Part shown: positions 1 through 59,376 of the stretch, one piece after another
How positions within the stretch are numbered: position 1 is the first letter of the stretch
Layout: the number at the start of each line of letters is the position of its first letter
NCBI GenBank assembly: GCA_964609455.1
Contig: CAZSRD010000002.1
Location: 13,402 to 72,777, forward strand
DNA length: 59,376 nucleotides
From: an uncultured Methanosarcinales archaeon
GTDB lineage: Archaea > Nanobdellota > Nanobdellia > Woesearchaeales > JACPBV01
Direction: 5' to 3'
Notes under the pieces: generated by a model
Database searches by the model: none
The model's input: only the letters and a program-made list of their open reading frames with translations
What the model was told of the DNA's origin: nothing
Position numbers and translations under genes: made by a program

Positions 1-940
1 GAATGCTATATGCCTCCCAATAATTTATTATTCCATCCAAACAAGTACCAGATGCTGCAATCACTTTTCCATTGATTGTACCGCCACCAACACGAACTAC
101 AGTATAATCAACAGGAACTTGCGCATTTATATTATTATTGGCAAGGTCCTCAACCATAATCTTAAATGAAGCAGCTGTTTTATCAAAAACATATGCCGCA
201 TGCAAAGGGCCATAACCGTCTGGAGCATTTCCTCCAGAAGATGGGTAAACTGTCAATAAAACATTATAATTAGTATCGCTCAAACCAAGGGAAGATATGT
301 CAATTGTTGCTTGACCGTATGGCTTGCCGCTAATAATCCCAATAGTTCTGCTTCCTGTTAGCAATACGCCACCACCAGTACCACTACCACTCGAAGAACC
401 GCCACCGCCATCACCTTCACAACATATCATCCACATATTCACATAAGTTATGTCTGTATAATGAGAATCTCCTTTAATTCCAGCAACATAATATCCAGGT
501 AGGCATTTTTTGTCAATATTCCTTGTATTCCACGTCAAAACCCTTTCATAATAACAATTGTCTTGGGCTAAACCACCACCAACACAATTCCCACTACCAT
601 CACAAATAGTTCCAGAAGCCTTTATATCACCAACAACATCAAGTTTTACTGCGGGGTTTGTTTTTCCAATACCCACATTACCCGTAACAGCAGAATACAT
701 ATTGCTTCCAGAAATCGTCCAATCATTATCCGCTCCAGTGCCTCCACCAATCAACCCTTGTGTTATTGCTTCCTGTAAACTGTAGTCTGTTCCGCTAATA
801 CTAACCTTAACAGCATTTGCTTCATGATAAGCACTTGGTGCAGTCCAAGTAGCAAAAGCAATACTCACACCAATAACAAGTACAGCTAAAATAGAGATTA
901 ACCAAAAATGCCTTTTTTCAAAGTGTATTATGAATTTCAT
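1..940 (-). CDS. Membrane-anchored/secreted surface protein, C-terminus cut by window edge (absent from ORF track because no stop lies in the window)
   Basis: Hand translation of the minus strand from ATG at 940 stays open through position 1 (313 codons). Starts MKFIIHFEKRHFWLISILAVLVIGVSIAFATW (TM/signal anchor). Then SGSNMYSAVTGNVGIGKTNPAVKLDVVGDIKASG (tail-fibre-like motif), paired Cys, and linker GDGGGGSSSGSGTGGG. Confidence 0.6.
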   Translation of the reverse strand, partial: MKFIIHFEKRHFWLISILAVLVIGVSIAFATWTAPSAYHEANAVKVSISGTDYSLQEAITQGLIGGGTGADNDWTISGSNMYSAVTGNVGIGKTNPAVKLDVVGDIKASGTICDGSGNCVGGGLAQDNCYYERVLTWNTRNIDKKCLPGYYVAGIKGDSHYTDITYVNMWMICCEGDGGGGSSSGSGTGGGVLLTGSRTIGIISGKPYGQATIDISSLGLSDTNYNVLLTVYPSSGGNAPDGYGPLHAAYVFDKTAASFKIMVEDLANNNINAQVPVDYTVVRVGGGTINGKVIAASGTCLDGIINYWEAYSI

Positions 941-1006
941 AGTTTCCCCTCTTTTTGAATAATTACTTACTTTAAATAAACTTATATAAAAAACTATCGG
1001 AAAAAA

Positions 1007-2560
1007 CTATATATTCTTCAAAAGAAAATACCTAAAACCTTTTTCTATAGCTTCAAGTGAAGCCTCCAATATATTCGTACTAACACCAACCGTACCCCAT
1101 TCATCACCATTGTTTTTGAATTCTATGTAAACTCTAACAGAACTCTCTGCTCCATTATCTTGCGCTATCATAACTTTATAATTTACCAATTGTACTTTAT
1201 CTATATCCTTATGCGCAGACCCTATCATCTTCACCAAAGCATGATAAATAGCATCTACTGGACCGCCTTTAACAGGAGCCACAACCTCAACATTATTTCC
1301 ATTAACAGTTCCTGCCAATATTCCTTCAGAAAACTCGCCATTCTTCTGCTCGCTCATTACTTTCCAAGTTTTAATCTCAAAAACCTTTCCTTTATTGCCA
1401 AAAAATTCTTCCTTTAACAAAAATTTCTCAGCATCCAAGGAACCAATATCATACCCTTTTTTCTCTAGCTCCTCAACCTTCTTTAACATCTGTGAAACTC
1501 TATCATCATCTTTACCAACCTTTAAGCCAAAATTCTTCAAAACTCCAACAATATTTGCTCTCCCGCTTAAATCACTTAAAACAACTCCCCGGTTATTCCC
1601 TACCAATAAAGGATCAATATGCTCATAAGATGCTCCTTTCATTATTGCATCTACATGTACCCCCCCTTTATGCAAGAAAGCATGTTTCCCGACAAAAGGA
1701 TTGCTTTTATTCGGCTTGATATTAGCCAAAGTATAAACCAAATCACTTAATGCAGTTAATCTTTCTAACTTAACTTCCAACTTCAAATTTTTCTTCAACA
1801 CCAAATTAGGTATTATTTGGCATAAATCAGCATTTCCTGCTCTTTCACCAAAACCATTAATTGTTCCTTGTATCATCCCAACTCCAAAATCAACACTAAC
1901 TAAAGAATTAGCAACACCAACACCAGAATCATTGTGAAAATGAACGCCCAATTTAACATTCAACCCTTCTTTCTTCAAAAAATCAACAACCGTTTTTAAA
2001 ATACCCATAACATCATCAACAAGAGTCCCCCCATTAGTATCACACATAACTAAATAGTCAGCCTTAGCCAATGCGGCCTCTTTCAAGCAGCTTAAAGCAT
2101 ATTCTTTATTATCTTTAAAACCATCAAAAAAATGTTCCAAATCATAAAGTACCTCTAAACCATTTTTCTTTAAAAATTCTATACTCTCTCCGATAGCATT
2201 TAAATTCTCCTCTGGCTTTGTCTTAAGCTGCATCTCAACATGCTCTATCCACGTTTTACCAAAAATGCATGCAACATTAGCCTTGCTGTTTAATATTGCC
2301 TGTAAATTAACATCATCCCCTGCCTTTACGCCAACCCTTCTGGTGCTCCCAAAAGCCACAATTTTAGCATTCTTCAGCTTTAATTTGCTTGCCTCTATGA
2401 AAACCCCCATCTCTTTTGCGTTGGCAGCAGGCCACCCAAGCTCAATATAATCGACGCCAAAATCATCTAAAGCTTTAACTACCTCAATCTTGTCTCTAAG
2501 CGAAAAGTTCACATTTGCGCTTTGGCAACCATCCCTTAAAGTTGTGTCAAATATTTTCAT
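1007..2560 (-). CDS. cimA: (R)-citramalate synthase, Geobacter/TIGR00977-type member of the LeuA/HCS family
   Basis: MKIFDTTLRDGCQS, ELGWPAANAKE, AFGSTRR, FGKTWIEHV, HFFDGFK, MCDTNGGT, GTINGFGERAGNADL, HKGGVHVDA, and C-terminal regulatory domain WGTVGVSTNILEAS. ATG at 2560 is preceded by GTGAT; the track's 2569 start is a GTG. Confidence 0.8.
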   Translation of the reverse strand: MKIFDTTLRDGCQSANVNFSLRDKIEVVKALDDFGVDYIELGWPAANAKEMGVFIEASKLKLKNAKIVAFGSTRRVGVKAGDDVNLQAILNSKANVACIFGKTWIEHVEMQLKTKPEENLNAIGESIEFLKKNGLEVLYDLEHFFDGFKDNKEYALSCLKEAALAKADYLVMCDTNGGTLVDDVMGILKTVVDFLKKEGLNVKLGVHFHNDSGVGVANSLVSVDFGVGMIQGTINGFGERAGNADLCQIIPNLVLKKNLKLEVKLERLTALSDLVYTLANIKPNKSNPFVGKHAFLHKGGVHVDAIMKGASYEHIDPLLVGNNRGVVLSDLSGRANIVGVLKNFGLKVGKDDDRVSQMLKKVEELEKKGYDIGSLDAEKFLLKEEFFGNKGKVFEIKTWKVMSEQKNGEFSEGILAGTVNGNNVEVVAPVKGGPVDAIYHALVKMIGSAHKDIDKVQLVNYKVMIAQDNGAESSVRVYIEFKNNGDEWGTVGVSTNILEASLEAIEKGFRYFLLKNI

Positions 2561-2579
2561 TTTAATCACACAGAAACTG

Positions 2580-2607
2580 GCTACATTCCCTCAAGAAGAG
2601 ATGTAGC
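2580..2607 (-). promoter_or_regulatory. Hairpin (7-bp stem GCTACAT/ATGTAGC, 14-nt loop) between the leader ORF stop and the cimA SD
   Basis: Inverted repeat read directly: gctacat 2580-2586 and atgtagc 2601-2607. Confidence 0.5.
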
Positions 2608-2670
2608 TTAAAATATAATAATGATTCCTAAGAAACTCTTGCTTATTTTTTTTATTATAGGACCATTCAT
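2608..2670 (-). promoter_or_regulatory. Candidate Ile-rich leader peptide ORF (20 codons) upstream of cimA
   Basis: Minus strand reads ATG AAT GGT CCT ATA ATA AAA AAA ATA AGC AAG AGT TTC TTA GGA ATC ATT ATT ATA TTT TAA = MNGPIIKKISKSFLGIIIIF. TATA TTTATATATA (minus, 2701-2692) is centred about 27 nt upstream of the ATG. The stop codon abuts hairpin 2580-2607. Confidence 0.4.
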
Positions 2671-2809
2671 ATAACCTAAGAATCCAAAACATATATATAA
2701 ACCTTTTCATTCCTTTTTATGTCGTCCCTTAAAAATAGTTAAAAAAAAGAAAGCTTTAAATAGAGGTAAAATATCCCACCTATAGAAAAGAGGTTCTTAG
2801 GGTGAAATA

Positions 2810-3589
2810 ATGTTAGTGCAAAAAGACTTTTTAAATAAACTAAGGGATTTTGGTTTGAATACTTATGAAAGCAAGATATGGACTGCTTTGCTAAGCAGAG
2901 GAGTTTCTACAGCAGGGGAATTAAGTGATATTGCTAATGTTCCTAGAAGCAGAAGTTATGATGTTCTGGAAAGCCTTGAGAAAAAAGGATTTATAATTGT
3001 TAAGCCAGGAAAGCCAATCAAATATATCGCAGTAAAGCCAGAAGAGGTAATTGAAAGAGTTAAAAATAAGGTAAAAGACGAAACAGACCAAAAACTTAAG
3101 CTTATAGAAAGTCTTAAATCAACAAAAATCCTTGACGAACTCAATTCATTGCACACCCAAGGCCTAGATTTAGTAGAGCCAACAGATTTAACAGGCGCTA
3201 TAAAGGGAAGAAAAAACATATACAACCACTTAGCAACTATGATAAAAAATGCTAAAAAAACAATCACCATAGCAACAAGCTCCCAAGGAATAATAAGATA
3301 CCAGGATATATTATTGGGGCATTTGACAAAAGCAAAACAAAAAGGAGTTAAGATAAAAATTGTAGCGCCTATACAAAACCAAAAAGATATAAAAGAATTA
3401 TCTAAAATTGCAGAGGTCAAAAATACAAGCCTTAAAGCAAGGTTTTGCATAATTGACAAAAAAGAAATATTATTCATGCTTATGGATGACGAAAAAGTTC
3501 ACCCCAGCTATGATATTTCAATTTGGGCAAATACTGAATTTTTTTCAAACGTTCTTGAAAGCGCATTTGACAGCTATTTAATCAAATAG
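2810..3589 (+). CDS. TrmB-family transcriptional regulator (paralog 1)
   Basis: N-terminal wHTH: LGLNTYESKIWTALLSRGVSTAGELSDIANVPRSRSYDVLESLEKKGF. C-terminal TrmB-type effector domain. AGGGTGA SD lies before the ATG. Confidence 0.85.
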   Translation: MLVQKDFLNKLRDFGLNTYESKIWTALLSRGVSTAGELSDIANVPRSRSYDVLESLEKKGFIIVKPGKPIKYIAVKPEEVIERVKNKVKDETDQKLKLIESLKSTKILDELNSLHTQGLDLVEPTDLTGAIKGRKNIYNHLATMIKNAKKTITIATSSQGIIRYQDILLGHLTKAKQKGVKIKIVAPIQNQKDIKELSKIAEVKNTSLKARFCIIDKKEILFMLMDDEKVHPSYDISIWANTEFFSNVLESAFDSYLIK

Positions 3590-3683
3590 TAAGCTTTAAG
3601 ATTAACAAAAAGATTTATATACTACTTCTCTTTATAATAGTTATAAGATATACTTACAGTTCAAATAAAAAGAGGTGGAAAAA

Positions 3684-3872
3684 ATGGTTTTAGGCGTTCA
3701 AGAAGTTACATTGGCAATAATTGTTGGTACATTAGCAGCTATTGTATACTCACTGAGGATTCTTGTTTTAATGGAAAGAAGGATTGCAAGAATAGAGATG
3801 CATATCGAAAATGTTGTTGCAAAAGTAATGAGAGAAGAACTAAAGATTGAAAAGAAACTCAAGAAAAAATAA
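3684..3872 (+). CDS. Small single-pass membrane protein, hypothetical
   Basis: MVLGVQEVTLAIIVGTLAAIVYSL (TM) followed by a charged helix. GAGGTGG SD lies 6 nt before the ATG at 3684. The stop abuts the hjc stop. Confidence 0.5.
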   Translation: MVLGVQEVTLAIIVGTLAAIVYSLRILVLMERRIARIEMHIENVVAKVMREELKIEKKLKKK

Positions 3873-4259
3873 TCAAGCAATCAGCTCTTCAAATAATACT
3901 CCTTTTCTTTCTGCTTTTTCTACATTTATCATAAAGTTCTTGGCAGTTTCCTCTAAGTCATCCAAAGTTAAAAATAACCATTCTTTTTTATTAAATCTAA
4001 CTGCCAAATAAGGCTCAGCATTAAACATCTCTGCAAAAGTCCTTAATTGTTCAACATCCTCTTTCTCAATATACTTCCAGGGGTCTTTGGCAGTTTTACA
4101 CTCTATAGCCAATCTTCTCAGCTTATTAGTCGCCAAAATATCAGCAGAAGGATACCTCATAGAGCCAGAACCAGCTACTCTAAGGCTTGCCCATCCGCTG
4201 CCCCAGAACTTGTGTATCAAATCACGTTCAGCATTTATTCCTTTACTTTTTCGGCTCAT
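3873..4259 (-). CDS. hjc: Holliday junction resolvase Hjc
   Basis: KGINAERDLIHKFWGSGWASLRVAGSG ... DILATNKLRRLAIECKT (archaeal Hjc PD-(D/E)xK pattern), 128 aa. Confidence 0.85.
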   Translation of the reverse strand: MSRKSKGINAERDLIHKFWGSGWASLRVAGSGSMRYPSADILATNKLRRLAIECKTAKDPWKYIEKEDVEQLRTFAEMFNAEPYLAVRFNKKEWLFLTLDDLEETAKNFMINVEKAERKGVLFEELIA

Positions 4260-4302
4260 CTTAAACCTCGTTTAAGATACAGAAAATCCCTTAGGATTTT
4301 AT

Positions 4303-5193
4303 TTATAATTTAAACACCATAAAATCTTTAGCAGCTATCGAATTGTTAAATACATCCTTTGCGTCTTCTTCAACTTCTTCTGTAGTTTTATACCTGGCAG
4401 AAAAATGTGTTAATACTAATTTTTTAGCATTAGCCTGATTAGCGATCAAACCAGCCTGTTTACCAGTCATATGGCCATACTCTTCACCCTTTTCTTCTAA
4501 CTTAGAGCTATAAGTAGCTTCACAAATCAGCAAATCAGCATCTTCCGCCAATTTTACAGCATTTTTGCAAGGTACAGTATCTGCTATTACTGCAATTTTT
4601 TTACCATTTTCAACATAAGTTAAATCACTGGCATTTATTTTCTTGCCTTCAAAGCTAATTGATTCATTGTTTTGCAATTTTCCCAACAAAGGCCCATTAG
4701 GAATGCCAATCTTTTTTACCTTTTTAATATCAACATGTCTAATATCATTTTCAACAAAACTATAGCCTAAAGTTACAATTCCATGCTCTAAGGTTATTGC
4801 TTCCAAATAAAAATCTTTATTCTCAAAAAACTTGCCAGTGCTTATTTCTTTAACCTCAAATTTTACCTTCCTATCAAAAATAAAAGCCTTAAACATGCTC
4901 TCAATATGGTTCTTTGTCCCTTTTGGCCCATATATCTCCAAGGTCTTGCTATACTCCTGTGAACCCAATGTAGACATCACCCCAGGCAAGCCAAAAACAT
5001 GGTCTCCATGCCAATGAGTGATCAATATTTTAGTAATCTTTGTCAAAGGGATGCCTTTCTGCTTAAACTGCCTTTGGGTGCCTTCCCCGCAGTCTACTAA
5101 AATACCTTCATTCTTATATTTAATAAAAAGTGCTGACTGGTTTCTTTCTTTTGTCGGCACCATAGAAGAAGTGCCCAAAAATGTTATTTCCAT
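4303..5193 (-). CDS. rnz: Ribonuclease Z (tRNA 3' endonuclease)
   Basis: MEITFLGTSSMVPTKERNQSALFIKY...VDCGEGTQRQ...ITHWHGDHVFGLPG (metallo-beta-lactamase HxHxDH), 296 aa. Confidence 0.9.
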   Translation of the reverse strand: MEITFLGTSSMVPTKERNQSALFIKYKNEGILVDCGEGTQRQFKQKGIPLTKITKILITHWHGDHVFGLPGVMSTLGSQEYSKTLEIYGPKGTKNHIESMFKAFIFDRKVKFEVKEISTGKFFENKDFYLEAITLEHGIVTLGYSFVENDIRHVDIKKVKKIGIPNGPLLGKLQNNESISFEGKKINASDLTYVENGKKIAVIADTVPCKNAVKLAEDADLLICEATYSSKLEEKGEEYGHMTGKQAGLIANQANAKKLVLTHFSARYKTTEEVEEDAKDVFNNSIAAKDFMVFKL

Positions 5194-5257
5194 TTTATCT
5201 TGCTGGAATATAACTCCCTATTTAAATTTAGCGAAAAAAACAAAGTTTTTTAAATAT

Positions 5258-5854
5258 ATGGGCAACAATAAGGATAATATGTCCAAAAAGAAAAAACAAG
5301 AAACTCAGGAAGAACCAGAGCAAAAAAAACAAGTAGTACAATCAATATTCTCAGAAGAGCGAGTTATAACAGAAAACTCAGATGAAGCAAGAGATTTATT
5401 TAACCAAAGCAGATATGGCACAATATTAGAAAATGGAAAGGTGCAACTTTCTCTGTTAGAATCACTTTATTTATTAGAAAAGGGAAGATTAACAATACTA
5501 GATGGAAGGAATAAAAAAATAGACTTCGAAAAATTCTTAAAAAAGGCAAAAAGATTAGAGCCAAATTTTTGGATAAGATACTGTGTTTTTAAGGATATTC
5601 GTAACAGGGGTTATATAATCAAAACAGCATTAAAGTTTGGAGCAGATTTTAGGGTATATGAAAGGGGCGTAAAGCCAGGAGAAGATCATGCAAAATGGAT
5701 AGTATACCCAGTTCATGAAAGCTCTACCTTAACATGGTACGAATTCTCAGCGAAAAACAGGGTTGCACACTCAACCAGAAAAAAGCTTCTTGTAGGCTGC
5801 GTTGATGAAGAATCAGATGTAACTTACTGGGAAATCAAATGGGTAAGGCCTTAG
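5258..5854 (+). CDS. endA: tRNA-splicing (intron) endonuclease EndA
   Basis: C-terminal catalytic domain GYIIKTALKFGADFRVYERG...HAKWIVYPV. The track ORF (5018) overlaps rnz. In-frame ATGs at 5258 and 5279 each lie about 27-33 nt downstream of a TATA-like element. Confidence 0.8.
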   Translation: MGNNKDNMSKKKKQETQEEPEQKKQVVQSIFSEERVITENSDEARDLFNQSRYGTILENGKVQLSLLESLYLLEKGRLTILDGRNKKIDFEKFLKKAKRLEPNFWIRYCVFKDIRNRGYIIKTALKFGADFRVYERGVKPGEDHAKWIVYPVHESSTLTWYEFSAKNRVAHSTRKKLLVGCVDEESDVTYWEIKWVRP

Positions 5855-5916
5855 TCTCCATCTAGAAACAAAAATTCATAATAAACTATATATACTTCTC
5901 TAAATTATTGATAATT

Positions 5917-6771
5917 ATGGAAGACAATAGGGAAAAAATTCTTCAATACATAAGAGAAAAAGGCCCAGTTTTACCTGTTGACATAGCAAAACAAATAAAT
6001 TCAAACATCTTAATGGCCTCAGCCCATTTATCAGAATTGTCTTCTAATTCAAAATTGAAGATATCTAACATAAAAATTGGTGGTGGCTCCCCCCTTTACT
6101 ACCTTCCAGGCCAAGAAGCCCAACTACAAAAGTTTGCAGATAACCTGAACGAAAAAGAAAAACGAGCATACGACTTATTATATCAAAAAAAGATACTAAG
6201 GGATAGCCAGCTAGAGCCGTTATATAGGGTAACTTTAAGGGCAATAAAAGACTTTGCAGTTCCTTTACAAGTAAATTATAAAGGCTCTTCAGAGATATTT
6301 TGGAGATGGTACTTGTTAACAAACAAAGAAGCAGAAGAATCAATTAGGGAAATTCTAAAAGCAACGGCAACCAAACCAGAAAATGAAATAACTGAAAAAG
6401 AACCAAAAGAGAAAATAATAGAAAAGAAAACAGAAAAAAAAATTAAAAAAGAAGTACACCAAGAAGACACATTCTCAAGCCAAATTTCAGACTATTTTAA
6501 CAAAAACAAAATAAATATCCTAAGCAAAGAGATAATAAGGAAAACAGAAATTGACTTTACCATCCAAGTTCCATCCAATGTAGGTAATCTCGATTACTAT
6601 TGCAAAACAAAAAACAAAAAGAAAATAAATGATGCAGACCTATCTTCTGCGTTTGCTCAGGGCCAGCTGAGAAAGCTCCCTGTAATATTATTGACCAACG
6701 GAGATTTGACCAAAAGAGCCAAAGAAATGTTACAAAAAGATTTTAAAGGGATGAATATTATACATATATAG
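5917..6771 (+). CDS. Hypothetical winged-helix protein with Lys/Glu linker and a possible PD-(D/E)xK-like C-terminal domain
   Basis: N-terminus ILQYIREKGPVLPVDIAKQI (wH-like). KE-rich linker. C-terminus EIDFTIQV...YYCKTKNKK...VILLTNGDLTKRAKE. ATG is at 5917 (track start 5908 is TTG). Confidence 0.4.
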   Translation: MEDNREKILQYIREKGPVLPVDIAKQINSNILMASAHLSELSSNSKLKISNIKIGGGSPLYYLPGQEAQLQKFADNLNEKEKRAYDLLYQKKILRDSQLEPLYRVTLRAIKDFAVPLQVNYKGSSEIFWRWYLLTNKEAEESIREILKATATKPENEITEKEPKEKIIEKKTEKKIKKEVHQEDTFSSQISDYFNKNKINILSKEIIRKTEIDFTIQVPSNVGNLDYYCKTKNKKKINDADLSSAFAQGQLRKLPVILLTNGDLTKRAKEMLQKDFKGMNIIHI

Positions 6772-6772
6772 A

Positions 6773-7807
6773 ATGGGAGTTGCAATAACCGAATTATTAG
6801 TGAAAAAAGAGGTTGATATTGCCACATTATCTGGTAAGACCCTAGTTGTAGATGCACCAATGTGGCTATACCAATTTCTATCATCTATAAGGCAGCCCAA
6901 CGGTTCATTATTATCAGATTCTAAAGGAAATGTTACTTCACATTTAATCGGCCTTTCTTCAAGAATCCCCAATCTTATGGAAAAAGGAATCAAACTTGCA
7001 TTTTGCTTTGATGGAAAAGTTCCAGACCTTAAAAAAGAAGAGAGAGAAAGAAGAAAAGATATGAAAATACAGGCAGAGAAAAAATACAAAGAAGCAGAAA
7101 AAAAGGAAGATTTAACAGAAATGAAAAAATATGCTTCAAGAACCACCAGGCTTACAAAAGAAATGATAGAAGAATCAAAACAACTCTTAGAAGCATTGGG
7201 AATGCCTATAATCGAAGCACCATCTGAAGCAGAAGCACAAGCATCTCACATAGTGAAAAACAACGATGCATTCGCAGTAGCATCAAACGATGCAGATTGT
7301 CTCCTTTTTGGTACACCTAAACTTATCCGAAATCTAAACCTCATAGGAAAAAGAAAAAAAGCAAGTAAGCTTGCCTACGAGGCAATAAAGCCCGAATTGG
7401 TAGATTTATCTGAAAACCTAAACCATTTAGGTATAGATATTGACCAATTAATAGCCCTTTCCATGTTAGTTGGTACAGATTATAACATAGGTGGCATTAA
7501 AGGAATAGGCCCAAAAAACGCATTAAAACTAGTAAAAAAACACAAATCAAATTTAGACTCTTTATTCAAAGAAACTAAATGGGATGAAAATTTTGATATA
7601 CCTTGGACAGAAGTCTTTTATTTAATCAAAAAAATACCCGTAACCGATAATTACAAACTTGAATGGAAAAAAGCAGATAAGGAACAAATTTTAAAAATAT
7701 TAGTAGACGAACACGATTTCTCTGAAGAGCGAGTTAGCAGTACACTAAGCAGGTTACTAAAAGAAACAGAAAACAAACAACAGAAATCCCTGGGAGATTT
7801 TTCCTAA
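6773..7807 (+). CDS. fen: Flap endonuclease 1
   Basis: MGVAITELL...LVVDAPMWLYQFLSSIRQ...GNVTSHLIGL...FDGKVPDLK...EAPSEAEAQ...GTDYN..GIKGIGPKNA. Confidence 0.92.
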   Translation: MGVAITELLVKKEVDIATLSGKTLVVDAPMWLYQFLSSIRQPNGSLLSDSKGNVTSHLIGLSSRIPNLMEKGIKLAFCFDGKVPDLKKEERERRKDMKIQAEKKYKEAEKKEDLTEMKKYASRTTRLTKEMIEESKQLLEALGMPIIEAPSEAEAQASHIVKNNDAFAVASNDADCLLFGTPKLIRNLNLIGKRKKASKLAYEAIKPELVDLSENLNHLGIDIDQLIALSMLVGTDYNIGGIKGIGPKNALKLVKKHKSNLDSLFKETKWDENFDIPWTEVFYLIKKIPVTDNYKLEWKKADKEQILKILVDEHDFSEERVSSTLSRLLKETENKQQKSLGDFS

Positions 7808-7808
7808 A

Positions 7809-8636
7809 ATGGCTAAATTAAAAGAATTACTAAAAAACAAATTAACCAAAACTCAATTAGCTCTAGTTCCATCATCCTTTGATATTGTAGGAGACCTAGC
7901 AATCTTCTCAGATATGCCTAAAGAACTGAAAAACAAAGAGAAGTTAATTGGAGAATCACTTTTAAAACTGCATAAAAATCTCAAAGTTGTTCTTAAAAAA
8001 TCAAAAAAATACTCTGGAAAATTCAGAACACCCGAACTTAAAATCATTGCAGGAGAGAAAAGAAAAGAAACAGAGCTTAAGGAGAATAATGTAAGGTTAA
8101 AGCTAAATCCTGAAAAAACTTATTATTCAGTAAGATTGGCGACAGAAAGAAACAGGATAATGCAGCAGGTTAAAGATGGTGAAGAAATCCTCGTTATGTT
8201 CAGCGGTGTTGGTCCATACAGTGTAGTCATCTCCAAAAACAAGAAACCTAAAGAAGTCTACTCCATTGAGATTAATCCAGTAGCATATAAATACCAAAAA
8301 GAGAATATTCTGTTAAATAAACTAAATAACATCAGATTATACAAGGGAGACGTTAAAAAGATAGTTCCTAAACTAAACAAGAAGTTTGACAGAATCTTAA
8401 TGCCCTTGCCTAGAAGCGCGGAAGATTATTTGCCAACAGCACTTAAAGCAGCAAAAAAGAACACAACAATTCACTTTTACGATTTTCTAAACGAAAATGA
8501 ATTCAGCAAAGCAAAAGAAAAAATAGACAAAGCTTGCAAAGAAGCAAAGAAAAAATACAGAATTTTAAACCTTGTTAAATGCGGCCAATTTGGGCCTGGA
8601 ATTTATAGGATTTGTGTGGATTTTGAACTAATTTAA
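7809..8636 (+). CDS. trm5: tRNA (guanine37-N1)-methyltransferase, Trm5/TYW2 family
   Basis: FDIVGDLAIF...ILVMFSGVGPYSVVISK...VYSIEINPVAYKY...FDRILMPLP (class I SAM methyltransferase of the Trm5 type). Confidence 0.8.
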   Translation: MAKLKELLKNKLTKTQLALVPSSFDIVGDLAIFSDMPKELKNKEKLIGESLLKLHKNLKVVLKKSKKYSGKFRTPELKIIAGEKRKETELKENNVRLKLNPEKTYYSVRLATERNRIMQQVKDGEEILVMFSGVGPYSVVISKNKKPKEVYSIEINPVAYKYQKENILLNKLNNIRLYKGDVKKIVPKLNKKFDRILMPLPRSAEDYLPTALKAAKKNTTIHFYDFLNENEFSKAKEKIDKACKEAKKKYRILNLVKCGQFGPGIYRICVDFELI

Positions 8637-8671
8637 CAAATATTTAAAAATAACAACCTATTCTGATATAC

Positions 8672-8741
8672 TGCGTGCAATGAATTAGTGAACACCCACT
8701 GACGCAAGGATGATGAGAGTAAAGTAACTGACGAGCACGCA
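8672..8741 (+). ncRNA. Candidate box C/D sRNA (or other K-turn RNA)
   Basis: Terminal 7-bp stem tgcgtgc (8672-8678) / gcacgca (8735-8741). Degenerate C box AUGAAUU (8680-8686), 12-nt spacer, CUGA (8699-8702), 7 nt, perfect AUGAUGA (8710-8716), 11-nt spacer, CUGA (8728-8731). Lies in the trm5/Nudix intergenic region. Confidence 0.4.
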
Positions 8742-8751
8742 CTTTCTTAAA

Positions 8752-9264
8752 ATGGCAGAAGAAATCTTTGAAATAGTAGATGATAATAACAATATAATAG
8801 GAGAATCAACTAGAAAACAAGCTCACGAAAAAGGATTAACCCACAAAAGCGTAATGTTCTTCATCTTCAACAAAAAAGGAGAACTATTCCTAAACCAGAG
8901 GTCAACAAAAAAAGAATTCAATCCAGGTTACTACAGCATTGTTTTAGGTGGCCACGTCACAAAAGGCGATTCTTACGAGCAAACTGTAATACGGGAAGCA
9001 AAAGAAGAGGCAGGCATTACAGAAAAGCCCCATTTCTTAGCTAACTTTCAAAGCAGATACAAAGAAAAAGACAAGGAAAACGTAGCATTATACTACTTCG
9101 TAATAAATCGTGAACCAATTTTAGACAAAAATGAGATAGAACATGGTAAATTCACACCAATAGAAAAAATAGAATATTTCCTTAAAAAAGAAAAATTTAT
9201 ACCAGAAACAAAAATATTATATCAGCTCTTAATGAAAAATAAAGATAAAATACTAATTCTTTAG
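8752..9264 (+). CDS. NUDIX hydrolase
   Basis: Nudix box GGHVTKGDSYEQTVIREAKEEAGI, 170 aa. Confidence 0.85.
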   Translation: MAEEIFEIVDDNNNIIGESTRKQAHEKGLTHKSVMFFIFNKKGELFLNQRSTKKEFNPGYYSIVLGGHVTKGDSYEQTVIREAKEEAGITEKPHFLANFQSRYKEKDKENVALYYFVINREPILDKNEIEHGKFTPIEKIEYFLKKEKFIPETKILYQLLMKNKDKILIL

Positions 9265-10424
9265 CCAAACATCCTCAGATAATCATCGCCTTCAAGTTGC
9301 TCTTCATGTTTAACTTTTTTTATAGCTTTTAAGAAATCCTCTTTTGTAACAGTAGTTCTATTACTCCTTATAGCAAAATATCCGGCTTCTGTACAAACCG
9401 CATGTATCTCAGCACCAGAAAAATTATCCATTCTCGCAATTAAACCCTTTGTCTTCAACCCCTTTTCTAAAGTCATATTCCTTGAATGTATCTTAAACAC
9501 TTCAGATCTTGCTTCTTTGTTAGGAACAGGAACTTTAATCAATCTGTCCAACCTTCCTGGCCTTATGATAGCACTATCTAAAATATCTTTTCTGTTAGTA
9601 GCAGCTATTACTTTAACATTATCCAAAGGATCAAAACCATCCAATTCAGCCAAAAGTTGCATAAATGTCCTGTTAACTTCTCTTTCGCCGCTAGTTCCAA
9701 TTTCCATTCTTTTAGCAGCTAAAGCATCAAGTTCATCAATAAACACTATAGCTGGCCCTTTCTTCCTTGCCATCTCAAATATTTCCTTGACTAACTTAGC
9801 CCCCTCACCTATAAATTTTTGGACTAACTCTGAGGCAACTATCTCAATAAAAGTTGAATTAGTAGCTTTTGCAACAGCTTTAGCCAAAAGGGTCTTCCCA
9901 GTTCCAGGTTCGCCATAAAGCAATATCCCTTTTGGAGGGCTAATACCGACTTTTTTAAACAATTCAGGCCTTTTCAAAGGCAATTCCACAACTTCTTTTA
10001 TTTCTCTTATTTGATCATCCAACCCACCAATATCCTTCCAGGTTACTGTTGGTTTCTCAACTATAACAAACTTCTCAACATTAAACTTCCTTGCTGTAGG
10101 TATCTTTTTTATTATTGTTAGATTTTTTTGTTCTGCTAAAACCATATCTCCAGCATTTAATTTTTCACAAGAACTAGCAATATTAACTGAAAATTGATTG
10201 CCATTAGGTATAGAGATTATTGCTGTATTTCCGTGTAATTCCCTCACTTCACAAACCATCAAAGGTGGCATTTTTAATGTTTCTATCTCCACCCTTAATT
10301 GATTAAGTGTTTCCTTAAGAATCTTGTTCTCTTCCTCTAACTGCGAAGACTTGCTGGTATAATTATAAATAACGCTGTCTAGTATACTTTTATCATCGGT
10401 TTCTGGTGGCGCCATAACACACAT
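9261..10424 (-). CDS. pan: Proteasome-activating nucleotidase (AAA+ ATPase)
   Basis: N-terminal coiled coil (LEEENKILKETLNQLRVEIETLK), OB segment, Walker A GEPGTGKTLLAKA, Walker B VFIDELD, and ATNRKDILDSAIIRPGRLD. The second in-frame ATG at 10415 is an alternative start. Confidence 0.9.
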   Translation of the reverse strand: MCVMAPPETDDKSILDSVIYNYTSKSSQLEEENKILKETLNQLRVEIETLKMPPLMVCEVRELHGNTAIISIPNGNQFSVNIASSCEKLNAGDMVLAEQKNLTIIKKIPTARKFNVEKFVIVEKPTVTWKDIGGLDDQIREIKEVVELPLKRPELFKKVGISPPKGILLYGEPGTGKTLLAKAVAKATNSTFIEIVASELVQKFIGEGAKLVKEIFEMARKKGPAIVFIDELDALAAKRMEIGTSGEREVNRTFMQLLAELDGFDPLDNVKVIAATNRKDILDSAIIRPGRLDRLIKVPVPNKEARSEVFKIHSRNMTLEKGLKTKGLIARMDNFSGAEIHAVCTEAGYFAIRSNRTTVTKEDFLKAIKKVKHEEQLEGDDYLRMFG

Positions 10425-10454
10425 AATTAGATTTCCATTTAAAAACTTTTGGGT

Positions 10455-11411
10455 TCAAACCAATAATTTTCCTTCTTTCATTATTTTTTTATCATCCACA
10501 AAAATTGTGGGTTTTTTAATCAAACCATCTATATGCAAAGGAACTTTCACCTTACCGCCAAAACCAGAATTATCTCCTAAAGCAATATGGCAAGTTCCCA
10601 TAACCTTTTCGTCTTCCAGCATATTCCCAGTAATAATTGCCTTATCATTAGCCCCAATACCAAATTCAGCAATATTTTTTGCTTTTTTGCCAACACAATT
10701 TAAATCTTCCATCAATTGCTTAGCATTTATGCACCCTTCAATTTTTTTAACATATCCCTTTTCAACAAAAACTTTGACCGATTTATCCACTTTACCGTTG
10801 CTTCCCAAAGAGCCATCTACAACATAAATACCTTCAGCACTCCCTTCAATAGGAGCAATAAATGACTCCCCATCTGGAAGATTTCCATACTTTCCCCTTT
10901 CTCTGAAAATCCCGCTAGTTCTTCCATGGGATTTTCTGCCTTTAATACTAAAAGAAATTTCTGTTCCTTTCTTGCTCATAACTTTAACAACCCGCCCTTT
11001 ATCCAGCACATCACAAATCTTGGCAATTCTTTTATGAATCTTATCATAATCCACATTCAAAGCCCTTTTTAACATAGCTTTAGTAATATCAGGTAATGTT
11101 GCAATTCTAGCTCCTTTTTTACAAGCTTCTTTCCTAGCTTTAGTGTGCGTTAAAGATTTTGTTGTTATCAATAACTCTACATCATAATTTAGCATTTTCT
11201 TTGCTACTTCCTTTGGAGGTTCATCACCATTGATTTTGCCTACAGGAATCTCTATCAAATCAATATTGCTGGTAAAATTTGAACCAACTTTAACAAACAA
11301 CTTACCTAAGCTTAATTTATTTTTATCAACAACAACAAGAACTCTTTCTTTTCTTTTAACCCCCATATTGATTCTAAAAATATTTAAAATGGCTTTTTCT
11401 AGCAAATTCAT
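10455..11411 (-). CDS. M29-family (aminopeptidase T/S-like) metallopeptidase, short form
   Basis: GNLPDGESFIAPIEG, EFGIGANDKA...NMLEDEKVMGTCHIALG, PLHIDG. Confidence 0.7.
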   Translation of the reverse strand: MNLLEKAILNIFRINMGVKRKERVLVVVDKNKLSLGKLFVKVGSNFTSNIDLIEIPVGKINGDEPPKEVAKKMLNYDVELLITTKSLTHTKARKEACKKGARIATLPDITKAMLKRALNVDYDKIHKRIAKICDVLDKGRVVKVMSKKGTEISFSIKGRKSHGRTSGIFRERGKYGNLPDGESFIAPIEGSAEGIYVVDGSLGSNGKVDKSVKVFVEKGYVKKIEGCINAKQLMEDLNCVGKKAKNIAEFGIGANDKAIITGNMLEDEKVMGTCHIALGDNSGFGGKVKVPLHIDGLIKKPTIFVDDKKIMKEGKLLV

Positions 11412-13195
11412 GCAACAAACTCCCCTTTTTTCAAGACAGAGTGAACCTTTTTATCTTTACCAACCCCATAAATATCAAGTTTCTGTTTAGGTGCATTTAC
11501 AACAATATCCCAATGATACATTGTTTTTCTATCAGGCTCAAACCCTAAACCTAAGGCTACGTGTATCATCCTGGCAATTTTCTCGTTGACAATAAGATAA
11601 TCACAAAGTTTTGCCTTAGGATTTGTATTAACCGCAAACTCGCCAATATTCCAAAAATTTTTCTTATAAATTTTAATAATTTCCTTAGGCAAGCTCCCAT
11701 TCTTTTCAATATCATTAATCTTCTGTCTTGCTTCATTCCTTTCTCTTGCCATAGCATCTTTTATTTTTTTATGTGCTTTTATTACATTGTATCTATTTCC
11801 TGTAAATTCCACTATTATGGGGGATTTTTCAGGTATTACATAACTTCTATCAATATTGATTACAACATCACCAACCATCATACCATAAATGCTTTCTGGA
11901 GTAACAAAAGTTTCACCACTGGGGAAATTTGCATAAGCTCCTGCCTTCATTTTTGTTCTTTTATAATGTTCCTTATCAATTATGCTGGTCACATCAGAAT
12001 CAGCTGCAGTAAACAGCATTCTTCTCCCATCTTTTGAAACCAAATTAACAGTAAAATCTGTTTTGTACCCATCAATTTTCTCGCCAACAACCCTTATATA
12101 ATCACATTTATTGAAGATATCTCTGATCTTCATGCTTCTCTTCCTTAATTTGTTATAGTTGATATTGCAAGTTTCTATAAAAATATCAATCGGTAAAGTT
12201 TCCGTAATAGCATACCTCATCATTGGATCTCTCTTCTCTAAAGCTGTCTGTGGCTCATACCTGTCTTTCAGCATTAATTGCCCTGGGCTGCTCCACCTGG
12301 TTTTTTTGTCTAATGAAGGATACCCTATCGAATCCCCAAAGAAATGCCTCCCATAATAGCCCTTGGCATGTATTCCAAAACCAGCTTGTGTATTGTCCAT
12401 CATATCAATTTTTAACAACTTAGAAAACTCATTATACTTCTTAAAAACATCCTCATCAACAGTTTTACTAAGCTCACAACCCCTTAATGTAGTTATCAAA
12501 TCAGCAGTTCTCACTGGCTTTGCAAGTAAAGAAAACCGGTCAGAAGAAGCCCCAACCCTTAATTTTACTTTAAATTTTTTAGCAGCATAAGCTAGGGCCA
12601 TAGCAATAGAATAAGAGTCCAAATAATCCTCTAATGGAAGTTCAGTGTTTTTTTCACTAGGCACAAGCACAAAAGAAATACCAACCTTTTCCCCTTTTTT
12701 TAAGTTAAATCCTTGTTTCCAAATCTTAGAAGCTGTTCCCAACAACTCCTTCCATCTGTAAACCTTATGCCAGCTATGCTTGTACTCTAACTCCATGGTT
12801 CCGCTAAATCCTTTTTGCTCTGCTTTCAATATTATTTCTGGCCTCTTAAAAATCTCCTTAAATACCTTAGTTTTTGTTCTTTTATTCACAGCGCTTACAA
12901 ATGATTTTAATGCCCCAACTTTCTTTGTTTTTAATCTCCTCTTCACCCAATCACCATAAACATACCAAATGTCTTTTAGAATTTCAAGGTTTATGCTGTT
13001 TTCATCTATAAGCATAACATGCAAATCCCCATTAAGCTCATGTATTGCTCTAGATAGGGGTGCTATAGAATAAAACGCCTTATTTTGTTTTATATTCAAA
13101 ATTACAAAAACAACCTTATTCTTGACCTTGCCTTTAAATTTTTTTATATAATAATCAACTTCTGCATTAAAAGTTTTTAGATTGTATTTCATCAT
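11408..13195 (-). CDS. Divergent M29-like peptidase homolog with long N-terminal extension
   Basis: C-terminal third repeats M29 landmarks: ANFPSGETFVTPE, GEFAVNTNPKA...IVNEKIARMIHVALGLG, HWDIVV. The N-terminal ~350 aa are unrecognised. ATGA overlap with the downstream M29 gene. Confidence 0.55.
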   Translation of the reverse strand: MMKYNLKTFNAEVDYYIKKFKGKVKNKVVFVILNIKQNKAFYSIAPLSRAIHELNGDLHVMLIDENSINLEILKDIWYVYGDWVKRRLKTKKVGALKSFVSAVNKRTKTKVFKEIFKRPEIILKAEQKGFSGTMELEYKHSWHKVYRWKELLGTASKIWKQGFNLKKGEKVGISFVLVPSEKNTELPLEDYLDSYSIAMALAYAAKKFKVKLRVGASSDRFSLLAKPVRTADLITTLRGCELSKTVDEDVFKKYNEFSKLLKIDMMDNTQAGFGIHAKGYYGRHFFGDSIGYPSLDKKTRWSSPGQLMLKDRYEPQTALEKRDPMMRYAITETLPIDIFIETCNINYNKLRKRSMKIRDIFNKCDYIRVVGEKIDGYKTDFTVNLVSKDGRRMLFTAADSDVTSIIDKEHYKRTKMKAGAYANFPSGETFVTPESIYGMMVGDVVINIDRSYVIPEKSPIIVEFTGNRYNVIKAHKKIKDAMARERNEARQKINDIEKNGSLPKEIIKIYKKNFWNIGEFAVNTNPKAKLCDYLIVNEKIARMIHVALGLGFEPDRKTMYHWDIVVNAPKQKLDIYGVGKDKKVHSVLKKGEFVA

Positions 13196-13265
13196 CTTAT
13201 CCTAAAAATTAGCTATTAATAAATCTTTTGGTAGTTGATAAAATTTACTATCAGAAAGCCGATAT

Positions 13266-14339
13266 TTATACAAGTATCAGTTCTTTTCGTGTTTTTGTCA
13301 AAACAAAAACCCTATTGTCCAATATCAAAATATCGTCTTCTATCCTTATACCAAAATTCTTAAAATAAATGCCTGGCTCTATTGTCAATATCTGCCCATT
13401 TTCAAATTTATCGCTGCTTTTTTCTGTTAAGTTCGGTAATTCATGTATCTTTACTCCAATACCATGCCCAAGCCCATGTATAAAGTTTTTTGCATTACTT
13501 CCTAAACTCCTTTTTACGCTTTCGTTTAAATTTTTACATTCCTCGCCAACTTTAACATCTATAATAGCTTTTTTTTGTACTCTCAAAAGTTTGTTATAAA
13601 TCTCAGCATCATTTTTAGTTGGTTTTCCAACATAAACAGTTCTTGTGGTATCAGTGCAATAATTCTTATATCTAATCCCAAAATCAATTACACAAAAACC
13701 CCTTTTAATCTTTTCATCAGAAGTATCATGGTGAACCTCACTTGAATTTTTTCCAGAAGCAACAATAGTAGGGAAAGACAGCTCGCAGTTTCTTTTTTTT
13801 GTTTCATACTCTAAAAATGCCTTTACCTCTGCCTCAGTCTTAAATTTTTTAAAATCCTTAAAACACATCCTTAAAATTTCATCAGAGATTTTACATCCCT
13901 TTTTTATTATTTCAATTTCCTTTTTTGTTTTTATCTCCCTTAATTTGTATAGCTCTTCTCTTAAATCCATTAATCTGCTCTTTTTAAAATTCTTTTTCAA
14001 GTAGTCCTTCAACAATAATGTAAATTCTTCTTTATTAACCCCAATTTTTCTGCTTTTTACTTTACTATGCCTTACTTTTTCTTTGATAAACTCAAAAAGC
14101 CTCTTTTTCTTTGGGAGGACATAACTTTTTATCTTAAGCTTTTTAGCCTTTGCAGCTCCATCCCTGGAAACAATAAGAAATGGTTTTTTATCCTTTGGTA
14201 GGATTAATGCCCCAATACCACCATAACCAGAGAAATAAGCCATATCGCAATCAAATCTAACAAAATCTATATTACAAAAAATAGCAAAATCGATCTTCTT
14301 TTTCTTTAAAATCTCTTGAAATTCCTTTATTTTAACCAT
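13266..14339 (-). CDS. M24B Xaa-Pro aminopeptidase/prolidase
   Basis: CVIDFG..YKNYCTDTTRT, HGLGHGIGVKIHELP, LTIEPGIY, GIRIEDD. Confidence 0.88.
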   Translation of the reverse strand: MVKIKEFQEILKKKKIDFAIFCNIDFVRFDCDMAYFSGYGGIGALILPKDKKPFLIVSRDGAAKAKKLKIKSYVLPKKKRLFEFIKEKVRHSKVKSRKIGVNKEEFTLLLKDYLKKNFKKSRLMDLREELYKLREIKTKKEIEIIKKGCKISDEILRMCFKDFKKFKTEAEVKAFLEYETKKRNCELSFPTIVASGKNSSEVHHDTSDEKIKRGFCVIDFGIRYKNYCTDTTRTVYVGKPTKNDAEIYNKLLRVQKKAIIDVKVGEECKNLNESVKRSLGSNAKNFIHGLGHGIGVKIHELPNLTEKSSDKFENGQILTIEPGIYFKNFGIRIEDDILILDNRVFVLTKTRKELILV

Positions 14340-14383
14340 AGTTTATAAAATTTGAAGCGTGTTTTTTAAATTTTACTGAACTA

Positions 14384-14424
14384 GGGAAAATTTCACAAAT
14401 GTAAATATACCTTGAAATTTTCCC
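14384..14424. promoter_or_regulatory. 12-bp perfect inverted repeat (17-nt spacer) in the divergent M24/M16 promoter region; candidate operator
   Basis: gggaaaatttca (14384-14395) and tgaaattttccc (14413-14424). It sits between TATA-like elements serving 14339(-) and 14467(+). Confidence 0.5.
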
Positions 14425-14466
14425 GTAAAGGAAAAATATATAAAGTTTGTATTTAAATATTGTGTT

Positions 14467-15672
14467 ATGAAAATAAAGCTAAAAAATAACTTAACAATCA
14501 TTCTGGAAAATAAGCCGACACAGACAATAACCATACAAGCAACAGTTAAAACAGGCTCTAACAACGAAAATATCAAAATCAACGGAATATCTCACTTTAT
14601 AGAGCATATGGTTTTTGAAGGCACTAAAAAACGCCCAAATTCTAAGATAATATCAAATGAAATAGAAAGCCTTGGAGGAGAACTAAATGCTTACACCTCT
14701 AATGAAAGAACCTGCTTCTATGTTAAAGTTCCAAAAAAACACTCACGGAAAGCTTTAGATATAATAGCAGACATACTCCAAAATCCATTATTCGAAAAAA
14801 AGAAGATAGAAAAAGAGAGAAAAATAATATTAAAAGAAATCAACTTGCATAAAGATGAACCAAGATTCCATCAATGGATTCTGTTTGATAAAGCTTTATT
14901 CAAAAAACATCCAGCCAAACTACCGCCTTATGGTACGGTAAAGGCAGTTAAAAGCCTAACAAGAAAAAACATGCTAAGTTATTATAATAAATATTACATT
15001 CCTAATAATATCATATTAACCATCGTAGGAAACTTCAATAAAGAGATTATCGAAGAAATAAAAAATCAATTCAAAAACTTCAAACCAAGTAAATTGCCTA
15101 AAAAAAGAAGAATAACAGAACCTAAACAAAGAAAGACAACAAAAAAAGAAAAAAGAAAAATTCTAAACTCCTATATGGTCTTAGGTTATAAAACAGTTAA
15201 TAGGGCAAATCAAGATTCTTATGTTCTAGATGTAATCAAATCCATACTAGGAAAGGGCCAATCAGGAAGAATATTCGACGAGATAAGGAATAAAAGAGGA
15301 TTAGCTTATGAAGTCGGAGTTCACCATGAGGCAGAGAAGGATTATGGCACATTTGCAGTATACTTAAACACAGACAAGAAGAACATTAAAAAAATCATCA
15401 ATATAATCTTAAAAGAATTCAAAAATCTAGCAAACCTAACAACCAAAGAACTAAAAGAGGCAAAAGGGTTTATTATAGGCCAGCATATTTTGCAAAATGA
15501 AGACACCCAAGATTTAGCAGATGAACTGGGATACTGGGAAAGCATTAAAGATGCTAATTTATTGAATGATTATATCCCAAAAATAAAATTAGTAACAAAA
15601 ACAGATATTTTAAGAGTAGCTAAAAAATACCTTACAAAGAATTATGCTTTGGCTATTATCGAACAATCTTAA
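14467..15672 (+). CDS. M16 (pitrilysin/insulinase) family zinc peptidase
   Basis: Inverted zinc motif HFIEHMVFEG with downstream E; 401 aa, two-lobe size. TATA is centred about 27 nt upstream of the ATG. Confidence 0.88.
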   Translation: MKIKLKNNLTIILENKPTQTITIQATVKTGSNNENIKINGISHFIEHMVFEGTKKRPNSKIISNEIESLGGELNAYTSNERTCFYVKVPKKHSRKALDIIADILQNPLFEKKKIEKERKIILKEINLHKDEPRFHQWILFDKALFKKHPAKLPPYGTVKAVKSLTRKNMLSYYNKYYIPNNIILTIVGNFNKEIIEEIKNQFKNFKPSKLPKKRRITEPKQRKTTKKEKRKILNSYMVLGYKTVNRANQDSYVLDVIKSILGKGQSGRIFDEIRNKRGLAYEVGVHHEAEKDYGTFAVYLNTDKKNIKKIINIILKEFKNLANLTTKELKEAKGFIIGQHILQNEDTQDLADELGYWESIKDANLLNDYIPKIKLVTKTDILRVAKKYLTKNYALAIIEQS

Positions 15673-15794
15673 CGTGTAATCTCAAAACCCTTTGTTGTAT
15701 CAAACAGATATTACCATAAACCACCATAACGACGACATATTTATATAGAATCAAATATTTATACGAATAATATGCAAGTGATGGGGTGGTAGTT

Positions 15795-17216
15795 ATGAAG
15801 AAAATAATATTAGTTTGTTTGTTGGTTCTGGTTTTATTAGTTGGCTGTGGACAAAAAGTTGTATGTGATAAACCATACATTTTAGTTGGTTCTGAATGTT
15901 GTTTAGACAATGATGATAATGGTATTTGCGATAGAGATGAAGTCAAAGAAGAGCCTAAAATAGAAGCCCAAGAAGAACCACTTAAGCAAGAGGAAATTAA
16001 GGAAACACACGAAACTACCCCTCTAGAAGAATATACACTTAGTGACCTTCAAGCAAATTTGAATGAGGTCATTTGGGCAAAGAATAAGATATGGTCTTCA
16101 ATGGATAATCTTAGCAATGATACTGTTTCTTTCCTGAAATATGGTTTTGATGATTTGATAATAGCCGAATCTCATAATTTAGATGAATACTCTTATGATA
16201 ACTTTCTAAATGAAATCTTCTTTACCTTAATCAAAGACAAAGAAGTAGAACCAGCTAATTTTATAAGCTCTGATAATTACTTTAGAGACATACATCTCTC
16301 AAGTTTAGATGTGAAAGATAAAAGAGTATATTGGATTTATCAAAACAACATAATAACAGCACATTCTCTTAACTTTAAATGCAGCCCAACTTTATTTGTT
16401 GGAGTAATTCCTGATTACTTTGCCGAATCAACTTCAGCAACAGATGACAAAGTAGACGCAATAAATACTGGATTTGATACCTCTACAAGAAACATAATAT
16501 CTGACGTATACAAAGTATCAATAAACTGTCCGCTTGCAAATAAATATCCTAACAAAATATATGAATTACAACAAAGTATAAACAATGAATTAGGGGTAGA
16601 TTACTCTTTTGAAGTCAAAAAAATCCAAGACATATTGAGCCATATTTCAATAGATGATGACAATTCAATAAAAGTTTATGATGAAATTACCAGAAAATAC
16701 CACCCACAAACATATAAATATAAAAAGATGGTAATTGATGAGTTAGGCAATACAATTACTTCTATTGAAGACTTAAAAGAAATATCTCAAATACATTCTT
16801 CAGAGGACACAGAAACAATAAGTGATAATGAAGAGAACTTTAAGAATTCCTTTAAAAAGCCAAAATCAAATGAGAAAATGGAAGTTTCACTCTTAGACGA
16901 AATTGGTTTTGATGAGGTAAACGAAATAGACCCTAAAACTATAGAGGTATTGAATGGAAAATTCCAAGAATATGAGGTTATATATACCAGAACAGATACA
17001 GAAGATAACAGAAAAGAAAACCATGTAGGCCTAAATGTAGTTCATAAGCTAGTCTTCAAGTGTAAAGGTAATATAACAATATCTGTATATTCAAACTCTA
17101 TTGACTACATATATAACCAATATGTTCAGAGAAATATAGATAACGCATTTAAGTCAAGCAGAAACAATCTACTTAAGGATTTAGAAGGACTTAAAGAAGC
17201 TTGCGAATCTATATAA
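15795..17216 (+). CDS. Secreted lipoprotein, hypothetical, with Cys-rich N-terminal module
   Basis: MKKIILVCLLVLVLLVGC lipobox, then GQKVVCDKPYILVGSECCLDNDDNGICDRDE and an acidic linker. GGGGTGG SD lies before the ATG at 15795. Confidence 0.6.
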   Translation: MKKIILVCLLVLVLLVGCGQKVVCDKPYILVGSECCLDNDDNGICDRDEVKEEPKIEAQEEPLKQEEIKETHETTPLEEYTLSDLQANLNEVIWAKNKIWSSMDNLSNDTVSFLKYGFDDLIIAESHNLDEYSYDNFLNEIFFTLIKDKEVEPANFISSDNYFRDIHLSSLDVKDKRVYWIYQNNIITAHSLNFKCSPTLFVGVIPDYFAESTSATDDKVDAINTGFDTSTRNIISDVYKVSINCPLANKYPNKIYELQQSINNELGVDYSFEVKKIQDILSHISIDDDNSIKVYDEITRKYHPQTYKYKKMVIDELGNTITSIEDLKEISQIHSSEDTETISDNEENFKNSFKKPKSNEKMEVSLLDEIGFDEVNEIDPKTIEVLNGKFQEYEVIYTRTDTEDNRKENHVGLNVVHKLVFKCKGNITISVYSNSIDYIYNQYVQRNIDNAFKSSRNNLLKDLEGLKEACESI

Positions 17217-17256
17217 AGAACACTACAAGATTTGTTTAAAATTAAACAACCCCTCT

Positions 17257-18402
17257 TCAACTCTTACTTTTAGTTAACCACCCAAACTTATAACCCCTAT
17301 GTTGCTTTATAGCATTTTCCAATCTCTTTTGGTTTTCAGGGGATTTTTCTAACAAACCCAATTTTAATATTTTTAATAAGTAAGCCCAATTTACAAATAA
17401 TTCAAATATATACAAATTTTTATTTTTGATTTTCTTTATTTTTCCATTTATACCTAAACTTTCAAATAGTTTTCTATAATCACTTACAAACCCACCATTA
17501 CACTCAAAAACCCTTAAATAAGAATGTAAACACCCTTTTCTATCTCTTGTACTGTAAAAATTACCATCTCCTGCGAGCAAACCTTGCAAGAAATAGACAA
17601 TTAATTTTTTGTTTGATTTACTTCCAATCAAATACTTTCTCACTTCATTCATCATGCTATCTATAATCTCAGCTAAAAGAGAATTGGTTATCCAAATTCT
17701 TACCGTATACTCTTTAATCCTTTTTGCTTGTTTATCATTAATGTTTTCTGCTTTAATTCCTATAGAAATCAATTTATCTTCAACCTCAATTATTTTTTCA
17801 TAATTAAGTTGCGGATTATACCTTATAGTACATTTGCATAGATTCAAGTTAACTAGATATCCCCAATATTTTAGAAAATCTTCAATTAAACCCATATCTG
17901 CATTCGTAAAATTAATCTCTCTGCCTCTTCTTTTTCTTAATTTTACTTTTCCGCCTTCTGCTTGGTAATAGCCGAGCAATCTGAAAAATTCTAGAGGTAC
18001 AAATCTATTTATGGTTATATCGTTTGGCCTTCCTTTAGTTGAATACCATAACTTAATCTTATTTTCTTCCTCTAAAGCAAGGATATCAAAACCAGATAAG
18101 ATTTTTTCAGGAATGAATGATAACACATCTATTTTATTGTTCAAAATAAACTTCTTTGGCCTATAAATGTTTTTTAAGATTGAAAACTGGATTTTAGTAG
18201 GCTCATTTAGAATATTCCATCTCAATTCTTTTGGAATAAAAAACCTGCCTTCTTTAGTTAATTTAGTAATAAAACAAATGTCTCCAATTTTAATCTCTAT
18301 AAATTGATTGCCAATAGTCTTTTGAATACTTTTAGGTAACCAAATTCGATTATTTTTAATATTTACAATCAAATCAAATTTTTTATTATTTTTTAAATTC
18401 AT
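17257..18402 (-). CDS. Free-standing double-motif LAGLIDADG homing-endonuclease-like protein with N-terminal AbrB/SpoVT-like repeats
   Basis: LAGLIDADG motifs LLGYYQAEGGK and FLQGLLAGDGNF are about 110 aa apart. The N-terminus has two RIWLPKSIQKTIG / RFFIPKELRWNI swapped-hairpin-like motifs. The ORF looks very AT-rich by eye. Confidence 0.75.
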   Translation of the reverse strand: MNLKNNKKFDLIVNIKNNRIWLPKSIQKTIGNQFIEIKIGDICFITKLTKEGRFFIPKELRWNILNEPTKIQFSILKNIYRPKKFILNNKIDVLSFIPEKILSGFDILALEEENKIKLWYSTKGRPNDITINRFVPLEFFRLLGYYQAEGGKVKLRKRRGREINFTNADMGLIEDFLKYWGYLVNLNLCKCTIRYNPQLNYEKIIEVEDKLISIGIKAENINDKQAKRIKEYTVRIWITNSLLAEIIDSMMNEVRKYLIGSKSNKKLIVYFLQGLLAGDGNFYSTRDRKGCLHSYLRVFECNGGFVSDYRKLFESLGINGKIKKIKNKNLYIFELFVNWAYLLKILKLGLLEKSPENQKRLENAIKQHRGYKFGWLTKSKS

Positions 18403-18543
18403 CTTGAATCACCGAATTATTTCCTTGTTGAAACTATCTAAATGATTTTTAGCAAAGCAAAAATCATAATTTAATAGTTGAAATATCTTTTAGGTGATTT
18501 AAGGGAATAGAATATAAAAGATTATTGGTTCTACGAATAAAAA

Positions 18544-19623
18544 TTAGCGGGTTATCTTAAAAGCAGCAATTTCCTTAACTAAATTTTGTGCAGTTTTATT
18601 TTTTTCTAGTTTTTTTCTTATAGGGTCTAATAAATCATTCAGATATCTGCCAAAACTTTGTTTTAAATCCATTGGATGTAATTTTTTTTCTACAAATGTT
18701 TTCTCCAATTCCCTATAAGAACTAAATTCCAAATTACCACCCCATTTTTCAGGTCTTTCAATTTTAAATGTATCCAACTTTTCAAAAATTATGTATTTAC
18801 AGTATTCCAAAATTGGATTCTCTTGGGCAATCCCCTCTGGGCAATACGCTTTGTTTACTTTCCTTTTGATATCTTCTTCAGAATCTGTCATGAAAATAGC
18901 CATATCTGGTTTGCTTTTACTCATCTTTAGTTCAATAGCCCTATCTTCAGCAGGTAAATTCATTGCCGGTGGCTGGCCAAGCCCCATTAACATATGATGG
19001 CTTACCACAATAGGCTTCCAAAACCCGAGTTTTGGCCCAATTTCACGGGCTAAAACATTTACTTTCCTCTGATCCTTCCCAAGTTGAACGATATCAGATT
19101 TAAGATAAAAAATATCAGCACATTGCATGCATGGATATAATATCTGCGAAGCCTGCAATGCTTCGTTTTCTTTCCTTCCCATTATCTGGCTGCATCTTAC
19201 GATTCTATTAACTGTATTATTCCTCGCTATCTGCATTACCATTTTCCAATAATTATCGTCTTTAACAAAATCAGAAGCCCATAAAAACTCTACATTATCT
19301 AAATCCATATCACATGCTTTCCATACTTCTATCAAATATTTACCTACTTTTTGTATATGCTCTAAATTACCATCCATCTTGTTATTCGCCCAAGCATGCC
19401 AATCTGCAACAAGAATTTTAAATTTACAGCCAGCCTTAGTCATTTTATTGATATTTATCGCTCTAAGGAGCCCCTGTGCTATATGGATATTTGTCCCACT
19501 AGGCTCAAAACCATCATATGCTATTGGATTCTTCTTCTCACTAAGCAATTTCCTTAGCTCCTCCTCTGTTATAATCTCCTCCCCAACCTGTTTTATCAGT
19601 TCTAGACTCTTGTTTATATCCAT
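18544..19623 (-). CDS. tyrS: Tyrosyl-tRNA synthetase (archaeal/eukaryal type)
   Basis: AYDGFEPSGTNIHIAQG (HIGH-like), ILYPCMQCADIF, KMSKSKPD, RPEKWGGNLEF, LHPMDLK. Close to remembered M. jannaschii TyrRS. The start is taken at MDINK (ATG 19623). Confidence 0.9.
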   Translation of the reverse strand: MDINKSLELIKQVGEEIITEEELRKLLSEKKNPIAYDGFEPSGTNIHIAQGLLRAININKMTKAGCKFKILVADWHAWANNKMDGNLEHIQKVGKYLIEVWKACDMDLDNVEFLWASDFVKDDNYWKMVMQIARNNTVNRIVRCSQIMGRKENEALQASQILYPCMQCADIFYLKSDIVQLGKDQRKVNVLAREIGPKLGFWKPIVVSHHMLMGLGQPPAMNLPAEDRAIELKMSKSKPDMAIFMTDSEEDIKRKVNKAYCPEGIAQENPILEYCKYIIFEKLDTFKIERPEKWGGNLEFSSYRELEKTFVEKKLHPMDLKQSFGRYLNDLLDPIRKKLEKNKTAQNLVKEIAAFKITR

Positions 19624-19668
19624 TACAAAACAAAAAACCATATAAATATAAAAAACTTCCCATATTGG

Positions 19669-20526
19669 ATGATATCTGTAACAACTCTATGTTCATATAT
19701 GTACTGCCCAAGGAAGCTATTTCTTCAATACGTTCTTAAACTAACAGAGCCACCAAAGGAAGCGCTGATTAAAGGATCAATAAGGCATAAAGTATACGAA
19801 AACATAAATTTAGTAGAACAGGAGATTGTAAAAAGCATAAAAGAATTGCATACTTTGGAAGATCTGAAAGGTAAATATCACCAAAGATATAGAGAAATCC
19901 TATTAGATGTCATAAAACAGAAAAAAGAAGATCTAAAACAATTCAATATTCAGCCTCAAGACCTCTTCAAGCAAACTTGGCCTTTAATACTTGCAGAATC
20001 AGAAACAAGAGCCTCACTAATCCACAATTTTATTCTTAAAAATAATATTTTTGGAGAAGAGCTTTGGGAAAAGCTAACCCCTAAGATAGAATCAGAACTA
20101 AGGATAGAATCTAAAAATCTAGGCCTAAGAGGAATCATTGACCAAATTGAAGTATACCAAGTAGGATTTGTGCCAATCGAGCTTAAAACAGGTAAAACCC
20201 CAAAAGAAGGCGTTTGGCCCGGCCATAAAATCCAGCTAATAGCATATGCCTTATTATTAGAGGAAAAGTTCAAAACAGAGGTAAAGGAAGGTTTTGTACA
20301 CTATCTAGACTCTAAACAAAAGAGGCATATTCCCCTAAACCCATTTATGCGTCTTGAAGTCAAAGAATTAATCAAAAAAGTAAATTTCCTTCTAAACTCA
20401 GACAAAATACCAAATTTCGAAAAAAACCAGAATAAATGCATTAATTGTGGCTTAAAAGATGATTGTTATGACGAAAAAAAGCTAAAGACACTACTACAAA
20501 ATAAAAAACAAAAAGTTTATATATAA
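19669..20526 (+). CDS. Cas4-family PD-(D/E)xK exonuclease with 4-Cys cluster (stand-alone)
   Basis: N-terminal YCPRKLF Cys; IIDQIE...PIELKTGK (D..ExK); QLIAYALLLEE (QxxxY); C-terminal CINCGLKDDC (Cx2Cx5C). Confidence 0.75.
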   Translation: MISVTTLCSYMYCPRKLFLQYVLKLTEPPKEALIKGSIRHKVYENINLVEQEIVKSIKELHTLEDLKGKYHQRYREILLDVIKQKKEDLKQFNIQPQDLFKQTWPLILAESETRASLIHNFILKNNIFGEELWEKLTPKIESELRIESKNLGLRGIIDQIEVYQVGFVPIELKTGKTPKEGVWPGHKIQLIAYALLLEEKFKTEVKEGFVHYLDSKQKRHIPLNPFMRLEVKELIKKVNFLLNSDKIPNFEKNQNKCINCGLKDDCYDEKKLKTLLQNKKQKVYI

Positions 20527-20591
20527 CATAACCTAACTTCCGTATAGCAATATACATATTACTGTAATAAAAACCTTGAAGGGGGATTATA

Positions 20592-20855
20592 ATGGCTGAA
20601 GAAGATAAAAAATTTTCAAAACAATTGATTGGAAAAACAGTAGTTTCAAAAACAGGAAAGCGCTTTGGTGAAGTAGGCGACATCATCTTTGAGACTAGGT
20701 CAGGAGAACTAATCCACATAATTCTTAAAAACCCGACATCATACACAGAAAAGCTGGAATTAGAAAAAGACAAAGAAAATAATATATTAATCCCTTTCTC
20801 AGCAGTTATCGCAATGGGAGATTTCTTAGTAATAGCTGAAGAAGATATCATATAG
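20592..20855 (+). CDS. PRC-barrel domain protein
   Basis: LIGKTVVSKTGKRFGEVGDIIFETRSGELIHIIL ... LIPFSAVIAMGDFLVI. GGGGGAT SD. Confidence 0.6.
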   Translation: MAEEDKKFSKQLIGKTVVSKTGKRFGEVGDIIFETRSGELIHIILKNPTSYTEKLELEKDKENNILIPFSAVIAMGDFLVIAEEDII

Positions 20856-20896
20856 AAATAATTAACTTTTTAAACTAGCTTCCTTTCCATATTTCT

Positions 20897-21865
20897 ATGG
20901 CTGAAAAACAGGAGCACGCAATCTGGACTGAAAAATACAGGCCGCAAGATTTCTCAGAGATCAAAGGTCAAAAAGACATCGTAAATAGAGTAAAGGCATT
21001 TGTAGCGCAAAAAAATATGCCTCACCAGCTATACGCCGGCCCGGCAGGGGTAGGTAAATCCACCTTAGCAATAGTTGTGGCAAAAAAACTTTTTGGAGAA
21101 AGTTGGCGCCAAAACTTTATTGAATTAAACGCATCAGATGAAAGAGGCATAGATATAGTAAGGGTAAAAGTAAAGGATTTTGCAAGAACAAAAGCAATTG
21201 GCGACGTTCCTTTTAAAATAATATTCTTAGACGAATGTGATGCATTAACAAGAGAAGCGCAACAGGCATTAAGGAGGACTATGGAAAATTATACTAAGAC
21301 TTGCAGATTTTTGCTTTCGTGCAACTATTCTTCAAAAATTATTGACCCAATTCAATCAAGATGCGCAGTTTTTAGGTTCAAGCCGCTAGACGAAAAGGAC
21401 CTCCATCAGATTATTGACAGAATCACCAAAGAAGAGCACCTAAAAATATCAGAAGCAGCAAAAAAGGCTATCATTCAAGTATCAGAAGGGGACTGTAGGC
21501 GCCTGGAAAATGTAATGCAAAGCTGCACAGCAATTTCAAAAAATATTACTGAAGACCTGATATACAGTTTATCTTCAGTTGCAGAGCCAAAAGAAGTAGT
21601 AGAGATTCTAAATCTGGCTATAGATAACAAGTTTGTAGAGGCAAGAAAAAAATTATTAGATACAATGCTTAATTATGGCTTATCAGGGATAGATATAATA
21701 AAACAGATTCAAAAGCAGATATTAGACTTAGATCTAGACAACAAAACCAAAATGCTAATGGTAGAAAAATGCGGAGAAATCGAGTTTAGGTTAACAGAAG
21801 GCTCTGATGAATTTATTCAGCTAGAAACTTTGCTAGCTCAGTTCACATTGTCAAAAAAACAATAA
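20897..21865 (+). CDS. rfcS: Replication factor C small subunit
   Basis: WTEKYRP, GPAGVGKST (Walker A), IIFLDECDALT (DExD), SRC motif IDPIQSRCAVFRF. Confidence 0.92.
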   Translation: MAEKQEHAIWTEKYRPQDFSEIKGQKDIVNRVKAFVAQKNMPHQLYAGPAGVGKSTLAIVVAKKLFGESWRQNFIELNASDERGIDIVRVKVKDFARTKAIGDVPFKIIFLDECDALTREAQQALRRTMENYTKTCRFLLSCNYSSKIIDPIQSRCAVFRFKPLDEKDLHQIIDRITKEEHLKISEAAKKAIIQVSEGDCRRLENVMQSCTAISKNITEDLIYSLSSVAEPKEVVEILNLAIDNKFVEARKKLLDTMLNYGLSGIDIIKQIQKQILDLDLDNKTKMLMVEKCGEIEFRLTEGSDEFIQLETLLAQFTLSKKQ

Positions 21866-21881
21866 AAAATAAATAAGAAAA

Positions 21882-22811
21882 TCAGGTTGTGTGCTTGACC
21901 ATAACACTAACTTCTTCATGTTCTTTGTAATCATAGACTACCCTCATGTTTACCTTCTTTTCAAAGTCCTTTCCATCTATTGAGGGATCACTAGTATCCT
22001 GTGTGCATCTTAGCATCCTTTTCCCGCCATACAATGTGATATAGCCTGTAGTAGCAGTGCCATCACTCAAGCCAGAGCATTCTAAACCAGTTAAGCCAGT
22101 CTCAATCTCAACCCACATCTTGTTTTTGTCTATAGTATCATCACTGCAATCTGTCTCTTGCTTTGAAACTAATCCAGAGCCCCTATGCACAATTTCAAAG
22201 GAAAAAGTAACTTTATCAGTTCCTGCAATACTCTCTTCAAAATTTTCAATCTGAACAGGAGCAGATGAGCTATAAGAAGTTTTTCTCTCACTAACCTTAC
22301 AGACCTCATCCTTTGTTTTAGTTAGATCATCTAAAACACATAAATCAGCTTGTGCTACTGTCCCATAAACATAACACACATTAGCTCTTATCTTATACTC
22401 ATTATTAGCTGCAAGATTCCCCAAAAACTTAAATCCGGGGAATGTTACATAAGTCACTGTTCCAGGTATTACATTTCCTTCGCTATCAATATAAGATTTA
22501 TCCAAATCCTCATCCGGATTTTTTGTAATATTTGGGTTATTAAAATCAGGAGGATAAAAACCCACTAAATCAATAGTTATCTTATCTTTTGGAACATCAT
22601 ACTCTCCTTTGTTCTCCACATTAACCGCAACCTCAAAAGGATAGCTCCCGCCATCATAAACCTCTGCAGGGGGGCTTCCCTCAACAAGGTCAAACTTTAT
22701 AGCCTGTGTGCCACCAATAAAAGGCTTTGTAAAAGTTGTAGATACATCTTTTTCACATCCAGCTAAAATAAACAAGCTCACAACCAATAACACCATAATA
22801 ATATTTCTCAT
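21882..22811 (-). CDS. Secreted lipoprotein, paralog 1 of a cluster-specific Cys-containing ectodomain family
   Basis: MRNIIMVLLVVSLFILAGC lipobox; GGAGGA SD lies before the ATG at 22811 (the track start overlaps the upstream gene). Shared motifs: SPPAEVYDGG..FEVAVNVENKG, DLCVLDD..VCKV..SSAPVQIENFEE, and a C-terminal C..C pair plus VVYDY. Confidence 0.7.
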   Translation of the reverse strand: MRNIIMVLLVVSLFILAGCEKDVSTTFTKPFIGGTQAIKFDLVEGSPPAEVYDGGSYPFEVAVNVENKGEYDVPKDKITIDLVGFYPPDFNNPNITKNPDEDLDKSYIDSEGNVIPGTVTYVTFPGFKFLGNLAANNEYKIRANVCYVYGTVAQADLCVLDDLTKTKDEVCKVSERKTSYSSSAPVQIENFEESIAGTDKVTFSFEIVHRGSGLVSKQETDCSDDTIDKNKMWVEIETGLTGLECSGLSDGTATTGYITLYGGKRMLRCTQDTSDPSIDGKDFEKKVNMRVVYDYKEHEEVSVMVKHTT

Positions 22812-22836
22812 TTTACCATCCTCCATCTTTTTTTCA

Positions 22837-23817
22837 TTAGCTAAACGAGACTTCCTCAAAAATCTTTATACTTCTCTCAGCAGAAGTTGTATAACCATAA
22901 CTCAACTTGATATTTAACGCAGTTTCATATGCTTTCCCTTGCGCAATACTTTTATCCAATCTGCAGAAAATATAACCCTTACCGCCAATTAATTGTACAT
23001 CTTTATTTTGTGCAGGCCTGCATTCAGTCATAGGCACATCTCCAACAGCAATTTTCTCTATATGCACATTGTTCATGTCTCTCCAATCATAACCTTCATT
23101 AGGGTTATTGTCTATTGCCGATTCAGGAATAACTAAACCGCCGCCAACATTCTCAATATATATTTTAAACAGGAAATCATTGCTTGTAACACTCTCCTCA
23201 ACCTGGGTAACAGCAATAGGCGCTCCTTGGCTACCAACACTTATAGTGTCCTGTATACTGCAAACTTTTTCTCTTACTCTTGTGCTCCTTGGCTCTGGGT
23301 CAACACAAATAATTGGGTTGGCAATTGTATAATAAAAATAAGTTGCAGTAAAAATCAAGCTTGGACTGTAAACAGGCATTCCATCAGGCAGATCATTAAT
23401 ATTTAATTGGAACTCAACAGCACTATAACCACCATCTCTATTGTAAGGGCTTCTGCCCTCAAGCTCTTCTCCTTTTAAATCAACACCCTGGCCAATACTT
23501 GAACCTAGTTTAGGGTATATAGTTAAAATACCTTGATCATATCCTCCTACCCATAATTTGCCGTCAAAATCCCCTAATTCCTCATTCTGGGGGAAAGCGC
23601 CTTTATTTCTTACTTCAACAACAAACTTAACATTATTATCATTTTCATATAATTCAGTAGGTGCATCAGTAGGAAACTCTACTTTCAACCCCTCTGTACC
23701 AACTCTATAATTTACCTCAGACGGCTCATCGGTTCTTTTAATCCCGCATCCAGACAAAGCAAGAATTAAAACTATCAAAATAGCCATTAAAACTCTCTTT
23801 TTTTCCATTTTAATCAT
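22837..23817 (-). CDS. Secreted lipoprotein, paralog 2
   Basis: MIKMEKKRVLMAILIVLILALSGC lipobox. Motifs: APTELYEND..FVVEVRNKG, ICVDPEP..KVCSIQD..SQGAPIAVTQVEE, C..C, LSYGY. Confidence 0.7.
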   Translation of the reverse strand: MIKMEKKRVLMAILIVLILALSGCGIKRTDEPSEVNYRVGTEGLKVEFPTDAPTELYENDNNVKFVVEVRNKGAFPQNEELGDFDGKLWVGGYDQGILTIYPKLGSSIGQGVDLKGEELEGRSPYNRDGGYSAVEFQLNINDLPDGMPVYSPSLIFTATYFYYTIANPIICVDPEPRSTRVREKVCSIQDTISVGSQGAPIAVTQVEESVTSNDFLFKIYIENVGGGLVIPESAIDNNPNEGYDWRDMNNVHIEKIAVGDVPMTECRPAQNKDVQLIGGKGYIFCRLDKSIAQGKAYETALNIKLSYGYTTSAERSIKIFEEVSFS

Positions 23818-23854
23818 TTATTAATACCCCTTTATTATTTTTGTATATAAACTT

Positions 23855-23945
23855 TATGGTTTTTGTTTAAAAACCATAACGGTTTAGGAGTTTGTCAAAA
23901 ACCAAAGGTTTTTGAGCATGCTCAGAAATCGCTTTGTGATTTCTG
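23855..23945. repeat. Three consecutive short perfect hairpins in the paralog 3 / paralog 2 spacer
   Basis: tatggttttt-gttt-aaaaaccata (23855-23878, 10 bp). caaaaacc-aaa-ggtttttg (23896-23914, 8 bp). cagaaatc-gctttgt-gatttctg (23923-23945, 8 bp). Confidence 0.8.
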
Positions 23946-23983
23946 ACATATTCCCAAAACTTTGTGGTTTGCTAAATCAACTG

Positions 23984-24970
23984 TTATTTCCCTAACTTCT
24001 TTATCTTAACCTCCTTCCACCCGGTTTTAGTATAGCCATAATCCAAAGTAATGTAAAGTGGTGCAGAAAACGTCCCCATATTCTCATCAAAACCTTCTTC
24101 ATAAGAGCACACTATTGTCCCTTTATTTTCTTCTAAGGTAACAATGCCGCCATTACTGCATTTTAACATATTCTTTCCATCCTCATTTGATAATCGAGCC
24201 ACCACTTTAATTTTATCGCGTATTACTGTTTTAGAACAAGAATCCTTTATATCAACATCATCCTTAACTACAATACCTTGGTCTAAATTCTGGACTAGAA
24301 TTGTAAACCTAGGGATAACTTTAGAAGAGCTTCCACCAATCGGAATCATCTCGCTCTCTATTTTAGTAACAGCGACAGGCGCCCCTTGTGAATCTAAATT
24401 CAAGTTCTCTACTTTACAAGATTTATCCCTTACTTTTTGTTCAGAACCCGCATCTATACAAACAGTCTCTCCAACTATTGTTTGGTATTTATGGCAGTAA
24501 GTTACCTTGACCTTAACTGGAAGCTCTTTAGCAGTTGGGGATATAACACTTAATTTCTCAGTCTTAAAATTAAATGTCAAAATTTCACTTCCCCCTTCTT
24601 GAAACTCTGCATTTTTTCCATTCAAATCAAATTTTATCATACCATCATCTGTAAATGAAAGCCCTTTAGGAATCAATGAATCCTGATCTAGTTTCAAAAT
24701 CTGATTATTATCAGTCCATACCAGCAAATAGCCATTCTTAATATCAGAAGCTCCTTTATTGAATAATCTAATCCCTACTGGCAATATTCCGTTCTCATAA
24801 ACCTCATCAGGAGGGGCATTTTCAAAAAATTTCCAGGTTAACCCTTCTTTTCCTTTATATATTTTTTCAGTTGTAACCGAAGCAGCGTCATTACTGCTTT
24901 TTCCTAAGAAACCTCCGCTGCATCCTGAAATCAGGAGCAAAACAGTTAGTGCTAAAATTATCGTTTTCAT
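23984..24970 (-). CDS. Secreted lipoprotein, paralog 3
   Basis: MKTIILALTVLLLISGC lipobox. Motifs: APPDEVYENG..GIRLFNKG, VCIDAGS..KSCKVEN..SQGAPVAVTKIES, C..C, LDYGY. ATGA overlap with the upstream 821-aa gene. Confidence 0.7.
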   Translation of the reverse strand: MKTIILALTVLLLISGCSGGFLGKSSNDAASVTTEKIYKGKEGLTWKFFENAPPDEVYENGILPVGIRLFNKGASDIKNGYLLVWTDNNQILKLDQDSLIPKGLSFTDDGMIKFDLNGKNAEFQEGGSEILTFNFKTEKLSVISPTAKELPVKVKVTYCHKYQTIVGETVCIDAGSEQKVRDKSCKVENLNLDSQGAPVAVTKIESEMIPIGGSSSKVIPRFTILVQNLDQGIVVKDDVDIKDSCSKTVIRDKIKVVARLSNEDGKNMLKCSNGGIVTLEENKGTIVCSYEEGFDENMGTFSAPLYITLDYGYTKTGWKEVKIKKLGK

Positions 24971-27432
24971 TTTAGAGACCTGACAAAAACAGGGACAGTT
25001 GTCTGTATTTCGTAAATATAATCCACACTTGCCCTATAAAAATAAGTTGCTATTGGTGCGCTGCCTAAAACGTCCCCTACACTGCCTTGTTTCACATTAA
25101 CCAAGCATCTCCACGATTGGTATGTAGTAATAGGCACTTTAACCTTCTTCATCCTTACTTCCGTAACTTTATATGTTTTATAACCCTCTGCTCCTGCTTC
25201 ACTATCTTCAACTAATTCAAACTCGCCCCTGCAATAAGTCCCGTCATCTGTTTCCAGCTCCAACTTATCTGGTATCTGTATTCTGACATCAGTTACATTT
25301 TTTATCTGTCCATTGGTCCATGCATTTTCAACAGTAACTCCAAGGTAAGGATAACTATCTCCATCCCTTAGCAAACCAATTGGCGGGTCATTTGTGCCCA
25401 TCCCAAGTTTTACAGGCCCATAAGTAGAAACACCAACTCCTTTTCTGTCAGGAATGCCATAATGAATCAAAGGATCAATATTATTTTTCTTCAAATCACG
25501 CATGGTTTGCATATCCATAAAATGAGTTCTTAAATAGGCCAATGTTTCAAAATTAAAATTTACTTTAACTTCAATAGCATTCGTACCCTCTTTCAATTTC
25601 CCAGGTTCAAACCTGCACTCAAAACCAATATCTTCAAATTGATCTATTTTATACCCCTCTGCTTTAGCCAAAACATCAGGTTTGATGGTTCCTTTTTCCT
25701 CACCAGACCAACAGCCCATAGTAATATTAATTGCCTCATCTATTGTTTTTGCCCTCAGGTTGCCCCATACAACTACTACATCATCATTTTTATCAAATTG
25801 GCTATTAGACGGCTTTACATCTTCCAGGTATACGCCAAGCTTACTGCTCGGATCTTGGTTCTCTTCTACCTTGCTGTTGTAATAGCCGCCAGTAGCGTAC
25901 TCTACACTACTTTCAAACTGTTTTTGTATGTTTGCAGGTATAGCCTTTATCTTTGCAATAACATTATCAAAAAATCCTTTTGCTTGGGCTACTTCAGCAC
26001 TATCTACATTTATTTGAGCCCTTATATTTGCCCACCCATACATCCCCTCTGTTAAAGCGATTATATAAAAAATTATTACAGCAACCATCAAAAACTTTGC
26101 AGCTCTGCTTTTTCCTTGCTGGCCAGTATAAAAAACCAAAAACAAAAACCACAAAGGAAACACAAACCTGTTTGCGATTAATGAAGTAGGTGCAAAATAC
26201 CTTAATACTCCAAAACCAAAAAAGTCAATTATCAGCAAAACACTAATCATAAAATTTGGTTTTGTCCAATCTTCACTGCTCTCTCTTAAAACAAAAGCCC
26301 ATATTAAAGCAGCAACCAATAAGTGATGAGGGCCGCTCTCTAACCCGCCTAATGAAAAAATAGTAGAGCCAGTAACCAACAAAACAGCCCAAGAATAAAA
26401 TTTCTCCCTATCTTCAATTAGATTAGACACAATAACCATAGAAGCTAACAAGGTTGTAACCGTAAGTGAAAGGCTTATATATGGAATTTGCCTAACCCCC
26501 ATTGTCGTTTCCAAATAATTTGCTATAGTTAAAGGGATAAGCACAACAACAATAAAAATACCAGCTTTCCTGGATTTTGCAGAACCCAACGCAAGTAAAA
26601 TAATCAAAACAGCTAACACATAAATTGGAAGCATTATCCTTATCAATAATTCTATGCCGCCTGGTCGAATTAATTGAAGAAATACCTTATAATCCAATCC
26701 GCCAAAATGCAGCCAAAAGTAATCAATCACAGACAAAGCTAAAGTCAGTAACATCCAAAAACCAACATAAGCAACATCATGTACTACTCCAACCGCAGAA
26801 GCACCCAATCCAAATCCTGCCCCTGCAGCAGCCCCAGTTGTCATAGCTTTAGCAGCATCAGATTCCCTTTCAATACGTCTTTCATTTTTCTTTGTAGCAT
26901 CTTTTTCAGCAGTTGCAGCTTCCCTAACCCCCTTTTTTTCTGCAAGATCAGCCTCTAACCTCTGTTTATCCCACTTTCTGTCTATAGGTGAAGCTGTGAT
27001 GTTTCTTCGACGATCACCATCCACAAGCTGACCTTTTGCTCTAGCTTCCATAACTGCTAACCCACTCATACGTCCTGCATTTCTATCAGCTCCGCTATTA
27101 GCTATTTTATTCAAAGCAGCCTTTTTATATTCTGCAATTTGTTGAGGGTTAAGTCTTGAAAGGCCTTTCTCTCTTGCGAGACTAAGAATATCTTTCCCAG
27201 CCCCACCACCTTCCCTTGCAGCAGTTCTTGCACTTAATCTAACTGCACTGTTTGCCGCCTTCCAAGCTGATTTTGCACTTCCTCCGGCACCTTTTGTAGC
27301 ACCCCTCACAACTCCACCAGCTCCTCTCGCAACTACAGCAGCCCCTTTAGCAGCCTCAGCACCTGCCTTCACAACAACTTTTCCAGCCTCAGCAGCCCCT
27401 TTAGCAGCTGTAGCCGCTCCTCCAACTACCAT
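24967..27432 (-). CDS. Polytopic membrane protein: Ala/Gly/Lys low-complexity N-terminal region, ~9 TM helices, and a C-terminal ectodomain related to the three lipoproteins
   Basis: N-terminus GGAATAAKGAAEAGKVVVKAGAEAAKGAAVVARGAGG. Hydrophobic segments span about aa 205-470. C-terminus GPVKLGMG..YCRGEF..WRCLVNV..VDYIYE parallels the lipoprotein motifs. AGGAGG SD lies before the ATG. Confidence 0.7.
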   Translation of the reverse strand: MVVGGAATAAKGAAEAGKVVVKAGAEAAKGAAVVARGAGGVVRGATKGAGGSAKSAWKAANSAVRLSARTAAREGGGAGKDILSLAREKGLSRLNPQQIAEYKKAALNKIANSGADRNAGRMSGLAVMEARAKGQLVDGDRRRNITASPIDRKWDKQRLEADLAEKKGVREAATAEKDATKKNERRIERESDAAKAMTTGAAAGAGFGLGASAVGVVHDVAYVGFWMLLTLALSVIDYFWLHFGGLDYKVFLQLIRPGGIELLIRIMLPIYVLAVLIILLALGSAKSRKAGIFIVVVLIPLTIANYLETTMGVRQIPYISLSLTVTTLLASMVIVSNLIEDREKFYSWAVLLVTGSTIFSLGGLESGPHHLLVAALIWAFVLRESSEDWTKPNFMISVLLIIDFFGFGVLRYFAPTSLIANRFVFPLWFLFLVFYTGQQGKSRAAKFLMVAVIIFYIIALTEGMYGWANIRAQINVDSAEVAQAKGFFDNVIAKIKAIPANIQKQFESSVEYATGGYYNSKVEENQDPSSKLGVYLEDVKPSNSQFDKNDDVVVVWGNLRAKTIDEAINITMGCWSGEEKGTIKPDVLAKAEGYKIDQFEDIGFECRFEPGKLKEGTNAIEVKVNFNFETLAYLRTHFMDMQTMRDLKKNNIDPLIHYGIPDRKGVGVSTYGPVKLGMGTNDPPIGLLRDGDSYPYLGVTVENAWTNGQIKNVTDVRIQIPDKLELETDDGTYCRGEFELVEDSEAGAEGYKTYKVTEVRMKKVKVPITTYQSWRCLVNVKQGSVGDVLGSAPIATYFYRASVDYIYEIQTTVPVFVRSLK

Positions 27433-27509
27433 ATAACCAAACCTCCTAGAATATCAACCCAATCCTCAATCTTAAGACTAGCCATTCTTATTCCTCAGAA
27501 AAACACGAT

Positions 27510-28709
27510 TCATTTCTCTTCCAATACAACCTTCAGCTCAACTATGTCTAATGTATTTTGAGGAGTTATCTTGATAAAATTATTATCCTCCTCAATCCAG
27601 TTGTTGATATTTTTGTCATATAGCCTAATTGCCTCGTCTACCCTGGCTAAATGGTCATTTACATTTAAGTCAAATTTCTTCCTGTTTTTGTCATCAACAA
27701 ACTCTATCTTCAATAAAGCATTATAATCCCCTATATCTTCCCAAGTTGTTTCATTTACCTCAAAATAATAAACAGCTTCAGGAGTGTCTTCCTCTGTAAA
27801 TCTCATATTAATCTGCTCTACAGAATAGCTCCCTTTATTTGTCCTAAAAATAACCTTATTCTGTCCAGCGCTTAAAGCGCTTATTGGGACATCCTGCGCA
27901 TATCTGTCATCACAGACAGGAACAGCTGAAAAAACATTTCTATTGTTAATAAAAACATCTAAAACACCGACAGTAGCAGCAGAAGCGCAATAAGGTATAA
28001 ACCGCAGCTCAGCTTTCTCTAGATTCTGGTATTCTGTATCAGTCAAAGCAAAAACATTCTGGCTTTCCTGTCTGCTTAAATCAGTTAGATCTCCAATTAT
28101 CTTAACATTGTCCAGGGCATATTCATTAGTTGTCCAAAATTTAGCGCCAACGCCAGAAACACTAAACTCTAATTCATTCTCGTTTTGCAATAAGCTTTTC
28201 TTAAGCTTTATTGGCTCAACATTCAGGCTGTTTATATCATACTCATAAATAAGCTCACCATTTAATTTTATAGATAAAATTCCTGTTCTTTTAGGGGCAG
28301 AAAAACTCAGAACAACATTATCAGTATTCTCTAAATCAACAATAGTAAATTTGATTACCTTAACTCTCTTATCAAACCACCCATTTCTTACAGATATGGG
28401 GTTTATAGTATCCAAAACCTTGGAATTTGTCGTCTCAAAAATATACACATTAGGAATATCTTTATCTCTCACATTTCCTACTGGGTCCAATCTTCCAACA
28501 TTTTCAGAAAGCAGCTCAATTTTAGCCTCTTTTGAACTGCTGCCCTTATAATCACTTTTTTCTTCCAATAAATCTTTTCTATCCTCTGTTGGAAGAAATA
28601 AGATATAAACTATAATCACAGCAGCAATTACTGCTATTAATATAGCAGCATTCAAGCCGCCTTGGGACTTTAAATTGTGAAGCAATTTATGGCTTTTCAA
28701 TTTTCTCAT
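27510..28709 (-). CDS. N-terminally TM-anchored, beta-rich extracellular protein; first gene of the envelope cluster
   Basis: MRKLKSHKLLHNLKSQGGLNAAILIAVIAAVIIVYILFL anchor, then Asn/Val/Ile-rich beta-like sequence with a Cys pair (IPYCASAA..VPVCDD). GGTGAT SD lies before the ATG at 28709 (the track start is GTG). Confidence 0.65.
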   Translation of the reverse strand: MRKLKSHKLLHNLKSQGGLNAAILIAVIAAVIIVYILFLPTEDRKDLLEEKSDYKGSSSKEAKIELLSENVGRLDPVGNVRDKDIPNVYIFETTNSKVLDTINPISVRNGWFDKRVKVIKFTIVDLENTDNVVLSFSAPKRTGILSIKLNGELIYEYDINSLNVEPIKLKKSLLQNENELEFSVSGVGAKFWTTNEYALDNVKIIGDLTDLSRQESQNVFALTDTEYQNLEKAELRFIPYCASAATVGVLDVFINNRNVFSAVPVCDDRYAQDVPISALSAGQNKVIFRTNKGSYSVEQINMRFTEEDTPEAVYYFEVNETTWEDIGDYNALLKIEFVDDKNRKKFDLNVNDHLARVDEAIRLYDKNINNWIEEDNNFIKITPQNTLDIVELKVVLEEK

Positions 28710-28777
28710 CTGTATCACCTTTTTTAGAGTATTATCTAAGTTTATTGAAATAATAAATAAATTTATATATAAACTTA

Positions 28778-28828
28778 TTGTTTTAGTATACTACTAAAAC
28801 AATACGGTTTAGAAATCAAAATTTCTAA
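28778..28828. repeat. Two perfect hairpins in the divergent region between the envelope cluster and pelota
   Basis: ttgttttagta-tac-tactaaaacaa (28778-28802, 11 bp). tttagaaat-caa-atttctaaa (28808-28828, 9 bp). Flanked by a 15-nt direct repeat aaacttattgtttta at 28771 and 28828. Confidence 0.8.
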
Positions 28829-28853
28829 AACTTATTGTTTTAATCAAACTATC

Positions 28854-29918
28854 ATGAAACAGCTTTACTTAGACTTGAAGAAAGGAACAGCAAAACTTAA
28901 AATCGAAGATTTGGATGATTTGTGGTACCTAAGCCAAATAATCGATATAGGAGATTTAGTTAAAGGCAAGACTATAAGAAAAATAAAGATTGGAAAAGAA
29001 GCAGATAGAAAACAAGCAGTAGCCAAAAAAACAATTTTCCTGAAAATAAAAATTGAAAAAATTGAATTCAGTAAAACCTCAAATACCCTAAGGGCCTTAG
29101 GAATAATAACAGAAGGCCCGGAAGATATTCAAAAAGGAGAGCACCACACCTTCAATTTAGAGCCAAACACAATTTTTACATTAATCAAAGAAAGATGGTT
29201 AAAATACCAGGTTGATAGGTTAAAAGAAGCCAGCCAAGAAAAGCCATCTAAAATTTTGATTGTAGTTATGGACAGAGAAGAAGCGAATTTTGCTTTGCTT
29301 AAAAAATATGGTTACGATCTACTGACAAATATCCAAGGAAAAGTAATGAAAAAGGCAATGGAAGAAAGAAAAGAGGGAAACTTTTATCAGGATATTATAC
29401 AAAAAATTGAAGAATATGTCAAAAGGTACAATATAGTTAAGGTTATATTGGCAAGTCCAGCTTTCTGGAAAGAAGACTTAACAAAAGAACTTAAAGATGA
29501 AGAGCTAAAGAAAAAGATTTTATTGGCAACATGCAATGCAACAGGAAAAAATGGTATTGACGAAGTTCTAAAAAGGCCAGAAGTAAAAGCAGCATTGCAT
29601 GAAGATAGGATAGCTAAAGAAATGAGCTTGGTAGAAGAATTATTGACAGAGATATCAAAAAACAATATGGCAGTTTATGGATTAAAAGATACAGAAAACG
29701 CAGTGAATGCTGGAGCTGTAAAAGACCTGCTGATTACCGAATCACTGATCCAAAAATCAAGAGAAGCAAATAATTACGAAAAAATAGATAATTTAATGAA
29801 AATTGTAGACTCCATGAAAGGCACCATAAACATAATCTCTTCAGATCATGAAGGCGGAAAGAAACTCAATGGCCTAGGTGGAATAGGGGCGATCTTAAGG
29901 TATAAATTAAACTATTAA
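28854..29918 (+). CDS. pelA: Pelota (Dom34 homolog, mRNA surveillance/ribosome rescue)
   Basis: LKIEDLDDLWYLSQIIDIGDLVKGKTIRKIK, central and eRF1-like C-terminal domains, 354 aa. Confidence 0.88.
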   Translation: MKQLYLDLKKGTAKLKIEDLDDLWYLSQIIDIGDLVKGKTIRKIKIGKEADRKQAVAKKTIFLKIKIEKIEFSKTSNTLRALGIITEGPEDIQKGEHHTFNLEPNTIFTLIKERWLKYQVDRLKEASQEKPSKILIVVMDREEANFALLKKYGYDLLTNIQGKVMKKAMEERKEGNFYQDIIQKIEEYVKRYNIVKVILASPAFWKEDLTKELKDEELKKKILLATCNATGKNGIDEVLKRPEVKAALHEDRIAKEMSLVEELLTEISKNNMAVYGLKDTENAVNAGAVKDLLITESLIQKSREANNYEKIDNLMKIVDSMKGTINIISSDHEGGKKLNGLGGIGAILRYKLNY

Positions 29919-29919
29919 A

Positions 29920-30459
29920 ATGAAAAATATTCTAAAAAAGGAAAATACCATATTGATTGTAATAGATATTCAGGAAAAATTCTTGTCAGTTATAAAAAAC
30001 ATTAATCCAGTTATTGAAAACACCCTAAAATTAATAAGATCTTTCCAAATAATGAAAATTGCAATCATAGTAACAGAGCAATACCCAAAAGGCTTAGGAA
30101 AAACAGTTGGAAAAATACAAAAAGAACTAAAATCTTACAGGCCAATCAAAAAGGCATATTTTAATTGTTTTGATGAAAAAAATTTCAAAATACCAAAGAA
30201 AATAAAAAATTTGATTATTTGCGGTATTGAAAGTCATGTTTGTGTTACACAAACAGCCTTGGCAGCAATCGAGAAAGGATTCAATGTTTATTTAGTTAAG
30301 GATGCAATTTCTTCAAGAAAAGAATCGGACTACAAAATAGCACTAGAGAGGGCAAAACAGGAAGGGGCCCTAATAGCTTCAACAGAGATGATAATCTTTC
30401 AATTATTAAAAAAAGCAGGAACTAAGAAATTTAAAGAAGTAATTAAATTAATAAAATAA
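29920..30459 (+). CDS. Isochorismatase-family cysteine hydrolase
   Basis: ILIVIDIQEKF (Asp), LIICGIESHVCVTQTALAA (Cys nucleophile context), 179 aa. Confidence 0.8.
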   Translation: MKNILKKENTILIVIDIQEKFLSVIKNINPVIENTLKLIRSFQIMKIAIIVTEQYPKGLGKTVGKIQKELKSYRPIKKAYFNCFDEKNFKIPKKIKNLIICGIESHVCVTQTALAAIEKGFNVYLVKDAISSRKESDYKIALERAKQEGALIASTEMIIFQLLKKAGTKKFKEVIKLIK

Positions 30460-30552
30460 TGCCAAAAAGTTTAAAAAGGGCCACAATTTCCACTTCTTTA
30501 AGCGAAAATATTTTTGGGGTTTAACACTCATAAAAAACTGGAGGCAAATAAA

Positions 30553-32520
<1,968 letters not shown>

Positions 32521-32779
32521 TTTTTTTTCTTTTTTACCCCCTTCTTAGATTAAAATAAAGTAATATATTAAAATATAGTTTCTTTTGCAACAATATTTAT
32601 ATATAAGCTATACTAACATATCCTTAATTGTTTTAACTAAAGAGTTAAAATTATTTGTTACTAGTCTCAAGTAAAAGTACTTTACCGAGGTAAAAAAGCG
32701 TAACATATATTAAGTAGTACCAATTTTTTACCCCAATGAGAAGTGAAAATACTTCTCCAAAAAAAGGGGGTGAATTTAA

Positions 32780-33583
32780 ATGATTGTGAAAGAGGAGTTT
32801 TTAAGCAAACTAAGAAGATATTTCTCGTTAAACCTCTATGAGGTTAAAATTTGGACTGCATTGCTGAGCAGAGGAGTTTCTACAGCAGGGGAATTAAGTG
32901 ATATTGCAGACGTTCCAAGAAGCAGAAGTTATGATGTTCTAGAAAGCCTTGAGAAAAAAGGATTTGTGATTATGAAGCTAGGTAAGCCAATAAAATATCT
33001 TGCCGTTCCGCCGCAGGAAGTTTTGGAAAGGGTAAAAAAGAACGTTAAAGAAGATGCAAAAGATCAAATCACAAGATTAGAAGAACTAAAAGGAACAGAA
33101 GTTATTAACGAATTAAACGCTTTGCATACTCAAGGTGTAGAGCTAGTAGAGCCAGCTGATTTATCAGGTTCTTTAAGAGGGAGGCACAACCTATACAACC
33201 ATCTAGAATTGACTATTAGAAACGCAGAAAACAACGTTACCATGATGACAACAACCCAAGGGTTCATAAGAAAAGTTGAAGGTTTAAAGCCCACATTTGA
33301 GAAGATAAAGAAACGCGGTGTTAAAATCAGAATTGCAGCGCCAATAACAAAAGAAGCAATGTCATCAGTTAAAGACCTAAAAGGTTTAGCAGAAGTTAGG
33401 CACACAGATAGCAAAGCAAGGTTCTGTATTGTTGATGGCAAAGAGCTTATTTTCATGGTATTGGACGATGCAGAAGTGCACCCAACCTACGATGTAGGCG
33501 TATGGGTAAACACACCATTCTTTGCAAAAGCATTAGACACCCTATTTGATTCAGCTTGGAAAGGCATGAAGCCAATTAAATAA
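32780..33583 (+). CDS. TrmB-family transcriptional regulator (paralog 2)
   Basis: YEVKIWTALLSRGVSTAGELSDIADVPRSRSYDVLESLEKKGF. Colinear with 2810-3589 through the C-terminal domain. GGGGGTGA SD. Confidence 0.85.
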   Translation: MIVKEEFLSKLRRYFSLNLYEVKIWTALLSRGVSTAGELSDIADVPRSRSYDVLESLEKKGFVIMKLGKPIKYLAVPPQEVLERVKKNVKEDAKDQITRLEELKGTEVINELNALHTQGVELVEPADLSGSLRGRHNLYNHLELTIRNAENNVTMMTTTQGFIRKVEGLKPTFEKIKKRGVKIRIAAPITKEAMSSVKDLKGLAEVRHTDSKARFCIVDGKELIFMVLDDAEVHPTYDVGVWVNTPFFAKALDTLFDSAWKGMKPIK

Positions 33584-33603
33584 TTTTTTTTCTTATTTTT
33601 AGA

Positions 33604-33618
33604 CGAAAAGTTTATAAA
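33604..33618 (+). promoter_or_regulatory. BRE/TATA promoter element
   Basis: cgaaaag + tttataaa. The TATA centre is about 30 nt upstream of the ATG at 33645. Confidence 0.55.
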
Positions 33619-33644
33619 CAGGGGGTCATTAATACCTATCTAAG

Positions 33645-33725
33645 ATGGCTATGGCTGGGAAGATAAATTCAATATTGAATGAGTTCTTTCTAGGTCAAAA
33701 TTTCTTTTATTTTTATTTTTGGTAG
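33645..33725 (+). promoter_or_regulatory. Candidate aromatic-rich leader peptide ORF (26 codons) upstream of the aro-tyrA-pheA-pheST operon
   Basis: ATG GCT ATG GCT GGG AAG ATA AAT TCA ATA TTG AAT GAG TTC TTT CTA GGT CAA AAT TTC TTT TAT TTT TAT TTT TGG TAG = MAMAGKINSILNEFFLGQNFFYFYFW. Nine of the last 13 residues are F/Y/W. Confidence 0.4.
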
Positions 33726-33818
33726 GGCCTCTAGGTTAATTTTAATGCCTGGGACCCTCATTGTTTAAAACTGGTAAACAGACTTACACAAAAATAAAAA
33801 ACACAAAAGGTGAAACAA

Positions 33819-34607
33819 ATGGTTGGAAAACAAATAAGGATGCAAAGAATAATGAACAGAAATACAGGTAAAACTGTCGTCATCCCAATGGATCATGGGG
33901 TAACAGTTGGGCCAATAAAAGGCCTAGAGAACCTGAGGGATACAATTAATAAGGTAGCAGAAGGCGGGGCAAACGCAATAGTATTGCATAAAGGAATTGT
34001 TGCTGCAGGACTCCGTTCTGGAGGAAGAGATGTTGGGTTAATAATACACCTCTCAGCATCTACCAGCTTAGGGCCAGACCCCAACCATAAGGTGCAATGC
34101 TGTACTGTTAAGGAAGCAGTAAGATTGGGTGCAGACGCAGTCTCGATACATGTAAATATAGGTGCAGAAGATGAAGCAGAAATGCTGAAAGACATGGGAG
34201 AGGTATCAAGAGAATGTTATAAATGGGGAATGCCTTTGTTGGCTATGATGTATCCTCGTGGAAAGAAGATAAAAGACGAAAAAGATGTTGAAGCAGTTAA
34301 GCTGGCAGCGCGAGTAGGTGCAGAGCTAGGTGCAGACATTGTAAAAACAGTATACACGGGAAGTGTAGAATCTTTCAAACAGGTTATTGAAGGGTGCCCT
34401 GTGCCTGTTATTATAGCAGGAGGTTCAAAAGGAAACGAAGAAGCATGTTTGAAAATGATAGAGGATGCCATGAAAGCAGGAGCTGCAGGAGTGGCAATGG
34501 GAAGGAACTCTTTCCAGTATAAGGATCCTGCAAAATTCGTTAAAGCAGTATGCGAGGTAGTTCACCACAAAAAAAGCGCAAAACAAGCATGTAGTGTATT
34601 AAGGTGA
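33819..34607 (+). CDS. aroA': 2-amino-3,7-dideoxy-D-threo-hept-6-ulosonate (ADH) synthase, archaeal shikimate entry enzyme (class I aldolase family)
   Basis: [37 protein letters not shown]...AIVLHKG...KTVYTG...IAGG. MJ0400-like. AAGGTGA SD lies before the ATG at 33819. Confidence 0.8.
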
Positions 34608-34626
34608 AAAATGAAAAGGTGAAAAA

Positions 34627-35619
34627 ATGAAGATGTTTTGGGTTAATGCACTTAAATGGAATAAAAAAATAATCACAACAGCATTAGAGAGCAATGCAGA
34701 CGCAGTCTTAGTTCCAAAAGGTTTTTCAAAAAAAGTTAAAGAACTTGGCCTGATTAAGACAATAAGCCAGGATGGAGACCTTAAGCTTGGAAAAGATGTT
34801 GTTATAGTGACAATCAACAATAAAGATGATGAAAAAAAGGCATTGAAAGAATCAAAATCAAAATTAGTGATAGTAAAAACAACAGACTGGACAGTCATTC
34901 CTTTAGAAAACCTTATTTCACAGGCCCGTGGCCTTATAGCAGAAGTTAAAAACTCAACAGAAGCAAAGACAGCATTAGAAACCCTGGAAAAAGGCGTAGA
35001 TGGGGTTTTATTGACGACAAACAACCTAAACGAAATCAAAAAAACAGCATCACTTATTAAATCATCTTCAGAAAAAATACCTCTTGTAAAAGCAAAGATA
35101 ATGGGTGTAAAAGCAGTAGGGATGGGAGACCGAGTTTGTATAGACACATGCACAAATATGAAAATAGGCCAGGGCATGCTTGTAGGTGATTCAAGCTCTG
35201 GAATGTTTTTAGTGCATTCAGAATCAATTGAAAACCCATACGTTGCCCAAAGGCCGTTTAGGGTTAACGCTTCAGCAGTTCACGCTTACATAAAAGTTCC
35301 TGGAGGAAAAACAAAATATTTATCAGAGCTGAAGACAGGAACAGAAGCACTGGTTGTAGATGCAAAAGGCAGCACAGAGATAGCAATAATCGGAAGGGCC
35401 AAAGTGGAAAAACGCCCTTTGATGTTGGTTGAAGCAAAGGCAGGTAACAAAAACATATCTTTGATATTGCAGAACGCAGAAACAATAAGGTTGGTTAAGC
35501 CAAACGGAAAACCAGTTTCAATTGTTAAGCTTAAAAAAGGAGATGAAGTGTTAGTTTTTGTAGAGGAAGCAGGAAGGCATTTTGGAGTTAAGGTAGAGGA
35601 AACAATTGTAGAAAAATGA
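34627..35619 (+). CDS. aroB': 3-dehydroquinate synthase type II (archaeal)
   Basis: MKMFWVNALKWNKKIITTALESNADAVLVP ... GDRVCIDTCTNM..GQGMLVGDSSSGMFLVHSE. MJ1249-like, 330 aa. Confidence 0.8.
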   Translation: MKMFWVNALKWNKKIITTALESNADAVLVPKGFSKKVKELGLIKTISQDGDLKLGKDVVIVTINNKDDEKKALKESKSKLVIVKTTDWTVIPLENLISQARGLIAEVKNSTEAKTALETLEKGVDGVLLTTNNLNEIKKTASLIKSSSEKIPLVKAKIMGVKAVGMGDRVCIDTCTNMKIGQGMLVGDSSSGMFLVHSESIENPYVAQRPFRVNASAVHAYIKVPGGKTKYLSELKTGTEALVVDAKGSTEIAIIGRAKVEKRPLMLVEAKAGNKNISLILQNAETIRLVKPNGKPVSIVKLKKGDEVLVFVEEAGRHFGVKVEETIVEK

Positions 35620-37001
35620 TTGCAATACCAATAGTAGCCTCAACAGTAAAAGAGGCTTTGAAAGACATCAGAAAATCAAATGCAGATTTAGTAGAGCTAA
35701 GGCTGGACTTTATAAAAGATATAAACACAAGCAGACTGGAAAAATTACTGAGAACCAACAGGAAGGCTATAGTTACAGACAGAAAAAAACGCCATGAGCT
35801 TATAAAGAAAGCAATAGAGCTGAAAGCAGGCTTTATAGACCTGGACATATCATTAGGAGAAAAATCGATTAAGAATATTATAAAAGAAAAACAAAATACA
35901 AGAATAATCGTTTCTTTCCACAATTTCAAAAAGACAGATAGAAAAGAGATCAATGCAAGATATTCTCAAATTAAAAAGTTAAATCCTGACATAATAAAGA
36001 TAGTTACATATGCAAATTCTATAGAAGATAACCTTATAATATTAGGCCTTATCAAAAAAGCAAAAAAGCAAAAAATAAAAATTATAGCCCTATGCATGGG
36101 GGAAAAAGGGCAAATCTCCAGGATTTTAAGTGTTCCATTTGGGGCATTCCTGACATTTGGCAGCCTAGAAAAAGGAAAAGAATCAGCACCCGGTCAAATA
36201 CAGGCAAAAGCGTTAAAGGAAATATACCATGTAAATGAATTAAAAAACCCAAAAATATTTGGTCTGTTAGGAAACCCAGTATCTCATAGTAAAGGGTACA
36301 TATTTCATAATAGGAAATTTAAGAAATCAGAAAAGATATATGTGAATTTCCTGGTTAATGATATAAGCTCATTTATAAGAAAATTCAAGCCAATAATATC
36401 TGGGCTAAGCATTACAATCCCTTTTAAAAGAAAAGTTATCAGATTGTTAGATAAAGTAGGCCCATTAGCCAAAAAAATCGGGGCAGTAAACACAGTTATA
36501 AAGAAAAAAAACAAGCTAATTGGATACAACACAGACATTACAGGAGCGATTAAGGCAATAAGCTCAAAGACAAGAATCAAAGGAAAAAATGTGCTGTTAT
36601 TGGGTGCAGGGGGAGTTGCAAGGGCAATCGCTTATGGCATAGTTAATGAAGGAGGCAACCTTATAATAATTAACAGGACAGAAAAAAAAGCAAAAAATCT
36701 TAGCAAAGAACTTAACTGTAGTTCAGCAGCCTTAAAGGAATTGCCCAAGCTAAGCTACATCGATATAATCATAAACGCAACATCAATCGGCATGGAACCC
36801 AATATAGAAAATACGCCAATTAAAAAGAAAATATTGAGGAAAATATCTAAAAAAAATGCATTGGTTTTTGACTCAGTATACACACCAAAAACAACAAAAC
36901 TTTTAAAACAAGCAGAAAAACTTGGTTTTATCACAGTATCCGGATACGATATGTTCATAAATCAGGCTGAGGAACAAGCCAGATTATTTTTGGAGGTTTA
37001 A
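35616..37001 (+). CDS. aroDE: Fused type I 3-dehydroquinate dehydratase / shikimate dehydrogenase
   Basis: N-terminal half: IAIPIVAST..ADLVELRLDF, SFHNF, IIKIV (AroD type I). C-terminal half: FGLLGNPVSHSKG, NTD, LLGAGGVARAIAYG (AroE). One 461-aa ORF. Confidence 0.85.
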   Translation: MIAIPIVASTVKEALKDIRKSNADLVELRLDFIKDINTSRLEKLLRTNRKAIVTDRKKRHELIKKAIELKAGFIDLDISLGEKSIKNIIKEKQNTRIIVSFHNFKKTDRKEINARYSQIKKLNPDIIKIVTYANSIEDNLIILGLIKKAKKQKIKIIALCMGEKGQISRILSVPFGAFLTFGSLEKGKESAPGQIQAKALKEIYHVNELKNPKIFGLLGNPVSHSKGYIFHNRKFKKSEKIYVNFLVNDISSFIRKFKPIISGLSITIPFKRKVIRLLDKVGPLAKKIGAVNTVIKKKNKLIGYNTDITGAIKAISSKTRIKGKNVLLLGAGGVARAIAYGIVNEGGNLIIINRTEKKAKNLSKELNCSSAALKELPKLSYIDIIINATSIGMEPNIENTPIKKKILRKISKKNALVFDSVYTPKTTKLLKQAEKLGFITVSGYDMFINQAEEQARLFLEV

Positions 37002-37002
37002 T

Positions 37003-38283
37003 ATGAAACTTGTAGTAGAAAAAACAGAAAAACTTGAAGGGGAAATTACAATCCCGGGCTCTAAATCACATACAATTAGGGCTGTTATAATAGCATCCTT
37101 AGCAGAGGGCACATCGAAAATTCTAAATCCACTAAAATCAGAAGACACAATAGCAGCTATAAATGCTTGCAAAGCTTTAGGAGCAAATATCAACACAGAT
37201 AATGAAAAAGAATGGATTGTTAATGGATTTAACCATCAACCCAATGCCCCTGCAGAAATACTAAATCTAGCCAACTCCGGAACCTCTTTACGCTTAATAT
37301 CAGGGATAATAGCAGCTTTATGTGATTCTGAAGTAGAATTGGATGGAGACGAATCCTTGAGAACAAGGCCAATTCAACCACTTTTAAAGTCATTCAACGA
37401 ATTAGGTGCAGAAGCTTTGTCTGTCAAAAATAATGGGTATTGTCCAATAAAGATTAAGGGTAAAATGTCAGGCGGCTCTACAGAGATTGTTGGGTTGACC
37501 TCTCAATATGTATCCAGCTTATTGCTTGCTTGCCCCTTGCTAGAGCAAGATTCAAAAATTACAGTTATAAAACCTAATGAAGTGCCATATATTGAAATGA
37601 CATTGAAATGGCTCGATGAACAAGGAATCAAGTATGAATCTTCAAAGGATTTTACACAATTCAAGGTATTCGGCAATCAGCGCTATAAGGCATTTGAAAA
37701 GACAATTCCAGCAGATTGGAGCTCAGCAGCATTCCCCCTCGTAGCTTCTGCTATCTTGCCATCAAACGTTTTAATTAAGGGATTGGATCCAAATGATGTT
37801 CAAGGTGATAAAGCAATTATCGATTATATGAAAAAAATGGGTGCAGACATTTCAATAGAAAATAACGGAATAAGGATCAAAGGAAAAGAACTGCAAGGCT
37901 GTGAACTAGATATAAACAGCACACCAGACGCATTGCCTTCATTAGCAGTTCTGGGATGTTTTGCAAATGGCACAACTACCTTAGTTAATGTTGCTCAAGC
38001 AAGAGTAAAAGAAACAGATAGGATAAAAGTAATGACAGAAGAGCTTAGTAGAATGAACGCAGACATCAAAGAAAGGGAAGAGGGGCTGATAATCCACAAA
38101 AGCCATCTTAAGGGAACTAAGGTAAGAGGCCATGCAGACCACAGAATTGTCATGGCTCTAAGCCTGGCAGGCATGATTGCAGAAGGAAAGACCGAGATTA
38201 CAACAGCAGAATCAATAAATGTTACTTACCCAACTTATGTTGGGTCAATGAAAACTCTTGGAGCAAAAATGGAGGTAGTTTAA
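37003..38283 (+). CDS. aroA: 3-phosphoshikimate 1-carboxyvinyltransferase (EPSP synthase)
   Basis: IPGSKSHTIRAVIIASLAEG, LANSGTSLRL, LDGDESLRTRP, DALPSLAVLG, RVKETDRI, DHRIVMA. Confidence 0.92.
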   Translation: MKLVVEKTEKLEGEITIPGSKSHTIRAVIIASLAEGTSKILNPLKSEDTIAAINACKALGANINTDNEKEWIVNGFNHQPNAPAEILNLANSGTSLRLISGIIAALCDSEVELDGDESLRTRPIQPLLKSFNELGAEALSVKNNGYCPIKIKGKMSGGSTEIVGLTSQYVSSLLLACPLLEQDSKITVIKPNEVPYIEMTLKWLDEQGIKYESSKDFTQFKVFGNQRYKAFEKTIPADWSSAAFPLVASAILPSNVLIKGLDPNDVQGDKAIIDYMKKMGADISIENNGIRIKGKELQGCELDINSTPDALPSLAVLGCFANGTTTLVNVAQARVKETDRIKVMTEELSRMNADIKEREEGLIIHKSHLKGTKVRGHADHRIVMALSLAGMIAEGKTEITTAESINVTYPTYVGSMKTLGAKMEVV

Positions 38284-38284
38284 A

Positions 38285-39439
38285 ATGATGGGAAACACTT
38301 TCGGAAGAATTTTTAGAATTACAACAGCAGGAGAATCATATGGAAAAGGAAAAGGTTCTGCTCTAGCAGTAATAGTAGACGGAGTCCCACCTGGCTTAAA
38401 AATTACAAAAGAGGTTATTCAAAAAGAATTAGATGCAAGAAAACCAGGTGTTGGAAAATTAAATTCACCAAGAAAAGAAACAGACCAATGTGAGATATTT
38501 GCCGGAATAGGCCAAGATGGAGTAACAACAGGAGCCCCGTTAGGAATCATCATATACAATGTTGACACCCAAAAAGTCCATATAGAACAGTATAGGCAAT
38601 ATAAAGACACTTTCAGGCCAGGGCATGCAGCTTACCCATTCTACATGAAATATGGGGATGCGCAAGATTGGTGTGGCGCTGGTAGAGCCTCAGGAAGAGA
38701 AACAGTAGGTAGGGTAGCAGGAGGAGCAGTTGCAAAATTCATCTTAGCCAGAGAAGGAATAGAAATAGTCTCATACACAAAAGAATGCATGGGTATTAAG
38801 GCAAAAGAAATGTCTTTTGATGAAATCAAAAAGAACAGAAGGAAAAGTGAAATCAACTGCCCTGACTTAGAAGCAGCAAAGAAAATGGAAAAGAAAGTTT
38901 TGGAGATAAAAGACGAAGGAGATACAGCAGGAGGAATAATTGAGATAATAGCTAGGGGCGTCCCTCCTGGGCTTGGAGAACCAGTCTTTGACAAATTAAG
39001 CGCAACAATAGCTCATGCCTTAGCTTCAATAGGAGCAGTTAAAGGAGTAGAATTCGGAGCAGGATTTGAAGTTGCAAATATGAAAGGCTCTAAAAATAAT
39101 GACCAGCCTTATCTGACAAAAGATGGTAAAGTTAGTTTCAAAACCAACAATGCAGGAGGATTTTTAGGCGGGTTCTCAAACGGAGAAGATATTGTAGCTA
39201 GAATAGCCGTAAAACCAACACCTACAATATCAGTAAAACAAACATCCATAAATATGAAAACAATGAAAGAAGAGCCGCTTTCACCTATAACTAGAAGAGA
39301 CCCAACTTTAGTTGGAAGATTATGGGCTGTAGCAGAAGCAATGATGGCAGTTGCAATATTAGACTCGTTATACATGGCCAAAGCGTATGACGGAATGGCA
39401 AGACTCGATGAAAAATGGATGAAACTAAAGGAAAAATAA
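38285..39439 (+). CDS. aroC: Chorismate synthase
   Basis: FRITTAGESYGKG, RKPG, RPGHAAY, GRASGRETVGRVAGGAVA, GGFLGGFSNGEDI, KPTPTI, RRDPTLVGR. Confidence 0.92.
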   Translation: MMGNTFGRIFRITTAGESYGKGKGSALAVIVDGVPPGLKITKEVIQKELDARKPGVGKLNSPRKETDQCEIFAGIGQDGVTTGAPLGIIIYNVDTQKVHIEQYRQYKDTFRPGHAAYPFYMKYGDAQDWCGAGRASGRETVGRVAGGAVAKFILAREGIEIVSYTKECMGIKAKEMSFDEIKKNRRKSEINCPDLEAAKKMEKKVLEIKDEGDTAGGIIEIIARGVPPGLGEPVFDKLSATIAHALASIGAVKGVEFGAGFEVANMKGSKNNDQPYLTKDGKVSFKTNNAGGFLGGFSNGEDIVARIAVKPTPTISVKQTSINMKTMKEEPLSPITRRDPTLVGRLWAVAEAMMAVAILDSLYMAKAYDGMARLDEKWMKLKEK

Positions 39440-40272
39440 CAATTGGAATAATCGGCGGAACAGGCCGAATGGGTCAATGGTTTAAGAGGTTTTTTGAGAA
39501 AAACCACTACCCTGTTATTATATCTAGTAGAAAAACAAAAATTAAACCGAAAGAATGTGCATCTAAATGCGACGTTGTTGTAATAACCGTTCCTATAGGC
39601 TCCACCATAAGGGTGATCAAGGAAGTAGCTCCTTTTGTTAGAGAAGATGCTTTGCTTATGGACTTAACATCTTTGAAAAAAGATCAAGTAGAAGCTATGT
39701 TAAAATACAGCAAAGCAGCAGTTATAGGCGCACACCCTGTTTTTGGTCCTTCTGTTGGCAAAATAAAAAACCAAACAGTTGTTCTATGCCCCTCAAGGCC
39801 AAGAAATTGGCTGAGCTGGCTTCGTAATTTATTTGAAAAGAATGGTGCTTTAGTAAGGATAACAACTCCGGAAAAACATGACAAGATGATGTCTATCATA
39901 CAAGGATTAACCCACTTTTCAACAATATGCGTAGCCCACACTTTAAAAAAATTAGGAATAGATGTTGAAGAGAGTTTGCATTATACTTCTCCAATCTACA
40001 AACTTAGGATGGATATGGTTGGAAGATTGCTTAATCAAGACCCGGGATTATATGCAGATATCGAGATGCTTAATCCCGACAATAAAAAAGCAATGGAAGA
40101 GTACATCCGTTCAACTCGTGAACTAATAGGGATAATAAAAAGAAAAGACAGGGAAGAATTTATTCAATTCTTCAAAGAAGGTTCTGATTTCCTAGGTGAC
40201 TTCAAAAAAGAGGCAACAGAATATTCAGATTATATAATAGAGCAATTAGTGAAAAAAGGAAGATTAAGATGA
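39415..40272 (+). CDS. tyrA: Prephenate dehydrogenase
   Basis: IGIIGGTGRMGQWF Rossmann, DLTSLK, GAHPVFGP, HDKMMSIIQGLTHF. No chorismate mutase domain. Confidence 0.85.
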   Translation: MDETKGKITIGIIGGTGRMGQWFKRFFEKNHYPVIISSRKTKIKPKECASKCDVVVITVPIGSTIRVIKEVAPFVREDALLMDLTSLKKDQVEAMLKYSKAAVIGAHPVFGPSVGKIKNQTVVLCPSRPRNWLSWLRNLFEKNGALVRITTPEKHDKMMSIIQGLTHFSTICVAHTLKKLGIDVEESLHYTSPIYKLRMDMVGRLLNQDPGLYADIEMLNPDNKKAMEEYIRSTRELIGIIKRKDREEFIQFFKEGSDFLGDFKKEATEYSDYIIEQLVKKGRLR

Positions 40273-41075
40273 TAGCAACACTTGGCCCAAAAGGCACTTT
40301 TAGCCATGAAGCAGTTTTGAAGAGAGATAAGAATGCCGAACTTCTTTTCAAAAATACTGTTTGGGATGTTTTCGAAGCAGTGGCTGCAAACGAAGTTGAT
40401 GAAGGCGTTGTACCTATTGAAAACTCAGTTTCAGGTACAATAGGTTTGACCTTGGATGCATTAATGGAGTTTGATTTGAATATTATTGCAGAAATAATAT
40501 TGCCAATAAAGCATAATCTTGTGGGTTATGATGGTGTTAAAGAGATTAAAACATTATATGTCCATCCTTCTACTTATGAGCAATGTGAAAAATTCATCAG
40601 AAAAACCATACCAGAAGCTAAAATAATACAGACAAGCTCGAACGCAGCATCAGCTGAGATTATTGCTGAGAAAAAAGACCAGACAAAAGCCGCAATAGTT
40701 CCTTTGGAAGCTGTTGAGATATATAAACTAAAGGTAATAAAGAAAAATGTACAAGACAATAAATTCAATATTACAAAATTCATTGTTATAAGCAAAAAGG
40801 AACCCCAAAAAACATCCTCTGAAAGGACATCCATAGCAATATACCCTCAAGCGGATAAGCCGGGTTTGCTTTATTCCTTATTGGGAGAATTTGCAAAGAG
40901 AGACATCAATCTAACCAAAATAGAATCAAGGCCATCTAAAGGAAAGTTAGGAGATTATATTTTTTTCATAGACTTACAGGGAAACAAGGAAGATGCCAAA
41001 ATAAAAGAAGCATTTGCTAAAATAGAAGAGGATTTTTTCCTTAAGGTTTTAGGCTCATACCATAGGGAATATTAA
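40269..41075 (+). CDS. pheA: Prephenate dehydratase with ACT domain
   Basis: IATLGPKGTFSHEA, VPIENSVSGTI, NITKF, TKIESRPSKG (TRF/ESRP motifs), ACT-like C-terminus. No chorismate mutase domain. Confidence 0.88.
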   Translation: MIATLGPKGTFSHEAVLKRDKNAELLFKNTVWDVFEAVAANEVDEGVVPIENSVSGTIGLTLDALMEFDLNIIAEIILPIKHNLVGYDGVKEIKTLYVHPSTYEQCEKFIRKTIPEAKIIQTSSNAASAEIIAEKKDQTKAAIVPLEAVEIYKLKVIKKNVQDNKFNITKFIVISKKEPQKTSSERTSIAIYPQADKPGLLYSLLGEFAKRDINLTKIESRPSKGKLGDYIFFIDLQGNKEDAKIKEAFAKIEEDFFLKVLGSYHREY

Positions 41076-41076
41076 A

Positions 41077-42591
41077 ATGGATAAACTAATCCAGACATTG
41101 CACATTTATGAAAGAAAAGTGCTTAATGTATTGGATAAGGCAAATGATCTTTCTTCTATAGCAAAAGAATCTGGATTGCAGGAAATAGAGGCAATGCGTG
41201 GCTTGCAATGGTTAGAAAATAAAGGTATTGTTAAGATTTCTTCTGAATTAAAGGAAATTGTAGTTTTAGATGATAATGGAAGAAAATACCTTGAAAAAGG
41301 CCTGCCAGAAAGGAGATTCCTGCAGCATTTAAAGAAAGACACCCCAATTTCTGAAATTGTTAAGAATGCAGGTTTAGAAAAAGAAGAAGTCAATATCTGT
41401 TTGGGGGTTTTAAAAGGGAAAGCAGCAATATCGATTAAGAAAGATAAGGAAATGATAATCTCTCCCTTACCTCAAGCTTCTAAATTATTGGAAAAAGAGT
41501 CATTAGAAGAGCAGTTTCTCAAGAAAAGTTTCCCACTAGGCTTATCATCTTTAAGAGATGAAGAGAAGTTTGCTCTGGAAAATTTAAAGAGGAGAAAAAA
41601 CATTATCAAAGTTGAAACTAAGAAACTTAAAAACGCAGTTTTAACAGATCTAGGAAAAAAATTACTCGCTAAAGGAATATCCCTGGAAGAATCCTATGAC
41701 AGGCTAACTCCAAAAATGCTCAAAGATGGTTCTTGGCAAAAGAAAAAATTTAGAAGATATGATGTTAGGATTAATGTTCCATCAATATTTGGGGGAAAAA
41801 AACAGCATTACATGAGGTTTTTAGATGAAGTTAGGCAAAAATTCATGGCTTTAGGATTTAAGGAAATGTTTGGCCCTATAGTCGAAACAGAGTTTTGGGA
41901 TATGGATGCTTTATTCATGCCCCAATTTCATTCCGCCAGGGATATACATGGGGCTTATTATGTTAAAGAGCCAAAATACGGAAAAGTAGAGAAAGATATA
42001 CTAGAAAATGTTAAGTTAAGTCACGAAATTGGTAAGGGAACAATTAGCAAAGGGTGGAGATATAAATTTGATATTGACAAAACAAAACAACTTATTTTAA
42101 GGACCCAGGGAACAGCATTATCTGCTAGGACTTTAGCTTCTAAAGATTTACAAATACCTGGGAAGTATTTTGCAATAGCAAGATGCTTCAGGCCAGATGT
42201 TGTTGACGCAACCCACTCAGCAGACTTTAACCAGGTTGAAGGTATAATAATAGAAGAAAATCTTAATTTCAAGCACCTTAAGGGATTATTAAAAATGTTT
42301 GCAGAAGAATTTGCTCAAACAGACCAAATAAAGATTACGCCAGCTTACTTTCCGTTCACAGAACCATCTGCAGAATTACATGCAAAACATCCAGAACTAG
42401 GATGGATTGAACTAGGTGGTTCAGGTATTTTTAGGCCAGAATTAGTAAAACCTCTAGTTGGAAAAGAAATACCAGTTTTAGCATGGGGTTTGGGTATAGA
42501 CAGATTAGCAATGTTCAAATTGGGGATAAATGACATCAGGGAGTTATTCTCACACAAATTAGAATTTTTGAAGAGTAGTAAGGTAATCTAA
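41077..42591 (+). CDS. pheS: Phenylalanyl-tRNA synthetase alpha subunit
   Basis: N-terminal wH repeats. Class II core: FWDMDALFMPQFHSARD, LRTQGTA, RCFRPD, FNQVEG, PFTEPSAE, GSGIFRPE, AWGLGIDRLAM. Confidence 0.92.
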   Translation: MDKLIQTLHIYERKVLNVLDKANDLSSIAKESGLQEIEAMRGLQWLENKGIVKISSELKEIVVLDDNGRKYLEKGLPERRFLQHLKKDTPISEIVKNAGLEKEEVNICLGVLKGKAAISIKKDKEMIISPLPQASKLLEKESLEEQFLKKSFPLGLSSLRDEEKFALENLKRRKNIIKVETKKLKNAVLTDLGKKLLAKGISLEESYDRLTPKMLKDGSWQKKKFRRYDVRINVPSIFGGKKQHYMRFLDEVRQKFMALGFKEMFGPIVETEFWDMDALFMPQFHSARDIHGAYYVKEPKYGKVEKDILENVKLSHEIGKGTISKGWRYKFDIDKTKQLILRTQGTALSARTLASKDLQIPGKYFAIARCFRPDVVDATHSADFNQVEGIIIEENLNFKHLKGLLKMFAEEFAQTDQIKITPAYFPFTEPSAELHAKHPELGWIELGGSGIFRPELVKPLVGKEIPVLAWGLGIDRLAMFKLGINDIRELFSHKLEFLKSSKVI

Positions 42592-42592
42592 A

Positions 42593-44242
42593 ATGCCAAC
42601 AATAAATTTTTCACTAACAGACTTGCAGAATTTAGTAGGCAAAAAACTTTCAATAGAAGAAGTCTCTAAACTAGCTGAATATGGAAAAGGCTCTTTTGAA
42701 GCTTATAATAAGGGAGAGGACGAAGTTTCAATCGAATTTGGTGATACCAATCTTCCATATTTATGGTCAGTGGAAGGATTTGCTCGCTTAATCAAAGGTG
42801 TTTTAGGTTTACAAAAAGGAATCCCTAAATTAGAGATAAAAAAAGCAGATTATAGTATTATCGTAGACAAATCTGTATCCCTTATCAGGCCATATATTGC
42901 CGCATTTGTGGCAAAAGGCCATAAAGTAGATGATTACTTAATTAAACAGATGGTCCAATTGCAGGAAAAATTATGTGAAAGTTTTGGTAGAAGAAGGTTA
43001 AAGGTGGCAATAGGAGTTTACAGCTATGACAAAATTAAATTCCCAGTGCATTATAAAGCAACAGAACCAGAGTCAGTAAAGTTTACACCATTAGAATTCA
43101 AAAAAGAAATGACTCAGCAGGAAATTCTGGAAGAGCACCCAAAAGGAAAAGAATATGCATGGACACTAGAAGGTTGTAAGAAATATCCAATATTAGTAGA
43201 TGATGCTAATGAAGTCTTGAGTTTCCCGCCCATAATTAACTCTAATTTTACAGGTAAGGTTGCTGAAGGAGATGAACACCTTTTTATCGAAGCTACAGGA
43301 ACAGACCTCGAATCAAATCTTTTAGCCATTAATATAATGGCTCAAGCTTTTTATGAAAGGGGCTTTGAGATTTACTGCGTAGACATAAAATACCAAGGAA
43401 AAAAAATAACAACGCCTTTTATCTTTAAAGACAAAATAAAAATAACTAATCAACAAATAAAATCCCTGCTCGGATTAGATCTTAAAACTTCTCAAATTAA
43501 AGAATTACTGGAAAAAGCGCAATATAATTACTCGACTGTTGTGCAAATACCACCCTATAGAAAAGATATATTGCACCCAAACGATGTCATAGAAGACATC
43601 GGGATAATATATGGGTATGATAATATAAAAGAAGAGCCATTAACTTCCTACACAATTGGGGAAACATCTAATTTAGTAAAATTCAAAGACAAAATAAGAG
43701 AACTGATTGTTGGCTTAGGTTATCAGGAAGCAGCCTCCCCAATGTTAACAAATAAGACTATTTTATATGAAAAAATGAACACCAAAGACTTGGGCACAAT
43801 AGAGTTAACCAATTTCATGTCAGAGACCTACTCTTGTGTAAGGTCCTGGTTATTGCCTATTTTGATGGACTTTCTATCTAAAAACAAACATGTAGAATAC
43901 CCTCAAAAAGTATTTGAACAAGGTTTAGTTACAGTAAAAGAAGGTGATGATGTAATAGATTACGAGCGCATAGCAATAGTCTCAGCAAACGAAAAAGCAG
44001 ACTACACAGAAATAAGGCAGGTTCTTGATTATATGGCCAGGATGTTAGGAATTGAATATTCAATAGAGGAAACAGACCATGATTCATTCATACCCGGAAG
44101 AGTGGGGAGAGTAATCGTAAACAATAAAAAAGTAGCTTATATTGGAGAAATCTCGCCAATAGTCTTGGGAAATCACAGTTTAGAAATTCCGGTTGTAGGA
44201 TTAGAGCTCAATATATCTGATCTATTCCAATCTATGGTCTAA
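42593..44242 (+). CDS. pheT: Phenylalanyl-tRNA synthetase beta subunit
   Basis: MPTINFSLTDLQNLVGK, B3/4 and B5 regions (IPPYRKDILHPNDVIEDIGIIYGYDNI), archaeal size of 549 aa. Confidence 0.9.
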   Translation: MPTINFSLTDLQNLVGKKLSIEEVSKLAEYGKGSFEAYNKGEDEVSIEFGDTNLPYLWSVEGFARLIKGVLGLQKGIPKLEIKKADYSIIVDKSVSLIRPYIAAFVAKGHKVDDYLIKQMVQLQEKLCESFGRRRLKVAIGVYSYDKIKFPVHYKATEPESVKFTPLEFKKEMTQQEILEEHPKGKEYAWTLEGCKKYPILVDDANEVLSFPPIINSNFTGKVAEGDEHLFIEATGTDLESNLLAINIMAQAFYERGFEIYCVDIKYQGKKITTPFIFKDKIKITNQQIKSLLGLDLKTSQIKELLEKAQYNYSTVVQIPPYRKDILHPNDVIEDIGIIYGYDNIKEEPLTSYTIGETSNLVKFKDKIRELIVGLGYQEAASPMLTNKTILYEKMNTKDLGTIELTNFMSETYSCVRSWLLPILMDFLSKNKHVEYPQKVFEQGLVTVKEGDDVIDYERIAIVSANEKADYTEIRQVLDYMARMLGIEYSIEETDHDSFIPGRVGRVIVNNKKVAYIGEISPIVLGNHSLEIPVVGLELNISDLFQSMV

Positions 44243-44285
44243 TTGAAGAAAGGTTTTTATATCTAGTTCTCTATTGCCGATAATA

Positions 44286-44786
44286 ATGAAAACAGTCTTC
44301 AAAAAAGGAAGATATATAAAAACAAGAGCAGGAAAAGAAGTAATCAAAATAGCAAAAAGAATATCAACTTCTTTAAAGCCATTAGCTTATCAACAAGAAA
44401 TTGTTGGATCCATAAGAAGAAAATCTCCTTACCCAATAGATATTGATATTGTTGTAATGCCAAAATCCAAGCATAAAATAATTGAATACCTTTCAAAGAA
44501 GGGAAAATATCTCCAAGGAGGGCATAAAAGAGCATCTTTCAAAATAAAAGGCGTTAAAGTAGAAATCTATTTTGCAAATAGAAAAAGTTGGGGGGCTCAT
44601 CTATTGACCTACACAGGACCATTTCAATACAACATAGGTTTAAGGATGAAAGCAAAAAGAAATGGCTTATTGCTCAACCAATATGGCCTGTTCAAAAACA
44701 AAAAGCAGATAGCAGGCTCAACAGAACTATCGATCTATAAATCCTTAGGAAAACACTACAAAGAGCCTGAACTAAGAGGAAAATAA
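44286..44786 (+). CDS. Minimal family X DNA polymerase (palm + thumb only)
   Basis: IVGSIRRKSPYPIDIDIVV (GSxRR..DxD nucleotidyltransferase motif), LLTYTGPFQYNIGLRMKAKRNGLLLNQYGLF, C-terminal YKSLGKHYKEPELR. Only 166 aa, with no 8-kDa or fingers/HhH region. TATA is centred about 27 nt upstream of the ATG at 44286. Confidence 0.75.
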   Translation: MKTVFKKGRYIKTRAGKEVIKIAKRISTSLKPLAYQQEIVGSIRRKSPYPIDIDIVVMPKSKHKIIEYLSKKGKYLQGGHKRASFKIKGVKVEIYFANRKSWGAHLLTYTGPFQYNIGLRMKAKRNGLLLNQYGLFKNKKQIAGSTELSIYKSLGKHYKEPELRGK

Positions 44787-44789
44787 AAA

Positions 44790-45263
44790 TTATTTTTCAG
44801 CTTCTTTTTTAGCTGGCTTCTCTTTCTTAATTTTCTCTGGTTTTGCTTCTTTCTTCACTACAGCCGCTTCCTTAACTCCTTCATCTTCTTTTTCTTCCTT
44901 AGCAACCTTTTTCTTGGCTGGCTTCTCTTTTTTTGTTTCTTTCTTCTTCCCTTTCTTTATCTCTTCTTCAACAGCCTTCTTCTTGCCCCTAACTTTTCGA
45001 GGTCTCTCTGTTTTTTCCTTTTTCTTTGTATCCCAAACTTCAATCTTTAATTTCTCAAACTCTTTCTTAACATCTTCATGAGAAGCTCCTTTCTTAATCT
45101 CGATCTTCTTATCAGTAGGCTCTAAATGCAATATATTGCACTTACGCCTTCTAACATTACCATCTATTAAAACATAATTCCCATCAAGAATATCTACTAT
45201 GATCGCTTCACGCCCTGCGTCACGACCTGCTAATTTTATTACAATTCTCCCAATTTCAATCAT
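44790..45263 (-). CDS. rpl14e: Ribosomal protein eL14 (L14e) with a ~60-aa Lys/Glu-rich C-terminal tail
   Basis: MIEIGRIVIKLAGRDAGREAIIVDILDGNYVLIDG (KOW), then KKEKTERPRKVRGKKKAVEEEIKKGKKKE... Confidence 0.85.
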   Translation of the reverse strand: MIEIGRIVIKLAGRDAGREAIIVDILDGNYVLIDGNVRRRKCNILHLEPTDKKIEIKKGASHEDVKKEFEKLKIEVWDTKKKEKTERPRKVRGKKKAVEEEIKKGKKKETKKEKPAKKKVAKEEKEDEGVKEAAVVKKEAKPEKIKKEKPAKKEAEK

Positions 45264-45309
45264 TTTCGTTCCTCCAATCTCTCATCAAAATGGCAAAGTC
45301 ACCTTGTGC

Positions 45310-45576
45310 CTAAAGAGATTTTGCTTTTTCAACAAACAATTTACGCATGCATTTTGAGCATAAAAAACCGCCATATGGCCTAGAAGGCCTTTTCTTGCTT
45401 TTGTTCATCCTGACCATCTTATAAGGCCTTTCTCTAGGGACTCCTTTCAATTTATCGCCGCATTTACTGCATTTGCCTAATTTAGGTTTCCTTCTTTTAT
45501 AGTGTATTGTAGTCTTCCCAGTAACTCTCACATAAATTCTTCGCAAACTTCTTGACCTTCTGCTTGGTGATGGCAT
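45310..45576 (-). CDS. rpl34e: Ribosomal protein eL34 (L34e)
   Basis: RSRSLRRIYVRVTGKTTIHYKRRKP..KCSKCGDKLKGV...CSKCMR. Confidence 0.9.
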   Translation of the reverse strand: MPSPSRRSRSLRRIYVRVTGKTTIHYKRRKPKLGKCSKCGDKLKGVPRERPYKMVRMNKSKKRPSRPYGGFLCSKCMRKLFVEKAKSL

Positions 45577-45593
45577 TTTATAACCTCGAAAAC

Positions 45594-46343
45594 TCAGTAC
45601 ACTTTAAAAACCTTTCTCAATATCATGCTAAATATGATTGATAATATGATATAGCCTCCCAACCATCCTAGTTTCCACCCAAATAAATTAAATACTTCCA
45701 TCTTATCATTATCAATGCTTATCTGCCTAACTGTCTTGTCTTTTACTAACTCAATTGTTTTGGCATAATTCTGCTCTTCAGTTATTAATAAATTTTTGGT
45801 GTATGCCTTATCATTCACCTTATACTCCAGAAGATATTCTCCTTTATCGCCTTCTAATGCCCATTTGGCTTCATTACCATCAATAGTCTTGTTTGAATCA
45901 CCATTAACTTTTATGCCTTCTGGAGCGATCAACTCAGCATTGCCTTTAATCCCATCATAAAACATAACTGTCGTAGTAAACTCCTGCCCAGGCATAATCG
46001 GTTCATATGCCAAATGTGCATTCATCCAGCCAAAAATAAGGATTATTGGGATAAAAGTAAACAACATGCTTCTCATCGAATGGCTCATATATTTCATATT
46101 GGTCTGCATCGATTGTTTCTGAACAGCCATCATCTTTTGAGGATCGTTCCTTAGCTCTTTCATCTCTTTCTGCAGCTCTTTCATCTCATCCTTTAATTCT
46201 TTCATCAAATTTTGGTTTGTTGAAAGCTTATAGATAAAAGTGACAAGTAAAGTAATAATAAATGCCATTATGACAACTACCCACGAAATTGGCAAACTCA
46301 ATAAAGGATTAAATACAGGTGACAGAACATTTTCAAAAACCAT
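45594..46343 (-). CDS. DUF106/EMC3-Oxa1-like membrane insertase homolog with a ~100-aa extra-membrane insertion
   Basis: TM1, coiled region MKELKDEMKELQKEMKELRNDPQKMMAVQKQSM, TM2, ~100 non-hydrophobic residues, terminal TM. Sits at the canonical position after secY. Confidence 0.7.
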   Translation of the reverse strand: MVFENVLSPVFNPLLSLPISWVVVIMAFIITLLVTFIYKLSTNQNLMKELKDEMKELQKEMKELRNDPQKMMAVQKQSMQTNMKYMSHSMRSMLFTFIPIILIFGWMNAHLAYEPIMPGQEFTTTVMFYDGIKGNAELIAPEGIKVNGDSNKTIDGNEAKWALEGDKGEYLLEYKVNDKAYTKNLLITEEQNYAKTIELVKDKTVRQISIDNDKMEVFNLFGWKLGWLGGYIILSIIFSMILRKVFKVY

Positions 46344-46360
46344 TTTTTCATACCTCTTTT

Positions 46361-47770
46361 TTAACCGCCCATGAATTTCCTCATGGCAGGATACATATCC
46401 ATCATATGCTGCTTAGCGATATCTTCATATAATCTGTAGACAATCATAACAGTAAGCAATATACCTGTGCCTCTGCTCAAAGCTCCGGTAAGATCAGCTA
46501 TAGCAGCTAAAAAACCAACAGTAATTGCGCCCATAATAGTCAATGGCCAGATATACCTATTAAGCAAGCTTTCTAAAACCCTTTGGTCTCTTCTAAACCC
46601 AGGGATTTGCAAGCCAGAAGCCATCATTTGTTTTGCTTGAGAGCTTGCATCCATTCCAGCTGTCTGAACCCAAAAAATACTGAACAAGACAGCGCCGCCA
46701 ATCATAAATAAAGTGTATACAACAGCCTGGATTATCTGTGAACCAGTTGCTGAATGCGTCAGAATATTGTTGACAATATCAGGGGACTGAAGCCAATAAA
46801 CAAACCCGCCAACAAGCTGGCCAGAAGCTTCACTGAATCTAGCAAATATATTTGGGCCGAACCAATTCTGCACCAATCTGCCCCATAATTGCATGTTAGC
46901 CATCAAAGCGGCAACTAATATAACCGGGATGTTAGATGTATAAATAAAAGCCAATGGCCATCTTATCCCATGCCCCCTAATTCTGCCAAACGAAAGCGGA
47001 ATCTCTACCTTCATAGCTTGAGCATAAACAGCCATTACAAATACTAAAACAGTTGAAATCAAAGCAGCAAGCTTAATGCCTGCAGTTGTAGGGTCACCAG
47101 CAGCTAAAGACTGGAATAAAGCAGGTATTGCTCCAATTGAGTAAGTTACCCCAGTTAACCCGCCAGGCCCAGGCAGCCAATTAAATGCCTGTATAAAAAT
47201 CTGCTGCGAAACACCAGCAGCTATAAACAATGAGATGCCAGAACCAAACCCCCATTTTGAAATAACCTCATCCATGAATAATATGAGTATACCGCCTAAA
47301 AACAATTGGAACACCAATAATAGCTGTAATTGAAAATAAGTAGGCGTTCCCATAAAATTCTCCAAAGGCGCTAACCCGCCCATAAAAACATATATCACCG
47401 CTTCAAAGATAATAAAAAATATTGCTAATAATTTCTGTATTCCTTGGAAACTCTTCTTGCCTTCTGAGGTTGTTAGATCAAACTTAACAATGCCAGAGCC
47501 ATTCAACAACTGCAAAACAATAGATGCCGTAACAATAGGTCCAATTCCTAATGATACCAACGAACCAAAATTAGCAGCCAATATAATGCTTAAATACTCA
47601 AACCTTTGTAAGGCATTTTGTCCAAGCCCAAAAAGAGGCATCAAGCCTAAAACAAAGAATAAAACTAAAACAATAAGGGTCCATTTCAGTTTTTCCTTAA
47701 AAGACAATCTTTTCTGTGTTGGGCCAGCAACTTCAGGAAGATTGTTGATAAAAGAGTTCCATAATGACAT
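46361..47770 (-). CDS. secY: Preprotein translocase subunit SecY
   Basis: 10-TM profile, FKEKLKWTLIVLVLFFVL, GIGPIVTASIVLQLL, FGSGISLFI, 469 aa. Confidence 0.93.
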   Translation of the reverse strand: MSLWNSFINNLPEVAGPTQKRLSFKEKLKWTLIVLVLFFVLGLMPLFGLGQNALQRFEYLSIILAANFGSLVSLGIGPIVTASIVLQLLNGSGIVKFDLTTSEGKKSFQGIQKLLAIFFIIFEAVIYVFMGGLAPLENFMGTPTYFQLQLLLVFQLFLGGILILFMDEVISKWGFGSGISLFIAAGVSQQIFIQAFNWLPGPGGLTGVTYSIGAIPALFQSLAAGDPTTAGIKLAALISTVLVFVMAVYAQAMKVEIPLSFGRIRGHGIRWPLAFIYTSNIPVILVAALMANMQLWGRLVQNWFGPNIFARFSEASGQLVGGFVYWLQSPDIVNNILTHSATGSQIIQAVVYTLFMIGGAVLFSIFWVQTAGMDASSQAKQMMASGLQIPGFRRDQRVLESLLNRYIWPLTIMGAITVGFLAAIADLTGALSRGTGILLTVMIVYRLYEDIAKQHMMDMYPAMRKFMGG

Positions 47771-47771
47771 T

Positions 47772-48209
47772 TTACTCAGCAGACTTTACCTCTTTGCTTT
47801 TACCCAAAATAACCTCTCCACCAGCTTTCTTTATTTTGTCAATAGCTTTAGCAGAGGCCATATCAACTTTAATTTTTAATTTATTTTTGATTTGCCCCTT
47901 GCCTAGTAATTTGTTATACCCTAACTTACCAAGATCAATAACTCCCCCATCTTTTGATGAGAGTTTTTCTTCAACATAATCTATATTAACCGCATTTATC
48001 TTTACAACACTCTTTGAAGTGAATCCATACTTCCCAAAATATTTTTTATTTTTCCAGATTAATGTTTTAATGGAATCGCCCCTCTTACCCGTCCCAGCCA
48101 TGCCTTTTCCGCCTCTATTTCCTGCTCCTCTGTGCTTTTTCTTACTGCCCCATCCATGCGTATGCCTTCCCCTTTGCCTGCTAAACTTTTTTCTTTTATT
48201 AACTGTCAT
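47772..48209 (-). CDS. rpl15: Ribosomal protein uL15
   Basis: RGRHTHGWGSKKKHRGAGNRGGKGMAGTGKR. Confidence 0.92.
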   Translation of the reverse strand: MTVNKRKKFSRQRGRHTHGWGSKKKHRGAGNRGGKGMAGTGKRGDSIKTLIWKNKKYFGKYGFTSKSVVKINAVNIDYVEEKLSSKDGGVIDLGKLGYNKLLGKGQIKNKLKIKVDMASAKAIDKIKKAGGEVILGKSKEVKSAE

Positions 48210-48635
48210 TTAGATCATCCTTTTTAATAAATCATTAATCTTATCTTCCCTGTAACCCAAAGCGCCATGGGCTTTAAAGCTAACTTTGATTCCTTTTCTT
48301 TCAAAGCCGCCCCTAGGAGGATTTAGCCTAAAAAATGGCTTTATCTTTTTACCATCAACTAAGATAAATCTCTTATACTCTATCTTGCCCTTGCTGTCTT
48401 TTTCTTTTCCTTTATATTCTTCTCCTCTTTTTGATACCAATTCTTTGTAAACATCATCGCTTATTTCTCCATAAGTGATATAATCCTTAACTTTATTGAT
48501 CATACCCTTAAATGTAGGATTGTCCTCCACAACAACGCAAAAATTTTTCCTATACAATCTAAGCAAGCTAAATGTATACTTTACATCATCTCTTAAATTC
48601 ACATTTCCTCTGACTCTAATCAACGCTAGTTTCAT
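48210..48635 (-). CDS. rpl30: Ribosomal protein uL30
   Basis: MKLALIRVRGNVNLRDDVKYTFSLLRL. Confidence 0.9.
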   Translation of the reverse strand: MKLALIRVRGNVNLRDDVKYTFSLLRLYRKNFCVVVEDNPTFKGMINKVKDYITYGEISDDVYKELVSKRGEEYKGKEKDSKGKIEYKRFILVDGKKIKPFFRLNPPRGGFERKGIKVSFKAHGALGYREDKINDLLKRMI

Positions 48636-49434
48636 TCTCCTCTACCTTTTCCATCATTTTTCCTTCGACAATTCCTAAGATTTCAAAATGCTTGCTGGAA
48701 ACCTTCATCTTAACCAGGTTCCTGATAGCATCAAGGCAAGCAGCAATCAAATTAATTTTTGTCCTTGTTTGCCCCTTTGTTTTTGACCAAACATCCTTAA
48801 TTCCAGCCAATTTTAGTATTTTGCTGCATTCCTTTTCAACACTCAATCCAGTGCCTTTAGGGGCAGGCATTAATTTAATAACGCAGCTCCCGCATTTTCC
48901 TTGAACAGCAAAAGGTATTGTGTGGCCTTCCTTGCATCCGCATTGCCATGAGCCGCAGCCTCTTCTTATCTTAATTATATTCAACTTAGCTTTTCTAATT
49001 GCCTTCTCCCTTGCTGGAACTGTTTCTTTACTTTTTCCATACCCTAAGCCAATATGCCCATTATTATCTCCAACAACAGCCAATATTGCAAAATGTGGTT
49101 TGTTTCCTTCCCGGGTTTTCTTTTGGGTCTGTTTGAATATCCTTCTTTGCCCGCCGCCAAACTTACCTTTTGACTGGCCAATTAATAATAACTCAGTATC
49201 CAGTTCAGGCAGCAAAATTTCAGTAATCTGGGGTTCTAATATCTTTAAGCCTTTGTCCAGTATTTCATCGATATCCTTTATCTCTCCATTTTTTACTTTA
49301 TTACCCATGCTTGTTTTAGGTTTCCAGCTTCCCTTATCCACCATAGGCTTCTTTTTTGCTTCTTCCACTATCTGCGTCTCTACATCTTTTACTTCTTCTT
49401 CAGTTTCTGGTTCCACTATTTCATCTTCTGCCAT
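48616..49434 (-). CDS. rps5: Ribosomal protein uS5 with acidic N-terminal extension
   Basis: GGGQRRIFKQTQKKTREGNKPHFAILAVVGDNNGHIGLGYGKSKE; N-terminus MAEDEIVEPETEEEVKDVE. Confidence 0.92.
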   Translation of the reverse strand: MAEDEIVEPETEEEVKDVETQIVEEAKKKPMVDKGSWKPKTSMGNKVKNGEIKDIDEILDKGLKILEPQITEILLPELDTELLLIGQSKGKFGGGQRRIFKQTQKKTREGNKPHFAILAVVGDNNGHIGLGYGKSKETVPAREKAIRKAKLNIIKIRRGCGSWQCGCKEGHTIPFAVQGKCGSCVIKLMPAPKGTGLSVEKECSKILKLAGIKDVWSKTKGQTRTKINLIAACLDAIRNLVKMKVSSKHFEILGIVEGKMMEKVEENETSVD

Positions 49435-49436
49435 TT

Positions 49437-49967
49437 TTATACACCCAAAATCTTTTTCCTCACTTCTTCAAACTTGTTAAAGTCAAAACCTTTTATATGT
49501 TTCCCTTTAATCCTATCCTCTGAAGGAAAAATATCCTCTGAACAAGGGATATTCATGCCAACATCAACACAGCCTTTTACAACTGAATATATCCTAGAGC
49601 CCTTTACAGATTTTTGTAGCCCTATATCCACAATTAGATCATTAATATTCTTCTTTTTTGCTTTATTTCCCAACAATAAGCCGACAAGATAAGCAGCGCA
49701 AATATTATTACTGCCCCCCCACCCATATTTCTTCAATTCAGAGGAGTGAGCAGATAATATAACTTTATCCCCCCCTCCATCATAATATACTACCTGAGCC
49801 AGTACATTTTTAAGGCTTTTTCTTATAACCAATCTGGGTTTATTTGCTAATAAAAGCTTCAGCCTTTTTTTATAATTGGTCCTGCCCAATCGTTTTCTTT
49901 TCAATTGCAGCCCATATCTAGTTCTCATTTTTTTAGACCCCGTAATAATCCAATAACCTAAATCCAT
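49437..49967 (-). CDS. rpl18: Ribosomal protein uL18
   Basis: RLGRTNYKKRLKLL, LVIRKSLKNVLAQVV. The internal ATG at 49928 is an alternative start. Confidence 0.88.
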   Translation of the reverse strand: MDLGYWIITGSKKMRTRYGLQLKRKRLGRTNYKKRLKLLLANKPRLVIRKSLKNVLAQVVYYDGGGDKVILSAHSSELKKYGWGGSNNICAAYLVGLLLGNKAKKKNINDLIVDIGLQKSVKGSRIYSVVKGCVDVGMNIPCSEDIFPSEDRIKGKHIKGFDFNKFEEVRKKILGV

Positions 49968-49976
49968 AAATAATTT

Positions 49977-50420
49977 TCACTTCTTCATCCTCTCCTCTAA
50001 GTATATTTTAATGTGCCTCTTACTCCTGAAAAACCCGCCTTTTGATTTTAAGTAAAGTTCCCTAAACAGTTTTTTATCAACAACCTTTTTGTCTTTTAAT
50101 ATCCTCAAAAATTTTCTTTGGGACCTTATCTTATTTATCCATTTCCTTTTTGAGGGTAATCTTGCATTTCTGCTCCCTTTTCTTGAACCAGGGCCTTGCT
50201 GTTTGCCTTTTCTTTTTTGTATTATTCTTTTCCTAGCTCTCCCTCTAGAAATACCCTTTACTGCTACCTTGGTTATTGCATTATCTTTTATTAAAGATCT
50301 TATATCTATCTTTGTTATAGCTTCTTTGATATCATCAAGCCTATCCGGATCAAACCTTACCCTTTTTTCAGAGCATTTTAAAACTTTAGCAGCAAGCCTT
50401 TTTTGATTGTTAAGCTTCAT
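49977..50420 (-). CDS. rpl19e: Ribosomal protein eL19
   Basis: LNNQKRLAAKVLKCSEKRVRFDP...GISRGRARKR...GPGSRKG. Confidence 0.92.
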   Translation of the reverse strand: MKLNNQKRLAAKVLKCSEKRVRFDPDRLDDIKEAITKIDIRSLIKDNAITKVAVKGISRGRARKRIIQKRKGKQQGPGSRKGSRNARLPSKRKWINKIRSQRKFLRILKDKKVVDKKLFRELYLKSKGGFFRSKRHIKIYLEERMKK

Positions 50421-50980
50421 TATAATTCCCTCTTTATCAGCAGCTTATCCTTTTCTTTCTTATCTTTTTCCTTTTTTTCTTCATCACTTAATTTCTCTTC
50501 TAATTTAACATCTCCTTTCTTCTCCTGTTTTCCTTTCTCTTTTATCTTTTCTTCCTTTTTCTTCTTCTTATCAGTCCTCTTCTTCATCTCATCTTCCTTC
50601 TTTTTCAGATATTCATCAACTTTCAAATTTAAGATGGTAATTCCTTTTTCCTTTGCTTTATTTAATAATAGAATCTTTTTTTTAGTGCCAACACTTTTAG
50701 ATATAATCACGCCTTCATTCTCTTTATTTATTTTGTTCAACTCATTTTCATTATAAACCAATACAATCTTTAATCCTTCTTTGCTAAGGCCCCTTACCAA
50801 TTTGGGGGACCCATAACCATCAGAAACAGGTTTAGAATGTCCTGCTTTCTTTAATCTTATTTTTGAATGCAGCCCTCTCGGTTTAACCCATCTGTTCTTT
50901 AATCTCTTCTTATGGGGGTCCTGCCTGACAAAAACAGGCCTATTCTTTTGCATTTTATTTCTTATTTCTAACAAGCTCAT
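50420..50980 (-). CDS. rpl32e: Ribosomal protein eL32 with Lys/Glu-rich C-terminal tail
   Basis: RPVFVRQDPHKKRLKNRWVKPRGLHSKIR...GYGSPKLVRGL; tail KKKEDEMKKRTDKKKKKEEKIKEKGKQEKK... Confidence 0.9.
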   Translation of the reverse strand: MSLLEIRNKMQKNRPVFVRQDPHKKRLKNRWVKPRGLHSKIRLKKAGHSKPVSDGYGSPKLVRGLSKEGLKIVLVYNENELNKINKENEGVIISKSVGTKKKILLLNKAKEKGITILNLKVDEYLKKKEDEMKKRTDKKKKKEEKIKEKGKQEKKGDVKLEEKLSDEEKKEKDKKEKDKLLIKREL

Positions 50981-51531
50981 TTTAGTTCCTTACCATCCTT
51001 TTCAATAATCCAAATACCATCTTGAAATATCCTTGTATCATACTTCGTTCTTCTAGTTAATTTCTCAATATCTGCTGCAACCTGTGATGCTGTCTCTTTA
51101 TTTACAGACTCAACCACTACAAGATCCCCATCAACTTTAACATTAGCTCCTTCTTTTATCTTAAGCACCCTGGGTATTTTCTCTCCAAAAAAATTCTTCA
51201 CAGTAAACTCACTATCCTTAACAGATATGCTCATAGGAAAATGCCCAGAACAAATCTTCAAAACATACTTGCAGCCCTCATTCGCGCTCTTCAGCATATT
51301 CTTCAAATGCGCTTTAAAAGAGTTTACTAACTTTCGTTCCCTTTTTGTTGATTTTAAAGCCTTAATGATCACCTTGTTGCCTTCCTTGATTAACTTAACA
51401 TTAGGATTAAACAATTTTTTACTGACTTCCCCTGCCTTGCCTTTAACCTTAACAGTATATTCATCTATCTCTACATTAATGCCATCTGGAATTTCTATTT
51501 CAACTTTGATTTCTTTCTTTTGTTTTGCCAT
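50977..51531 (-). CDS. rpl6: Ribosomal protein uL6
   Basis: IEIPDGINVEIDEYTVKVKGKAGEVSKKL; two-domain length of 184 aa; position in the operon. Confidence 0.9.
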   Translation of the reverse strand: MAKQKKEIKVEIEIPDGINVEIDEYTVKVKGKAGEVSKKLFNPNVKLIKEGNKVIIKALKSTKRERKLVNSFKAHLKNMLKSANEGCKYVLKICSGHFPMSISVKDSEFTVKNFFGEKIPRVLKIKEGANVKVDGDLVVVESVNKETASQVAADIEKLTRRTKYDTRIFQDGIWIIEKDGKELK

Positions 51532-51532
51532 T

Positions 51533-51922
51533 TTAATAACAATAAGCTAGTAACTTACCGCCAATTCCTTTTTTCTTTGCCTGAGTATGGCCCATAATGC
51601 CATTAGGGGTAGATACAAAAATAATCCCAAAGTCTTTCGCAGGAAGGTACCTGCCTTCAAATTTTTCATATCCTCCCCTTTTAACACTATATCTTGGCTT
51701 AATAGCGCCGCACTTGTTAATATTGCCTAATAAATTAATCTTAAGTAAATTACCCTTTTTATTTATAACCTCATTAAACGAACCAACATAACCCCCTTCA
51801 TTCAATATCTTAAGTAAAGCCTTTAGAATCTTGGATGGAGATACAACTACAACTTCCTTTTTTCCTACCTTTTCAGCATTCAACATTTTTGATAAAGCGC
51901 TTGCCAACGTATCATTTAACAT
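51533..51922 (-). CDS. rps8: Ribosomal protein uS8
   Basis: MLNDTLASALSKMLNAEKVGKKEV ... GIIFVSTPNGIMGHTQAKKKGIGGKLLAYCY. Confidence 0.92.
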   Translation of the reverse strand: MLNDTLASALSKMLNAEKVGKKEVVVVSPSKILKALLKILNEGGYVGSFNEVINKKGNLLKINLLGNINKCGAIKPRYSVKRGGYEKFEGRYLPAKDFGIIFVSTPNGIMGHTQAKKKGIGGKLLAYCY

Positions 51923-51934
51923 TTTTTTTCACAC

Positions 51935-52165
51935 TCAGCTATATTTTTTAAATCCTAATTTATTAGCAAATTGCCTAAAACACCTTCTGCACACATTTAA
52001 GCCATACTTCCCAATATGCCCATGGGGGTTCCCGCATATCCTGCACCCCTTTGTTTTAGGTCCAAATTTCCTCTCCTTAGGAGAATTATGCTTCAAAAAT
52101 CTTTTAAGCTTTACAGGTTTAGCCCTCAACTGTTTGAATACCTTCTCATAACTTGAATAAGTCAT
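51935..52165 (-). CDS. rps14: Ribosomal protein uS14 (zinc type)
   Basis: [25 protein letters not shown]. The ATG at 52165 lies 1 nt after the uL5 stop (the track start 52177 is TTG). Confidence 0.88.
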
Positions 52166-52166
52166 T

Positions 52167-52676
52167 CTAATCACCAACCTCTACCTTAAATTTATTTTTA
52201 ATGAATTCAATCGCTTCCTGAGGGGTTATCTTGTGTTTGTTAGGTATCTTCCTCTTCATAATGCCTCTTTTCTTAATTCTAAAACCCGGTCTTTGCAAGG
52301 TTACACATACCTCTAAACCCATTATCCCTATTTTAGGATCATATTTCAAACCAGGAATATCAATACACTCATGAATTCCAAAAGCTATATTGCCTTCTTG
52401 ATCAAATTGGTGAGGATTCAATTTATTGCTCTTAGCATCTAACAGCCTAGTCAGCATTTCTTCAGCTTTTTTCTTCCTCAATGTTAATTTGCAGCCTATT
52501 GGTAAACCTGGCCTCAATCCCCAGCCAGGAATTCTTTTATTTGTAAATGTTTTAATTGGATCAATACCTGTAATATTCTTTAAAAGCAAAATACCCTTTT
52601 CCAGCCTATTCTGGTCTTTACCAGCACCAATATTCAATGTTACTTTCTCTATCCTTATCTCCCTCATTAAATTCAT
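52167..52676 (-). CDS. rpl5: Ribosomal protein uL5
   Basis: [16 protein letters not shown]...[21 protein letters not shown]...[11 protein letters not shown]. Confidence 0.92.
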
Positions 52677-52677
52677 T

Positions 52678-53364
52678 TTACTCCTTTCCTGCTAAAGAAA
52701 CTACAGGTTTATCCTTACCAACAACAAAAACATATTTCTTTAATGTTTCAATAGTCTCTCCACCACTCATCTTATAGATAATCTTATTGGATATAATATC
52801 TTCAACTTTCCCAATATCCCCGCTATGCTTACCCCCAATAAGGTAAATTAAACAACCTTGCTCTAGACCCATATACTCTTTTATTTCATTTTTAGGAAGA
52901 CTTATCAAAACAGTCCCCCCTACCTTATAATCGTCCTTATCTACAATAATATTTTTTCCATCATACAGATTAAGCTGTGTTTTCCCTTTTACCTTGCTTT
53001 TCCCTATTATTTTACATGGCTTAATATCAGCTTCCTTTTTATCAATCATAATCAAAACTAATTTTCCTTTTTTCAAAGCAATCCTAAAACAATTATCTCC
53101 AAATTTAATAACATCCATAATGCCTACTGGAAACTTACTTTCTTTTCTCCGTATACCGTCTACCAATACCTCATTGTAATAAAGTGAGTTTCTGACCTCT
53201 TTAGCATTTTTAGCAATTGCCAAAACATCCCTTAAAATAACCCTTAAAGGCAAAGCCAATTTAAATGAATGTGGCCCAGGATTTGGTCTGACAACAAAAG
53301 TGATTCCTCTTCTCTTTATTGCCCAGGATTTGGGGATTGCTAGCCTTTTTAGGTGTTTTTTCAT
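52678..53364 (-). CDS. rps4e: Ribosomal protein eS4
   Basis: KKHLKRLAIPKSWAIKRRGITFVVRPNPGPH, with S4 and KOW segments. Confidence 0.92.
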   Translation of the reverse strand: MKKHLKRLAIPKSWAIKRRGITFVVRPNPGPHSFKLALPLRVILRDVLAIAKNAKEVRNSLYYNEVLVDGIRRKESKFPVGIMDVIKFGDNCFRIALKKGKLVLIMIDKKEADIKPCKIIGKSKVKGKTQLNLYDGKNIIVDKDDYKVGGTVLISLPKNEIKEYMGLEQGCLIYLIGGKHSGDIGKVEDIISNKIIYKMSGGETIETLKKYVFVVGKDKPVVSLAGKE

Positions 53365-53741
53365 TTTCTCTCCACTATTTTCTGCCTGATCTTATCATCA
53401 AGATTCAATTCAGTTATTATCAGATTGGAAGCATCTATTCCTTGTCTTGTCTTTGTCCCATCCTTTTTTGTTATCTCCACACCAGTTATATATGCTTTGC
53501 TTTGCTTTAAATCAATACTCTCTACACTTCCAACATGTTTTTTAAAATTGCCCCTTACTATCCTAACTTTATCGCCTTTTCTAAGGCCTAAATTTCTTTT
53601 GCCATACTTCTTTTTCAGCTCTTTTGAAAGATGCGCGCGAACAAACTTATGTTTGGTATGCAAGGGAGCATTATGCCTGTACTTTCTTTGTTTTCTTACT
53701 TGTTTGCTTGATTTCCAGCTTTTTGAAAATTTTTTCTTCAT
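53361..53741 (-). CDS. rpl24: Ribosomal protein uL24
   Basis: KQRKYRHNAPLHTKHKFVRAHLSKELKKKYGKRNLGLRKGDKVRIVRGNFK (KOW). AAGGTGA SD. Confidence 0.92.
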   Translation of the reverse strand: MKKKFSKSWKSSKQVRKQRKYRHNAPLHTKHKFVRAHLSKELKKKYGKRNLGLRKGDKVRIVRGNFKKHVGSVESIDLKQSKAYITGVEITKKDGTKTRQGIDASNLIITELNLDDKIRQKIVERK

Positions 53742-53774
53742 TTAAAATCACCTTAAGCGATTTTTAATGCACTT

Positions 53775-53850
53775 AGAAAAGCTTCGCTTTTCTTGTGCAC
53801 AAAAGATGCTTTGCATTTTTCAGTGTCCCAAAAATTGCAAAGCAATTTTT
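53775..53850. repeat. Three short hairpins in the 128-bp uL14/uL24 spacer inside the ribosomal operon
   Basis: agaaaagc-ttc-gcttttct (53775-53793, 8 bp). aaaa(g)atgc-ttt-gcatttt (53801-53820, 8 bp with a 1-nt bulge). aaaaattgc-aaa-gcaattttt (53830-53850, 9 bp). Confidence 0.8.
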
Positions 53851-53869
53851 AAGGGCATCTTAACTCACA

Positions 53870-54271
53870 TTATACTACAATTTTAGCTGCTTTCGCAACA
53901 CCAGGCCACCTGCTAGTGGCTTCTTTAGCAATTGGCCCTTTGAAAATAGTCCCTTTTGGATTTCCTTTTTCATCTTTTAATACAACAGCAGCATTATCTT
54001 CAAATTTAATTCTCATTCCATCTGGCCTTCTATATTCTCTTTTCTGCCTTACAATGACAGCATGCATTGTCTGTTTTCTCATATCAGGCCTTCCTCTAAC
54101 AACAGAACACCATATCAAATCTCCGACACCTGCAGCTTGCAATCTTCCCTTAACAGTCTTATTTCTATAAACGCTAATTATCTTGATAACTTTAGCTCCG
54201 GAATTATCACAAGTTTCAACTCTTGAACCTACATTCAAGGCCCTGGTTACATTAGCTTTTACTGCTTGCAT
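53870..54271 (-). CDS. rpl14: Ribosomal protein uL14
   Basis: VGSRVETCDNSGAKVIKII...GDLIWCSVV...AAVVLKDEKGNPKGTIFKGPIAKE. Confidence 0.93.
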   Translation of the reverse strand: MQAVKANVTRALNVGSRVETCDNSGAKVIKIISVYRNKTVKGRLQAAGVGDLIWCSVVRGRPDMRKQTMHAVIVRQKREYRRPDGMRIKFEDNAAVVLKDEKGNPKGTIFKGPIAKEATSRWPGVAKAAKIVV

Positions 54272-54689
54272 CTTGCTCCTCCGTTGCTTCTTCTTTCTCT
54301 TTCTTTCTCTTTTTACCTTCTTCTAATGCTTCCATTCTTTCCTGGAAACCTTTCTCTTTTCCTAAATTTTCGATAATAACAAAATTCTTTGTCTTGCTCA
54401 ATGGCCTGCACTCAGATATTTTAACAATATCCCCATCTTTTGCGCTGATGCACTCAGGATTGTGAGCTTTGATTCTGGTTCTTCTTTTTTCATATCTTTC
54501 ATATTTTGGTAAGAAATGCTGTCTTTTGAACTCTACTGTAACTGTTTTTTGCATTTTTGTAGATATAATCGTTCCAGTAAAAATCTTACCCCTGCATTTC
54601 AATCTACCATGAAAAGGACATTTTTCATCATTACATTTTTTATTGGGCAATTCTACTTTCATGCCTATATTCTTACTATCTTTTTTCAT
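54252..54689 (-). CDS. rps17: Ribosomal protein uS17 with Lys/Glu-rich tail
   Basis: CNDEKCPFHGRLKCRGKIFTGTIISTKMQKTVTVE...GDIVKISECRPLSKTK; tail EEGKKRKKEKEEATEEQ. Confidence 0.92.
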   Translation of the reverse strand: MKKDSKNIGMKVELPNKKCNDEKCPFHGRLKCRGKIFTGTIISTKMQKTVTVEFKRQHFLPKYERYEKRRTRIKAHNPECISAKDGDIVKISECRPLSKTKNFVIIENLGKEKGFQERMEALEEGKKRKKEKEEATEEQDASSKS

Positions 54690-54698
54690 TTTTTTCTC

Positions 54699-55007
54699 CT
54701 ATCTTACTTCGATTGTCTCTGTTGCGAAACCAGCTTCAATCAGCATATCCTTAACCTTCTGTTTGTGGTCTCCCTGTAATTCAATCCTTCCCTTCTTCGC
54801 CGTTCCACCACAAGCAAATTTACTTTTTAGTTTCTTAGCCAAATCTTTCAGGTTGATCTCTTTTTGATCAATGCCTTCAACAACAGTGCTCAACTTGTTG
54901 AACCTCTTGTTCACCAGCCTCACTATTATTTTTTGGCTCTCTTTTGCTATTGTTTCGCAAACACATAGTTCTTTAGGTAAACCACACCGTGTGCATATTT
55001 CACTCAT
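54699..55007 (-). CDS. sui1: Translation initiation factor aSUI1 (eIF1 homolog)
   Basis: [14 protein letters not shown]...[19 protein letters not shown]...[26 protein letters not shown]. Confidence 0.9.
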
Positions 55008-55261
55008 GTTTTTTTATTTTCCTCCATTGGTTTCTTTTTGATCGAAGATTCATCAGATTTGGGCATCTCCGATTTCAAATTTTCATTCATGATCGTTAAT
55101 ATCTTGGCAATATTCTTTTTTACCTGCTTAACATGGCCTGGGCTTTTAGGGATTGTGCCTGTTGAAATCTGAGCATTAAATTTAATTAATTCCTTCCTAA
55201 GCTCTTCCAACTTAGATTTTAGGTCTTCTTTATTCATCAACCTTATTTCCTTTGCTTTCAT
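55004..55261 (-). CDS. rpl29: Ribosomal protein uL29
   Basis: [29 protein letters not shown]. Confidence 0.9.
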
Positions 55262-55994
55262 TCTTCTCCTTTACCTCCTTATTCTTCTTTTTCCTCTTCT
55301 TTGAAGGAGGTTTATCCTTAACATCTTCTTTTTTTTCCACATCAGCATCTTCTTTTTTTACATCTGGACCAGGAATCTCTTCAACAATTTCTTTTTTCTC
55401 TTTCAAAATTTCAACATTATCAGGTAACTTGATATCTGGAGGCATTATGGATACCTTAATACCAACAATTCCGGATTTTAACTGGGCAACAACATATGCT
55501 CTGTCTACCCCCTCAATCGAAATATCACCGCATTTTCTTAGATACCCCGAGAAAAATCTCCAGGATTTTGCTCTGGAGCTTGGTATTTTCCCGCTTATTA
55601 TTATTTCAATGCCTAAGGCTCCGCTGCTCATCACTTCCATCATTGTTTTATGCCCAACACCCTTAAAATTTCTGCTTCCAAATCTTTCTAAAAAACTGGC
55701 TATCTTTTCAGCCATTATAGTAGCATTAATCCCAATCTTTTCTACCTCAGAAATTTCTATCTGTGGGTTCTCCAGTTGGAATTCCCTTTTCAAATCTTTT
55801 GTCAATTGCTTAATATTTTGTCCTTTTCTCCCAACCACTAAGCCCGGTCTTGAAGTAAAAACAATTATCTTTTCTCCCAATGGTGTTTTCTGAACCTTTA
55901 TGTGGCTTAAACCAACATTCCTTAAACTGCCCCTGACATATTTCTGAATCTGGAATTCCTTCATTTTTTCACTAACAAATTTTCTTTCTATCAT
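55230..55994 (-). CDS. rps3: Ribosomal protein uS3 with Lys/Glu/Asp-rich tail
   Basis: KH domain IIVFTSRPGLVVGRKGQNIKQLT; C-terminal domain; tail KKEDADVEKKEDVKDKPPSKKRKKKNKE. Confidence 0.92.
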   Translation of the reverse strand: MIERKFVSEKMKEFQIQKYVRGSLRNVGLSHIKVQKTPLGEKIIVFTSRPGLVVGRKGQNIKQLTKDLKREFQLENPQIEISEVEKIGINATIMAEKIASFLERFGSRNFKGVGHKTMMEVMSSGALGIEIIISGKIPSSRAKSWRFFSGYLRKCGDISIEGVDRAYVVAQLKSGIVGIKVSIMPPDIKLPDNVEILKEKKEIVEEIPGPDVKKEDADVEKKEDVKDKPPSKKRKKKNKEVKEKNESKGNKVDE

Positions 55995-56500
55995 TTTTTC
56001 ACTTCTTTCGCCCCTTTCTTAACAGGAACTTTCTTCTCTTTTATCTCTTTATTTTTATCTTCATGTTTTTTCTCTTCAACAATTATCTCAACATTTGTTC
56101 TCTTTGCTTTTCTCCTTCTTTGTCTGCCATAACGCCATGGCCTGCTTGATGAATTAGCGCATATATGTATAATCTTCAAATCTGATGTATTAAGGCCCTT
56201 GGACTGCGCATTTGCTTCCACAGAGTCTAATAATGCAATAATCTCTTTAGATGCATTCTTAGGATACCTTCCTGGGCCAATCTTTCTTTTATGGCTGAGG
56301 TCCTTTTTGAATATCTTGAAAGGAACAGCTTTTTTTCTCTCGATAACATCATTTAATATCTCTTTAGCTTTATTGGTGGTTTTATTTCTAACAAAATTAC
56401 ATATCTCAACACTAAACTTCATTGAAATAGGCAGGGATCTTCCAACTACCCTGGCCATATTCTCCTTATCATAATTTTTAGTTGCATATCTGTAGTTCAT
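55991..56500 (-). CDS. rpl22: Ribosomal protein uL22
   Basis: ARVVGRSLPISMKFSVEICNFVRNK...GRYPKNASKEI...LKIIHICAN. Confidence 0.92.
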   Translation of the reverse strand: MNYRYATKNYDKENMARVVGRSLPISMKFSVEICNFVRNKTTNKAKEILNDVIERKKAVPFKIFKKDLSHKRKIGPGRYPKNASKEIIALLDSVEANAQSKGLNTSDLKIIHICANSSSRPWRYGRQRRRKAKRTNVEIIVEEKKHEDKNKEIKEKKVPVKKGAKEVKK

Positions 56501-56501
56501 T

Positions 56502-56885
56502 TTATTTCACTGATAAGGCTGAAGAGCTCTTCGTAGCGCCAATTCCTGGAGCAGAGTGCTCTACCTTTTTCCTTGTCATTACAAACTCTCCCAAAAAGTG
56601 GCCTATCATCTCATCTTGTATAATTACCGGAACAAATTCTTTTCCATTATGGATCCTTATTGTTGTATTAACCATCTCTGGCAAAACAACCATATCCTTG
56701 CAATGTGTTTCAATATTCTTTTTACCTGCCCTAATGCGCTTTAACAATTTTTTTTGTTGGTCTGTAAACCCTCTTTTTAAGCTTCTTCTTTGCCTTGCTG
56801 GCAGCATAACCATAATATCATTTAAACTCATATTCTTCAATTCTTCCAATGACTTCCCCATAAAAACAAATTCTTTCTTTGCCAT
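56502..56885 (-). CDS. rps19: Ribosomal protein uS19
   Basis: [10 protein letters not shown]...[30 protein letters not shown]. Confidence 0.93.
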
Positions 56886-56886
56886 C

Positions 56887-57603
56887 TTATTTCCCCTTCT
56901 TCCTTCCAGTTCTTCTAGCTGCTATCTTGCCTACCTTTGCTCCAGGAGGAGCGTCTCTTGAAACAGTAGATGCATTTCCTTTAGAATGCGTACTTGACCC
57001 CCCAAATGGGTGTGATACAGCGTTCATTGCAAGGCCGGATGATCTTGGCCAAAATCTATTCCTGGATTTCATAGCATAATACTTAAAGCCCGCTTTCAAA
57101 AAAGGCTTTTCAGTTCTTCCAGAGCCGGCTATCACTCCAACAGTAGCCCTGCATCCTTCATTAAATTCCTTTTCCTTTTTTGATGGTAATAATAAAATAA
57201 CTTTATTTTTCATTTTCCCAATAATTTTTGCAAATGTTCCCCCCGATCTGCAAAATTTTCCGCCATCACCAGGATTGCCTTCCACATTATAAATTGCAGT
57301 TCCTTCTGGAATATCTTTTAAAACTAAAACATTCCCCGGAGCAATTCTTTTTTCACCATTATTAACAGTATCCCCCACCCTTATGCCCTCTGGGGCCTGC
57401 AATAAAACATCTTCACCATTATCATATTTAACTGCCATCAATGGAGCGCTATGGCCCGGACAATGTATCAAATCTAATACTTTCCCGCTCAAAACCTGAT
57501 TGCCATAATTGCCATAAGTAGCTTTTCCTTTGTATCTAAAACTAGGTGCCCTATATGTTGGTGAGCCCTTTCCACGTTTTTGTTGAATTAAATTTTTTCC
57601 CAT
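56887..57603 (-). CDS. rpl2: Ribosomal protein uL2
   Basis: [20 protein letters not shown]...[21 protein letters not shown]...[11 protein letters not shown]. Confidence 0.94.
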
Positions 57604-57612
57604 TTTTACACC

Positions 57613-57882
57613 TTACATCAAACCTAACTGGGTAGCAATGTCAATAGCCTGGGTCTCAGCTGAAAACTTTACATACGCCCTCTTCTTACCATCATGGCCA
57701 ACTAGAGTATTAACCTTGTCCACCTTGGCTTTAAACATTTTTTCTATTGCTTCCTTAATGTCTTTACTAGTTGCTTTTCTATCTACAATAAAAAGCAGTT
57801 TATTCTCACTTTCCATCAATCTTATTGTCTTTTCAGTTGACAATGGATTTTTGATTACTTTGTATATGTCCATTTTACTCAA
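57613..57882 (-). CDS. rpl23: Ribosomal protein uL23
   Basis: [41 protein letters not shown]. Confidence 0.92.
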
Positions 57883-58690
57883 ATAACTTCTCCTTCCCTA
57901 ACAATTCAATAGCCCCTTTGCTCCACAAAGTTAATCTTCCGGGAACAGCTCCAGGAGCCAATAAGTCAGTATTAATATTCTTGACATCACAAACTTCAAC
58001 ACCTGTGATATTAGCAGCAGACTTAATTAATTTGCAATCTTTTGAAACAACAATCAAAACTCCTTTCTTTGTTTTATATCTGCTAACCCTGGACTTACCA
58101 GCTCTGATTTTTCTTTCATGGGTTCTTTCAATTTCATTCTTTAGCCCAAGTTTGCCTAAAATATCCTTAACATTTTTAGTTTTATCCAAATTCTCAATAG
58201 ATTGGTCAACTATAAAAGGGTAATTATCTGAAACCTTATGCCCCCTTTTTTTAACCAAATCCGTATTTATAGTTGCAGCAATAGCAGACCTTATTGCCAT
58301 CAATCTCTCTTTTCTGTTTATTTTCTGCCAAAATATCTTATCAGATTTTGGTGGGTGTGCTCTTCTTCCGCCAACAGTACCAGGAACAATCGCTCCTGCC
58401 CAGTTCATTCTTGTACCCCTTCTTGAAAATATCTTTCTAGGCACTCTTGAAATCCCAAGACCATAACACCCCCTATAGTTGTGCCTTCTTTTAGATATCC
58501 TTCCAGAAGCCCTCTTGCCTGCTTCAGGAAAAGCGCCATACGGTTGCCTTTTATGAGACATAATCGCTAACACAGCTCTTTTAATAAGATCTACTCTTAA
58601 TTCTTCTTCAAACTGCTTTGGTAATTTTATTTTGCCCTTCTCCTTATTCTCTAAATCCAAAATTTTTAATTCAACCATTTTATTGTACAA
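57875..58690 (-). CDS. rpl4: Ribosomal protein uL4
   Basis: [23 protein letters not shown]...GISRVPR...GGRRAHPPK. Confidence 0.92.
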
Positions 58691-59376
58691 TTTGTTTTAT
58701 TGCTGGAGCCTCCTTAGTCACTTTTTTACTGGGCCTGATAGCAAAATTTAGTCTTATCAGTCTTTTTCTTGGTCCAGCTACCGAACCTTTAACAATGATA
58801 TAATTATTCTTAATTAATCCGTACTTTATGAACCCCCCTTTTGGGTTAATCTCCTCTGTATTTTCTCCTATCTTCAAAAGCAATTTATTAAAATCCAATC
58901 TTTGGAAATAGCCCATCTGGCCTGCGTGAGGCACTTTCCACATTATATTCATCTGCCCGCACCAGGGACCTAATGAACCAGGATTCCTTCTGCCTTTTTC
59001 TGATTTATGGCCTTTCAAGCCAATACCAAATCTTTTAACGGGCCCCTGCAATCCTTTTCCTTTTGTAATTGCATGAACATCAAGTTGATTGCCTGCTTTA
59101 AAAATATCGCCAACCTTAATCTCCTTCCCCAAAACACCATTAGCATAATTTAATTTTTCTTCTTTTTTTCCGCCTATTGCCATTTCAAACAATTCTGGTT
59201 TCTTTTTTCCAATACTTGTAAGCTTTGGTTGAGTATATATTACCAACATCACATCATCAAAATCCTTAATGTCCTCCACCTTCTTTTTTTTATTCTTTGG
59301 AAGTGTTATCTTTCTTTCTAATTCCTTATCAAGATTTTCAGCAAGAACATCACCAACAACTTTCATACCATAAACG
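58680..59376 (-). CDS. rpl3: Ribosomal protein uL3, N-terminus beyond the window edge
   Basis: HAITKGKGLQGPVKRFG..LKGHKSEKGRRNPGSLGPW...VAGPRKRLIRL. The reading frame remains open to 59376. Confidence 0.9.
   Translation of the reverse strand, partial: VYGMKVVGDVLAENLDKELERKITLPKNKKKKVEDIKDFDDVMLVIYTQPKLTSIGKKKPELFEMAIGGKKEEKLNYANGVLGKEIKVGDIFKAGNQLDVHAITKGKGLQGPVKRFGIGLKGHKSEKGRRNPGSLGPWCGQMNIMWKVPHAGQMGYFQRLDFNKLLLKIGENTEEINPKGGFIKYGLIKNNYIIVKGSVAGPRKRLIRLNFAIRPSKKVTKEAPAIKQIVQ

Follow-up and report, generated by a model that had tools for sequence, protein, structure and literature searches.

A conserved isoleucine-rich leader ORF and hairpin upstream of cimA in AT-rich DPANN archaea: a probable amino-acid-sensing leader-peptide switch

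The cimA locus and its upstream element

The window (the whole stretch of 59,376 nt that was analyzed) carries on its minus strand a gene for citramalate synthase, cimA. The product matched the equivalog model TIGR00977 with 526.1 bits (cut-off 450) over residues 2-515 of 517, which confirms the identity that a preliminary description had given to the gene behind the short ORF studied here. Two T6 runs were found at the 3' end of cimA, and the gene downstream encodes an unrelated secreted or membrane protein. Because T-tracts and a separate promoter come after the gene, cimA appears to be monocistronic. On its other side a gene for a TrmB-family regulator is transcribed divergently; a paralog with 58% identity, also TrmB-like, lies ahead of the leader of an aro operon elsewhere in the window. 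The same TrmB-family neighbor was present at four related loci (L001, L003, L004 and L016), and this gene is only possibly a part of the control system. Apart from cimA and the aro operon, the window has no locus for amino-acid biosynthesis. Two Val-rich short ORFs (358-411 and 568-600) were discarded as out-of-frame artefacts within a long gene that runs off the window start.

Features of the cimA region:
1007-2560, minus strand: cimA, citramalate synthase, 517 aa, TIGR00977 match
2561-2579, minus strand: spacer CAGTTTCTGT, SD-like GTGAT (2569-2565) and TAAA, before the cimA ATG
2607-2580, minus strand: inverted repeat GCTACAT-N14-ATGTAGC, abutting the leader TAA
2610-2608, minus strand: leader stop codon TAA
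2625-2614, minus strand: putative regulatory codon run ATC ATT ATT ATA, Ile16-Ile19
2670-2608, minus strand: leader ORF MNGPIIKKISKSFLGIIIIF, including the stop codon
2701-2692, minus strand: TATA box TTTATATATA, read from the sequence
2708-2702, minus strand: purine-rich BRE-like GAAAAGG, directly before the TATA box
2810-3589, plus strand: gene for the TrmB-family regulator, divergent from cimA

Re-reading of the DNA gave the same coordinates and letters for the TATA box, the ORF, the Ile run, the TAA and the repeat as the preliminary description. The center of the TATA box lies 26.5 nt from the A of the leader ATG (2670), and from this position of the BRE/TATA a transcript start at or beside that ATG is predicted, which would make the mRNA leaderless. 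Seven of the 20 leader residues are Ile, with IIII ahead of the stop and a single TTT codon in between, so that the bias of the short ORF indeed matches the end product of the pathway. A hairpin at 2607-2580 abutting the TAA had been described as a 7-bp stem with a 14-nt loop; its position held, and RNAfold replaced that stem by one of 12 pairs, which has a single bulged A and a loop of 3 nt (about -12.7 kcal/mol). Between the hairpin and the cimA ATG (2560) lie 19 nt, and the spacer CAGTTTCTGT within them is the window counterpart of a motif, CCATTGTTTCT, that is kept in relatives. The whole cis-element is compact, about 110 nt.

Conservation in cimA relatives

Relatives were collected with CimA protein scans that were blind to the leader, giving 63 loci. 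The short ORF had been put forward as a candidate leader peptide, and the comparative search for Ile-rich short ORFs upstream of cimA was strongly positive: the arrangement was present in 20 of the 22 archaeal orthologs (38-76% identity) with a readable upstream region. The shared layout consists of a BRE/TATA about 27 nt before the ATG, an ORF of 16-29 codons, an Ile run that ends 0-2 codons from the stop, a hairpin starting 0-4 nt from the stop, and a start codon 9-33 nt past the hairpin. Among the orthologs with at least 52% identity, a leaderless-type short ORF with an Ile run was found in 16 of the 18 retrieved; one close ortholog (L028) has cimA directly behind another gene, without a leader, and L027, in which the contig begins within the hairpin, was counted as an exception among the 18. 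The element was also detected at four remoter AT-rich archaeal loci (L065, L032, L031 and L056) and was absent from the GC-rich bacterial, Thermoproteota and Methanomethyliaceae cimA loci and from non-DPANN homologs. At three loci (L005, L006 and L021) the leader was retained with cimA despite another upstream gene.

A TATA-like element starts 31-35 nt ahead of the leader ATG in 22 of the 25 leaders examined. The frame, the C-terminal Ile run and the stop position are kept across the cimA leaders, length and sequence vary, and the remote members have in common solely the Ile run and its position. In the last eight residues of 20 cimA leaders, Ile accounts for 104 of 160 positions (65%), Leu, Val, Phe and Met together for 10, and Phe, Tyr and Trp for 4. 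The hairpin starts about 6 nt past the last Ile codon, and this measured spacing persists where no codon follows the run, as the hairpin start is then shifted 2-4 nt later. Given this conservation in about 20 relatives, the Ile-rich mini-gene and its hairpin are very probably an amino-acid-sensing leader-peptide switch.

All 20 cimA leaders have a predicted hairpin of -6.4 to -15 kcal/mol, in comparison to 12.6% of control short ORFs. Based on a hairpin-anchored alignment of 10 sequences with explicit counting of pairs, 94% of the cells were paired and four of seven pairs were changed on both sides, values that none of 500 shuffles attained. Covariation of the hairpin is thereby supported. MAFFT alignment of 14 leaders followed by RNAalifold gave no consensus structure, because the MAFFT alignment is not a structural one. 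The G-U pairs in the stem argue for an RNA structure and against a DNA palindrome.

A sister leader upstream of the aro operon

The second biosynthetic locus of the window, an aro-tyrA-pheA-pheST operon, has a leader with the same architecture as that of cimA.

Features of the aro leader region:
33611-33766, plus strand: sister element upstream of the aro operon
33611-33619, plus strand: TATA box TTTATAAAC
33645-33725, plus strand: leader ORF MAMAGKINSILNEFFLGQNFFYFYFW, with the tail FFYFYFW before the stop
ending near 33757, plus strand: hairpin, abutting the leader ORF
33759-33766, plus strand: CATTGTTT, after the hairpin

The aro leaders of relatives were retrieved with 3.5 kb flanks. The claim of a companion leader in front of the aro genes stood up comparatively, as the architecture and tails rich in Phe, Tyr and Trp were kept in four relatives (five aro loci in total), where the operon opens with two transketolase genes. 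In the tails Phe, Tyr and Trp make up 29 of 40 residues and Ile none of 40. The peptide motif KLNxFFL is common to the cimA and aro leaders, and so is the post-hairpin motif CCAUUGUUU. As a genome-wide signal CATTGTTT was not enriched (9 copies in the window, 5.0 expected); its meaning is its position after leader hairpins.

We propose that the same module, with Phe, Tyr and Trp codons, controls the aro-tyrA-pheA-pheST operon, which would make the cimA leader a member of a sensor family and not a lone case. Quite probably these leaders represent a DPANN family of leaderless, ribosome-read amino-acid attenuators in which one chassis is re-targeted by swapping the codon run. The chassis would consist of a BRE/TATA, a 5'-AUG, a K-L-N-x-F-F-L-like segment, the run of sensor codons, 6 nt, a hairpin and CCAUUGUUU; an Ile run would direct it to cimA, and Phe, Tyr and Trp codons to the aro-tyrA-pheA-pheST operon. 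The hosts are Woesearchaeota-like lineages and at least one MAG labeled Diapherotrites.

Proposed mechanism

The comparative evidence makes it likely that cimA is controlled by the ORF at 2670-2608, acting as a translated attenuator through which the ribosome reads the supply of isoleucyl-tRNA. Leaderless transcription would start from the BRE/TATA at 2708-2692, as the promoter geometry indicates, and a ribosome on the 5' AUG would then read the four Ile codons before reaching the stop. As the hairpin lies about 6 nt beyond the last of these codons, its base would be at about +13 from the P site of a ribosome awaiting Ile-tRNA, at the mouth of the mRNA channel, whereas a ribosome at the stop codon would have to unwind the 5' arm. 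This placement on the ribosome was deduced from bacterial and eukaryotic ribosome footprints, and it suggests that the hairpin would stay folded ahead of a stalled ribosome and be melted by a terminating one. Since the two states differ at the hairpin, they would lead to different conformations of the hairpin and of the approximately 20 nt before the AUG, with very unequal durations, and these conformations would set cimA expression. Physiology alone points to the polarity: Ile shortage would raise cimA expression, and ample Ile would lower it. With that geometry, a lone repressive hairpin would act in the opposite direction, unless the reach of a stalled ribosome is 2-4 nt longer than assumed.

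For the output step, we lean towards initiation at the first AUG downstream, with premature 3'-end formation as a close rival. Translation attenuation of the kind seen in the mycobacterial leaderless poly-Cys sORFs and ermC, with control of the first start codon that comes after the hairpin, is a tentative choice, to which we would give somewhat less than even chances. In its favor, an SD abuts the hairpin in L065, L032 and L031. In six further leaders (L005, L006, L021, L024, L025 and L057) a second mini-ORF begins at the homologous AUG, and its end overlaps the true cimA start, for example as ATGA or TGATG, which implies translational coupling.

Neither free nor constrained folds gave mutually exclusive antiterminator and terminator helices; a single conserved hairpin was found. 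The predicted unpaired probability of the SD/AUG was nearly constant (0.47 free, 0.55 stalled and 0.52 terminating), and in the window leader the SD lies outside the hairpin. For a hidden 3:4 structure, in which the freed 3' arm sequesters the SD/AUG, constrained folding gave no consistent switch. A role of the Ile codons as an anti-SD strand was not general: the last 24 nt of the ORF, paired in RNAduplex with the segment between the hairpin and AUG+6, gave duplexes no better than those of shuffles (300 for each locus; mean z -0.18). A helix of the Ile tract with the SD was convincing only in L033 and L063 (12-13 bp, one compensatory change). Frameshifting at hungry codons was dismissed because the +1 frame meets a TAG inside the ORF in most relatives; in the window leader this frame does run on past the hairpin without a stop, to end 1 nt short of the cimA ATG.

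The same sensor could instead act at the transcript level, which we regard as a serious possibility and hold with less confidence than translation attenuation. Here the hairpin and the single-stranded CA/U-rich CCAUUGUUUCU would be a site of premature 3'-end formation, either by weak intrinsic termination or by aCPSF1/FttA cleavage and termination, and a ribosome parked at the Ile run would mask or deform the site and allow read-through, in the manner of tnaC and Rho. The post-hairpin motif is conserved in sequence among cimA leaders although the CimA proteins they precede share only 64-76% identity, and it recurs after the aro-leader hairpin; this suggests recognition by a factor and not a mere spacer. 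The conservation of the U-rich CCAUUGUUU is more easily explained by such a site. The motif is missing, however, in L065, L032, L031, L056, L033 and L063, where an SD or an AUG comes right behind the hairpin. The aro leaders fit the transcript-level reading better, with the first gene 60-190 nt from the hairpin, T4-T5 runs after the hairpin in L074 and L075, and a T9 run inside the hairpin in L076. In the window, by contrast, no terminator-like site of the bacterial intrinsic type was found in 900-3000, the leader has no U-tract of four or more, and the longest T run from the hairpin to cimA is 3; in place of the 4-7 U of an archaeal terminator, the window has CAGUUUCUGUG and the relatives CCAUUGUUUCU, with at most three consecutive U. 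U-tracts are recognised by aCPSF1, but Term-seq in four archaea gave terminators that are U4-U7 tracts without upstream hairpins (PMC8716108). FttA has been proposed as a monitor of transcription-translation coupling (PMC11616081), although a ribosome stalled far from RNA polymerase would be expected to promote FttA termination and not to prevent it. The overlapping second mini-ORFs would be superfluous at the transcript level, and they weigh towards control of initiation.

Alternatives to a ribosome-read sensor

The short ORFs could encode functional small hydrophobic peptides, such as membrane-embedded subunits or regulators, co-transcribed with cimA; their Ile content would then stem from a transmembrane segment encoded by AT-rich DNA. 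The peptides do have hydrophobic C-terminal halves, and the mid-peptide K-L-N-x-F-F-L or SKIFL is kept with synonymous variation (UUC UUA versus UUU CUA), which suggests some selection at the peptide level. We nevertheless find this improbable: the products are just 16-29 residues long, and tails with 104 Ile against 10 Leu, Val, Phe and Met are unlike ordinary transmembrane helices. The remote members resemble each other in the Ile run and its position alone, the aro version replaces Ile by Phe, Tyr and Trp in the same architecture, and a peptide function gives no role to the fixed spacing before an RNA hairpin.

Slightly less credible still is that the inverted repeat and its flanks are DNA operators for the TrmB-family regulator, with the ORF incidental. 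The 58%-identical TrmB-like paralogs do adjoin both leader-bearing loci of the window, and TrmB-like neighbors also occur in L001, L003, L004, L016, L056, L073, L074 and L075. On the other hand, L005, L006 and L021 have the element without such a neighbor, the pairing of the stem survives sequence drift through G-U and compensatory changes, as fits RNA, and the frame, codon run and stop position of the ORF are conserved.

The caveat that ATA and ATT codons arise easily by chance in an AT-rich spacer was answered with spacer shuffles and with controls on the same loci. Among 20,000 dinucleotide-preserving shuffles of the 249-nt spacer, an ATG ORF of 10-40 codons with III among its last seven residues appeared in 91, III plus an abutting hairpin in 9, and IIII in only 5. 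The four-Ile run is unique to the leader among the 41 intergenic short ATG ORFs of the window. In a screen of 190 kb of AT-rich sequence (the window and related loci, both strands), 19 of 1,650 short ORFs showed both an Ile run at the C terminus and an abutting hairpin; the cimA leader element accounted for 17 of these 19. Although such codons are frequent at 28% GC, and an unrelated intergenic ORF (18442-18474, MIFSKAKIII) likewise ends in III, an element kept at 20 loci with hairpin covariation and specific to regions upstream of cimA leaves the chance reading effectively refuted and its probability negligible.

Relation to known systems

In bacteria, attenuation by leader peptides is textbook knowledge; it relies on transcription-translation coupling. 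In archaea the RNA polymerase resembles that of eukaryotes, U-tracts terminate transcription independently of hairpins, and the CPSF73-like factor FttA is employed. In the full-text literature searched we found no precedent for leader-peptide attenuation in archaea, and if the proposed reading is right, ribosome-mediated amino-acid attenuation would be described here for the first time in Archaea. Since the bacterial terminator/antiterminator device would be unusable here, the output step would be new as well, for example initiation at the next AUG gated by the hairpin, or a parked ribosome that masks an aCPSF1/FttA site. A conserved codon-run sensor would mean that the ribosome serves as a metabolite sensor in archaea too. 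With its strict spacing rule and its mutability, the element offers a test of how the archaeal ribosome, RNA structure and possibly FttA communicate. It also flags DPANN lineages in which the synthesis of isoleucine and of aromatic amino acids would be under the cell's own control, and it provides an annotation signature for unannotated regulatory sORFs in AT-rich archaeal MAGs.

The attenuators of E. coli and Salmonella (ilvL of ilvGMEDA, the ilvBN leader, leuL, trpL, hisL and pheL/pheM) share with the cimA leader a run of codons for the end product and, on the proposed reading, a ribosome that senses charged tRNA and a stop codon at which a terminating ribosome covers the next RNA segment. 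In E. coli a Phe-rich leader precedes pheS and pheT, and the aro leader studied here, likewise rich in Phe, stands before an operon that includes pheST. The present element differs in its archaeal host, BRE/TATA promoter and predicted leaderless mRNA, in having one conserved hairpin without an antiterminator/terminator pair or a U-run terminator, and in a codon run at the extreme C terminus at a fixed distance of about 6 nt from the hairpin. The window had no match at the gathering score to Rfam leader, T-box or riboswitch models; the best sub-threshold hits in 2500-2820 were unrelated sRNAs with E of at least 0.1.

For the mycobacterial leaderless polycysteine sORFs, the 'Cys ribulon' (Canestrari et al., bioRxiv 10.1101/834739), a translational output is proposed, in which stalled ribosomes block an RBS-sequestering structure. 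These sORFs are leaderless first cistrons, as is predicted for the cimA leader, and they resemble it in having a product-matching codon run and in the use of one design at several loci; they differ in being bacterial and in having a defined RBS-sequestering duplex, whereas here none is predicted in most members.

ermC/cat and tnaC rely on ribosome arrest within an upstream short ORF, which alters the fate of the RNA just downstream, as is proposed for the cimA leader, and in tnaC the arrest beside the stop codon hides a factor entry site, as the transcript-level alternative would have it. Arrest in these systems is caused by a drug or by free tryptophan through the nascent peptide, while the cimA leader would respond to hungry codons. 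To our knowledge, Rho and the bacterial release factors are absent from archaea. Stimulators of -1 frameshifting are stable structures 5-9 nt past the codons in the decoding site, at the mRNA channel entrance. The hairpin of the cimA leader is placed alike, but there is no slippery sequence, and in most members the alternative frames are closed, with a TAG in the +1 frame. In the CaMV shunt, the end of a short ORF lies directly ahead of a hairpin, with the landing site beyond it; such positive coupling would give the wrong regulatory polarity for cimA.

T-box riboswitches on bacterial ile, leu and cimA genes perform the same task, reading tRNA charging for a branched-chain amino-acid gene. They bind uncharged tRNA directly and have no ORF, whereas the cimA leader has an ORF and no T-box was detected in it. 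As a separate observation, one of the bacterial cimA homologs retrieved (L051) seems, as judged by eye, to carry a leader of T-box type together with a terminator.

Probable leader element upstream of cimA

The minus strand of positions 2300-3100 was read and its pieces extracted, and all coordinates in the preliminary description of a short Ile-rich ORF upstream of cimA (1007-2560, minus strand) proved correct. The element comprises:

2701-2692, minus strand: TATA box TTTATATATA
2670, minus strand: leader ATG
2670 to the TAA, minus strand: leader ORF ATGAATGGTCCTATAATAAAAAAAATAAGCAAGAGTTTCTTAGGAATCATTATTATATTTTAA, peptide MNGPIIKKISKSFLGIIIIF
2607-2580, minus strand: inverted repeat GCTACAT...ATGTAGC, directly 3' of the TAA
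2569-2565, minus strand: GTGAT
2560, minus strand: next ATG after the hairpin

Purine-rich GAAAAGG abuts the TATA box on its 5' side, positioned as for an archaeal BRE. The repeat, described earlier as a 7-bp hairpin, is present, and RNAfold lengthened its stem to 12 pairs with one bulge (about -12.7 kcal/mol). The assignment of the downstream gene as citramalate synthase was borne out by 526 bits on TIGR00977 (cut-off 450). cimA appears to be monocistronic, because two T6 tracts at the cimA 3' end are followed by separate TATA-like sequences for the next gene (1-940, minus strand). That gene encodes a Gly/Thr-rich protein with a signal peptide or transmembrane segment and runs off the window start. 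The neighbouring genes encode a TrmB-family regulator, Hjc and RNase Z, then tRNA-splicing endonuclease, FEN-1, Trm5/Tyw2 and RFC, and the organism is therefore an archaeon. The nearest relatives of its cimA in a protein search came from MAGs labelled Woesearchaeota or Nanoarchaeota.

Conservation and chance controls

Related loci (L numbers) were fetched with the CimA protein, not the leader, as query, which yielded 19 genome loci and 44 metagenome loci. This comparative search, which had been suggested for the region upstream of cimA, found a short ORF ending in an Ile run at 16 of 18 orthologues with at least 52% identity, with peptides such as MKDTNRITGMGKFFLIIGIIIIV, MKNSYMVQSISKIFLAIGIITIIIC, MNDSIKTGKSAFILAIAITGIIIIL, MDSVITKKGFLGIIIIA, MNTGLITCARISSTGSAIII, MKLTLIISIISIIIIA and MNNTLIIIPIIISIIIIA. 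The exceptions were L028, where cimA lies 10 nt behind another gene, and L027, whose contig starts inside the hairpin. At L005, L006 and L021 the leader stays with cimA despite a different upstream neighbour. Leaders ending in AGIIIII, ISIITIII, IAIIIQN and SIISITII were also present at four AT-rich loci of 38-48% identity, which are archaeal judging by their flanking genes for aEF-1alpha, TrmB, Taw1 and a diphthine-synthase-like methylase. Among the fetched loci, no Ile leader was found at the GC-rich bacterial, Thermoproteota, Nitrososphaerota or Methanomethyliaceae ones.

Judged by eye, the bacterial cimA homologue of L051 has in front of it, at about 2310-2400 and in place of an Ile leader, a T-box-like core (GGTGGTAACGCG) and a hairpin with T-run terminator. 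The AT-rich locus L035 (44% identical) has a hairpin with adjacent SD (GCGAA...TTCGC AGGAAAG) at about 2430-2500, following a normal long gene (ending FDITII) rather than a short leader ORF. Some 200 nt upstream of its cimA leader, L065 carries a second ORF (714-809) that ends SASLIII and has an abutting hairpin of -10 kcal/mol; this may be either a tandem element or the final part of a different gene.

The earlier caveat that Ile codons arise by chance in AT-rich spacers is a fair one at the 28% GC of this spacer, and was answered by shuffles, a window census and a 190-kb census. Dinucleotide-preserving shuffles of the 249-nt spacer gave IIII near the end of a 10-40 codon ATG ORF in 5 of 20,000 cases, and III with an abutting hairpin in 9 of 20,000. 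The window has 41 intergenic short ORFs, and the cimA leader alone among them had a run of four Ile. In 190 kb of AT-rich sequence (the window plus fetched loci, both strands), 19 of 1,650 short ORFs combined a C-terminal Ile run with an abutting hairpin, and 17 of these were the element upstream of cimA.

Shared anatomy of the leaders

A TATA-like element starts 31-35 nt upstream of the ATG in 22/25 leaders, mostly after GAAAAG. This placement predicts a leaderless mRNA; the promoter of L026 is positioned as for a second ATG further downstream. In all members, 0-2 codons separate the Ile run from the stop. A hairpin of -6.4 to -15 kcal/mol starts 0-4 nt past the stop in all 20 leaders compared, versus 12.6% of control short ORFs. 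When 10 members were aligned on the hairpin, 94% of cells paired and four of seven pairs had changes on both sides; none of 500 shuffles equalled this pairing or covariation, and only 21-57% paired in slid registers. The G-U pairs argue for an RNA structure, not a DNA palindrome.

The last Ile codon lies 6 nt from the first paired base in most members (range 3-9). Where no codon follows the run, the hairpin starts 2-4 nt later, so that the spacing itself appears to be selected. When the last Ile codon occupies the A site, the base of the hairpin is at about +13 from the first P-site nucleotide. By analogy with bacterial and eukaryotic ribosome footprints, this would be the mRNA channel entrance.

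The next start codon follows the hairpin end by 9-33 nt. In the close group a conserved CCATTGTTTCT comes after the hairpin (within 0-2 nt in L006, L016, L023, L024, L025, L026, L057 and L059), followed by an SD (GTGAT, GGAGG or GAGGT), and in distant cimA members the SD directly abuts the hairpin. The window has a degenerate copy at 2579-2570 and another copy at 33759-33766, and no enrichment elsewhere (9 copies versus 5 expected). The motif may bind a factor or mark a site of cleavage.

In six cimA loci a second mini-ORF of 11-32 codons opens at the AUG homologous to the cimA start of the window; the stop of this mini-ORF overlaps the true cimA start, located some 40 nt downstream and provided with its own SD. 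Second mini-ORFs, including one at an aro locus (L074), were located as follows:

L005, 1575-1625
L006, 2958-3020
L021, 2966-3004
L024, L025 and L057, between hairpin and cimA
L074, 1690-1743

The overlap with the real start of the downstream gene is ATGA, TGATG, or 4-59 nt. This ORF looks like a relic of an ancestral cimA 5' end, retained as a translational coupler.

A helix was also predicted within the leader ORF, in the window (2667-2658 with 2630-2620) and in L005, L006 and L057. In these three loci AAUGAUUCC (codons 2-4, N-D-S) is exactly complementary to GGAAUCAUU (G-I-I, start of the run); L016 retains pairing via U-G, and in the window the register is shifted, with UCCUA opposite UAGGA. 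An analogous pairing (CUAGAAAAA/UUUUUCUAG) is predicted in the L073 aro leader. The helix may serve for pausing or timing, or may reflect a coincidence with the conserved peptide.

Sister element at the aro operon

The other amino-acid locus of the window starts at 33819 and encodes ADH synthase, dehydroquinate synthase II, AroD-AroE, AroA, AroC, TyrA, PheA, PheS and PheT. It is preceded by:

33611-33619, plus strand: TATA
33645-33725, plus strand: leader ORF MAMAGKINSILNEFFLGQNFFYFYFW
abutting the ORF stop, plus strand: hairpin, -12.2 kcal/mol
33759, plus strand: post-hairpin motif CATTGTTT

Relatives were retrieved via ADH synthase with longer flanks. The earlier match between the F/Y/W-rich ORF at 33645 and the aro operon held in four relatives, with the architecture of the Ile leader. 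Their peptides are MSLEKHSRKLNEFFLDLTFFYYFR, MNILERLNIGLNEIFLDRQLFYFYFW, MAHEKALNKDFFLVPYFYF and, in a MAG labelled Diapherotrites, one ending SNWYFFYFE, each with an abutting hairpin (-12.8 to -16.9 kcal/mol).

Window, 33611-33819 (plus strand)
L073, 1565-1670
L074, 1473-1590
L075, 1588-1690
L076, 3210-3390

The aro leaders end in FFYFYFW, FFYYFR, FYFYFW, YFYF and WYFFYFE. Their last eight residues contain 29/40 F/Y/W and 0/40 Ile, compared with 4/160 and 104/160 in cimA leaders. A mid-peptide motif (KLN(E)FFL, SKIFL) is common to both kinds, as is the post-hairpin motif, which in aro leaders reads TCATTGTTT or CCATGGTTT; the two kinds resemble a single module whose codon run has been exchanged to give it a new target. 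The remaining window genes are housekeeping genes, and thus both biosynthetic loci of the window carry a matching leader. As in the E. coli pheM/pheST attenuator, the aro operon here includes Phe-tRNA ligase genes.

Possible output mechanism and comparison with known systems

Conservation of the Ile-run ORF upstream of cimA, beyond shuffles, supported the leader-peptide interpretation, and the element is very probably a ribosome-read Ile attenuator of cimA. Its sensor part, a ribosome reading a codon run for the pathway end product, seems secure. From physiology, Ile starvation would be expected to turn cimA on.

For the output, our tentative preference is that initiation is controlled at the first AUG past the hairpin, because of the spacing rule, the importance of this AUG and selection on the post-hairpin motif. 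With this spacing, two ribosome states differ as much as they can: a ribosome held up at the Ile run would leave the hairpin at its entrance, and one at the stop codon would already have unwound the 5' arm. As the distance is short and fixed and second ORFs overlap, we infer that the AUG is functionally important; judged from sequence, the post-hairpin motif is under sequence-level selection in two leader families.

A close rival, rated somewhat less likely, is a ribosome-masked 3'-end formation or termination site, which might be read by aCPSF1/FttA. The KH domains of this factor recognise U-rich RNA (PMC8716108), and a role in policing transcription-translation coupling has been proposed for FttA (PMC11616081). 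Archaeal terminators as published consist of U4-U7 tracts and have no hairpin (PMC8716108). A search for terminator-like sites at the cimA leader gave none, and the longest U run after the hairpin there is U3.

In mycobacterial leaderless Cys sORFs, as set out in 10.1101/834739, a stalled ribosome breaks an RBS-sequestering duplex. Duplex and fold prediction showed no such duplex in most leader members; in L033 and L063 pairing of the Ile codons with the SD region is predicted and includes a compensatory change. The terminator/antiterminator pair that defines the trpL/ilvL type was looked for and not found, the predicted folds giving no alternative to the single hairpin. A hungry-codon frameshift model failed in most relatives.

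The element would work like a leader-peptide attenuator and belongs to no described family, and no Rfam model matched it. Full-text searches brought up leader peptides of bacteria, and leaderless translation and termination factors of archaea; an archaeal amino-acid leader peptide was not among the results, which is no proof of absence. Within the literature searched, leader-peptide attenuation has not been described before in Archaea, and the architecture found here requires a different output mechanism.

TrmB-family (TrmBL2-like) paralogues with 58% mutual identity adjoin both leader loci, one divergent from cimA (2810-3589, plus strand) and the other directly upstream of the aro leader (32780-33583, plus strand). 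Such a gene also lies beside the leader loci of L003, L004, L016, L056, L073, L074 and L075; in L073 the aro leader ATG is 1 nt past the TrmB stop codon, without its own TATA. These neighbours may provide a second, protein-based layer of control. Elsewhere in the window, at 17257-18402 (minus strand) and 19669-20526 (plus strand), lie an ORF with a LAGLIDADG-like domain and a gene for a Cas4/PD-(D/E)XK-family nuclease.

Follow-up and report, generated by a model that had tools for sequence, protein, structure and literature searches.

A five-gene operon for envelope proteins

In the window, that is, the whole 59,376-nt stretch of archaeal DNA analyzed here, five co-directional open reading frames (ORFs) were found on the minus strand between 21882 and 28709, at the positions given by a first-pass annotation, and are named here, in the order of transcription, A, B, P3, P2 and P1. 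As that annotation had proposed, all five encode envelope proteins, each carrying a transmembrane (TM) helix or a lipobox. Given their close spacing, the TATA boxes and Shine-Dalgarno sequences, and the oligo-T tract at the end, A-B-P3-P2-P1 is read as one operon.

All signals described below lie on the same minus strand. Upstream of A (27510–28709), a TATA box, TTTATATATA, inside AAGTTTATATATA, was read directly at 28764–28773; it is located approximately 55 nt upstream of the A ATG, in the 144-nt divergent spacer common to A and the Pelota gene, and presumably marks the operon promoter. The Shine-Dalgarno sequence of A is GGTGA (28715–28719). B (24967–27432) follows after the 77-nt gap noted previously, in which an AGGAGG Shine-Dalgarno sequence (27442–27447) is found 10 nt upstream of the B ATG, and the start of P3 (23984–24970) overlaps the end of B by ATGA, an overlap that the coordinates of the two genes bear out. 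The spacer of 166 nt between P3 and P2 (22837–23817) had been called hairpin-rich with a TATA box of its own; indeed, several short palindromes, one of them at 23907–23930, and the box TTTATATA (23844–23851), 27 nt upstream of the P2 ATG and possibly an internal promoter element, were read in it, and its length differs among orthologous loci. Although a TTG at 22859 would give a P1 of 325 aa, gene callers and orthologs begin at an ATG that yields 309 aa (21882–22811), and with this start P1 does not overlap P2. Directly past the P1 stop codon, an oligo-T tract (21852–21881) is likely the archaeal terminator of the operon.

The neighbors of the cluster in the window encode Pelota, the RFC small subunit, a PRC-barrel protein, a Cas4-like nuclease and TyrRS, and, in agreement with the earlier description, genes for ATPases, glycosyltransferases, peptidases or S-layer families are absent from the cluster and its immediate surroundings. 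The window also holds a run of shikimate/aromatic amino-acid genes, which indicates that the organism is not maximally dependent; the earlier picture of a reduced archaeon is to be corrected to one that is not extremely reduced.

Searches of Pfam, NCBIfam, PHROGs and PDB sequences found no fitting family for any of the five proteins, and, specifically, no S-layer family was matched by the cluster proteins in Pfam or NCBIfam. The Foldseek matches of the modeled A and P2 were generic beta-sandwiches with global TM scores of 0.25 or less, and the sole S-layer structure in the Foldseek list was D. radiodurans HPI (E 7e-3, TM 0.18). Therefore, the claim that no motif can be assigned to a known family holds, and no confident profile or structure match places the proteins in a characterized system.

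Three paralogous lipoproteins and a putative fourth copy of their module

P3 (328 aa, lipobox LISGC), P2 (326 aa, ALSGC) and P1 (309 aa, ILAGC) each begin with a signal peptide ending in the pattern [LVI][ASTVI][GAS]C, with the Cys as the first mature residue, and both the signal peptide and this Cys are retained in the orthologs listed. By this criterion P1–P3 are predicted bacterial-type (lipobox) lipoproteins, while profile searches with lipoprotein signal models returned weak matches only. In archaea, Cys lipidation depends on AliA/AliB, and lipoproteins are prevalent in DPANN (PMC12462473).

An AlphaFold2 (AF2) model of P2 (pLDDT 87.3) is all-beta except for the signal helix and comprises two Ig-like beta-sandwich domains; two Cys pairs, C171/C186 and C266/C285, are invariant. 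Its homologs fall into 79 clusters, all unnamed or ‘hypothetical’, and its Foldseek matches were generic beta-sandwiches only, with chaperone-usher pilins and chaperones among the top ones. An ABC-transporter substrate-binding lipoprotein was considered and rejected, as the P2 model is all-beta, not built of two alpha/beta lobes, and no ABC genes are linked.

Pairwise comparison of P1, P2 and P3 gave full-length BLASTP alignments with E-values of 1e-10 to 1e-15, and hhalign E-values of 1e-31 to 1e-54. At the sequence level the three are thus clearly paralogs, far beyond chance, as their lipoboxes and shared motifs had suggested.

The first-pass annotation had further proposed that the C-terminal part of B repeats the last part of the lipoprotein pattern. 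This ectodomain (residues ~480–821; 24970–25995), delimited by ortholog identity and hhalign, was invisible to BLASTP when compared with P1–P3, and single-family profiles gave weak signals (hhalign P 0.03–0.08). When the P families were merged into one profile, the B ectodomain aligned colinearly over 237–280 columns, the hallmark motifs falling into register, and had a local score of 32.4 (P 0.0035) and a global P of 8e-5; the controls scored 13.7–22.1 for 30 block-shuffled profiles and 18.7–19.5 for reversed profiles, with global scores of at most 1.6. By hhalign’s own probability the B-to-P homology is weak, at 9–33%. These data support, at the level of remote homology, that the B ectodomain is a fourth copy of the lipoprotein two-domain module; the claimed fourth copy thus gains support, but its restriction to the last part does not stand, since the whole two-domain module aligns.

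A polytopic membrane protein whose relatives carry variable C-terminal tips

B was described as an 821-aa polytopic membrane protein, and its ORF and signals were confirmed, with approximately eight hydrophobic segments between residues 220 and 470. Residues 1–215 (26788–27432) form a basic (pI 10.5), Ala/Gly/Lys/Val-rich stretch of low-complexity and coiled-coil-like sequence, presumed to be cytoplasmic from the positive-inside rule, which varies among orthologs, and the orthologs give just weak coiled-coil-type matches. Residues ~216–470 (26023–26787) constitute the polytopic domain, in which hydropathy and alignment place the hydrophobic segments. Its last TM helices carry the motifs SW..., H, DFFGxG and NRxxFPxWFLF, kept in most but not all orthologs; these polar motifs are lost in L001, L019 and L020, and the number of TM segments in the B family ranges from approximately 3 to 9. 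No EpsG/Wzy or other family was matched by the membrane domain in Pfam or NCBIfam, and presenilin matches in the PDB sequence search were at noise level. An EpsG or Wzy-type polymerase, as the NCBI name of the ortholog P0083 would have it, was rejected, since none of P0083, the window B and three other orthologs matched EpsG in Pfam or NCBIfam at E ≤ 1.

The ectodomain of B contains two near-invariant Cys pairs, C574/C606 and C734/C776, shares 33–35% identity with distant orthologs, and belongs to a family of 888 representative clusters at 50% identity. A topology with an outward C-terminus is predicted, given the positive-inside rule, the presence of Cys pairs and homology with the lipoproteins.

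C-terminal tips were found on B only, the lengths of A and the P proteins being fixed. Among 53 B-family representatives with tips of at least 100 aa, 17 SLT, 3 M23, 2 NlpC/P60, 1 Amidase_2, 1 Amidase_3 and 1 glucosaminidase domains were identified, so that about half of the scanned long-tipped members carry murein hydrolases, and other tips resemble adhesin-like Ig, fn3 or cadherin-type repeats. Similarly, 7 SLT and 1 Amidase_3 were found among 23 in-operon B proteins from metagenomes, and in the genome-scan loci SLT occurs in L001 (45.6 bits; cutoff 21.3) and L021, and M23 in L013. The SLT domain lies C-terminal to the B ectodomain in 27 of 28 proteins, and 22 of the 28 retain the catalytic ES motif; the GxMQ motif typical of SLT is kept in orthologs too. 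The window B itself ends directly after the core module and has no distal tip, and SLT (PF01464) was matched by none of the five window proteins and by no ORF in the window. Fewer than 60 residues past the core were likewise found in 33 of the 144 complete B-family representatives, and together with the tipless window B this indicates that hydrolase display as such cannot be the core function.

Gene A encodes a membrane-anchored array of jelly rolls

As stated in the first-pass annotation, A (399 aa from the ATG) has a single N-terminal TM anchor and a beta-rich ectodomain. Ortholog alignment and an AF2 model (pLDDT 80.5) resolve it into the TM helix, an acidic linker and three tandem jelly-roll/CBM-like beta-sandwich domains, with two invariant Cys. 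The TM helix is highly conserved (KKAQ-GG-xNAAxLVAIIA...YILFLP); compared with a class III signal peptide, KKAQGG-LNAAILVAIIA fits at positions −2/−1/+1 but not at +2/+3 (GG). Foldseek aligned the model with GH35 C-terminal beta-sandwich domains, reelin, BcsB carbohydrate-binding domains and PNGase F at probabilities of 0.99–1.0. Thus, at the fold level, the modeled domains of A are of the carbohydrate-binding jelly-roll type, while no Pfam, PDB sequence or CBM family profile was matched.

The operon is syntenic and restricted to Woesearchaeales-type archaea

The order Pelota<-|A-B-P3-P2-P1|<-RFC was found in every one of approximately 45 Woesearchaeota/Nanobdellota loci with enough flank, which were reached independently in three ways, from P2 homologs, by scanning GTDB genomes, and by scanning metagenomes with B alone. 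Only one type of exception to the five-gene order was met, L039/L040, with B and a single P. These sequence comparisons point to a conserved system in independent genomes rather than to scattered, unlinked homologs, and the operon is restricted to Woesearchaeales-type DPANN archaea.

The subunits evolve at different rates. The B ectodomain and P3 are the fastest, having 37–48% identity where RFC has 80–84%, while A and the alpha form of P1 are conserved nearly like Pelota. The P1 slot is occupied by one of two forms, alpha (as in the window) and beta, which are only ~30% identical and whose distribution is at odds with phylogeny. The fast evolution of the B ectodomain and P3 and the swapping of P1 types may be read as a signature of exposure, and were counted in favor of the cell-contact role considered below.

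Discussion

We propose that the operon encodes a surface platform, specific to this lineage, that serves cell contact and displays effectors, mainly at bacterial walls, a reading whose chances we judge to be about even. In this proposal, B would be the integral-membrane carrier, with a cytoplasmic N-terminus that is basic and disordered or coiled, a multi-pass domain and an outer two-beta-sandwich module with two Cys pairs, and P3, P2 and P1 would be its lipid-anchored partners having the same two-domain module. The four paralogous modules (the B ectodomain and P1–P3) together with A, which may supply glycan binding, could build a short stalk or platform at the external face of the membrane that projects the B C-terminus away from the cell. 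Such a platform would make contact with other cells, chiefly at bacterial cell walls, and place effectors there. This role is suggested by related lineages, in which the B C-terminus is tipped with murein hydrolases, representing all the major classes, or with adhesin-like repeats; in the window organism, the complex would be a bare contact or adhesion platform, or a partner to effectors encoded elsewhere. The first-pass annotation had named attachment or host interaction and an envelope scaffold side by side: the tips of the relatives sharpen the former, while the window B is tipless and an S-layer-like scaffold stays in consideration. A bolder form of the proposal is a hetero-oligomeric organelle engaging bacteria, consisting of a four-module stalk and a glycan-binding subunit, with the exchangeable tip and P1 cassette setting host or prey specificity, which we regard as possible though doubtful. 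If true, bacteria, not archaea, would be the hosts or prey of many Woesearchaeales, living as episymbionts or predators, and the kind of wall targeted could be predicted from the tip type.

The strongest rival is an S-layer-like or pseudo-periplasmic scaffold, in which P1–P3, possibly with A, would be the main proteinaceous envelope, B the anchor, and the tips secondary in some lineages. The invariant presence of the operon and its fixed place between housekeeping genes would fit a structural envelope role equally well, and all-beta Ig-like domains, acidic mature parts (pI 4.6–5.8) and lipid or TM anchors are in line with it; nevertheless, the conserved Cys pairs and the 0–2 N-glycosylation sequons per protein are unlike typical archaeal S-layer glycoproteins, and the S-layer families of Pfam and NCBIfam were not matched. 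The strong TATA box of P2-P1 could raise the dosage of two subunits, and tipless B proteins are common. To our knowledge, known archaeal S-layers consist of one or two proteins (Sulfolobales SlaA/SlaB; the Haloferax S-layer glycoprotein), whereas here five different subunits are encoded, one of them polytopic with a cytoplasmic domain. Fast divergence of exposed subunits and replacement of the P1 type are also typical of S-layer genes, but the near-Pelota conservation of A and P1-alpha speaks against a scaffold. Overall, we consider a scaffold rather unlikely.

A Sus-like capture of glycans or muropeptides, in which A and P1–P3 would bind fragments, the B tips cut them and the B membrane domain import them for nutrition, appears improbable. 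The CBM-like fold of A, the tandem beta-sandwich lipoproteins, the occurrence of all murein hydrolase classes on B and the published ‘vampiristic’ or scavenging model for Woesearchaeota (PMC9723730) are compatible with it, but many tips are adhesin-like, not enzymatic. The conserved polar residues in the last TM helices of B would suit an importer; however, their loss in three orthologs and the variable TM count are unlike a conserved transporter, no transporter family was matched by B in Pfam, NCBIfam or PDB sequences, and the loci examined lack linked kinase, ATPase or catabolic genes. Lastly, a pilus-like or secretion-related assembly, with A as a pilin-like or pseudopilin subunit and B as the membrane platform, is very improbable. 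In its favor are the strikingly conserved N-terminus of A, which is loosely class III signal peptide-like, and the chaperone-usher pilins and chaperones among the top matches of P2. Against it, none of approximately 50 loci has a linked ATPase, prepilin peptidase or PilC-like gene, the pilin-like fold matches are generic Ig folds (TM < 0.3), and the GG of A at +2/+3 misfits the usual prepilin-peptidase motif expected from the FlaFind rule.

Few uncultured archaea are as widespread as the Woesearchaeales, and the operon supplies a lineage-wide, syntenic and easily recognized marker for them, as well as a molecular handle on how they may contact bacteria. The carrier ectodomain family with its 888 clusters and three lipoprotein families are added to the annotated part of the DPANN ‘dark matter’. 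In literature searches, neither the operon nor the carrier module nor the paralogy was found to have been described; with the empty family searches, the conserved linkage and the remote fourth copy, this supports the original suggestion that a duplicated Cys-containing ectodomain underlies a cell-surface system not described before.

Among known systems, the Sus-type SusE/SusF of Bacteroidetes are surface glycan-binding lipoproteins of tandem Ig/CBM-like beta-sandwiches with a membrane partner. By analogy, tandem-sandwich lipoproteins are here encoded beside an integral membrane protein and a glycan-cutting activity, but there is no homology, the partner is the helical polytopic B rather than a TonB-dependent barrel, and no regulator or catabolic genes are linked to the operon. 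The jelly rolls of A resemble the carbohydrate-binding domains of BcsB, the bacterial cellulose synthase subunit (Foldseek E ~1e-4, probability ~1.0), and both proteins would cross the cytoplasmic membrane once and face outward; however, the global TM score is only ~0.2, A lacks flavodoxin-like domains and is anchored N-terminally, not C-terminally as BcsB is, no synthase is linked to A, and Pfam gave no BcsB match. With archaeal S-layer and lipid-anchored glycoproteins (Haloferax volcanii; SlaA/SlaB), the operon proteins have in common extracellular, lipid- or TM-anchored Ig-like beta-sandwich arrays that are acidic, lineage-specific and fast evolving at exposed parts, yet show no sequence or specific fold relationship to them; they differ in the five subunits including a polytopic one, the disulfide-type Cys pairs, the few sequons and the enzymatic tips of relatives.

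The closest comparison is with the large SLT-bearing Woesearchaeota proteins noticed earlier without the operon (PMC8204110; Vigneron et al., 2022, PMC9723730), which come from the same lineage; many B-family proteins are likewise large, membrane-anchored and SLT-ended, and attachment to or attack on bacteria was proposed there too (PMC8204110, PMC9723730, PMC12352652). Whereas those reports (PMC8204110, PMC9723730) give the SLT domain only, without genomic context, a non-enzymatic carrier ectodomain is described here within a fixed five-gene operon that includes three paralogous lipoproteins and a CBM-like protein, and the interchangeable tips are of at least six types, of which SLT is one, the window B having no tip. 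The operon thereby putatively unites the scattered sightings of ‘murein transglycosylases’ in one defined machine.

Gene organization, transcription signals, and genomic context

Five co-directional ORFs extend along the minus strand across window positions 21882–28709, and, from signals read in the sequence whose functions are putative, they were interpreted as a single operon that contains an internal promoter and is transcribed in the order A, B, P3, P2, and P1. The strong archaeal TATA box AAGTTTATATATA (28764–28773) and a Shine-Dalgarno sequence (GGTGA) precede A, which starts with an ATG at 28709 and encodes 399 aa. The junctions described by the first-pass annotation were all found: B (ATG at 27432) follows A after a 77-nt gap and has an AGGAGG 10 nt 5′ of its ATG, P3 overlaps B by ATGA, and a 166-nt spacer between P3 and P2 contains short palindromes and its own TATA-type box, AAGTTTATATA, 5′ of P2. 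P1 starts approximately 25 nt past P2 and is followed by an oligo-T tract 3′ of its stop codon; an upstream TTG start was rejected, as gene callers and orthologs prefer the ATG that gives a 309-aa product. A sigma-70 promoter reading was likewise discarded, because the scan counts equaled those of shuffled sequences. The element AAAACAATAAGTTT was found twice in the divergent Pelota–A spacer (28771–28848, minus strand), with the second copy running into the TATA box, and the similar element ATAAAGTTTATATA lies 5′ of P2 (23844–23858, minus strand); they may represent a common promoter or BRE-type element.

The operon is flanked on one side by the divergently transcribed Pelota gene, and on the other by genes of the RFC small subunit (convergent), a PRC-barrel protein, a Cas4-like nuclease, and TyrRS. 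A mobile-element or virus origin was rejected, because the locus keeps this housekeeping setting and neither an integrase nor a tRNA was found there. Adjoining TyrRS is a free-standing 381-aa ORF (17257–18402, minus strand), and a weak Pfam match to LAGLIDADG_3 (homing-endonuclease type) is on record for the identical gene from another sample (L024:7065–8210). At positions 32780–44242 (plus strand), the gene of a TrmB-family regulator is succeeded by a series of shikimate and aromatic amino-acid genes, encoding a DeoC-type aldolase, DHQ synthase II, a fused DHQase-shikimate dehydrogenase, EPSP synthase, chorismate synthase, prephenate dehydrogenase, and prephenate dehydratase, and then by those of PheRS alpha and beta. 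The biosynthetic repertoire is thus larger than the earlier description of a reduced, possibly symbiotic archaeon would lead one to expect.

Conservation and distribution of the locus

Approximately 50 homologous loci were collected via three independent routes: contigs of P2 and A homologs, a scan of GTDB species genomes, and a metagenome scan using the B motif only, the genome and metagenome scans resting on tighter alignments. Wherever a contig reached far enough, the same order was observed, namely divergent Pelota, A, B, P3, P2, P1, and convergent RFC. Rather than being scattered singly without conserved linkage, the homologs thus show a linkage about as strict as linkage gets. A single deviant type, L039/L040, comprises B plus one lipoprotein in a different context: at L039:7155–10536 and L040:110–3269, a B-family gene is followed by a single 366-aa lipoprotein gene without A and without the Pelota and RFC flanks, and the neighbors include TrpB-like, ABC ATPase-like, and 1263-aa gyrase/topoisomerase-like genes. 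No second copy of any of the five families was found in the window.

For P2, 79 homolog clusters were obtained, all unnamed or "hypothetical", with the named ones from Woesearchaeota/Nanoarchaeota. An exhaustive phmmer search with the B ectodomain returned 888 representative clusters at E ≤ 1e-3, 678 of which also passed E ≤ 1e-10, and all named members belong to Woesearchaeota/Nanobdellota, a taxonomy that rests on MAG labels. Seven species-representative MAGs carrying the operon (L006, L009, L011–L014, and L018; GTDB records) are titled "uncultured Methanosarcinales archaeon". This label is probably wrong, because the flanking genes are 70–85% identical to those of Woesearchaeota loci.

The lipoproteins and, probably, the B ectodomain share a two-domain module

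An N-terminal signal peptide and a lipobox Cys mark each of P1–P3, and this Cys is retained in the listed orthologs. They match each other over their full length by BLASTP (E 1e-10 to 1e-15) and hhalign (E 1e-31 to 1e-54), and on these alignments their paralogy is beyond doubt. The P2 model, generated from 36 sequences (pLDDT 87.3), was predicted to consist of two beta-sandwich domains, for which Foldseek retrieved generic Ig-like matches only. No family could be assigned from the Foldseek searches of P2 (PDB and viral library) or A (PDB), the matches being generic multi-domain beta-sandwiches with TM ≤ 0.25. For all five proteins, Pfam, NCBIfam, and PHROGs gave nothing above noise, and PDB sequence and profile searches with A, B, P, and the Cys-knot/helical tip produced no significant match; those to presenilin (E ~0.04) and pilus subunits (E ~0.07) were taken as noise.

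The first-pass annotation had claimed that the B ectodomain repeats the last part of the lipoprotein pattern. BLASTP found no match between the two, and profiles of single P families gave weak ones (P 0.03–0.08). Against a merged profile of 45 P sequences, the ectodomain aligned colinearly over 237–280 columns with a local score of 32.4 (P 0.0035) and a global P of 8e-5; the control local scores were 13.7–22.1 for 30 block-shuffled profiles, 18.7–19.5 for reversed profiles, and 23.2 for A vs P, and all control global scores were ≤1.6. The motifs were in register: LGVYLE, FNFxT, PPIG, and xTxxNxWxGxI of B with xVxVxNKG, YxYxT, GAPI, and xIxNxGxGxI of P, respectively, as were the last Cys and the terminal YxY of both. 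This supports, without proving, that the B ectodomain is a remote fourth copy, and the proposed duplication would extend over the whole two-domain module, not its last part alone. A is unrelated to this module.

Architecture of proteins B and A

B begins with a basic region (residues 1–215, pI 10.5; 26788–27432) of low-complexity or coiled sequence, which is rich in Ala, Gly, Lys, and Val, is not conserved in orthologs, and has a G+C content of 0.39, vs approximately 0.33 in its surroundings. About eight hydrophobic segments follow at residues 220–470, and the ectodomain, with two near-invariant Cys pairs, occupies residues 480–821. The ectodomain together with the final TM helices forms the conserved core, with 33–35% identity to distant orthologs. 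Among B orthologs, the TM number varies and some have lost the polar motifs. Queries with full-length B and with concatenated A plus B core gave few matches, being swamped by low-complexity and TM words, although the concatenated query still yielded A orthologs. The NCBI name "EpsG family protein" of the B ortholog P0083 was not borne out, as neither P0083 nor the other B orthologs scanned matched an EpsG/Wzy profile at E ≤ 1.

Protein A comprises a single N-terminal TM helix followed by an acidic linker and then a beta-rich ectodomain. The ectodomain has two invariant Cys, and an AF2 model built from 12 sequences (pLDDT 80.5) resolved it into three tandem jelly rolls. Domain-wise Foldseek against the PDB matched these to GH35 beta-galactosidase beta-sandwich domains, reelin repeats, BcsB carbohydrate-binding domains, and PNGase F, with probabilities near 1 and global TM of ~0.2. 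The modeled A is thus of the galactose-binding/CBM-like fold class, without a specific family. Its residues 1–40 (28590–28709; alignment A4), KKAQ-GG-xNAAxLVAIIAxxIIxYILFLP, are conserved far beyond the need of a simple anchor. They bear a loose resemblance to class III (prepilin-type) signal peptides, or the helix may instead dock into the membrane domain of B. One A subclade has an insertion of approximately 150 aa between jelly rolls 2 and 3 composed of two Cys-rich repeats (CGDxDGICPxxCDxDxDKDCC...), and a Cys-rich C-terminal tail of approximately 330 aa is present in a single 645-aa P3 ortholog (observed in P0084–P0094, L041:5338–7008, L047:4873–6561, and L020:8025–9962).

B-family proteins carry lineage-variable tips, some with murein hydrolase modules

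Past the core ectodomain, B extends by 0 to 679 residues, with contents that vary between lineages. Among 53 representatives whose extension measured 100 aa or more, Pfam identified SLT in 17, M23 in three, NlpC/P60 in two, Amidase_2, Amidase_3, and Glucosaminidase in one each, and fn3-type domains in a few. The 23 in-operon metagenome B proteins had seven SLT and one Amidase_3, and the 21-member alignment A3 (genome-scan loci plus P0081–P0083) had two SLT (L001 and L021), one M23 (L013), and one fn3-type; in each set, the other classes were absent. The SLT-like module lies C-terminal to the B ectodomain in 27/28 cases, with ES kept in 22/28 and GxMQ in 24/28, and was found outside B in none of the fetched loci. 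The lengths of A and the P proteins are fixed, and none of them is fused to an enzyme. Other tips consist of Cys-knot plus helical modules, or of repeats resembling Ig, fn3, or cadherin-type adhesin domains, and a Cys-knot (CxxxCxDxDGCxC) starts many tips. The window's B has no tip, and no separate hydrolase of the SLT, M23, NlpC, amidase, or glucosaminidase kinds was found in the window. As a murein-less archaeon would have no use of its own for five murein hydrolase classes on a surface protein, the carrier in hydrolase-tipped lineages presumably faces bacterial walls.

Unequal divergence and possible exchange of P1

In the closest relatives, identities to the window were 80–84% for RFC, 66–77% for Pelota, 62–76% for A, 69–78% for P1 (alpha type), and 58–66% for P2, vs 37–47% for P3 and 37–48% for the B ectodomain. 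The P1 slot is occupied by two types, alpha and beta, with approximately 30% identity between and 51–81% within types (compared for window 21882–22811, L002, L005–L007, L009–L011, L013, and L015–L018), and their distribution cuts across RFC, A, and P2 similarity. For instance, RFC, A, P2, and P1 are 84, 72, 64, and 30% identical to the window in L006, and 70, 38, 55, and 59% in L013. This pattern points to either replacement of a cassette or the differential loss of ancient paralogs. Fast-evolving B and P3 and an exchangeable P1 would fit exposed, specificity-determining parts, and the conserved A a membrane-proximal core.

A putative display platform and its relation to known systems

We consider it an even prospect that the operon encodes a lineage-specific surface platform that makes contact with cells and displays effectors, with bacterial walls as the main target. 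In such a platform, the B ectodomain, the three lipid-anchored paralogs, and the CBM-like A would hold the B C-terminus outward, where it would serve contact and display; in the window organism, the platform would be bare. That the system constitutes a truly novel organelle for contact is proposed only tentatively. An S-layer-like envelope scaffold appears rather unlikely. It would account for the universality of the locus, the acidic pI, the presence of Ig-like domains, and the existence of tipless forms, and less well for a complex of five subunits, one of them polytopic, with Cys pairs and hardly any sequons. The display platform and this scaffold are compatible, as a core envelope complex could have been repeatedly reused for display. 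Capture and uptake of glycans or muropeptides is improbable given the variable TM number and the polar motifs lost in some B orthologs, and a pilus-like assembly, with no ATPase, peptidase, or platform genes in any locus, is very improbable.

The operon proteins have no detectable homolog in characterized systems, and our literature search turned up no earlier account of the operon, of the carrier ectodomain, or of the paralogy among the lipoproteins. Lipobox proteins are common in DPANN (PMC12462473), peptidoglycan hydrolases are prominent in Nanoarchaeota (PLoS Biol 2025), and large SLT-domain proteins have been reported in Woesearchaeota/Pacearchaeota (Castelle et al., 2021, PMC8204110; Vigneron et al., 2022, PMC9723730). 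The SLT family fam00969, which may correspond to the B family, lies inside a module comprising 51 families that are lineage-specific and of unknown function (Castelle et al., 2021, PMC8204110); no genomic context is given there for this SLT family. In kind, we rate the operon as a membrane- or lipid-anchored beta-sandwich surface assembly displaying wall hydrolases or adhesins.

What the first reader, a model, noticed from the sequence alone, without database searches (positions are those of the whole stretch)
24967..27432. 821-aa chimeric membrane protein with a locally GC-rich Ala/Gly/Lys low-complexity head
The first ~80 codons encode almost only A/G/K/V/R (GGAATAAKGAAEAGKVVVKAGAEAAKGAAVVARGAGGVVRGATKGAGGSAK).

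This produces a stretch around 27180-27432 that I judge by eye to be roughly half G+C, in a window that is otherwise very AT-rich. It includes a 19-nt direct repeat, cagcagcccctttagcagc, at about 27336 and about 27388.

The rest of the protein then has three parts:
- A charged ~120-aa region (RRNITASPIDRKWDKQRLEADLAEKKGVRE...).
- About 9 hydrophobic helices.
- An ectodomain paralogous to the adjacent lipoproteins.

Such a head-TM-ectodomain layout suggests a transmembrane link between a cytoplasmic partner and the secreted paralogs. Gly/Ala-rich tails are reminiscent of some VirB6/TrbL-type proteins, but nothing else here supports a secretion system.
Basis: seen in the sequence. Interest (0 to 1): 0.7.

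Follow-up and report, generated by a model that had tools for sequence, protein, structure and literature searches.

The report
DPANN surface-module membrane platform protein
This is a real 821-residue membrane protein of a tiny symbiotic (DPANN) archaeon: an unannotated nine-helix anchor carrying an outward-facing stalk, encoded in a five-gene surface module that its relatives keep at the same genomic spot, where the same stalk often carries bacterial-cell-wall-cutting enzymes.

Summary
The ORF, the A/G/K/V/R head, the local 54-58% GC, the exact 19-nt repeat and about 9 TM helices are all present. The GC rise comes from amino-acid composition only (GC1/GC2 0.69/0.67, GC3 0.235), so the head is not foreign DNA.

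The head is an ordered cationic amphipathic helix. All 14 K/R residues are spaced i+4 or i+7. It is absent from the nearest homologues, and similar N-termini occur in a few distant relatives.

The protein (B) belongs to a large unannotated family of at least 1,106 clusters at 50% identity. No Pfam, NCBIfam or PDB match was found. The TM core models confidently but matches no solved fold: not VirB6/TrbL, Wzy/WaaL or GT-C.

Topology is N-in/C-out, with a double beta-sandwich ectodomain holding four invariant cysteines. About 41 of 96 scanned relatives carry C-terminal peptidoglycan hydrolases. This copy has none.

In 48 unique loci the order pelota | A-B-C1-C2-C3 | RFC is nearly invariant.

The claimed paralogy between the ectodomain and the lipoproteins is not supported.

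My best reading is that B is the membrane platform of a clade-wide surface module for host or cell-wall contact. That function is inferred, not shown.

The parts
24967..27432 (-). Gene B: 821-aa polytopic envelope protein (the finding). Stop codon at 24967-24969.
   Evidence: ORF. Homologues. AF2 model has pLDDT 80.9.
27178..27432 (-). Residues 1-85: A/G/K/V/R head, predicted to be a cationic amphipathic helix in the cytoplasm.
   Evidence: Composition and GC1/2/3 are. K/R sit at 11, 18, 22, 29, 36, 43, 47, 54, 58, 65, 69, 73, 80 and 87. Mean hydrophobic moment at 100 degrees is 0.45, against 0.21 +/- 0.044 in shuffles (0 of 500 reach it). K/R resultant R = 0.85, permutation p < 1e-4, with an Ala-rich opposite face. 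AF2 predicts a helix with pLDDT below 50.
27336..27354 (+). Copy 1 of the exact 19-nt direct repeat. It encodes AAKGAA on the minus strand.
27390..27408 (+). Copy 2 of the exact 19-nt direct repeat, 54 nt (18 codons) from copy 1.
27298..27346 (+). 21-nt (7-codon) tandem repeat, 2.3 copies, inside the head.
27442..27446 (-). GGAGG Shine-Dalgarno-like site 9 nt upstream of the ATG of B.
   Evidence: Read from the sequence.
26818..27177 (-). Residues 86-205: charged helical cytoplasmic region. It is homologous to the N-terminal region of the nearest relatives (invariant Y102, D151, W154).
26029..26817 (-). Residues 206-468: G/A-rich juxtamembrane segment plus a nine-helix TM core. Conserved residues are D237, G245, H370, D403 and P426, with N421/R422 and W428 less strongly conserved.
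   Evidence: Hydropathy and loop charges are. The AF2 core model has pLDDT 88.8 and pTM 0.80. No fold or family match was found.
25888..26028 (-). Residues 469-515: extracellular stalk helix ending in the family's most conserved motif, ATGGYY.
24970..25887 (-). Residues 516-821: conserved double beta-sandwich ectodomain with four invariant cysteines (C574, C606, C734, C776).
   Evidence: AF2 pLDDT is above 94. Foldseek gives only weak Ig-like or adhesin-type hits.
27510..28718 (-). Gene A: about 400-aa protein, N-terminally anchored and beta-rich. It lies directly upstream of B in nearly every locus surveyed. The likely true start is ATG 28709. The N-terminus is KK[AS]QGG[LM]NAA followed by a hydrophobic helix.
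23984..24970 (-). Gene C1: lipobox lipoprotein. Its start overlaps the stop of B (ATGA).
22837..23817 (-). Gene C2: lipobox lipoprotein, paralogue of C1 and C3.
21882..22859 (-). Gene C3: lipobox lipoprotein, paralogue of C1 and C2.
28762..28773 (-). TATA-like element TTTATATATAAA upstream of A. Candidate archaeal promoter of the module (inferred from sequence only).
23844..23851 (-). TATA-like element TTTATATA upstream of C2. Candidate internal promoter (inferred from sequence only).

Best explanation
**What it is**
The ORF is a genuine gene of a Woesearchaeota/Nanoarchaeota-type DPANN archaeon. I call it B.

**Topology**
The basic N-terminal 215 residues lie in the cytoplasm. Nine TM helices follow. 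The C-terminal 350 residues lie outside the cell: a stalk helix plus two beta-sandwich domains with two likely disulfides.

**Role (inferred)**
B is the membrane platform of a five-gene surface module, A-B-C1-C2-C3.
- A is a single-anchor beta-rich protein.
- C1-C3 are three anciently duplicated lipoproteins.
- The module sits between pelota and RFC-small in essentially every relative examined.

B's ectodomain acts as an adaptor or stalk. In roughly 40% of family representatives it carries C-terminal peptidoglycan hydrolases: SLT, GH73 glucosaminidase, M23, amidase or NlpC/P60. This includes orthologues in the same operon. I therefore infer that the module works at the cell surface in contact with, or in breaching of, a partner's murein wall. 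The window's B is a minimal version without a hydrolase.

**The head**
The A/G/K head is a long helix with one straight Lys/Arg stripe and an Ala-rich opposite face. I infer that it lies on, or clusters at, the inner face of the membrane. Its high GC is a codon-composition side effect.

**Shown versus inferred**
- Shown: gene, composition, repeats, family size, synteny, fusions, confident models, absence of known-family matches.
- Inferred from sequence: topology.
- Inferred: complex formation, host or wall-contact function, head function.
For: - **Real coding region.** GC3 is 0.235 with GC1/2 at 0.69/0.67, and an SD precedes the ATG.
- **Family size.** 1,106 representatives at E <= 1e-3 and 533 at E <= 1e-30.
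- **Topology.** Net charge is +18 for residues 1-215. K/R-rich loops at 285-289 and 439-445 fall on the same side as the N-terminus. There are 9 TM helices. Four invariant cysteines and fused wall hydrolases place the C-terminus outside.
- **Models.** Full-length pLDDT is 80.9, with the core above 90 and the ectodomain above 94. The core alone gives pLDDT 88.8 and pTM 0.80.
- **Fusions.** SLT occurs in 23 of 41 long members, plus M23 (3), Amidase_3 (1) and NlpC/P60 (1). Of 55 mid-length members, 9 have SLT, 2 Amidase_2, 1 NlpC/P60 and 1 Glucosaminidase.
- **Orthologues in the same operon.** L008's B has GH73 at E 3.7e-17. L009's B has an SLT-like region (E 0.0045, below Pfam's cut-off); its C-terminal end looks like an Fn3-type domain by eye.
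- **Synteny.** The order pelota(-) A B C C C rfc(-) holds in 48 unique loci. A lies upstream in 28 of 32 by a strict distance rule, and in at least 30 of 32 by eye. At least 3 C genes lie downstream in 24 of 25.
- **Coupling.** B's stop and C1's start overlap as ATGA.
- **Head order.** Similar MV...[KR]G...[KR] A/G-rich N-termini occur in distant members L045, P0127 and P0090. About one third of members have an A/G-rich juxtamembrane segment.
- **Literature.** Large SLT-domain proteins specific to Woese/Pacearchaeota have been noted as candidate bacterial-wall binders or degraders (PMC8204110, PMC9723730).
Against: - The function rests on domain fusion and gene neighbourhood only. There are no experimental data.
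- The window's own B has no hydrolase, and no hydrolase-like ORF is in the 59-kb window.
- The partner organism is unknown, and the role of murein hydrolases in these archaea is itself only a hypothesis in the literature.
- A conserved polar cluster on the outer half of the TM core (D237, H370, D403, N421/R422) is not explained by a pure anchor role.
- The head has low model confidence (pLDDT below 50). It is absent in the closest relatives, so any head function is lineage-specific.
- I could not model A or C, nor any complex.
Confidence: 0.55

Rival explanations
1. B is a transmembrane coupler: the A/G/K head binds a cytoplasmic partner and passes a signal or force to secreted paralogues, the lipoproteins.
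For: - B is in an operon with the three lipoproteins and is translationally coupled to C1.
- The head is an ordered amphipathic helix, not random low complexity.
Against: - The head is absent from the three nearest homologues.
- It is only 9-20 residues long in many members that keep the same operon.
- The ectodomain is not detectably paralogous to the lipoproteins.
- No cytoplasmic partner gene is conserved in the neighbourhood. The flanks are pelota and RFC.
Confidence: 0.12
2. The nine-helix core is an enzyme acting at the outer leaflet. One option is a dedicated lipidation or maturation enzyme for the adjacent lipoproteins C1-C3. Another is a glycan polymerase or ligase, as the NCBI label 'EpsG family' on one homologue would imply.
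For: - Residues conserved at 90-95% (D237, H370, D403), plus N421/R422 at about 70%, cluster on the outer half of the core.
- B always sits directly upstream of three lipobox proteins.
- The paper on archaeal lipoprotein lipidation states that some archaea with many lipoproteins lack AliA/AliB (PMC12462473).
- P0004 is labelled 'EpsG family protein' by NCBI.
Against: - No Pfam hit (EpsG, Wzy_C or any other) at E <= 10 in ten diverse cores.
- No PDB fold match. The best is E 1.1 with TM <= 0.21.
- Short family members such as P0156 (504 aa, same operon) lack the H370/D403 segment.
- Most family conservation lies in the ectodomain, not the core.
- AliA could not be compared because I had no sequence for it.
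Confidence: 0.12
3. The module remodels the archaeon's own envelope, for example during division or surface-layer insertion. On this view the fused hydrolases act on a self polymer and not on a partner's wall.
For: - The module sits at a fixed, core-genome position next to housekeeping genes and is nearly universal in the clade.
- By analogy from general knowledge, FtsX-type polytopic proteins in bacteria control wall hydrolases.
Against: - SLT, GH73, M23, amidase and NlpC/P60 are murein-specific families, and archaea are not known to make murein (established knowledge).
- No wall-synthesis genes appear in the window.
- The literature interprets these hydrolases as directed at bacteria (PMC8204110, PMC9723730).
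Confidence: 0.1
4. B is a VirB6/TrbL-like channel of a cryptic type IV secretion or conjugation system.
For: - The architecture is polytopic with Gly/Ala-rich tails.
- The hydrolase domain types found on relatives (SLT, M23, NlpC/P60, amidase) are those used by Gram-positive conjugation systems (general knowledge).
Against: - No TrbL/VirB6 Pfam hit.
- No fold match in the PDB.
- No VirB4/VirD4-type ATPase, relaxase or VirB8-like gene in any of 48 unique loci.
- No relatives in viral contigs, and the module sits in core chromosomal context.
Confidence: 0.03
5. The head is an artefact: either a mis-called start, a non-coding GC-rich repeat, or a recently inserted foreign fragment.
For: - The head is absent in the nearest homologues.
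- It contains short repeats.
- AF2 confidence is low.
Against: - There is strong three-base periodicity: GC1/2 at 0.69/0.67 against GC3 at 0.235, which matches the genome's AT bias.
- A GGAGG lies 9 nt upstream of this ATG.
- K/R phasing is highly non-random (p < 1e-4).
- Similar N-termini occur in distant family members.
Confidence: 0.04

Closest known systems
[quoted passage not shown] 2021, family fam00969, PMC8204110; Vigneron et al. 2022, PMC9723730)
   Same: It comes from the same archaeal lineages. The window's protein shares its TM core and ectodomain with many proteins that end in an SLT (GH23) domain.
   Different: This copy has no SLT or other hydrolase domain. The papers annotate only the SLT domain. 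Neither paper mentions the membrane platform, the conserved ectodomain or the A-B-C1-C3 operon in the passages I read. I could not verify that fam00969 is this family, because the supplement look-up found nothing.
Gram-positive conjugation envelope components: a VirB6-like polytopic protein (PrgH/ConG/TcpH type) plus a wall hydrolase (PrgK/CwlT/TcpG type). This comparison rests on general knowledge.
   Same: A polytopic membrane protein works with surface-exposed SLT, M23, NlpC/P60 or amidase domains.
   Different: There is no Pfam or fold similarity. No ATPases or other T4SS genes are present. Here the hydrolase is fused to the polytopic protein itself. The locus is core chromosomal.
AglB/STT3-type proteins (a polytopic core with a C-terminal beta-rich soluble domain)
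   Same: The overall layout is similar. There are weak Foldseek hits of the ectodomain to the AglB/STT3 soluble domain (E 3.6e-4, TM 0.11-0.13).
   Different: The TM core gives no match to any GT-C structure. There is no Pfam STT3 hit. The ectodomain hits are generic beta-sandwich similarity.
Lipid-binding amphipathic helices with a Lys stripe and small-residue faces (alpha-synuclein or apolipoprotein type). This is a functional analogy for the head only, from general knowledge.
   Same: It is a long helix. Basic residues are confined to one 120-degree sector. The remaining faces are A/G/V-rich.
   Different: The periodicity is 3.6 residues (7/4 spacing), not the 11/3 repeat. There is no sequence relationship. 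Membrane binding is untested.
AliA/AliB archaeal lipoprotein lipidation proteins (PMC12462473)
   Same: These are polytopic archaeal membrane proteins with conserved polar residues and a functional tie to lipobox proteins. B sits directly upstream of three lipobox genes.
   Different: AliA/AliB have no large ectodomain, to my knowledge. B's conserved residues are D/H/D, not the paired Arg (AliA) or His (AliB) described in the paper.

Membership tests
VirB6/TrbL (type IV secretion inner-membrane component) | Match to the TrbL/VirB6 profile (Pfam) | tested here: not met
   No such hit for B at E <= 1, nor for ten diverse TM cores at E <= 10.
VirB6/TrbL (type IV secretion inner-membrane component) | Fold similarity to solved T4SS membrane components | tested here: not met
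   Foldseek of the TM-core model (pLDDT 88.8) against the PDB gives a best E of 1.1 and TM <= 0.21.
VirB6/TrbL (type IV secretion inner-membrane component) | Neighbouring VirB4/VirD4 ATPases and other T4SS genes | tested here: not met
   The flanks are pelota and RFC-small in the window and in 48 unique loci.
Wzy / O-antigen ligase / EpsG polymerases | Match to the Wzy_C or EpsG profiles | tested here: not met
   No hit at E <= 10 in ten TM cores. This set includes P0004, which NCBI labels EpsG.
Wzy / O-antigen ligase / EpsG polymerases | Fold similarity to solved ligase or polymerase structures | tested here: not met
   One search found no significant PDB match.
Wzy / O-antigen ligase / EpsG polymerases | Glycosyltransferase or flippase genes in the neighbourhood | tested here: not met
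   None were seen in the window cluster or in related loci.
GT-C glycosyltransferases (AglB/STT3, ArnT, PMT) | Acidic residue(s) in the first extracytoplasmic loop | tested here: inconclusive
   D237 (95%) lies at the outer end of TM1, and a GGxDY motif lies in loop 1. This is compatible with GT-C but not specific to it.
GT-C glycosyltransferases (AglB/STT3, ArnT, PMT) | GT-C transmembrane fold or family profile | tested here: not met
   The TM core gives no PDB match and no Pfam hit. Only the beta-sandwich ectodomain weakly resembles the AglB soluble domain.
Woese/Pacearchaeota SLT-domain surface proteins (literature family) | SLT (GH23) domain present | tested here: not met
   B has no Pfam domain. 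It ends directly after the conserved ectodomain.
Woese/Pacearchaeota SLT-domain surface proteins (literature family) | Homology to the non-SLT part of SLT-bearing proteins | tested here: met
   A profile of B and its relatives retrieves proteins of which 23 of 41 long members and 9 of 55 mid-length members carry SLT.
Woese/Pacearchaeota SLT-domain surface proteins (literature family) | Identity with family fam00969 of Castelle et al. 2021 | not testable with these tools
   The family identifier is not in the supplementary text held.
Lipoprotein family C1-C3 (claimed paralogy of the B ectodomain) | Significant sequence or profile similarity | tested here: not met
   BLASTP gives E 0.04-1.4. hhalign gives P 0.06-0.08 and probability below 1%, against P 0.26 for a reversed control. 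The C HMM hits only C1-C3, and the B-ectodomain HMM hits only B.
Lipoprotein family C1-C3 (claimed paralogy of the B ectodomain) | Shared fold (two beta-sandwich domains, one disulfide each) | not tested
AliA/AliB archaeal lipoprotein lipidation proteins | Sequence or structure similarity to arCOG02177/02178 | not tested
B gives no NCBIfam or Pfam hit of any kind.
Archaeal class III (prepilin-like) signal peptide (for neighbour A) | [KR]-[GA] cleavage motif followed by a hydrophobic helix | tested here: inconclusive
   The invariant KK[AS]-QGG[LM]NAA plus hydrophobic helix resembles the motif but departs from it at positions +2 and +3. No prepilin peptidase was looked for.

The most novel reading that the evidence does not exclude
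A-B-C1-C2-C3 is a previously undescribed envelope machine that defines a clade within the Woesearchaeota/Pacearchaeota-type DPANN archaea. It is built on a nine-helix membrane platform with no known fold. It mediates contact with host cells and breaching of the host's murein wall, using interchangeable C-terminal 'warheads'. It may also serve as a conduit for what is taken up. The A/G/K head would then be an in-plane, anionic-lipid-binding helix that positions or clusters the machine from the cytoplasmic side.
Probability: 0.3. Interest if true: 0.8.

Novelty: new variant of a known kind. Interest (0 to 1): 0.55.

Why it matters
How the very abundant but uncultivated Woesearchaeota and Pacearchaeota attach to and exploit other cells is unknown. 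Published work points only to 'large SLT-domain proteins' as a hint that they target bacteria.

This analysis makes three additions:
- Those hydrolase domains sit on a conserved membrane platform.
- The platform is part of an almost invariant five-gene module at a fixed chromosomal position.
- The platform's transmembrane core has no detectable relative among known families or solved folds.

That gives a concrete set of five proteins to localise, to model as a complex, and to test for wall degradation and host contact.

The GC-rich A/G/K head that drew attention is a minor feature by comparison. It is lineage-specific, and its interest lies in its unusually regular cationic stripe.

Tried and rejected
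**Searches that found nothing useful**
- The word-indexed homologue search returned only three relatives. It did not improve with a 60-sequence profile and returned 14 unnamed proteins with an ectodomain-only profile. Hydrophobic and low-complexity words probably saturate the candidate list. The exhaustive representative search was what revealed the family.
- NCBIfam and PADLOC: nothing for B, A or C1-C3.
- PDB sequence search with profiles of B and A: nothing.
- Foldseek of the full model against the PDB gave only weak beta-sandwich hits, with TM <= 0.13. Against BFVD viral structures it gave nothing meaningful.
- No relatives in IMG/VR viral contigs.

**Tests that could not be completed**
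- Strain-level variation in head length. There is no close relative in JGI metagenomes, and the protein's 90% cluster has a single member.
- A look-up of fam00969 in the supplement of PMC8204110.

**Ideas rejected**
- NCBI's 'EpsG family' label on P0004 could not be reproduced.
- Foreign origin of the head is ruled out by GC3.
- Paralogy between the ectodomain and the lipoproteins is not supported.
- The weak DUF6009 hit in the charged region (E 0.16, below cut-off) was dismissed.

Full report
**1. The observation**

The ORF at 24967..27432 on the minus strand is real: 821 codons with an ATG start. A GGAGG lies 9 nt upstream. Residues 1-85 are 78% A/G/V/K/R.

In 150-nt windows the GC content reaches 0.54-0.58 at 27200-27424. 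The surrounding window runs at about 0.28-0.41. The 19-mer CAGCAGCCCCTTTAGCAGC occurs exactly twice, at 27336-27354 and 27390-27408. None is expected by chance. A 21-nt tandem repeat lies next to it.

The GC excess is confined to codon positions 1 and 2 (0.69 and 0.67). Position 3 is 0.235, as AT-rich as the rest of the gene. The 'GC island' is therefore a consequence of Ala (GCN) and Gly (GGN) codons in a translated frame. It is not a sign of foreign DNA.

**2. The head is ordered, not random low complexity**

All 14 Lys/Arg residues of positions 1-88 sit at 11, 18, 22, 29, 36, 43, 47, 54, 58, 65, 69, 73, 80 and 87. Every spacing is 4 or 7.

- The mean hydrophobic moment at 100 degrees is 0.45. 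Shuffled sequences give 0.21 +/- 0.044, and 0 of 500 reach the observed value.
- On a helical wheel the basic residues fall in one 120-degree sector (resultant 0.85, permutation p < 1e-4).
- The opposite face is Ala-rich.
- AlphaFold2 draws the region as helix but with pLDDT below 50.

The three nearest homologues are about 50% identical over the rest of the protein. They do not have this head. They start instead with a conserved LKRLIAxYNxEK helix.

The head is not unique, however. Distant members begin with similar N-termini:
- L045: MVIPIIMGIARGAGMAARGIGAAVKGVGRGIGAAAKG, with K/R at 11, 18, 25, 29, 36.
- P0127 and P0090 are of the same type.

About a third of 59 representatives have a segment of at least 45% A+G just before TM1. 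Across the family the cytoplasmic N-terminus ranges from 9 to 319 residues. Whatever the head does, it is an accessory.

**3. Topology and structure**

Hydropathy and AlphaFold2 agree on nine membrane helices between residues 218 and 468.

- The first 215 residues carry net charge +18.
- The K/R-rich short loops at 285-289 and 439-445 fall on the same side as the N-terminus.
- The C-terminal 350 residues form a long helix followed by two beta-sandwich domains, with pLDDT above 94.
- Those domains hold four invariant cysteines.
- In relatives the C-terminal domain is followed by cell-wall hydrolases, which must act outside the cell.

**4. What family is it?**

Pfam, NCBIfam, PADLOC and a PDB sequence search give nothing. 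An exhaustive profile search shows that the protein belongs to a large family: 1,106 representatives at 50% identity with E <= 1e-3, and 533 with E <= 1e-30. Named sources are Woesearchaeota or 'Nanoarchaeota' MAGs.

The TM core was modelled on its own, with pLDDT 88.8 and pTM 0.80. It has no significant match in the PDB: best E is 1.1 and TM <= 0.21. Ten diverse cores give no Pfam hit even at E <= 10. VirB6/TrbL, Wzy/WaaL/EpsG and GT-C are thus tested and not met. The NCBI label 'EpsG family' on one homologue could not be reproduced.

The ectodomain gives only weak, generic Ig-like or adhesin-type matches (integrin calf/thigh, RbmA, MSCRAMMs, AglB soluble domain), all with TM <= 0.13.

**5. 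Functional clues from fusions**

- Of 41 long family members, 23 carry an SLT domain, 3 Peptidase_M23, 1 Amidase_3 and 1 NlpC/P60.
- Of 55 mid-length members, 9 carry SLT, 2 Amidase_2, 1 NlpC/P60 and 1 Glucosaminidase. A few carry PKD, crystallin-like or Fn3 domains.
- Orthologues at the same chromosomal position differ in their C-terminal domain:
  - none in the window and in P0002;
  - a Cys-rich helical extension in P0003 and P0004;
  - GH73 in L008 (E 3.7e-17);
  - an SLT-like region in L009 (E 0.0045, below Pfam's cut-off), followed by what looks like an Fn3-type end by eye.

The conserved part therefore behaves as a platform that presents interchangeable peptidoglycan-degrading domains. 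The window's copy has none. No hydrolase-like ORF occurs elsewhere in the 59 kb.

[quoted passage not shown] They proposed binding to, or attack on, bacterial walls (PMC8204110; PMC9723730; also PMC10936187, PMC11537232). Those papers discuss only the SLT domain.

**6. Genomic context**

B is flanked upstream by A. A is about 400 aa, with an invariant KK[AS]QGG[LM]NAA N-terminus plus a hydrophobic helix. It is 49% identical in lineages where B is only about 25% identical.

Downstream lie three lipobox proteins, C1-C3. They are mutual paralogues (E 2e-16, 5e-11 and 7e-12). Each has its own orthologue in other genomes. B's stop overlaps C1's start as ATGA.

I scored 56 related loci (48 unique) with HMMs for A, B and C, and with the window's pelota and RFC proteins. 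The order pelota(-) | A B C C C | RFC-small(-) is essentially invariant:
- A lies directly upstream in 28 of 32 informative loci by a strict distance rule, and in at least 30 of 32 by eye.
- At least three C genes lie downstream in 24 of 25.

No ATPase or other secretion gene is part of the module. No relatives were found in viral contigs.

**7. The paralogy claim**

The ectodomain of B is not detectably related to C1-C3.
- BLASTP gives E 0.04-1.4.
- hhalign gives probability below 1% and P 0.06-0.08, against 0.26 for a reversed control.
- Neither HMM cross-hits in the window.

Both proteins are two-domain, Cys-containing and beta-rich. A remote structural relationship is therefore not excluded, but I could not model C.

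**8. Interpretation**

Most likely (about 0.55), B is the membrane platform of a clade-wide five-protein surface module. The module acts outside the cell, in contact with or in breaching of a partner's murein wall. The window's B is a minimal version.

The head is a lineage-specific cationic amphipathic helix on the cytoplasmic face. The Ala face and the straight Lys/Arg stripe suggest in-plane membrane association or helix-helix clustering. This is inference only.

One unexplained feature remains. A cluster of conserved polar residues lies on the outer half of the core: D237 (95%), H370 (90%), D403 (93%) and N421/R422 (about 70%). This keeps an enzymatic reading alive, including lipoprotein maturation (PMC12462473 notes archaea that lack AliA/AliB). 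Against it, short members with the same operon lack that segment.

**9. Novelty and score**

- The gene is a hydrolase-less, AGK-headed variant within a family whose SLT-bearing members are already mentioned in the literature.
- I did not find the platform, its apparently new TM fold or the invariant five-gene module described in the papers I could search.
- The A/G/K head, which motivated the finding, is real but secondary.
- Interest is 0.55. It would be higher if the module is shown to be the host-contact apparatus of these archaea.

Noticed in passing
window 27510-28718 (-), and A orthologues in L001, L003, L004, L008, L009: Neighbour A has an invariant N-terminal motif, KK[AS]QGG[LM]NAA, followed by a hydrophobic helix. 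This resembles an archaeal class III (prepilin-like) signal peptide. A is far more conserved than B: 49% identity where B is about 25%. L009's A has a weak CBM-like Pfam hit (E 0.0017).
   Followed up: partly
window 28700-28720 (-): The listed GTG start of A (28718) lies inside an AAGGTGA Shine-Dalgarno-like site. The ATG at 28709 is the more plausible start and gives a 399-aa product.
   Followed up: partly
window 28762-28850 (-) and 23844-23860 (-): A similar element, A(A/C)(A/C)ATAA(A)GTTTATATA, lies upstream of A and upstream of C2. The core AACAATAAGTTT occurs twice in the pelota/A intergenic region. These are candidate archaeal BRE/TATA promoters and suggest at least two transcription starts in the module.
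   Followed up: no
window 24967-24970: The stop codon of B and the start codon of C1 overlap as ATGA, which suggests translational coupling.
   Followed up: yes
L010 8001-9515 (P0156), also L041: Some lineages have a much shorter B (about 500 aa). It has about five TM helices, a 10-residue N-terminus, and no H370/D403 segment. The A-B-C1-C3 module and the pelota/RFC flanks are nevertheless intact.
   Followed up: partly
window 17257-18402 (-): A 381-aa ORF carries LAGLIDADG_3 homing-endonuclease-like domains (E 1.3e-11).
   Followed up: no
window 11408-13195 (-) and 15786-17216 (+): Two large ORFs (595 and 476 aa) have no Pfam match at E <= 0.01. They sit among protease and peptidase genes (PAN-like AAA ATPase, M29, M24, M16).
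   Followed up: no
window 19669-20526 (+), 20592-20855 (+): A Cas4/PD-(D/E)XK-like nuclease gene and a small PRC-barrel gene sit next to RFC-small. The same pair is syntenic in L001, L002 and L009. No CRISPR array was seen, so this may be a stand-alone Cas4-family nuclease.
   Followed up: no
window 27425-27484 (-): A 19-codon upstream ORF (MASLKIEDWVDILGGLVIW) ends across the start codon of B. It is probably fortuitous, but it overlaps B's ribosome-binding site.
   Followed up: no
P0119 (residues about 25-150): One family member has long, near-perfect protein repeats (VKTAGQATWNKTKAVGRGARNVGQTAWVGTKAAGRGVGNVAGTT) in its cytoplasmic head. Repeat expansion in the head therefore recurs in this family.
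   Followed up: no

Follow-up and report, generated by a model that had tools for sequence, protein, structure and literature searches.

The question raised by this locus is whether a short ORF with an aromatic tail, located upstream of an operon for aromatic amino acid biosynthesis in a 59,376-nt stretch of DNA (the window) from a Woesearchaeota-like (DPANN) archaeon, could control that operon in the way that leader peptides do in bacteria. Leader-peptide attenuation is a textbook form of transcription-translation coupling which is seen as a bacterial invention. To our knowledge there is no archaeal case, and our literature search found no published archaeal leader-peptide attenuation, in agreement with what was stated when this DNA was first interpreted without database searches (the sequence-only reading). 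Based on comparative sequence analysis, we give a probability of roughly 60% to the reading that the ORF is a translated, cis-acting uORF through which the downstream aromatic/PheRS operon senses how much charged Phe-, Tyr- and often Trp-tRNA is available. The comparisons below show that its frame, its aromatic codons, both of the hairpins that it is associated with and its linkage to aromatic pathway genes are under selection, and make it the strongest candidate known to us for bacterial-style leader-peptide sensing in archaea.

The leader ORF (33645..33725, plus strand) consists of 26 codons followed by TAG and translates as MAMAGKINSILNEFFLGQNFFYFYFW; the last seven residues are all Phe, Tyr or Trp, and nine of the final 13 positions hold an aromatic residue. 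Codons 20-26 (33702..33722, plus strand, TTC TTT TAT TTT TAT TTT TGG, encoding FFYFYFW) form the aromatic run. The stop codon is 93 nt away from the ATG of aroA' at 33819, a start position which was fixed by alignment to relatives beginning with M(I/V)GKQIR, and which is preceded at a distance of 5 nt by an SD-like GGTGA (33809..33813, plus strand). Pfam and NCBIfam matches identify the downstream genes as aroA'-aroB'-aroD-aroE fusion-aroA-aroC-tyrA-pheA-pheS-pheT (33819..44242, plus strand), with overlapping or tightly packed genes, aroA' encoding an ADH synthase and aroB' a DHQ synthase II; an exact-protein look-up gave no identical protein on record for AroA' of the window. As in attenuators, a short ORF rich in codons for the operon's own amino acids is placed upstream of that operon, and the translation, aromatic end and distance to aroA' given in the sequence-only reading, as well as its assignment of a Phe/Tyr and PheRS operon, all hold.

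The promoter proposed there was also confirmed. This BRE/TATA promoter, P1 (cgaaaag tttataaa, 33604..33618, plus strand), has its 3' end 26 nt before the leader ATG. A strict BRE/TATA pattern (RAA-N1-2-TTWAWAWA), with a background of one match per 5.3 kb overall, is located 23-26 nt upstream of the leader start codon in 8/12 closest relatives. The suggested likeness in spacing to first genes in the window was confirmed as well, since at 19669, 14467 and 44286 the TATA ends 21-24 nt 5' of the ATG. In two clades the leader start overlaps the upstream stop codon, as TAAAATG (L001, L037) or TAATG (L130).

Equivalent short ORFs were found in about 20 related genomes, with 16 distinct sequences representing three subfamilies and one singleton, and ORFs homologous to that of the window are present at L001, L002, L032, L037, L117, L119, L120, L121, L122, L124 and L126. 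With the exception of one TrmB locus, the fetched relatives with an aro gene at this position have a homologous or analogous ORF there, and the check proposed in the sequence-only reading thus gave a positive answer: aro loci keep an F/Y/W-rich ORF in place despite nucleotide divergence. The first genes behind the leader differ and are mutually unrelated, being tkt(N)-aroA', aroA', DAHP synthase I-alpha-pheST or DAHP synthase I-beta. At 79 TrmB loci the aro genes and leader were both present in 13, aro genes only in one, the leader only in one and neither in 64 (Fisher P = 7e-13, a statistic which ignores phylogeny, and the locus counts overstate the number of independent events because the loci are phylogenetically related). 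The leader also stays with the operon where the neighbourhood has changed, by an extra gene in L122 and an IS200 transposase in L130. The frequency of such ORFs near unrelated genes, another check that had been suggested, was assessed in 175 kb of non-ORF sequence, where 21/26 strict aromatic-tail matches are these leaders and five are unrelated; presence tracks the aro genes. The carriers are spread over DPANN lineages (Woesearchaeota/Nanoarchaeia and one MAG labelled Diapherotrites). When aroA' loci beyond DPANN (methanogens, ANME, Altiarchaeales and Bathyarchaeia; L003-L036) were scanned up to 3 kb upstream, no archaeal aromatic-tailed ORF was found, the sole match being the bacterial locus L010. 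A protein search with the 44-aa leader of L135 gave no candidates; such ORFs are too short for gene calling.

The linkage in cis has to be weighed against the promoters in the spacer. A well-formed second BRE/TATA, P2, is present in 9/12 closest relatives at a distance of 21-56 nt from the first gene, so that transcription of the operon may not depend on the leader there. The P1 transcript, with the ORF and the hairpin at its stop codon (HP1, see below), could end before the operon and constitute an independent small unit with a product acting in trans or otherwise, while the operon would be transcribed only from P2 or, in the window, from a weak TATA-like gtttaaaa (33762-33769). The latter is the alternative TATA named in the sequence-only reading; it does not match the strict pattern and lies inside a conserved box, CATTGTTTAA (33759..33779, plus strand), which overlaps a small hairpin (GUUUA..UAAAC) and is kept in the window, L121, L117, L119, L120, L126 and L032. 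We consider such a small unit unlikely, but it is the alternative that survives best: in the nine ADH-type loci the distance from P2 fits a leaderless mRNA or a short SD-containing 5' UTR, and HP1 with the T-rich sequence at some loci resembles the end of a small RNA. There is also a precedent for attenuator products acting in trans, as the attenuator-derived peptide and sRNA peTrpL and rnTrpL of Sinorhizobium reportedly do so (PMC7298713, PMC7968998), and aromatic amino acid sensing might persist in a similar manner. However, the leader-aroA' spacer of the window does not contain a strict BRE/TATA, and neither do the spacers between leader and first gene in L127 and L135, while the DAHP-synthase-type loci and L045 combine a strong SD with the absence of a well-placed promoter between leader and gene; a strong SD without a spacer promoter at all of these loci implies a long 5' UTR. 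Furthermore, a cis-element is predicted to remain strictly linked to the first aromatic gene, as the leader has done in spite of several rearrangements, and the peptide is free of constraint in its N-terminal half.

The latter point comes from the substitution pattern among homologues, which also speaks for translation of the ORF. In the aromatic tail of 12 homologues, pS is 0.72 (near saturation) with a pN of 0.053, all variation being T/C at third positions with positions 1 and 2 invariant, whereas the N-terminal half has a pS of 0.64 and a pN of 0.50. The leader stop codon is interchangeable (TAG, TAA or TGA), the leaders differ in length by whole codons, an ATG with an open frame is present in 16/16 distinct sequences, and the spacing from the FFL motif to the stop codon varies between leaders. 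The amino acid identity of the regulatory codons is thus kept while the rest of the leader peptide drifts, as is characteristic of attenuators. The exception is the middle of the ORF, where a low pS and an invariant CTAG indicate constraint at the nucleotide level.

Folding of all loci and covariation analysis place two hairpins on either side of the aromatic run. Stem A (33652..33697, plus strand) is located inside the ORF and is formed by codons 3-7 (33652-33663, UGGCUGGGAAGA) pairing with the E-F-F-L-G codons (33685-33697, UCUUUCUAGGUCA), with an inner hairpin AUUCA/UGAAU; this pairing accounts for the invariance of the CTA Leu codon and the CTAG. HP1 (33724..33758, plus strand; arms 33724-33736 and 33747-33758) starts within the stop codon, and in 18/18 loci a hairpin begins within 0-5 nt of the stop codon's first base. 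Based on a model-guided alignment, 87% of cells are paired in Stem A with compensatory changes at 4/9 pairs, and 94.7% are paired in HP1 with compensatory changes at 9/10 pairs; a MAFFT-only alignment of HP1 under-counted pairs. In the folds, the aromatic run is the single-stranded linker separating both hairpins.

This conserved structure allows for a reading in which Stem A, HP1 and the U-rich linker form a structured non-coding or protein-binding RNA and the reading frame is incidental, which would agree with the covariation in both hairpins, the constraint around the CTAG, and the recovery of the family by a sequence-plus-structure covariance model (R1) that also finds members left out of its building. 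We regard this as improbable, because the changes in the linker are codon-periodic, the start codon, frame, whole-codon indels and exchangeable stops described above are properties of a coding sequence, and the three subfamilies share their aromatic codons but hardly any primary sequence. Searches with Rfam families also gave no support for a known RNA: the whole window was without a match at the gathering score, and in the 33560-33860 region no leader family, including Phe_leader (RF01859), matched at E-values up to 10.

Less probable still is that the ORF is a by-product of T-rich DNA, and that the repeats CTAG...CTAG and GTCC...GGAC are operators bound by a TrmB-like or another regulator. 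At most loci a TrmB-family gene is indeed directly upstream, in the window a regulator-like gene of 267 aa (32780..33583, plus strand; Pfam TrmB and Regulator_TrmB, with TrmBL2 as top NCBIfam match under its cut-off), which carries its own SD and which we treat as context only. An oligo-T tract (T9, T5) directly follows its stop codon (33586..33600, plus strand) and is probably its terminator; T-rich tracts likewise follow the TrmB-like gene at loci where the aromatic leader ORF is missing. The TrmB-like gene is 65-91% identical across 80+ loci, usually with pheST or tkt next to it, and is equally conserved by pheST/tkt in the 64 loci without repeats or ORF, whereas L127, L130 and L135 have the leader but no TrmB gene next to it. 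In addition, the stems vary yet stay paired, including G-U pairs, while the helix-turn-helix of the TrmB-like protein is invariant, and CTAG inverted repeats are missing from 27 inspected leader-less TrmB intergenic regions. It is true that the control of the aromatic pathway known so far in archaea is by DNA-binding proteins: Tar (TK0271) of Thermococcus kodakarensis and TrpY of Methanothermobacter are DNA-binding activators or repressors which act at promoters without a leader ORF, with Tar homologues restricted to the Thermococcales (PMC6737238). These proteins have the same pathway as target, but Tar is MarR-like, is encoded within the aro operon and recognises TGGACA-N8-TGTCCA before the BRE/TATA, and the regulator in the window is TrmB-family rather than MarR-like. 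The GTCC..GGAC stem does not resemble a Tar site either, as the HP1 arms come after the promoter, have an everted order and covary.

When the 235-nt intergenic region holding the leader ORF was shuffled with its dinucleotide composition preserved, an ATG ORF of 15-45 codons in which seven or more of the last eight residues are aromatic arose in 1/20,000 cases (P ~5e-5), and the same 20,000 shuffles gave P 0.004 with the requirement relaxed to at least five of the last eight. Only two other aromatic-tailed small ORFs are present in the window, both antisense within real genes, and we found no convincing case of another amino acid-biased leader ORF across the window. That the F/Y run is a coincidence of reading T-rich spacer DNA from an AT-rich genome, the caveat attached to the sequence-only reading, is very improbable given this P-value and the conserved coding signature, even with the five unrelated matches in non-ORF sequence and with F/L-rich pseudo-ORFs arising from T-rich terminators behind the TrmB-like gene elsewhere, chance examples which have no ATG, Tyr codons or flanking hairpins.

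With regard to the output of the proposed uORF, several bacterial-type arrangements were considered. Comparison of the duplex energies 1:2, 3:4, 2:4, 1:3, 2:3 and 1:4 did not give a classical four-region attenuator, since no pairing other than the two local hairpins is general; the 2:4 alternative is strong in the window and L121 only, and no conserved antiterminator-like alternative pairing was found in the main family. For the leaders of the DAHP-synthase type, however, the predictions from three sequences include an alternative pairing, CCGGA:UCUGG, that is conserved, and a long-range one, UAAGUUCU:AGAACUUA. The window contains no bacterial-type terminator (GC-rich hairpin and U run) and no oligo-T tract of at least five after HP1; such tracts are inconsistent across loci, with about one half of them having one. 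Oligo-U tracts are present 15-60 nt past the leader stop in about half of the loci, with a T9 in L135. The sequence-only reading had also pointed at the oligo-T tract within the aromatic codons as a potential terminator. A T5 is present there in 15/17 loci, but as TTT codons make it unavoidable it is a by-product, and at one locus it is interrupted by synonymous TAC/TTC codons. Similarly, the 12-nt complementarity noted between tttttatttttg (33710-33721) and an A-rich segment upstream of the SD (caaaaataaaaa, 33789..33800, plus strand) is exact in the window and forms part of the minimum-energy fold, but is not conserved and no better than expected from composition. In the window this pairing is marginal at 0.04 versus shuffles, and only 5/17 loci (the window, L117 and three DAHP-synthase I-alpha loci) beat dinucleotide shuffles at about 0.03-0.06; the complement often falls on the purine-rich ribosome-binding region because of composition. 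No tRNA genes were found in the window.

The layout of the element suggests how it could work. From P1, an essentially leaderless ATG is followed by a free N-terminal half of which the RNA would form Stem A with the F-F-L codons, then a single-stranded run of ~27 nt with 5-7 aromatic codons, the stop codon with HP1, and an untranslated spacer of 80-220 nt up to the first biosynthetic gene. When aromatic aminoacyl-tRNAs are scarce, the ribosome would stall at the last codons and its footprint would hold the 5' arm of HP1 open, whereas with plentiful aminoacyl-tRNA the ribosome would terminate and leave, allowing HP1 to close and RNA polymerase to continue uncoupled on a naked spacer. As output we favour premature transcription termination in the spacer, possibly at oligo-U tracts, or else through FttA/aCPSF1, an archaeal factor, where the RNA is free of ribosomes; stalling of the ribosome would then relieve termination, and starvation would raise operon expression. 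We know of no established hairpin-dependent termination by archaeal RNA polymerase, and the main alternative output would be translation or RNA stability via refolding of the spacer. On balance, and somewhat less firmly than for the uORF itself, we favour the view that leader-peptide control mediated by the ribosome would here be seen for the first time in Archaea, in a form in which an aromatic aminoacyl-tRNA sensor is expressed from an archaeal promoter as a leaderless or stop/start-coupled uORF, the terminator/antiterminator pair is replaced by a bracket of two hairpins, and the effect is on termination (oligo-U and/or FttA) or mRNA refolding, with a spread across DPANN lineages and recruitment upstream of four or more different first genes.

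If true, the translating ribosome would serve as a metabolite sensor in archaea too, and would add an extra regulatory layer in DPANN archaea, which are usually called metabolically minimal. With a size of ~180 nt, the element would also be a compact natural test object for the influence of the ribosome on termination by archaeal RNA polymerase, and for the response of polarity, FttA action or oligo-U termination to this influence. Model R1 together with simple ORF criteria can be used for finding further leaders, and uORF-aware comparative scans can reveal cis-regulators of uncultivated archaea.

Of the known systems, the E. coli pheL and pheM leaders share a short ORF packed with Phe codons (in pheM also Tyr) near the stop, presumably with ribosome stalling at scarce charged tRNA as the signal, and they precede Phe/Tyr synthesis and PheRS genes, respectively, targets which are both contained in the operon of the window. 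In contrast, the archaeal element has a BRE/TATA and a leaderless start, is without a GC-hairpin-U-run terminator or a conserved terminator/antiterminator alternative, and has its regulatory codons between two hairpins rather than within region 1. The inferred geometry is also similar to E. coli tnaC, where a ribosome at the leader end shields RNA and blocks factor-dependent termination in a long spacer; Rho is absent from archaea, and FttA/aCPSF1 would be the analogue. However, tnaC uses its nascent peptide to sense free Trp and the operon that it induces is catabolic, whereas the archaeal leaders have an unconstrained N-terminal peptide, a variable FFL-stop spacing and a biosynthetic target. 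In the translational attenuation of ermC/cat a stalled leader ribosome likewise opens a hairpin adjoining the ORF, but that hairpin directly sequesters the SD of the next gene, while in the archaeal loci the SD of the next gene follows at a distance of 60-200 nt and the aromatic run has no conserved pairing with the SD region. The bacterial locus L010, from a Spirochaetota MAG, has a classical attenuator with a sigma-70-like promoter, an SD-led leader and a textbook pair of alternative hairpins that ends in GCAGGC..GCCTGC followed by T10, all of which are absent from the archaeal elements, yet it lies upstream of archaeal-type aroA'/aroB' genes for the same ADH synthase and DHQ synthase II, and its leader run FFFYFYFYFF resembles the FFYFYFW of the window.

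In the window, a BRE/TATA element (cgaaaag tttataaa, 33604-33618, forward strand; P1) ends 26 nt ahead of the ATG at 33645 of a short ORF on the same strand, read from the sequence as MAMAGKINSILNEFFLGQNFFYFYFW, and the TAG of this ORF ends at 33725, 93 nt from the aroA' ATG at 33819, exactly as described in the sequence-only reading. The upstream neighbour is a TrmB-family gene (32780-33583, forward strand) with its own SD and an oligo-T tract after it, for which the best NCBIfam match was TrmBL2, under the cut-off. Downstream, Pfam and NCBIfam identified nine closely packed operon genes: aroA' (ADH synthase), aroB' (DHQ synthase II), an aroD-aroE fusion, aroA, aroC, tyrA, pheA, pheS and an archaeal-type pheT. 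At three other first genes in the window the TATA box ends 21-24 nt from the ATG, so a leaderless start of the short ORF fits local practice. Of 20,000 shuffled versions of the intergenic region with dinucleotides preserved, one gave a comparably aromatic ORF tail, and only two aromatic-tailed small ORFs occur elsewhere in the window, both antisense within genes. In the window operon (37003-39439) neither a shikimate kinase nor a chorismate mutase domain was found, and these steps are thus encoded elsewhere or by unrecognised genes; among the loci fetched for comparison (L-numbers), L124 has a SKI-domain gene between aroA and aroC, and pheA of L127 and L135 includes a CM_2 domain.

Relatives of AroA' in the genome collection (81-84% identity) came from MAGs labelled Candidatus Woesearchaeota or Nanoarchaeia, with the gene order TrmB-like (83-91% identical), intergenic region, two transketolase-subunit genes and aroA'. 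The set was enlarged by a metagenome scan with the TrmB-like protein, giving 80 loci, and by exact-protein look-ups of AroA' and DAHP-synthase homologues. Conservation of the TrmB-like gene is unusually high (65-91% identity, L037-L116). Most Woesearchaeota-like loci have pheS-pheT, or tktN-tktC and then pheS, immediately after it; the aro genes seem to have been inserted into this older TrmB-[tkt]-pheST arrangement. Both the window (33584-33819) and L121 (4218-4500) are without the two transketolase-subunit genes preceding aroA' in other relatives, and because their spacers differ from each other, this suggests independent losses. Some operons contain both entries to the shikimate pathway (L122 4501-8415; L123; L001 4807-5820), with ADH synthase and DHQ synthase II of the archaeal route plus DAHP synthase I-beta, and in L122 and L123 also a classical DHQ synthase.

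Wherever a fetched relative carries an aromatic gene at the corresponding place, it also has such a short ORF. The main family, in ADH-synthase operons, includes L001 (MSLEKHSRKLNEFFLDLTFFYYFR), L002 (MNPIGKKQTSRFFLGSSYFYFR) and L032 (MNISEGIRVILNELFLDNSFLYFYFC), all given up to the stop codon and located between the TrmB-like and transketolase genes, as well as L117 (MNILERLNVILNEFFLDKRFFYFYFW), L119 (MNILERVNIVLNEFFLDRKFFYFYFW), L120 (MNILERLNIGLNEIFLDRQLFYFYFW), L126 (MNILERINGVLNEFFLDKSLFYFYFW), L124 (MAHEKALNKDFFLVPYFYF), L037 (MNLEKLSKNLKEFFLDKSFFYYFR), L121 (MNMPERINQRENEFFLGKNFYFYFW, with aroA' directly 3' as in the window) and L122 (MTALLARIKIWNNFFLARSFYFYF, with an extra 224-aa gene between the TrmB-like gene and the leader). 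A second subfamily precedes a bacterial-type DAHP synthase I-alpha followed by pheST (L091, MQKPNIFSIVDFVLDSFSFKFYYYFY; L130, MKQSSKINTDNFASYSFKFFYFYWR; L133, MINRTSKKNISNLASSSFKFYYYFYY), while a third precedes aroA' in GC-richer genomes with no TrmB neighbour (L127, MLPMALAIVPEKSFFESVLQAIAGFFGYWYFD; L135, MKFASAFFPSEKTLGKTGFAFAFKDSFSDKVLRAFSNWYFFYFE, an NCBI MAG labelled Diapherotrites). The leader of the singleton L045, ending in NWGSFLFFTNIFYFGFFK, lies ahead of a DAHP synthase I-beta with a ferredoxin-like regulatory domain. For the I-alpha enzymes of the second subfamily, five proteins reach 57-78% identity; the remaining closest relatives are at or below ~50% and, where the source is named, bacterial (Chloroflexi/Chloroflexota, Dehalococcoidia, Peregrinibacteria, Poriferisphaera), which suggests that this gene was horizontally acquired and placed behind a pre-existing leader.

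Linkage to aromatic genes was assessed in the 79 loci with a TrmB-like gene and sufficient downstream DNA. A strict leader and a downstream aro gene occur together in 13/79 and are both missing from 64/79, where pheST, or tkt with no aro genes, typically comes after the TrmB-like gene. The two exceptions are L045 (aro gene, no strict leader, with one Tyr only in the tail) and L037 (strict leader, no aro gene seen, as the contig ends in tktN). The association has a Fisher P of 7e-13, with independence overstated since the loci are related. Strict matches in the non-ORF sequence of 135 loci (175 kb) number 26, of which 21 are these leaders.

A hand-anchored codon alignment of 12 main-family ORFs showed an uneven distribution of substitutions. 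In the aromatic tail (codons 20-26; pS 0.72, pN 0.053) amino-acid identity is strongly constrained, with free exchange of TTT/TTC and TAT/TAC and no T/C change at codon positions 1 or 2, whereas the N-terminal half (codons 2-11; pS 0.64, pN 0.50) is essentially unconstrained. Codons 12-17 (N-E-F-F-L-D; pS 0.33, pN 0.15) are constrained at the nucleotide level, the Leu codon always being CTA and CTAG invariant. The stop codon varies between TAG, TAA and TGA, and indels comprise whole codons. Judging by these substitutions, the ORF behaves as a coding sequence in which the relevance of the peptide is limited to its aromatic part, as is typical for regulatory leader peptides; the pattern is at odds with a chance ORF, with a purely non-coding RNA and with a functional small protein. 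Conservation extends to the start of the ORF as a site of translation initiation. The strict BRE/TATA pattern, found overall once per 5.3 kb, ends 23-26 nt ahead of the leader ATG in 8/12 main-family loci, and looser TATA boxes lie 17-23 nt upstream of the start in L091, L133, L045, L127 and L135. In L001 and L037 the ATG directly follows the TrmB-like stop codon (TAAAATG), and the stop/start arrangement in these two and in L130 is as would be expected for termination-reinitiation coupling.

Two hairpins flank the aromatic codons. In Stem A (33652-33697 in the window) codons ~3-7 pair with the F-F-L codons, which explains the nucleotide constraint in codons 12-17; its arms are CUGGGAAGA / UCUUUCUAGG in the window, CUAGAAAGA / UCUUUCUAG in L119 and UCUAGAAAAA / UUUUUUCUAGA in L001. 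The second, HP1 (33724-33758), starts, in the folds of 18/18 loci, at a distance of 0-5 nt from the stop codon's first base, with wide sequence divergence between loci (window, GGGCCUCUAGG / CCUGGGACCC; L117, GUCUUUAAGC / GCUUAGAAGAC; L001, GUCCAUUAGU / ACUAGUGGAC; DAHP-synthase type, CCGG / CCGG). A covariance model built from seven sequences recovered L037, L001, L002 and L122 from outside the building set (E from 1e-7 to 1e-3), and gave marginal matches at the correct place and strand in the DAHP-synthase-type L130 and L133. In the model-guided alignment 91% of cells are paired vs 41-55% with partners slid, and compensatory changes occur at 9/10 pairs of HP1 and 4/9 of Stem A, figures which lean towards structure as the alignment was fitted to the model. 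The G-U pairs and the changing stems, set against an invariant TrmB-like helix-turn-helix, argue against DNA operators and for RNA structure. Between Stem A and HP1 the aromatic run forms a single-stranded linker of ~27 nt, about one ribosome footprint.

Among known systems, the element is closest in function to the pheL/pheA and pheM/pheST leaders of E. coli. It differs from a classical attenuator in terminator and, as far as the main family shows, in antiterminator: there is no bacterial-type intrinsic terminator in the window, and no alternative pairing general to the main family was found. It is also distinct from the Rfam Phe_leader, as no Rfam family matched even at E up to 10. For the DAHP-synthase-type leaders, with three sequences only, a long-range duplex between UAAGUUCU in the first aromatic codons and AGAACUUA, ~35 nt ahead of the gene, and an alternative partner UCUGGUUU for the HP1 3' arm are predicted. 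The sequence-only reading had noted that the aromatic codons (33710-33721) have a 12-nt complement upstream of the aroA' SD (33789-33800), and that ribosome position on the T runs of these codons could plausibly influence termination. The complement is real in the window but not conserved in relatives, and U-rich codons opposite A/G-rich ribosome-binding regions account for most of it; T runs of at least 5 within the aromatic codons are frequent (15/17 loci), yet inherent to TTT codons. These mechanistic details are unsupported. The core interpretation, leader-peptide control, has support within the reach of sequence comparison. Downstream of the stop codon, T runs of at least 5 occur in about half of the loci (T9 inside HP1 in L135, two T5 in L127, at least one T5-T6 each in L037, L119, L120, L032, L124 and L130), with none in the window. 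A bacterial counterpart is L010, a Spirochaetota MAG with the same archaeal-type aroA'/aroB' genes behind an FFFYFYFYFF leader and a textbook terminator (2320-2635; leader MNRYIDSSTVLWRFQSTANFFFYFYFYFFSKS, then alternative hairpins and GCAGGC..GCCTGC + T10), which by analogy shows both that leader logic would suit such an operon and what the archaeal version lacks.

The comparison shows selection on the reading frame and its aromatic codons, on the two hairpins, and on linkage with genes of the aromatic pathway. With archaeal transcription coupled to translation and a ribosome footprint reaching ~12-15 nt beyond the P site in the 3' direction, a ribosome stalling at the last of the aromatic codons would cover the HP1 5' arm, whereas one that terminates and leaves would allow HP1 to close, with RNA polymerase on 80-220 nt of untranslated RNA. 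Our favoured guess at the output is premature termination in the spacer via oligo-U and/or FttA, which the stalled ribosome would relieve; a second choice would be refolding with an effect on translation or stability.

In many genomes, transcription of the operon may also, or exclusively, start at a promoter of its own; the leader unit would then influence expression through read-through or have a role in trans. A strict spacer BRE/TATA (AAAAnTTTAAAAA; P2) lies 21-56 nt ahead of the first gene's ATG in 9/12 main-family loci (L002, L032, L117, L119, L120, L121, L122, L124, L126), a placement which would suit either a leaderless transcript or a short 5' UTR with an SD, and the rarity of the strict pattern suggests that P1 and P2 are tandem promoters. 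There is no strict BRE/TATA in the spacers of the window, the DAHP-synthase-type loci, L045, L127 and L135, and several loci without P2 have a strong SD, implying a long 5' UTR; the alternative TATA flagged earlier in the window (gtttaaaa, 33762-33769) is present but weak.

In archaea, the control of aromatic genes described so far works through DNA-binding proteins such as Tar, a MarR-like protein confined to Thermococcales (PMC6737238) and unrelated to the TrmB-like neighbour of the leader. Full-text literature searches returned no report of leader-peptide attenuation in archaea, and leader-peptide control of this operon would, if confirmed experimentally, be the first such case among the Archaea.

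Several loci show rearrangements around the leader. In L129-L132 (1778-2302) the stop codon of an IS200/IS605-type Y1 transposase gene, the upstream neighbour of the L130 leader, overlaps the leader ATG (TAATG), and the transposase gene thus replaces the leader's promoter; L129 has a DDE transposase gene (3594-4535) at the place of pheST in L130. An A-rich, purine-only spacer of 110-130 nt separates leader hairpin and aroA' in L127 (4520-4640) and L135 (2890-2990), ending in L135 with a tandem duplication of ttttGGAGGa. In L032 (1015-1177) a structured insertion of ~145 nt (1024-1168) between the leader hairpin and a P2-like TATA looks like a MITE, as it has terminal inverted repeats (ccccatagaaaccc...gggtttctatgagg) with a 9-nt direct repeat (caatagatg) on either side; tktN of this locus probably starts at 1217 rather than 1175.
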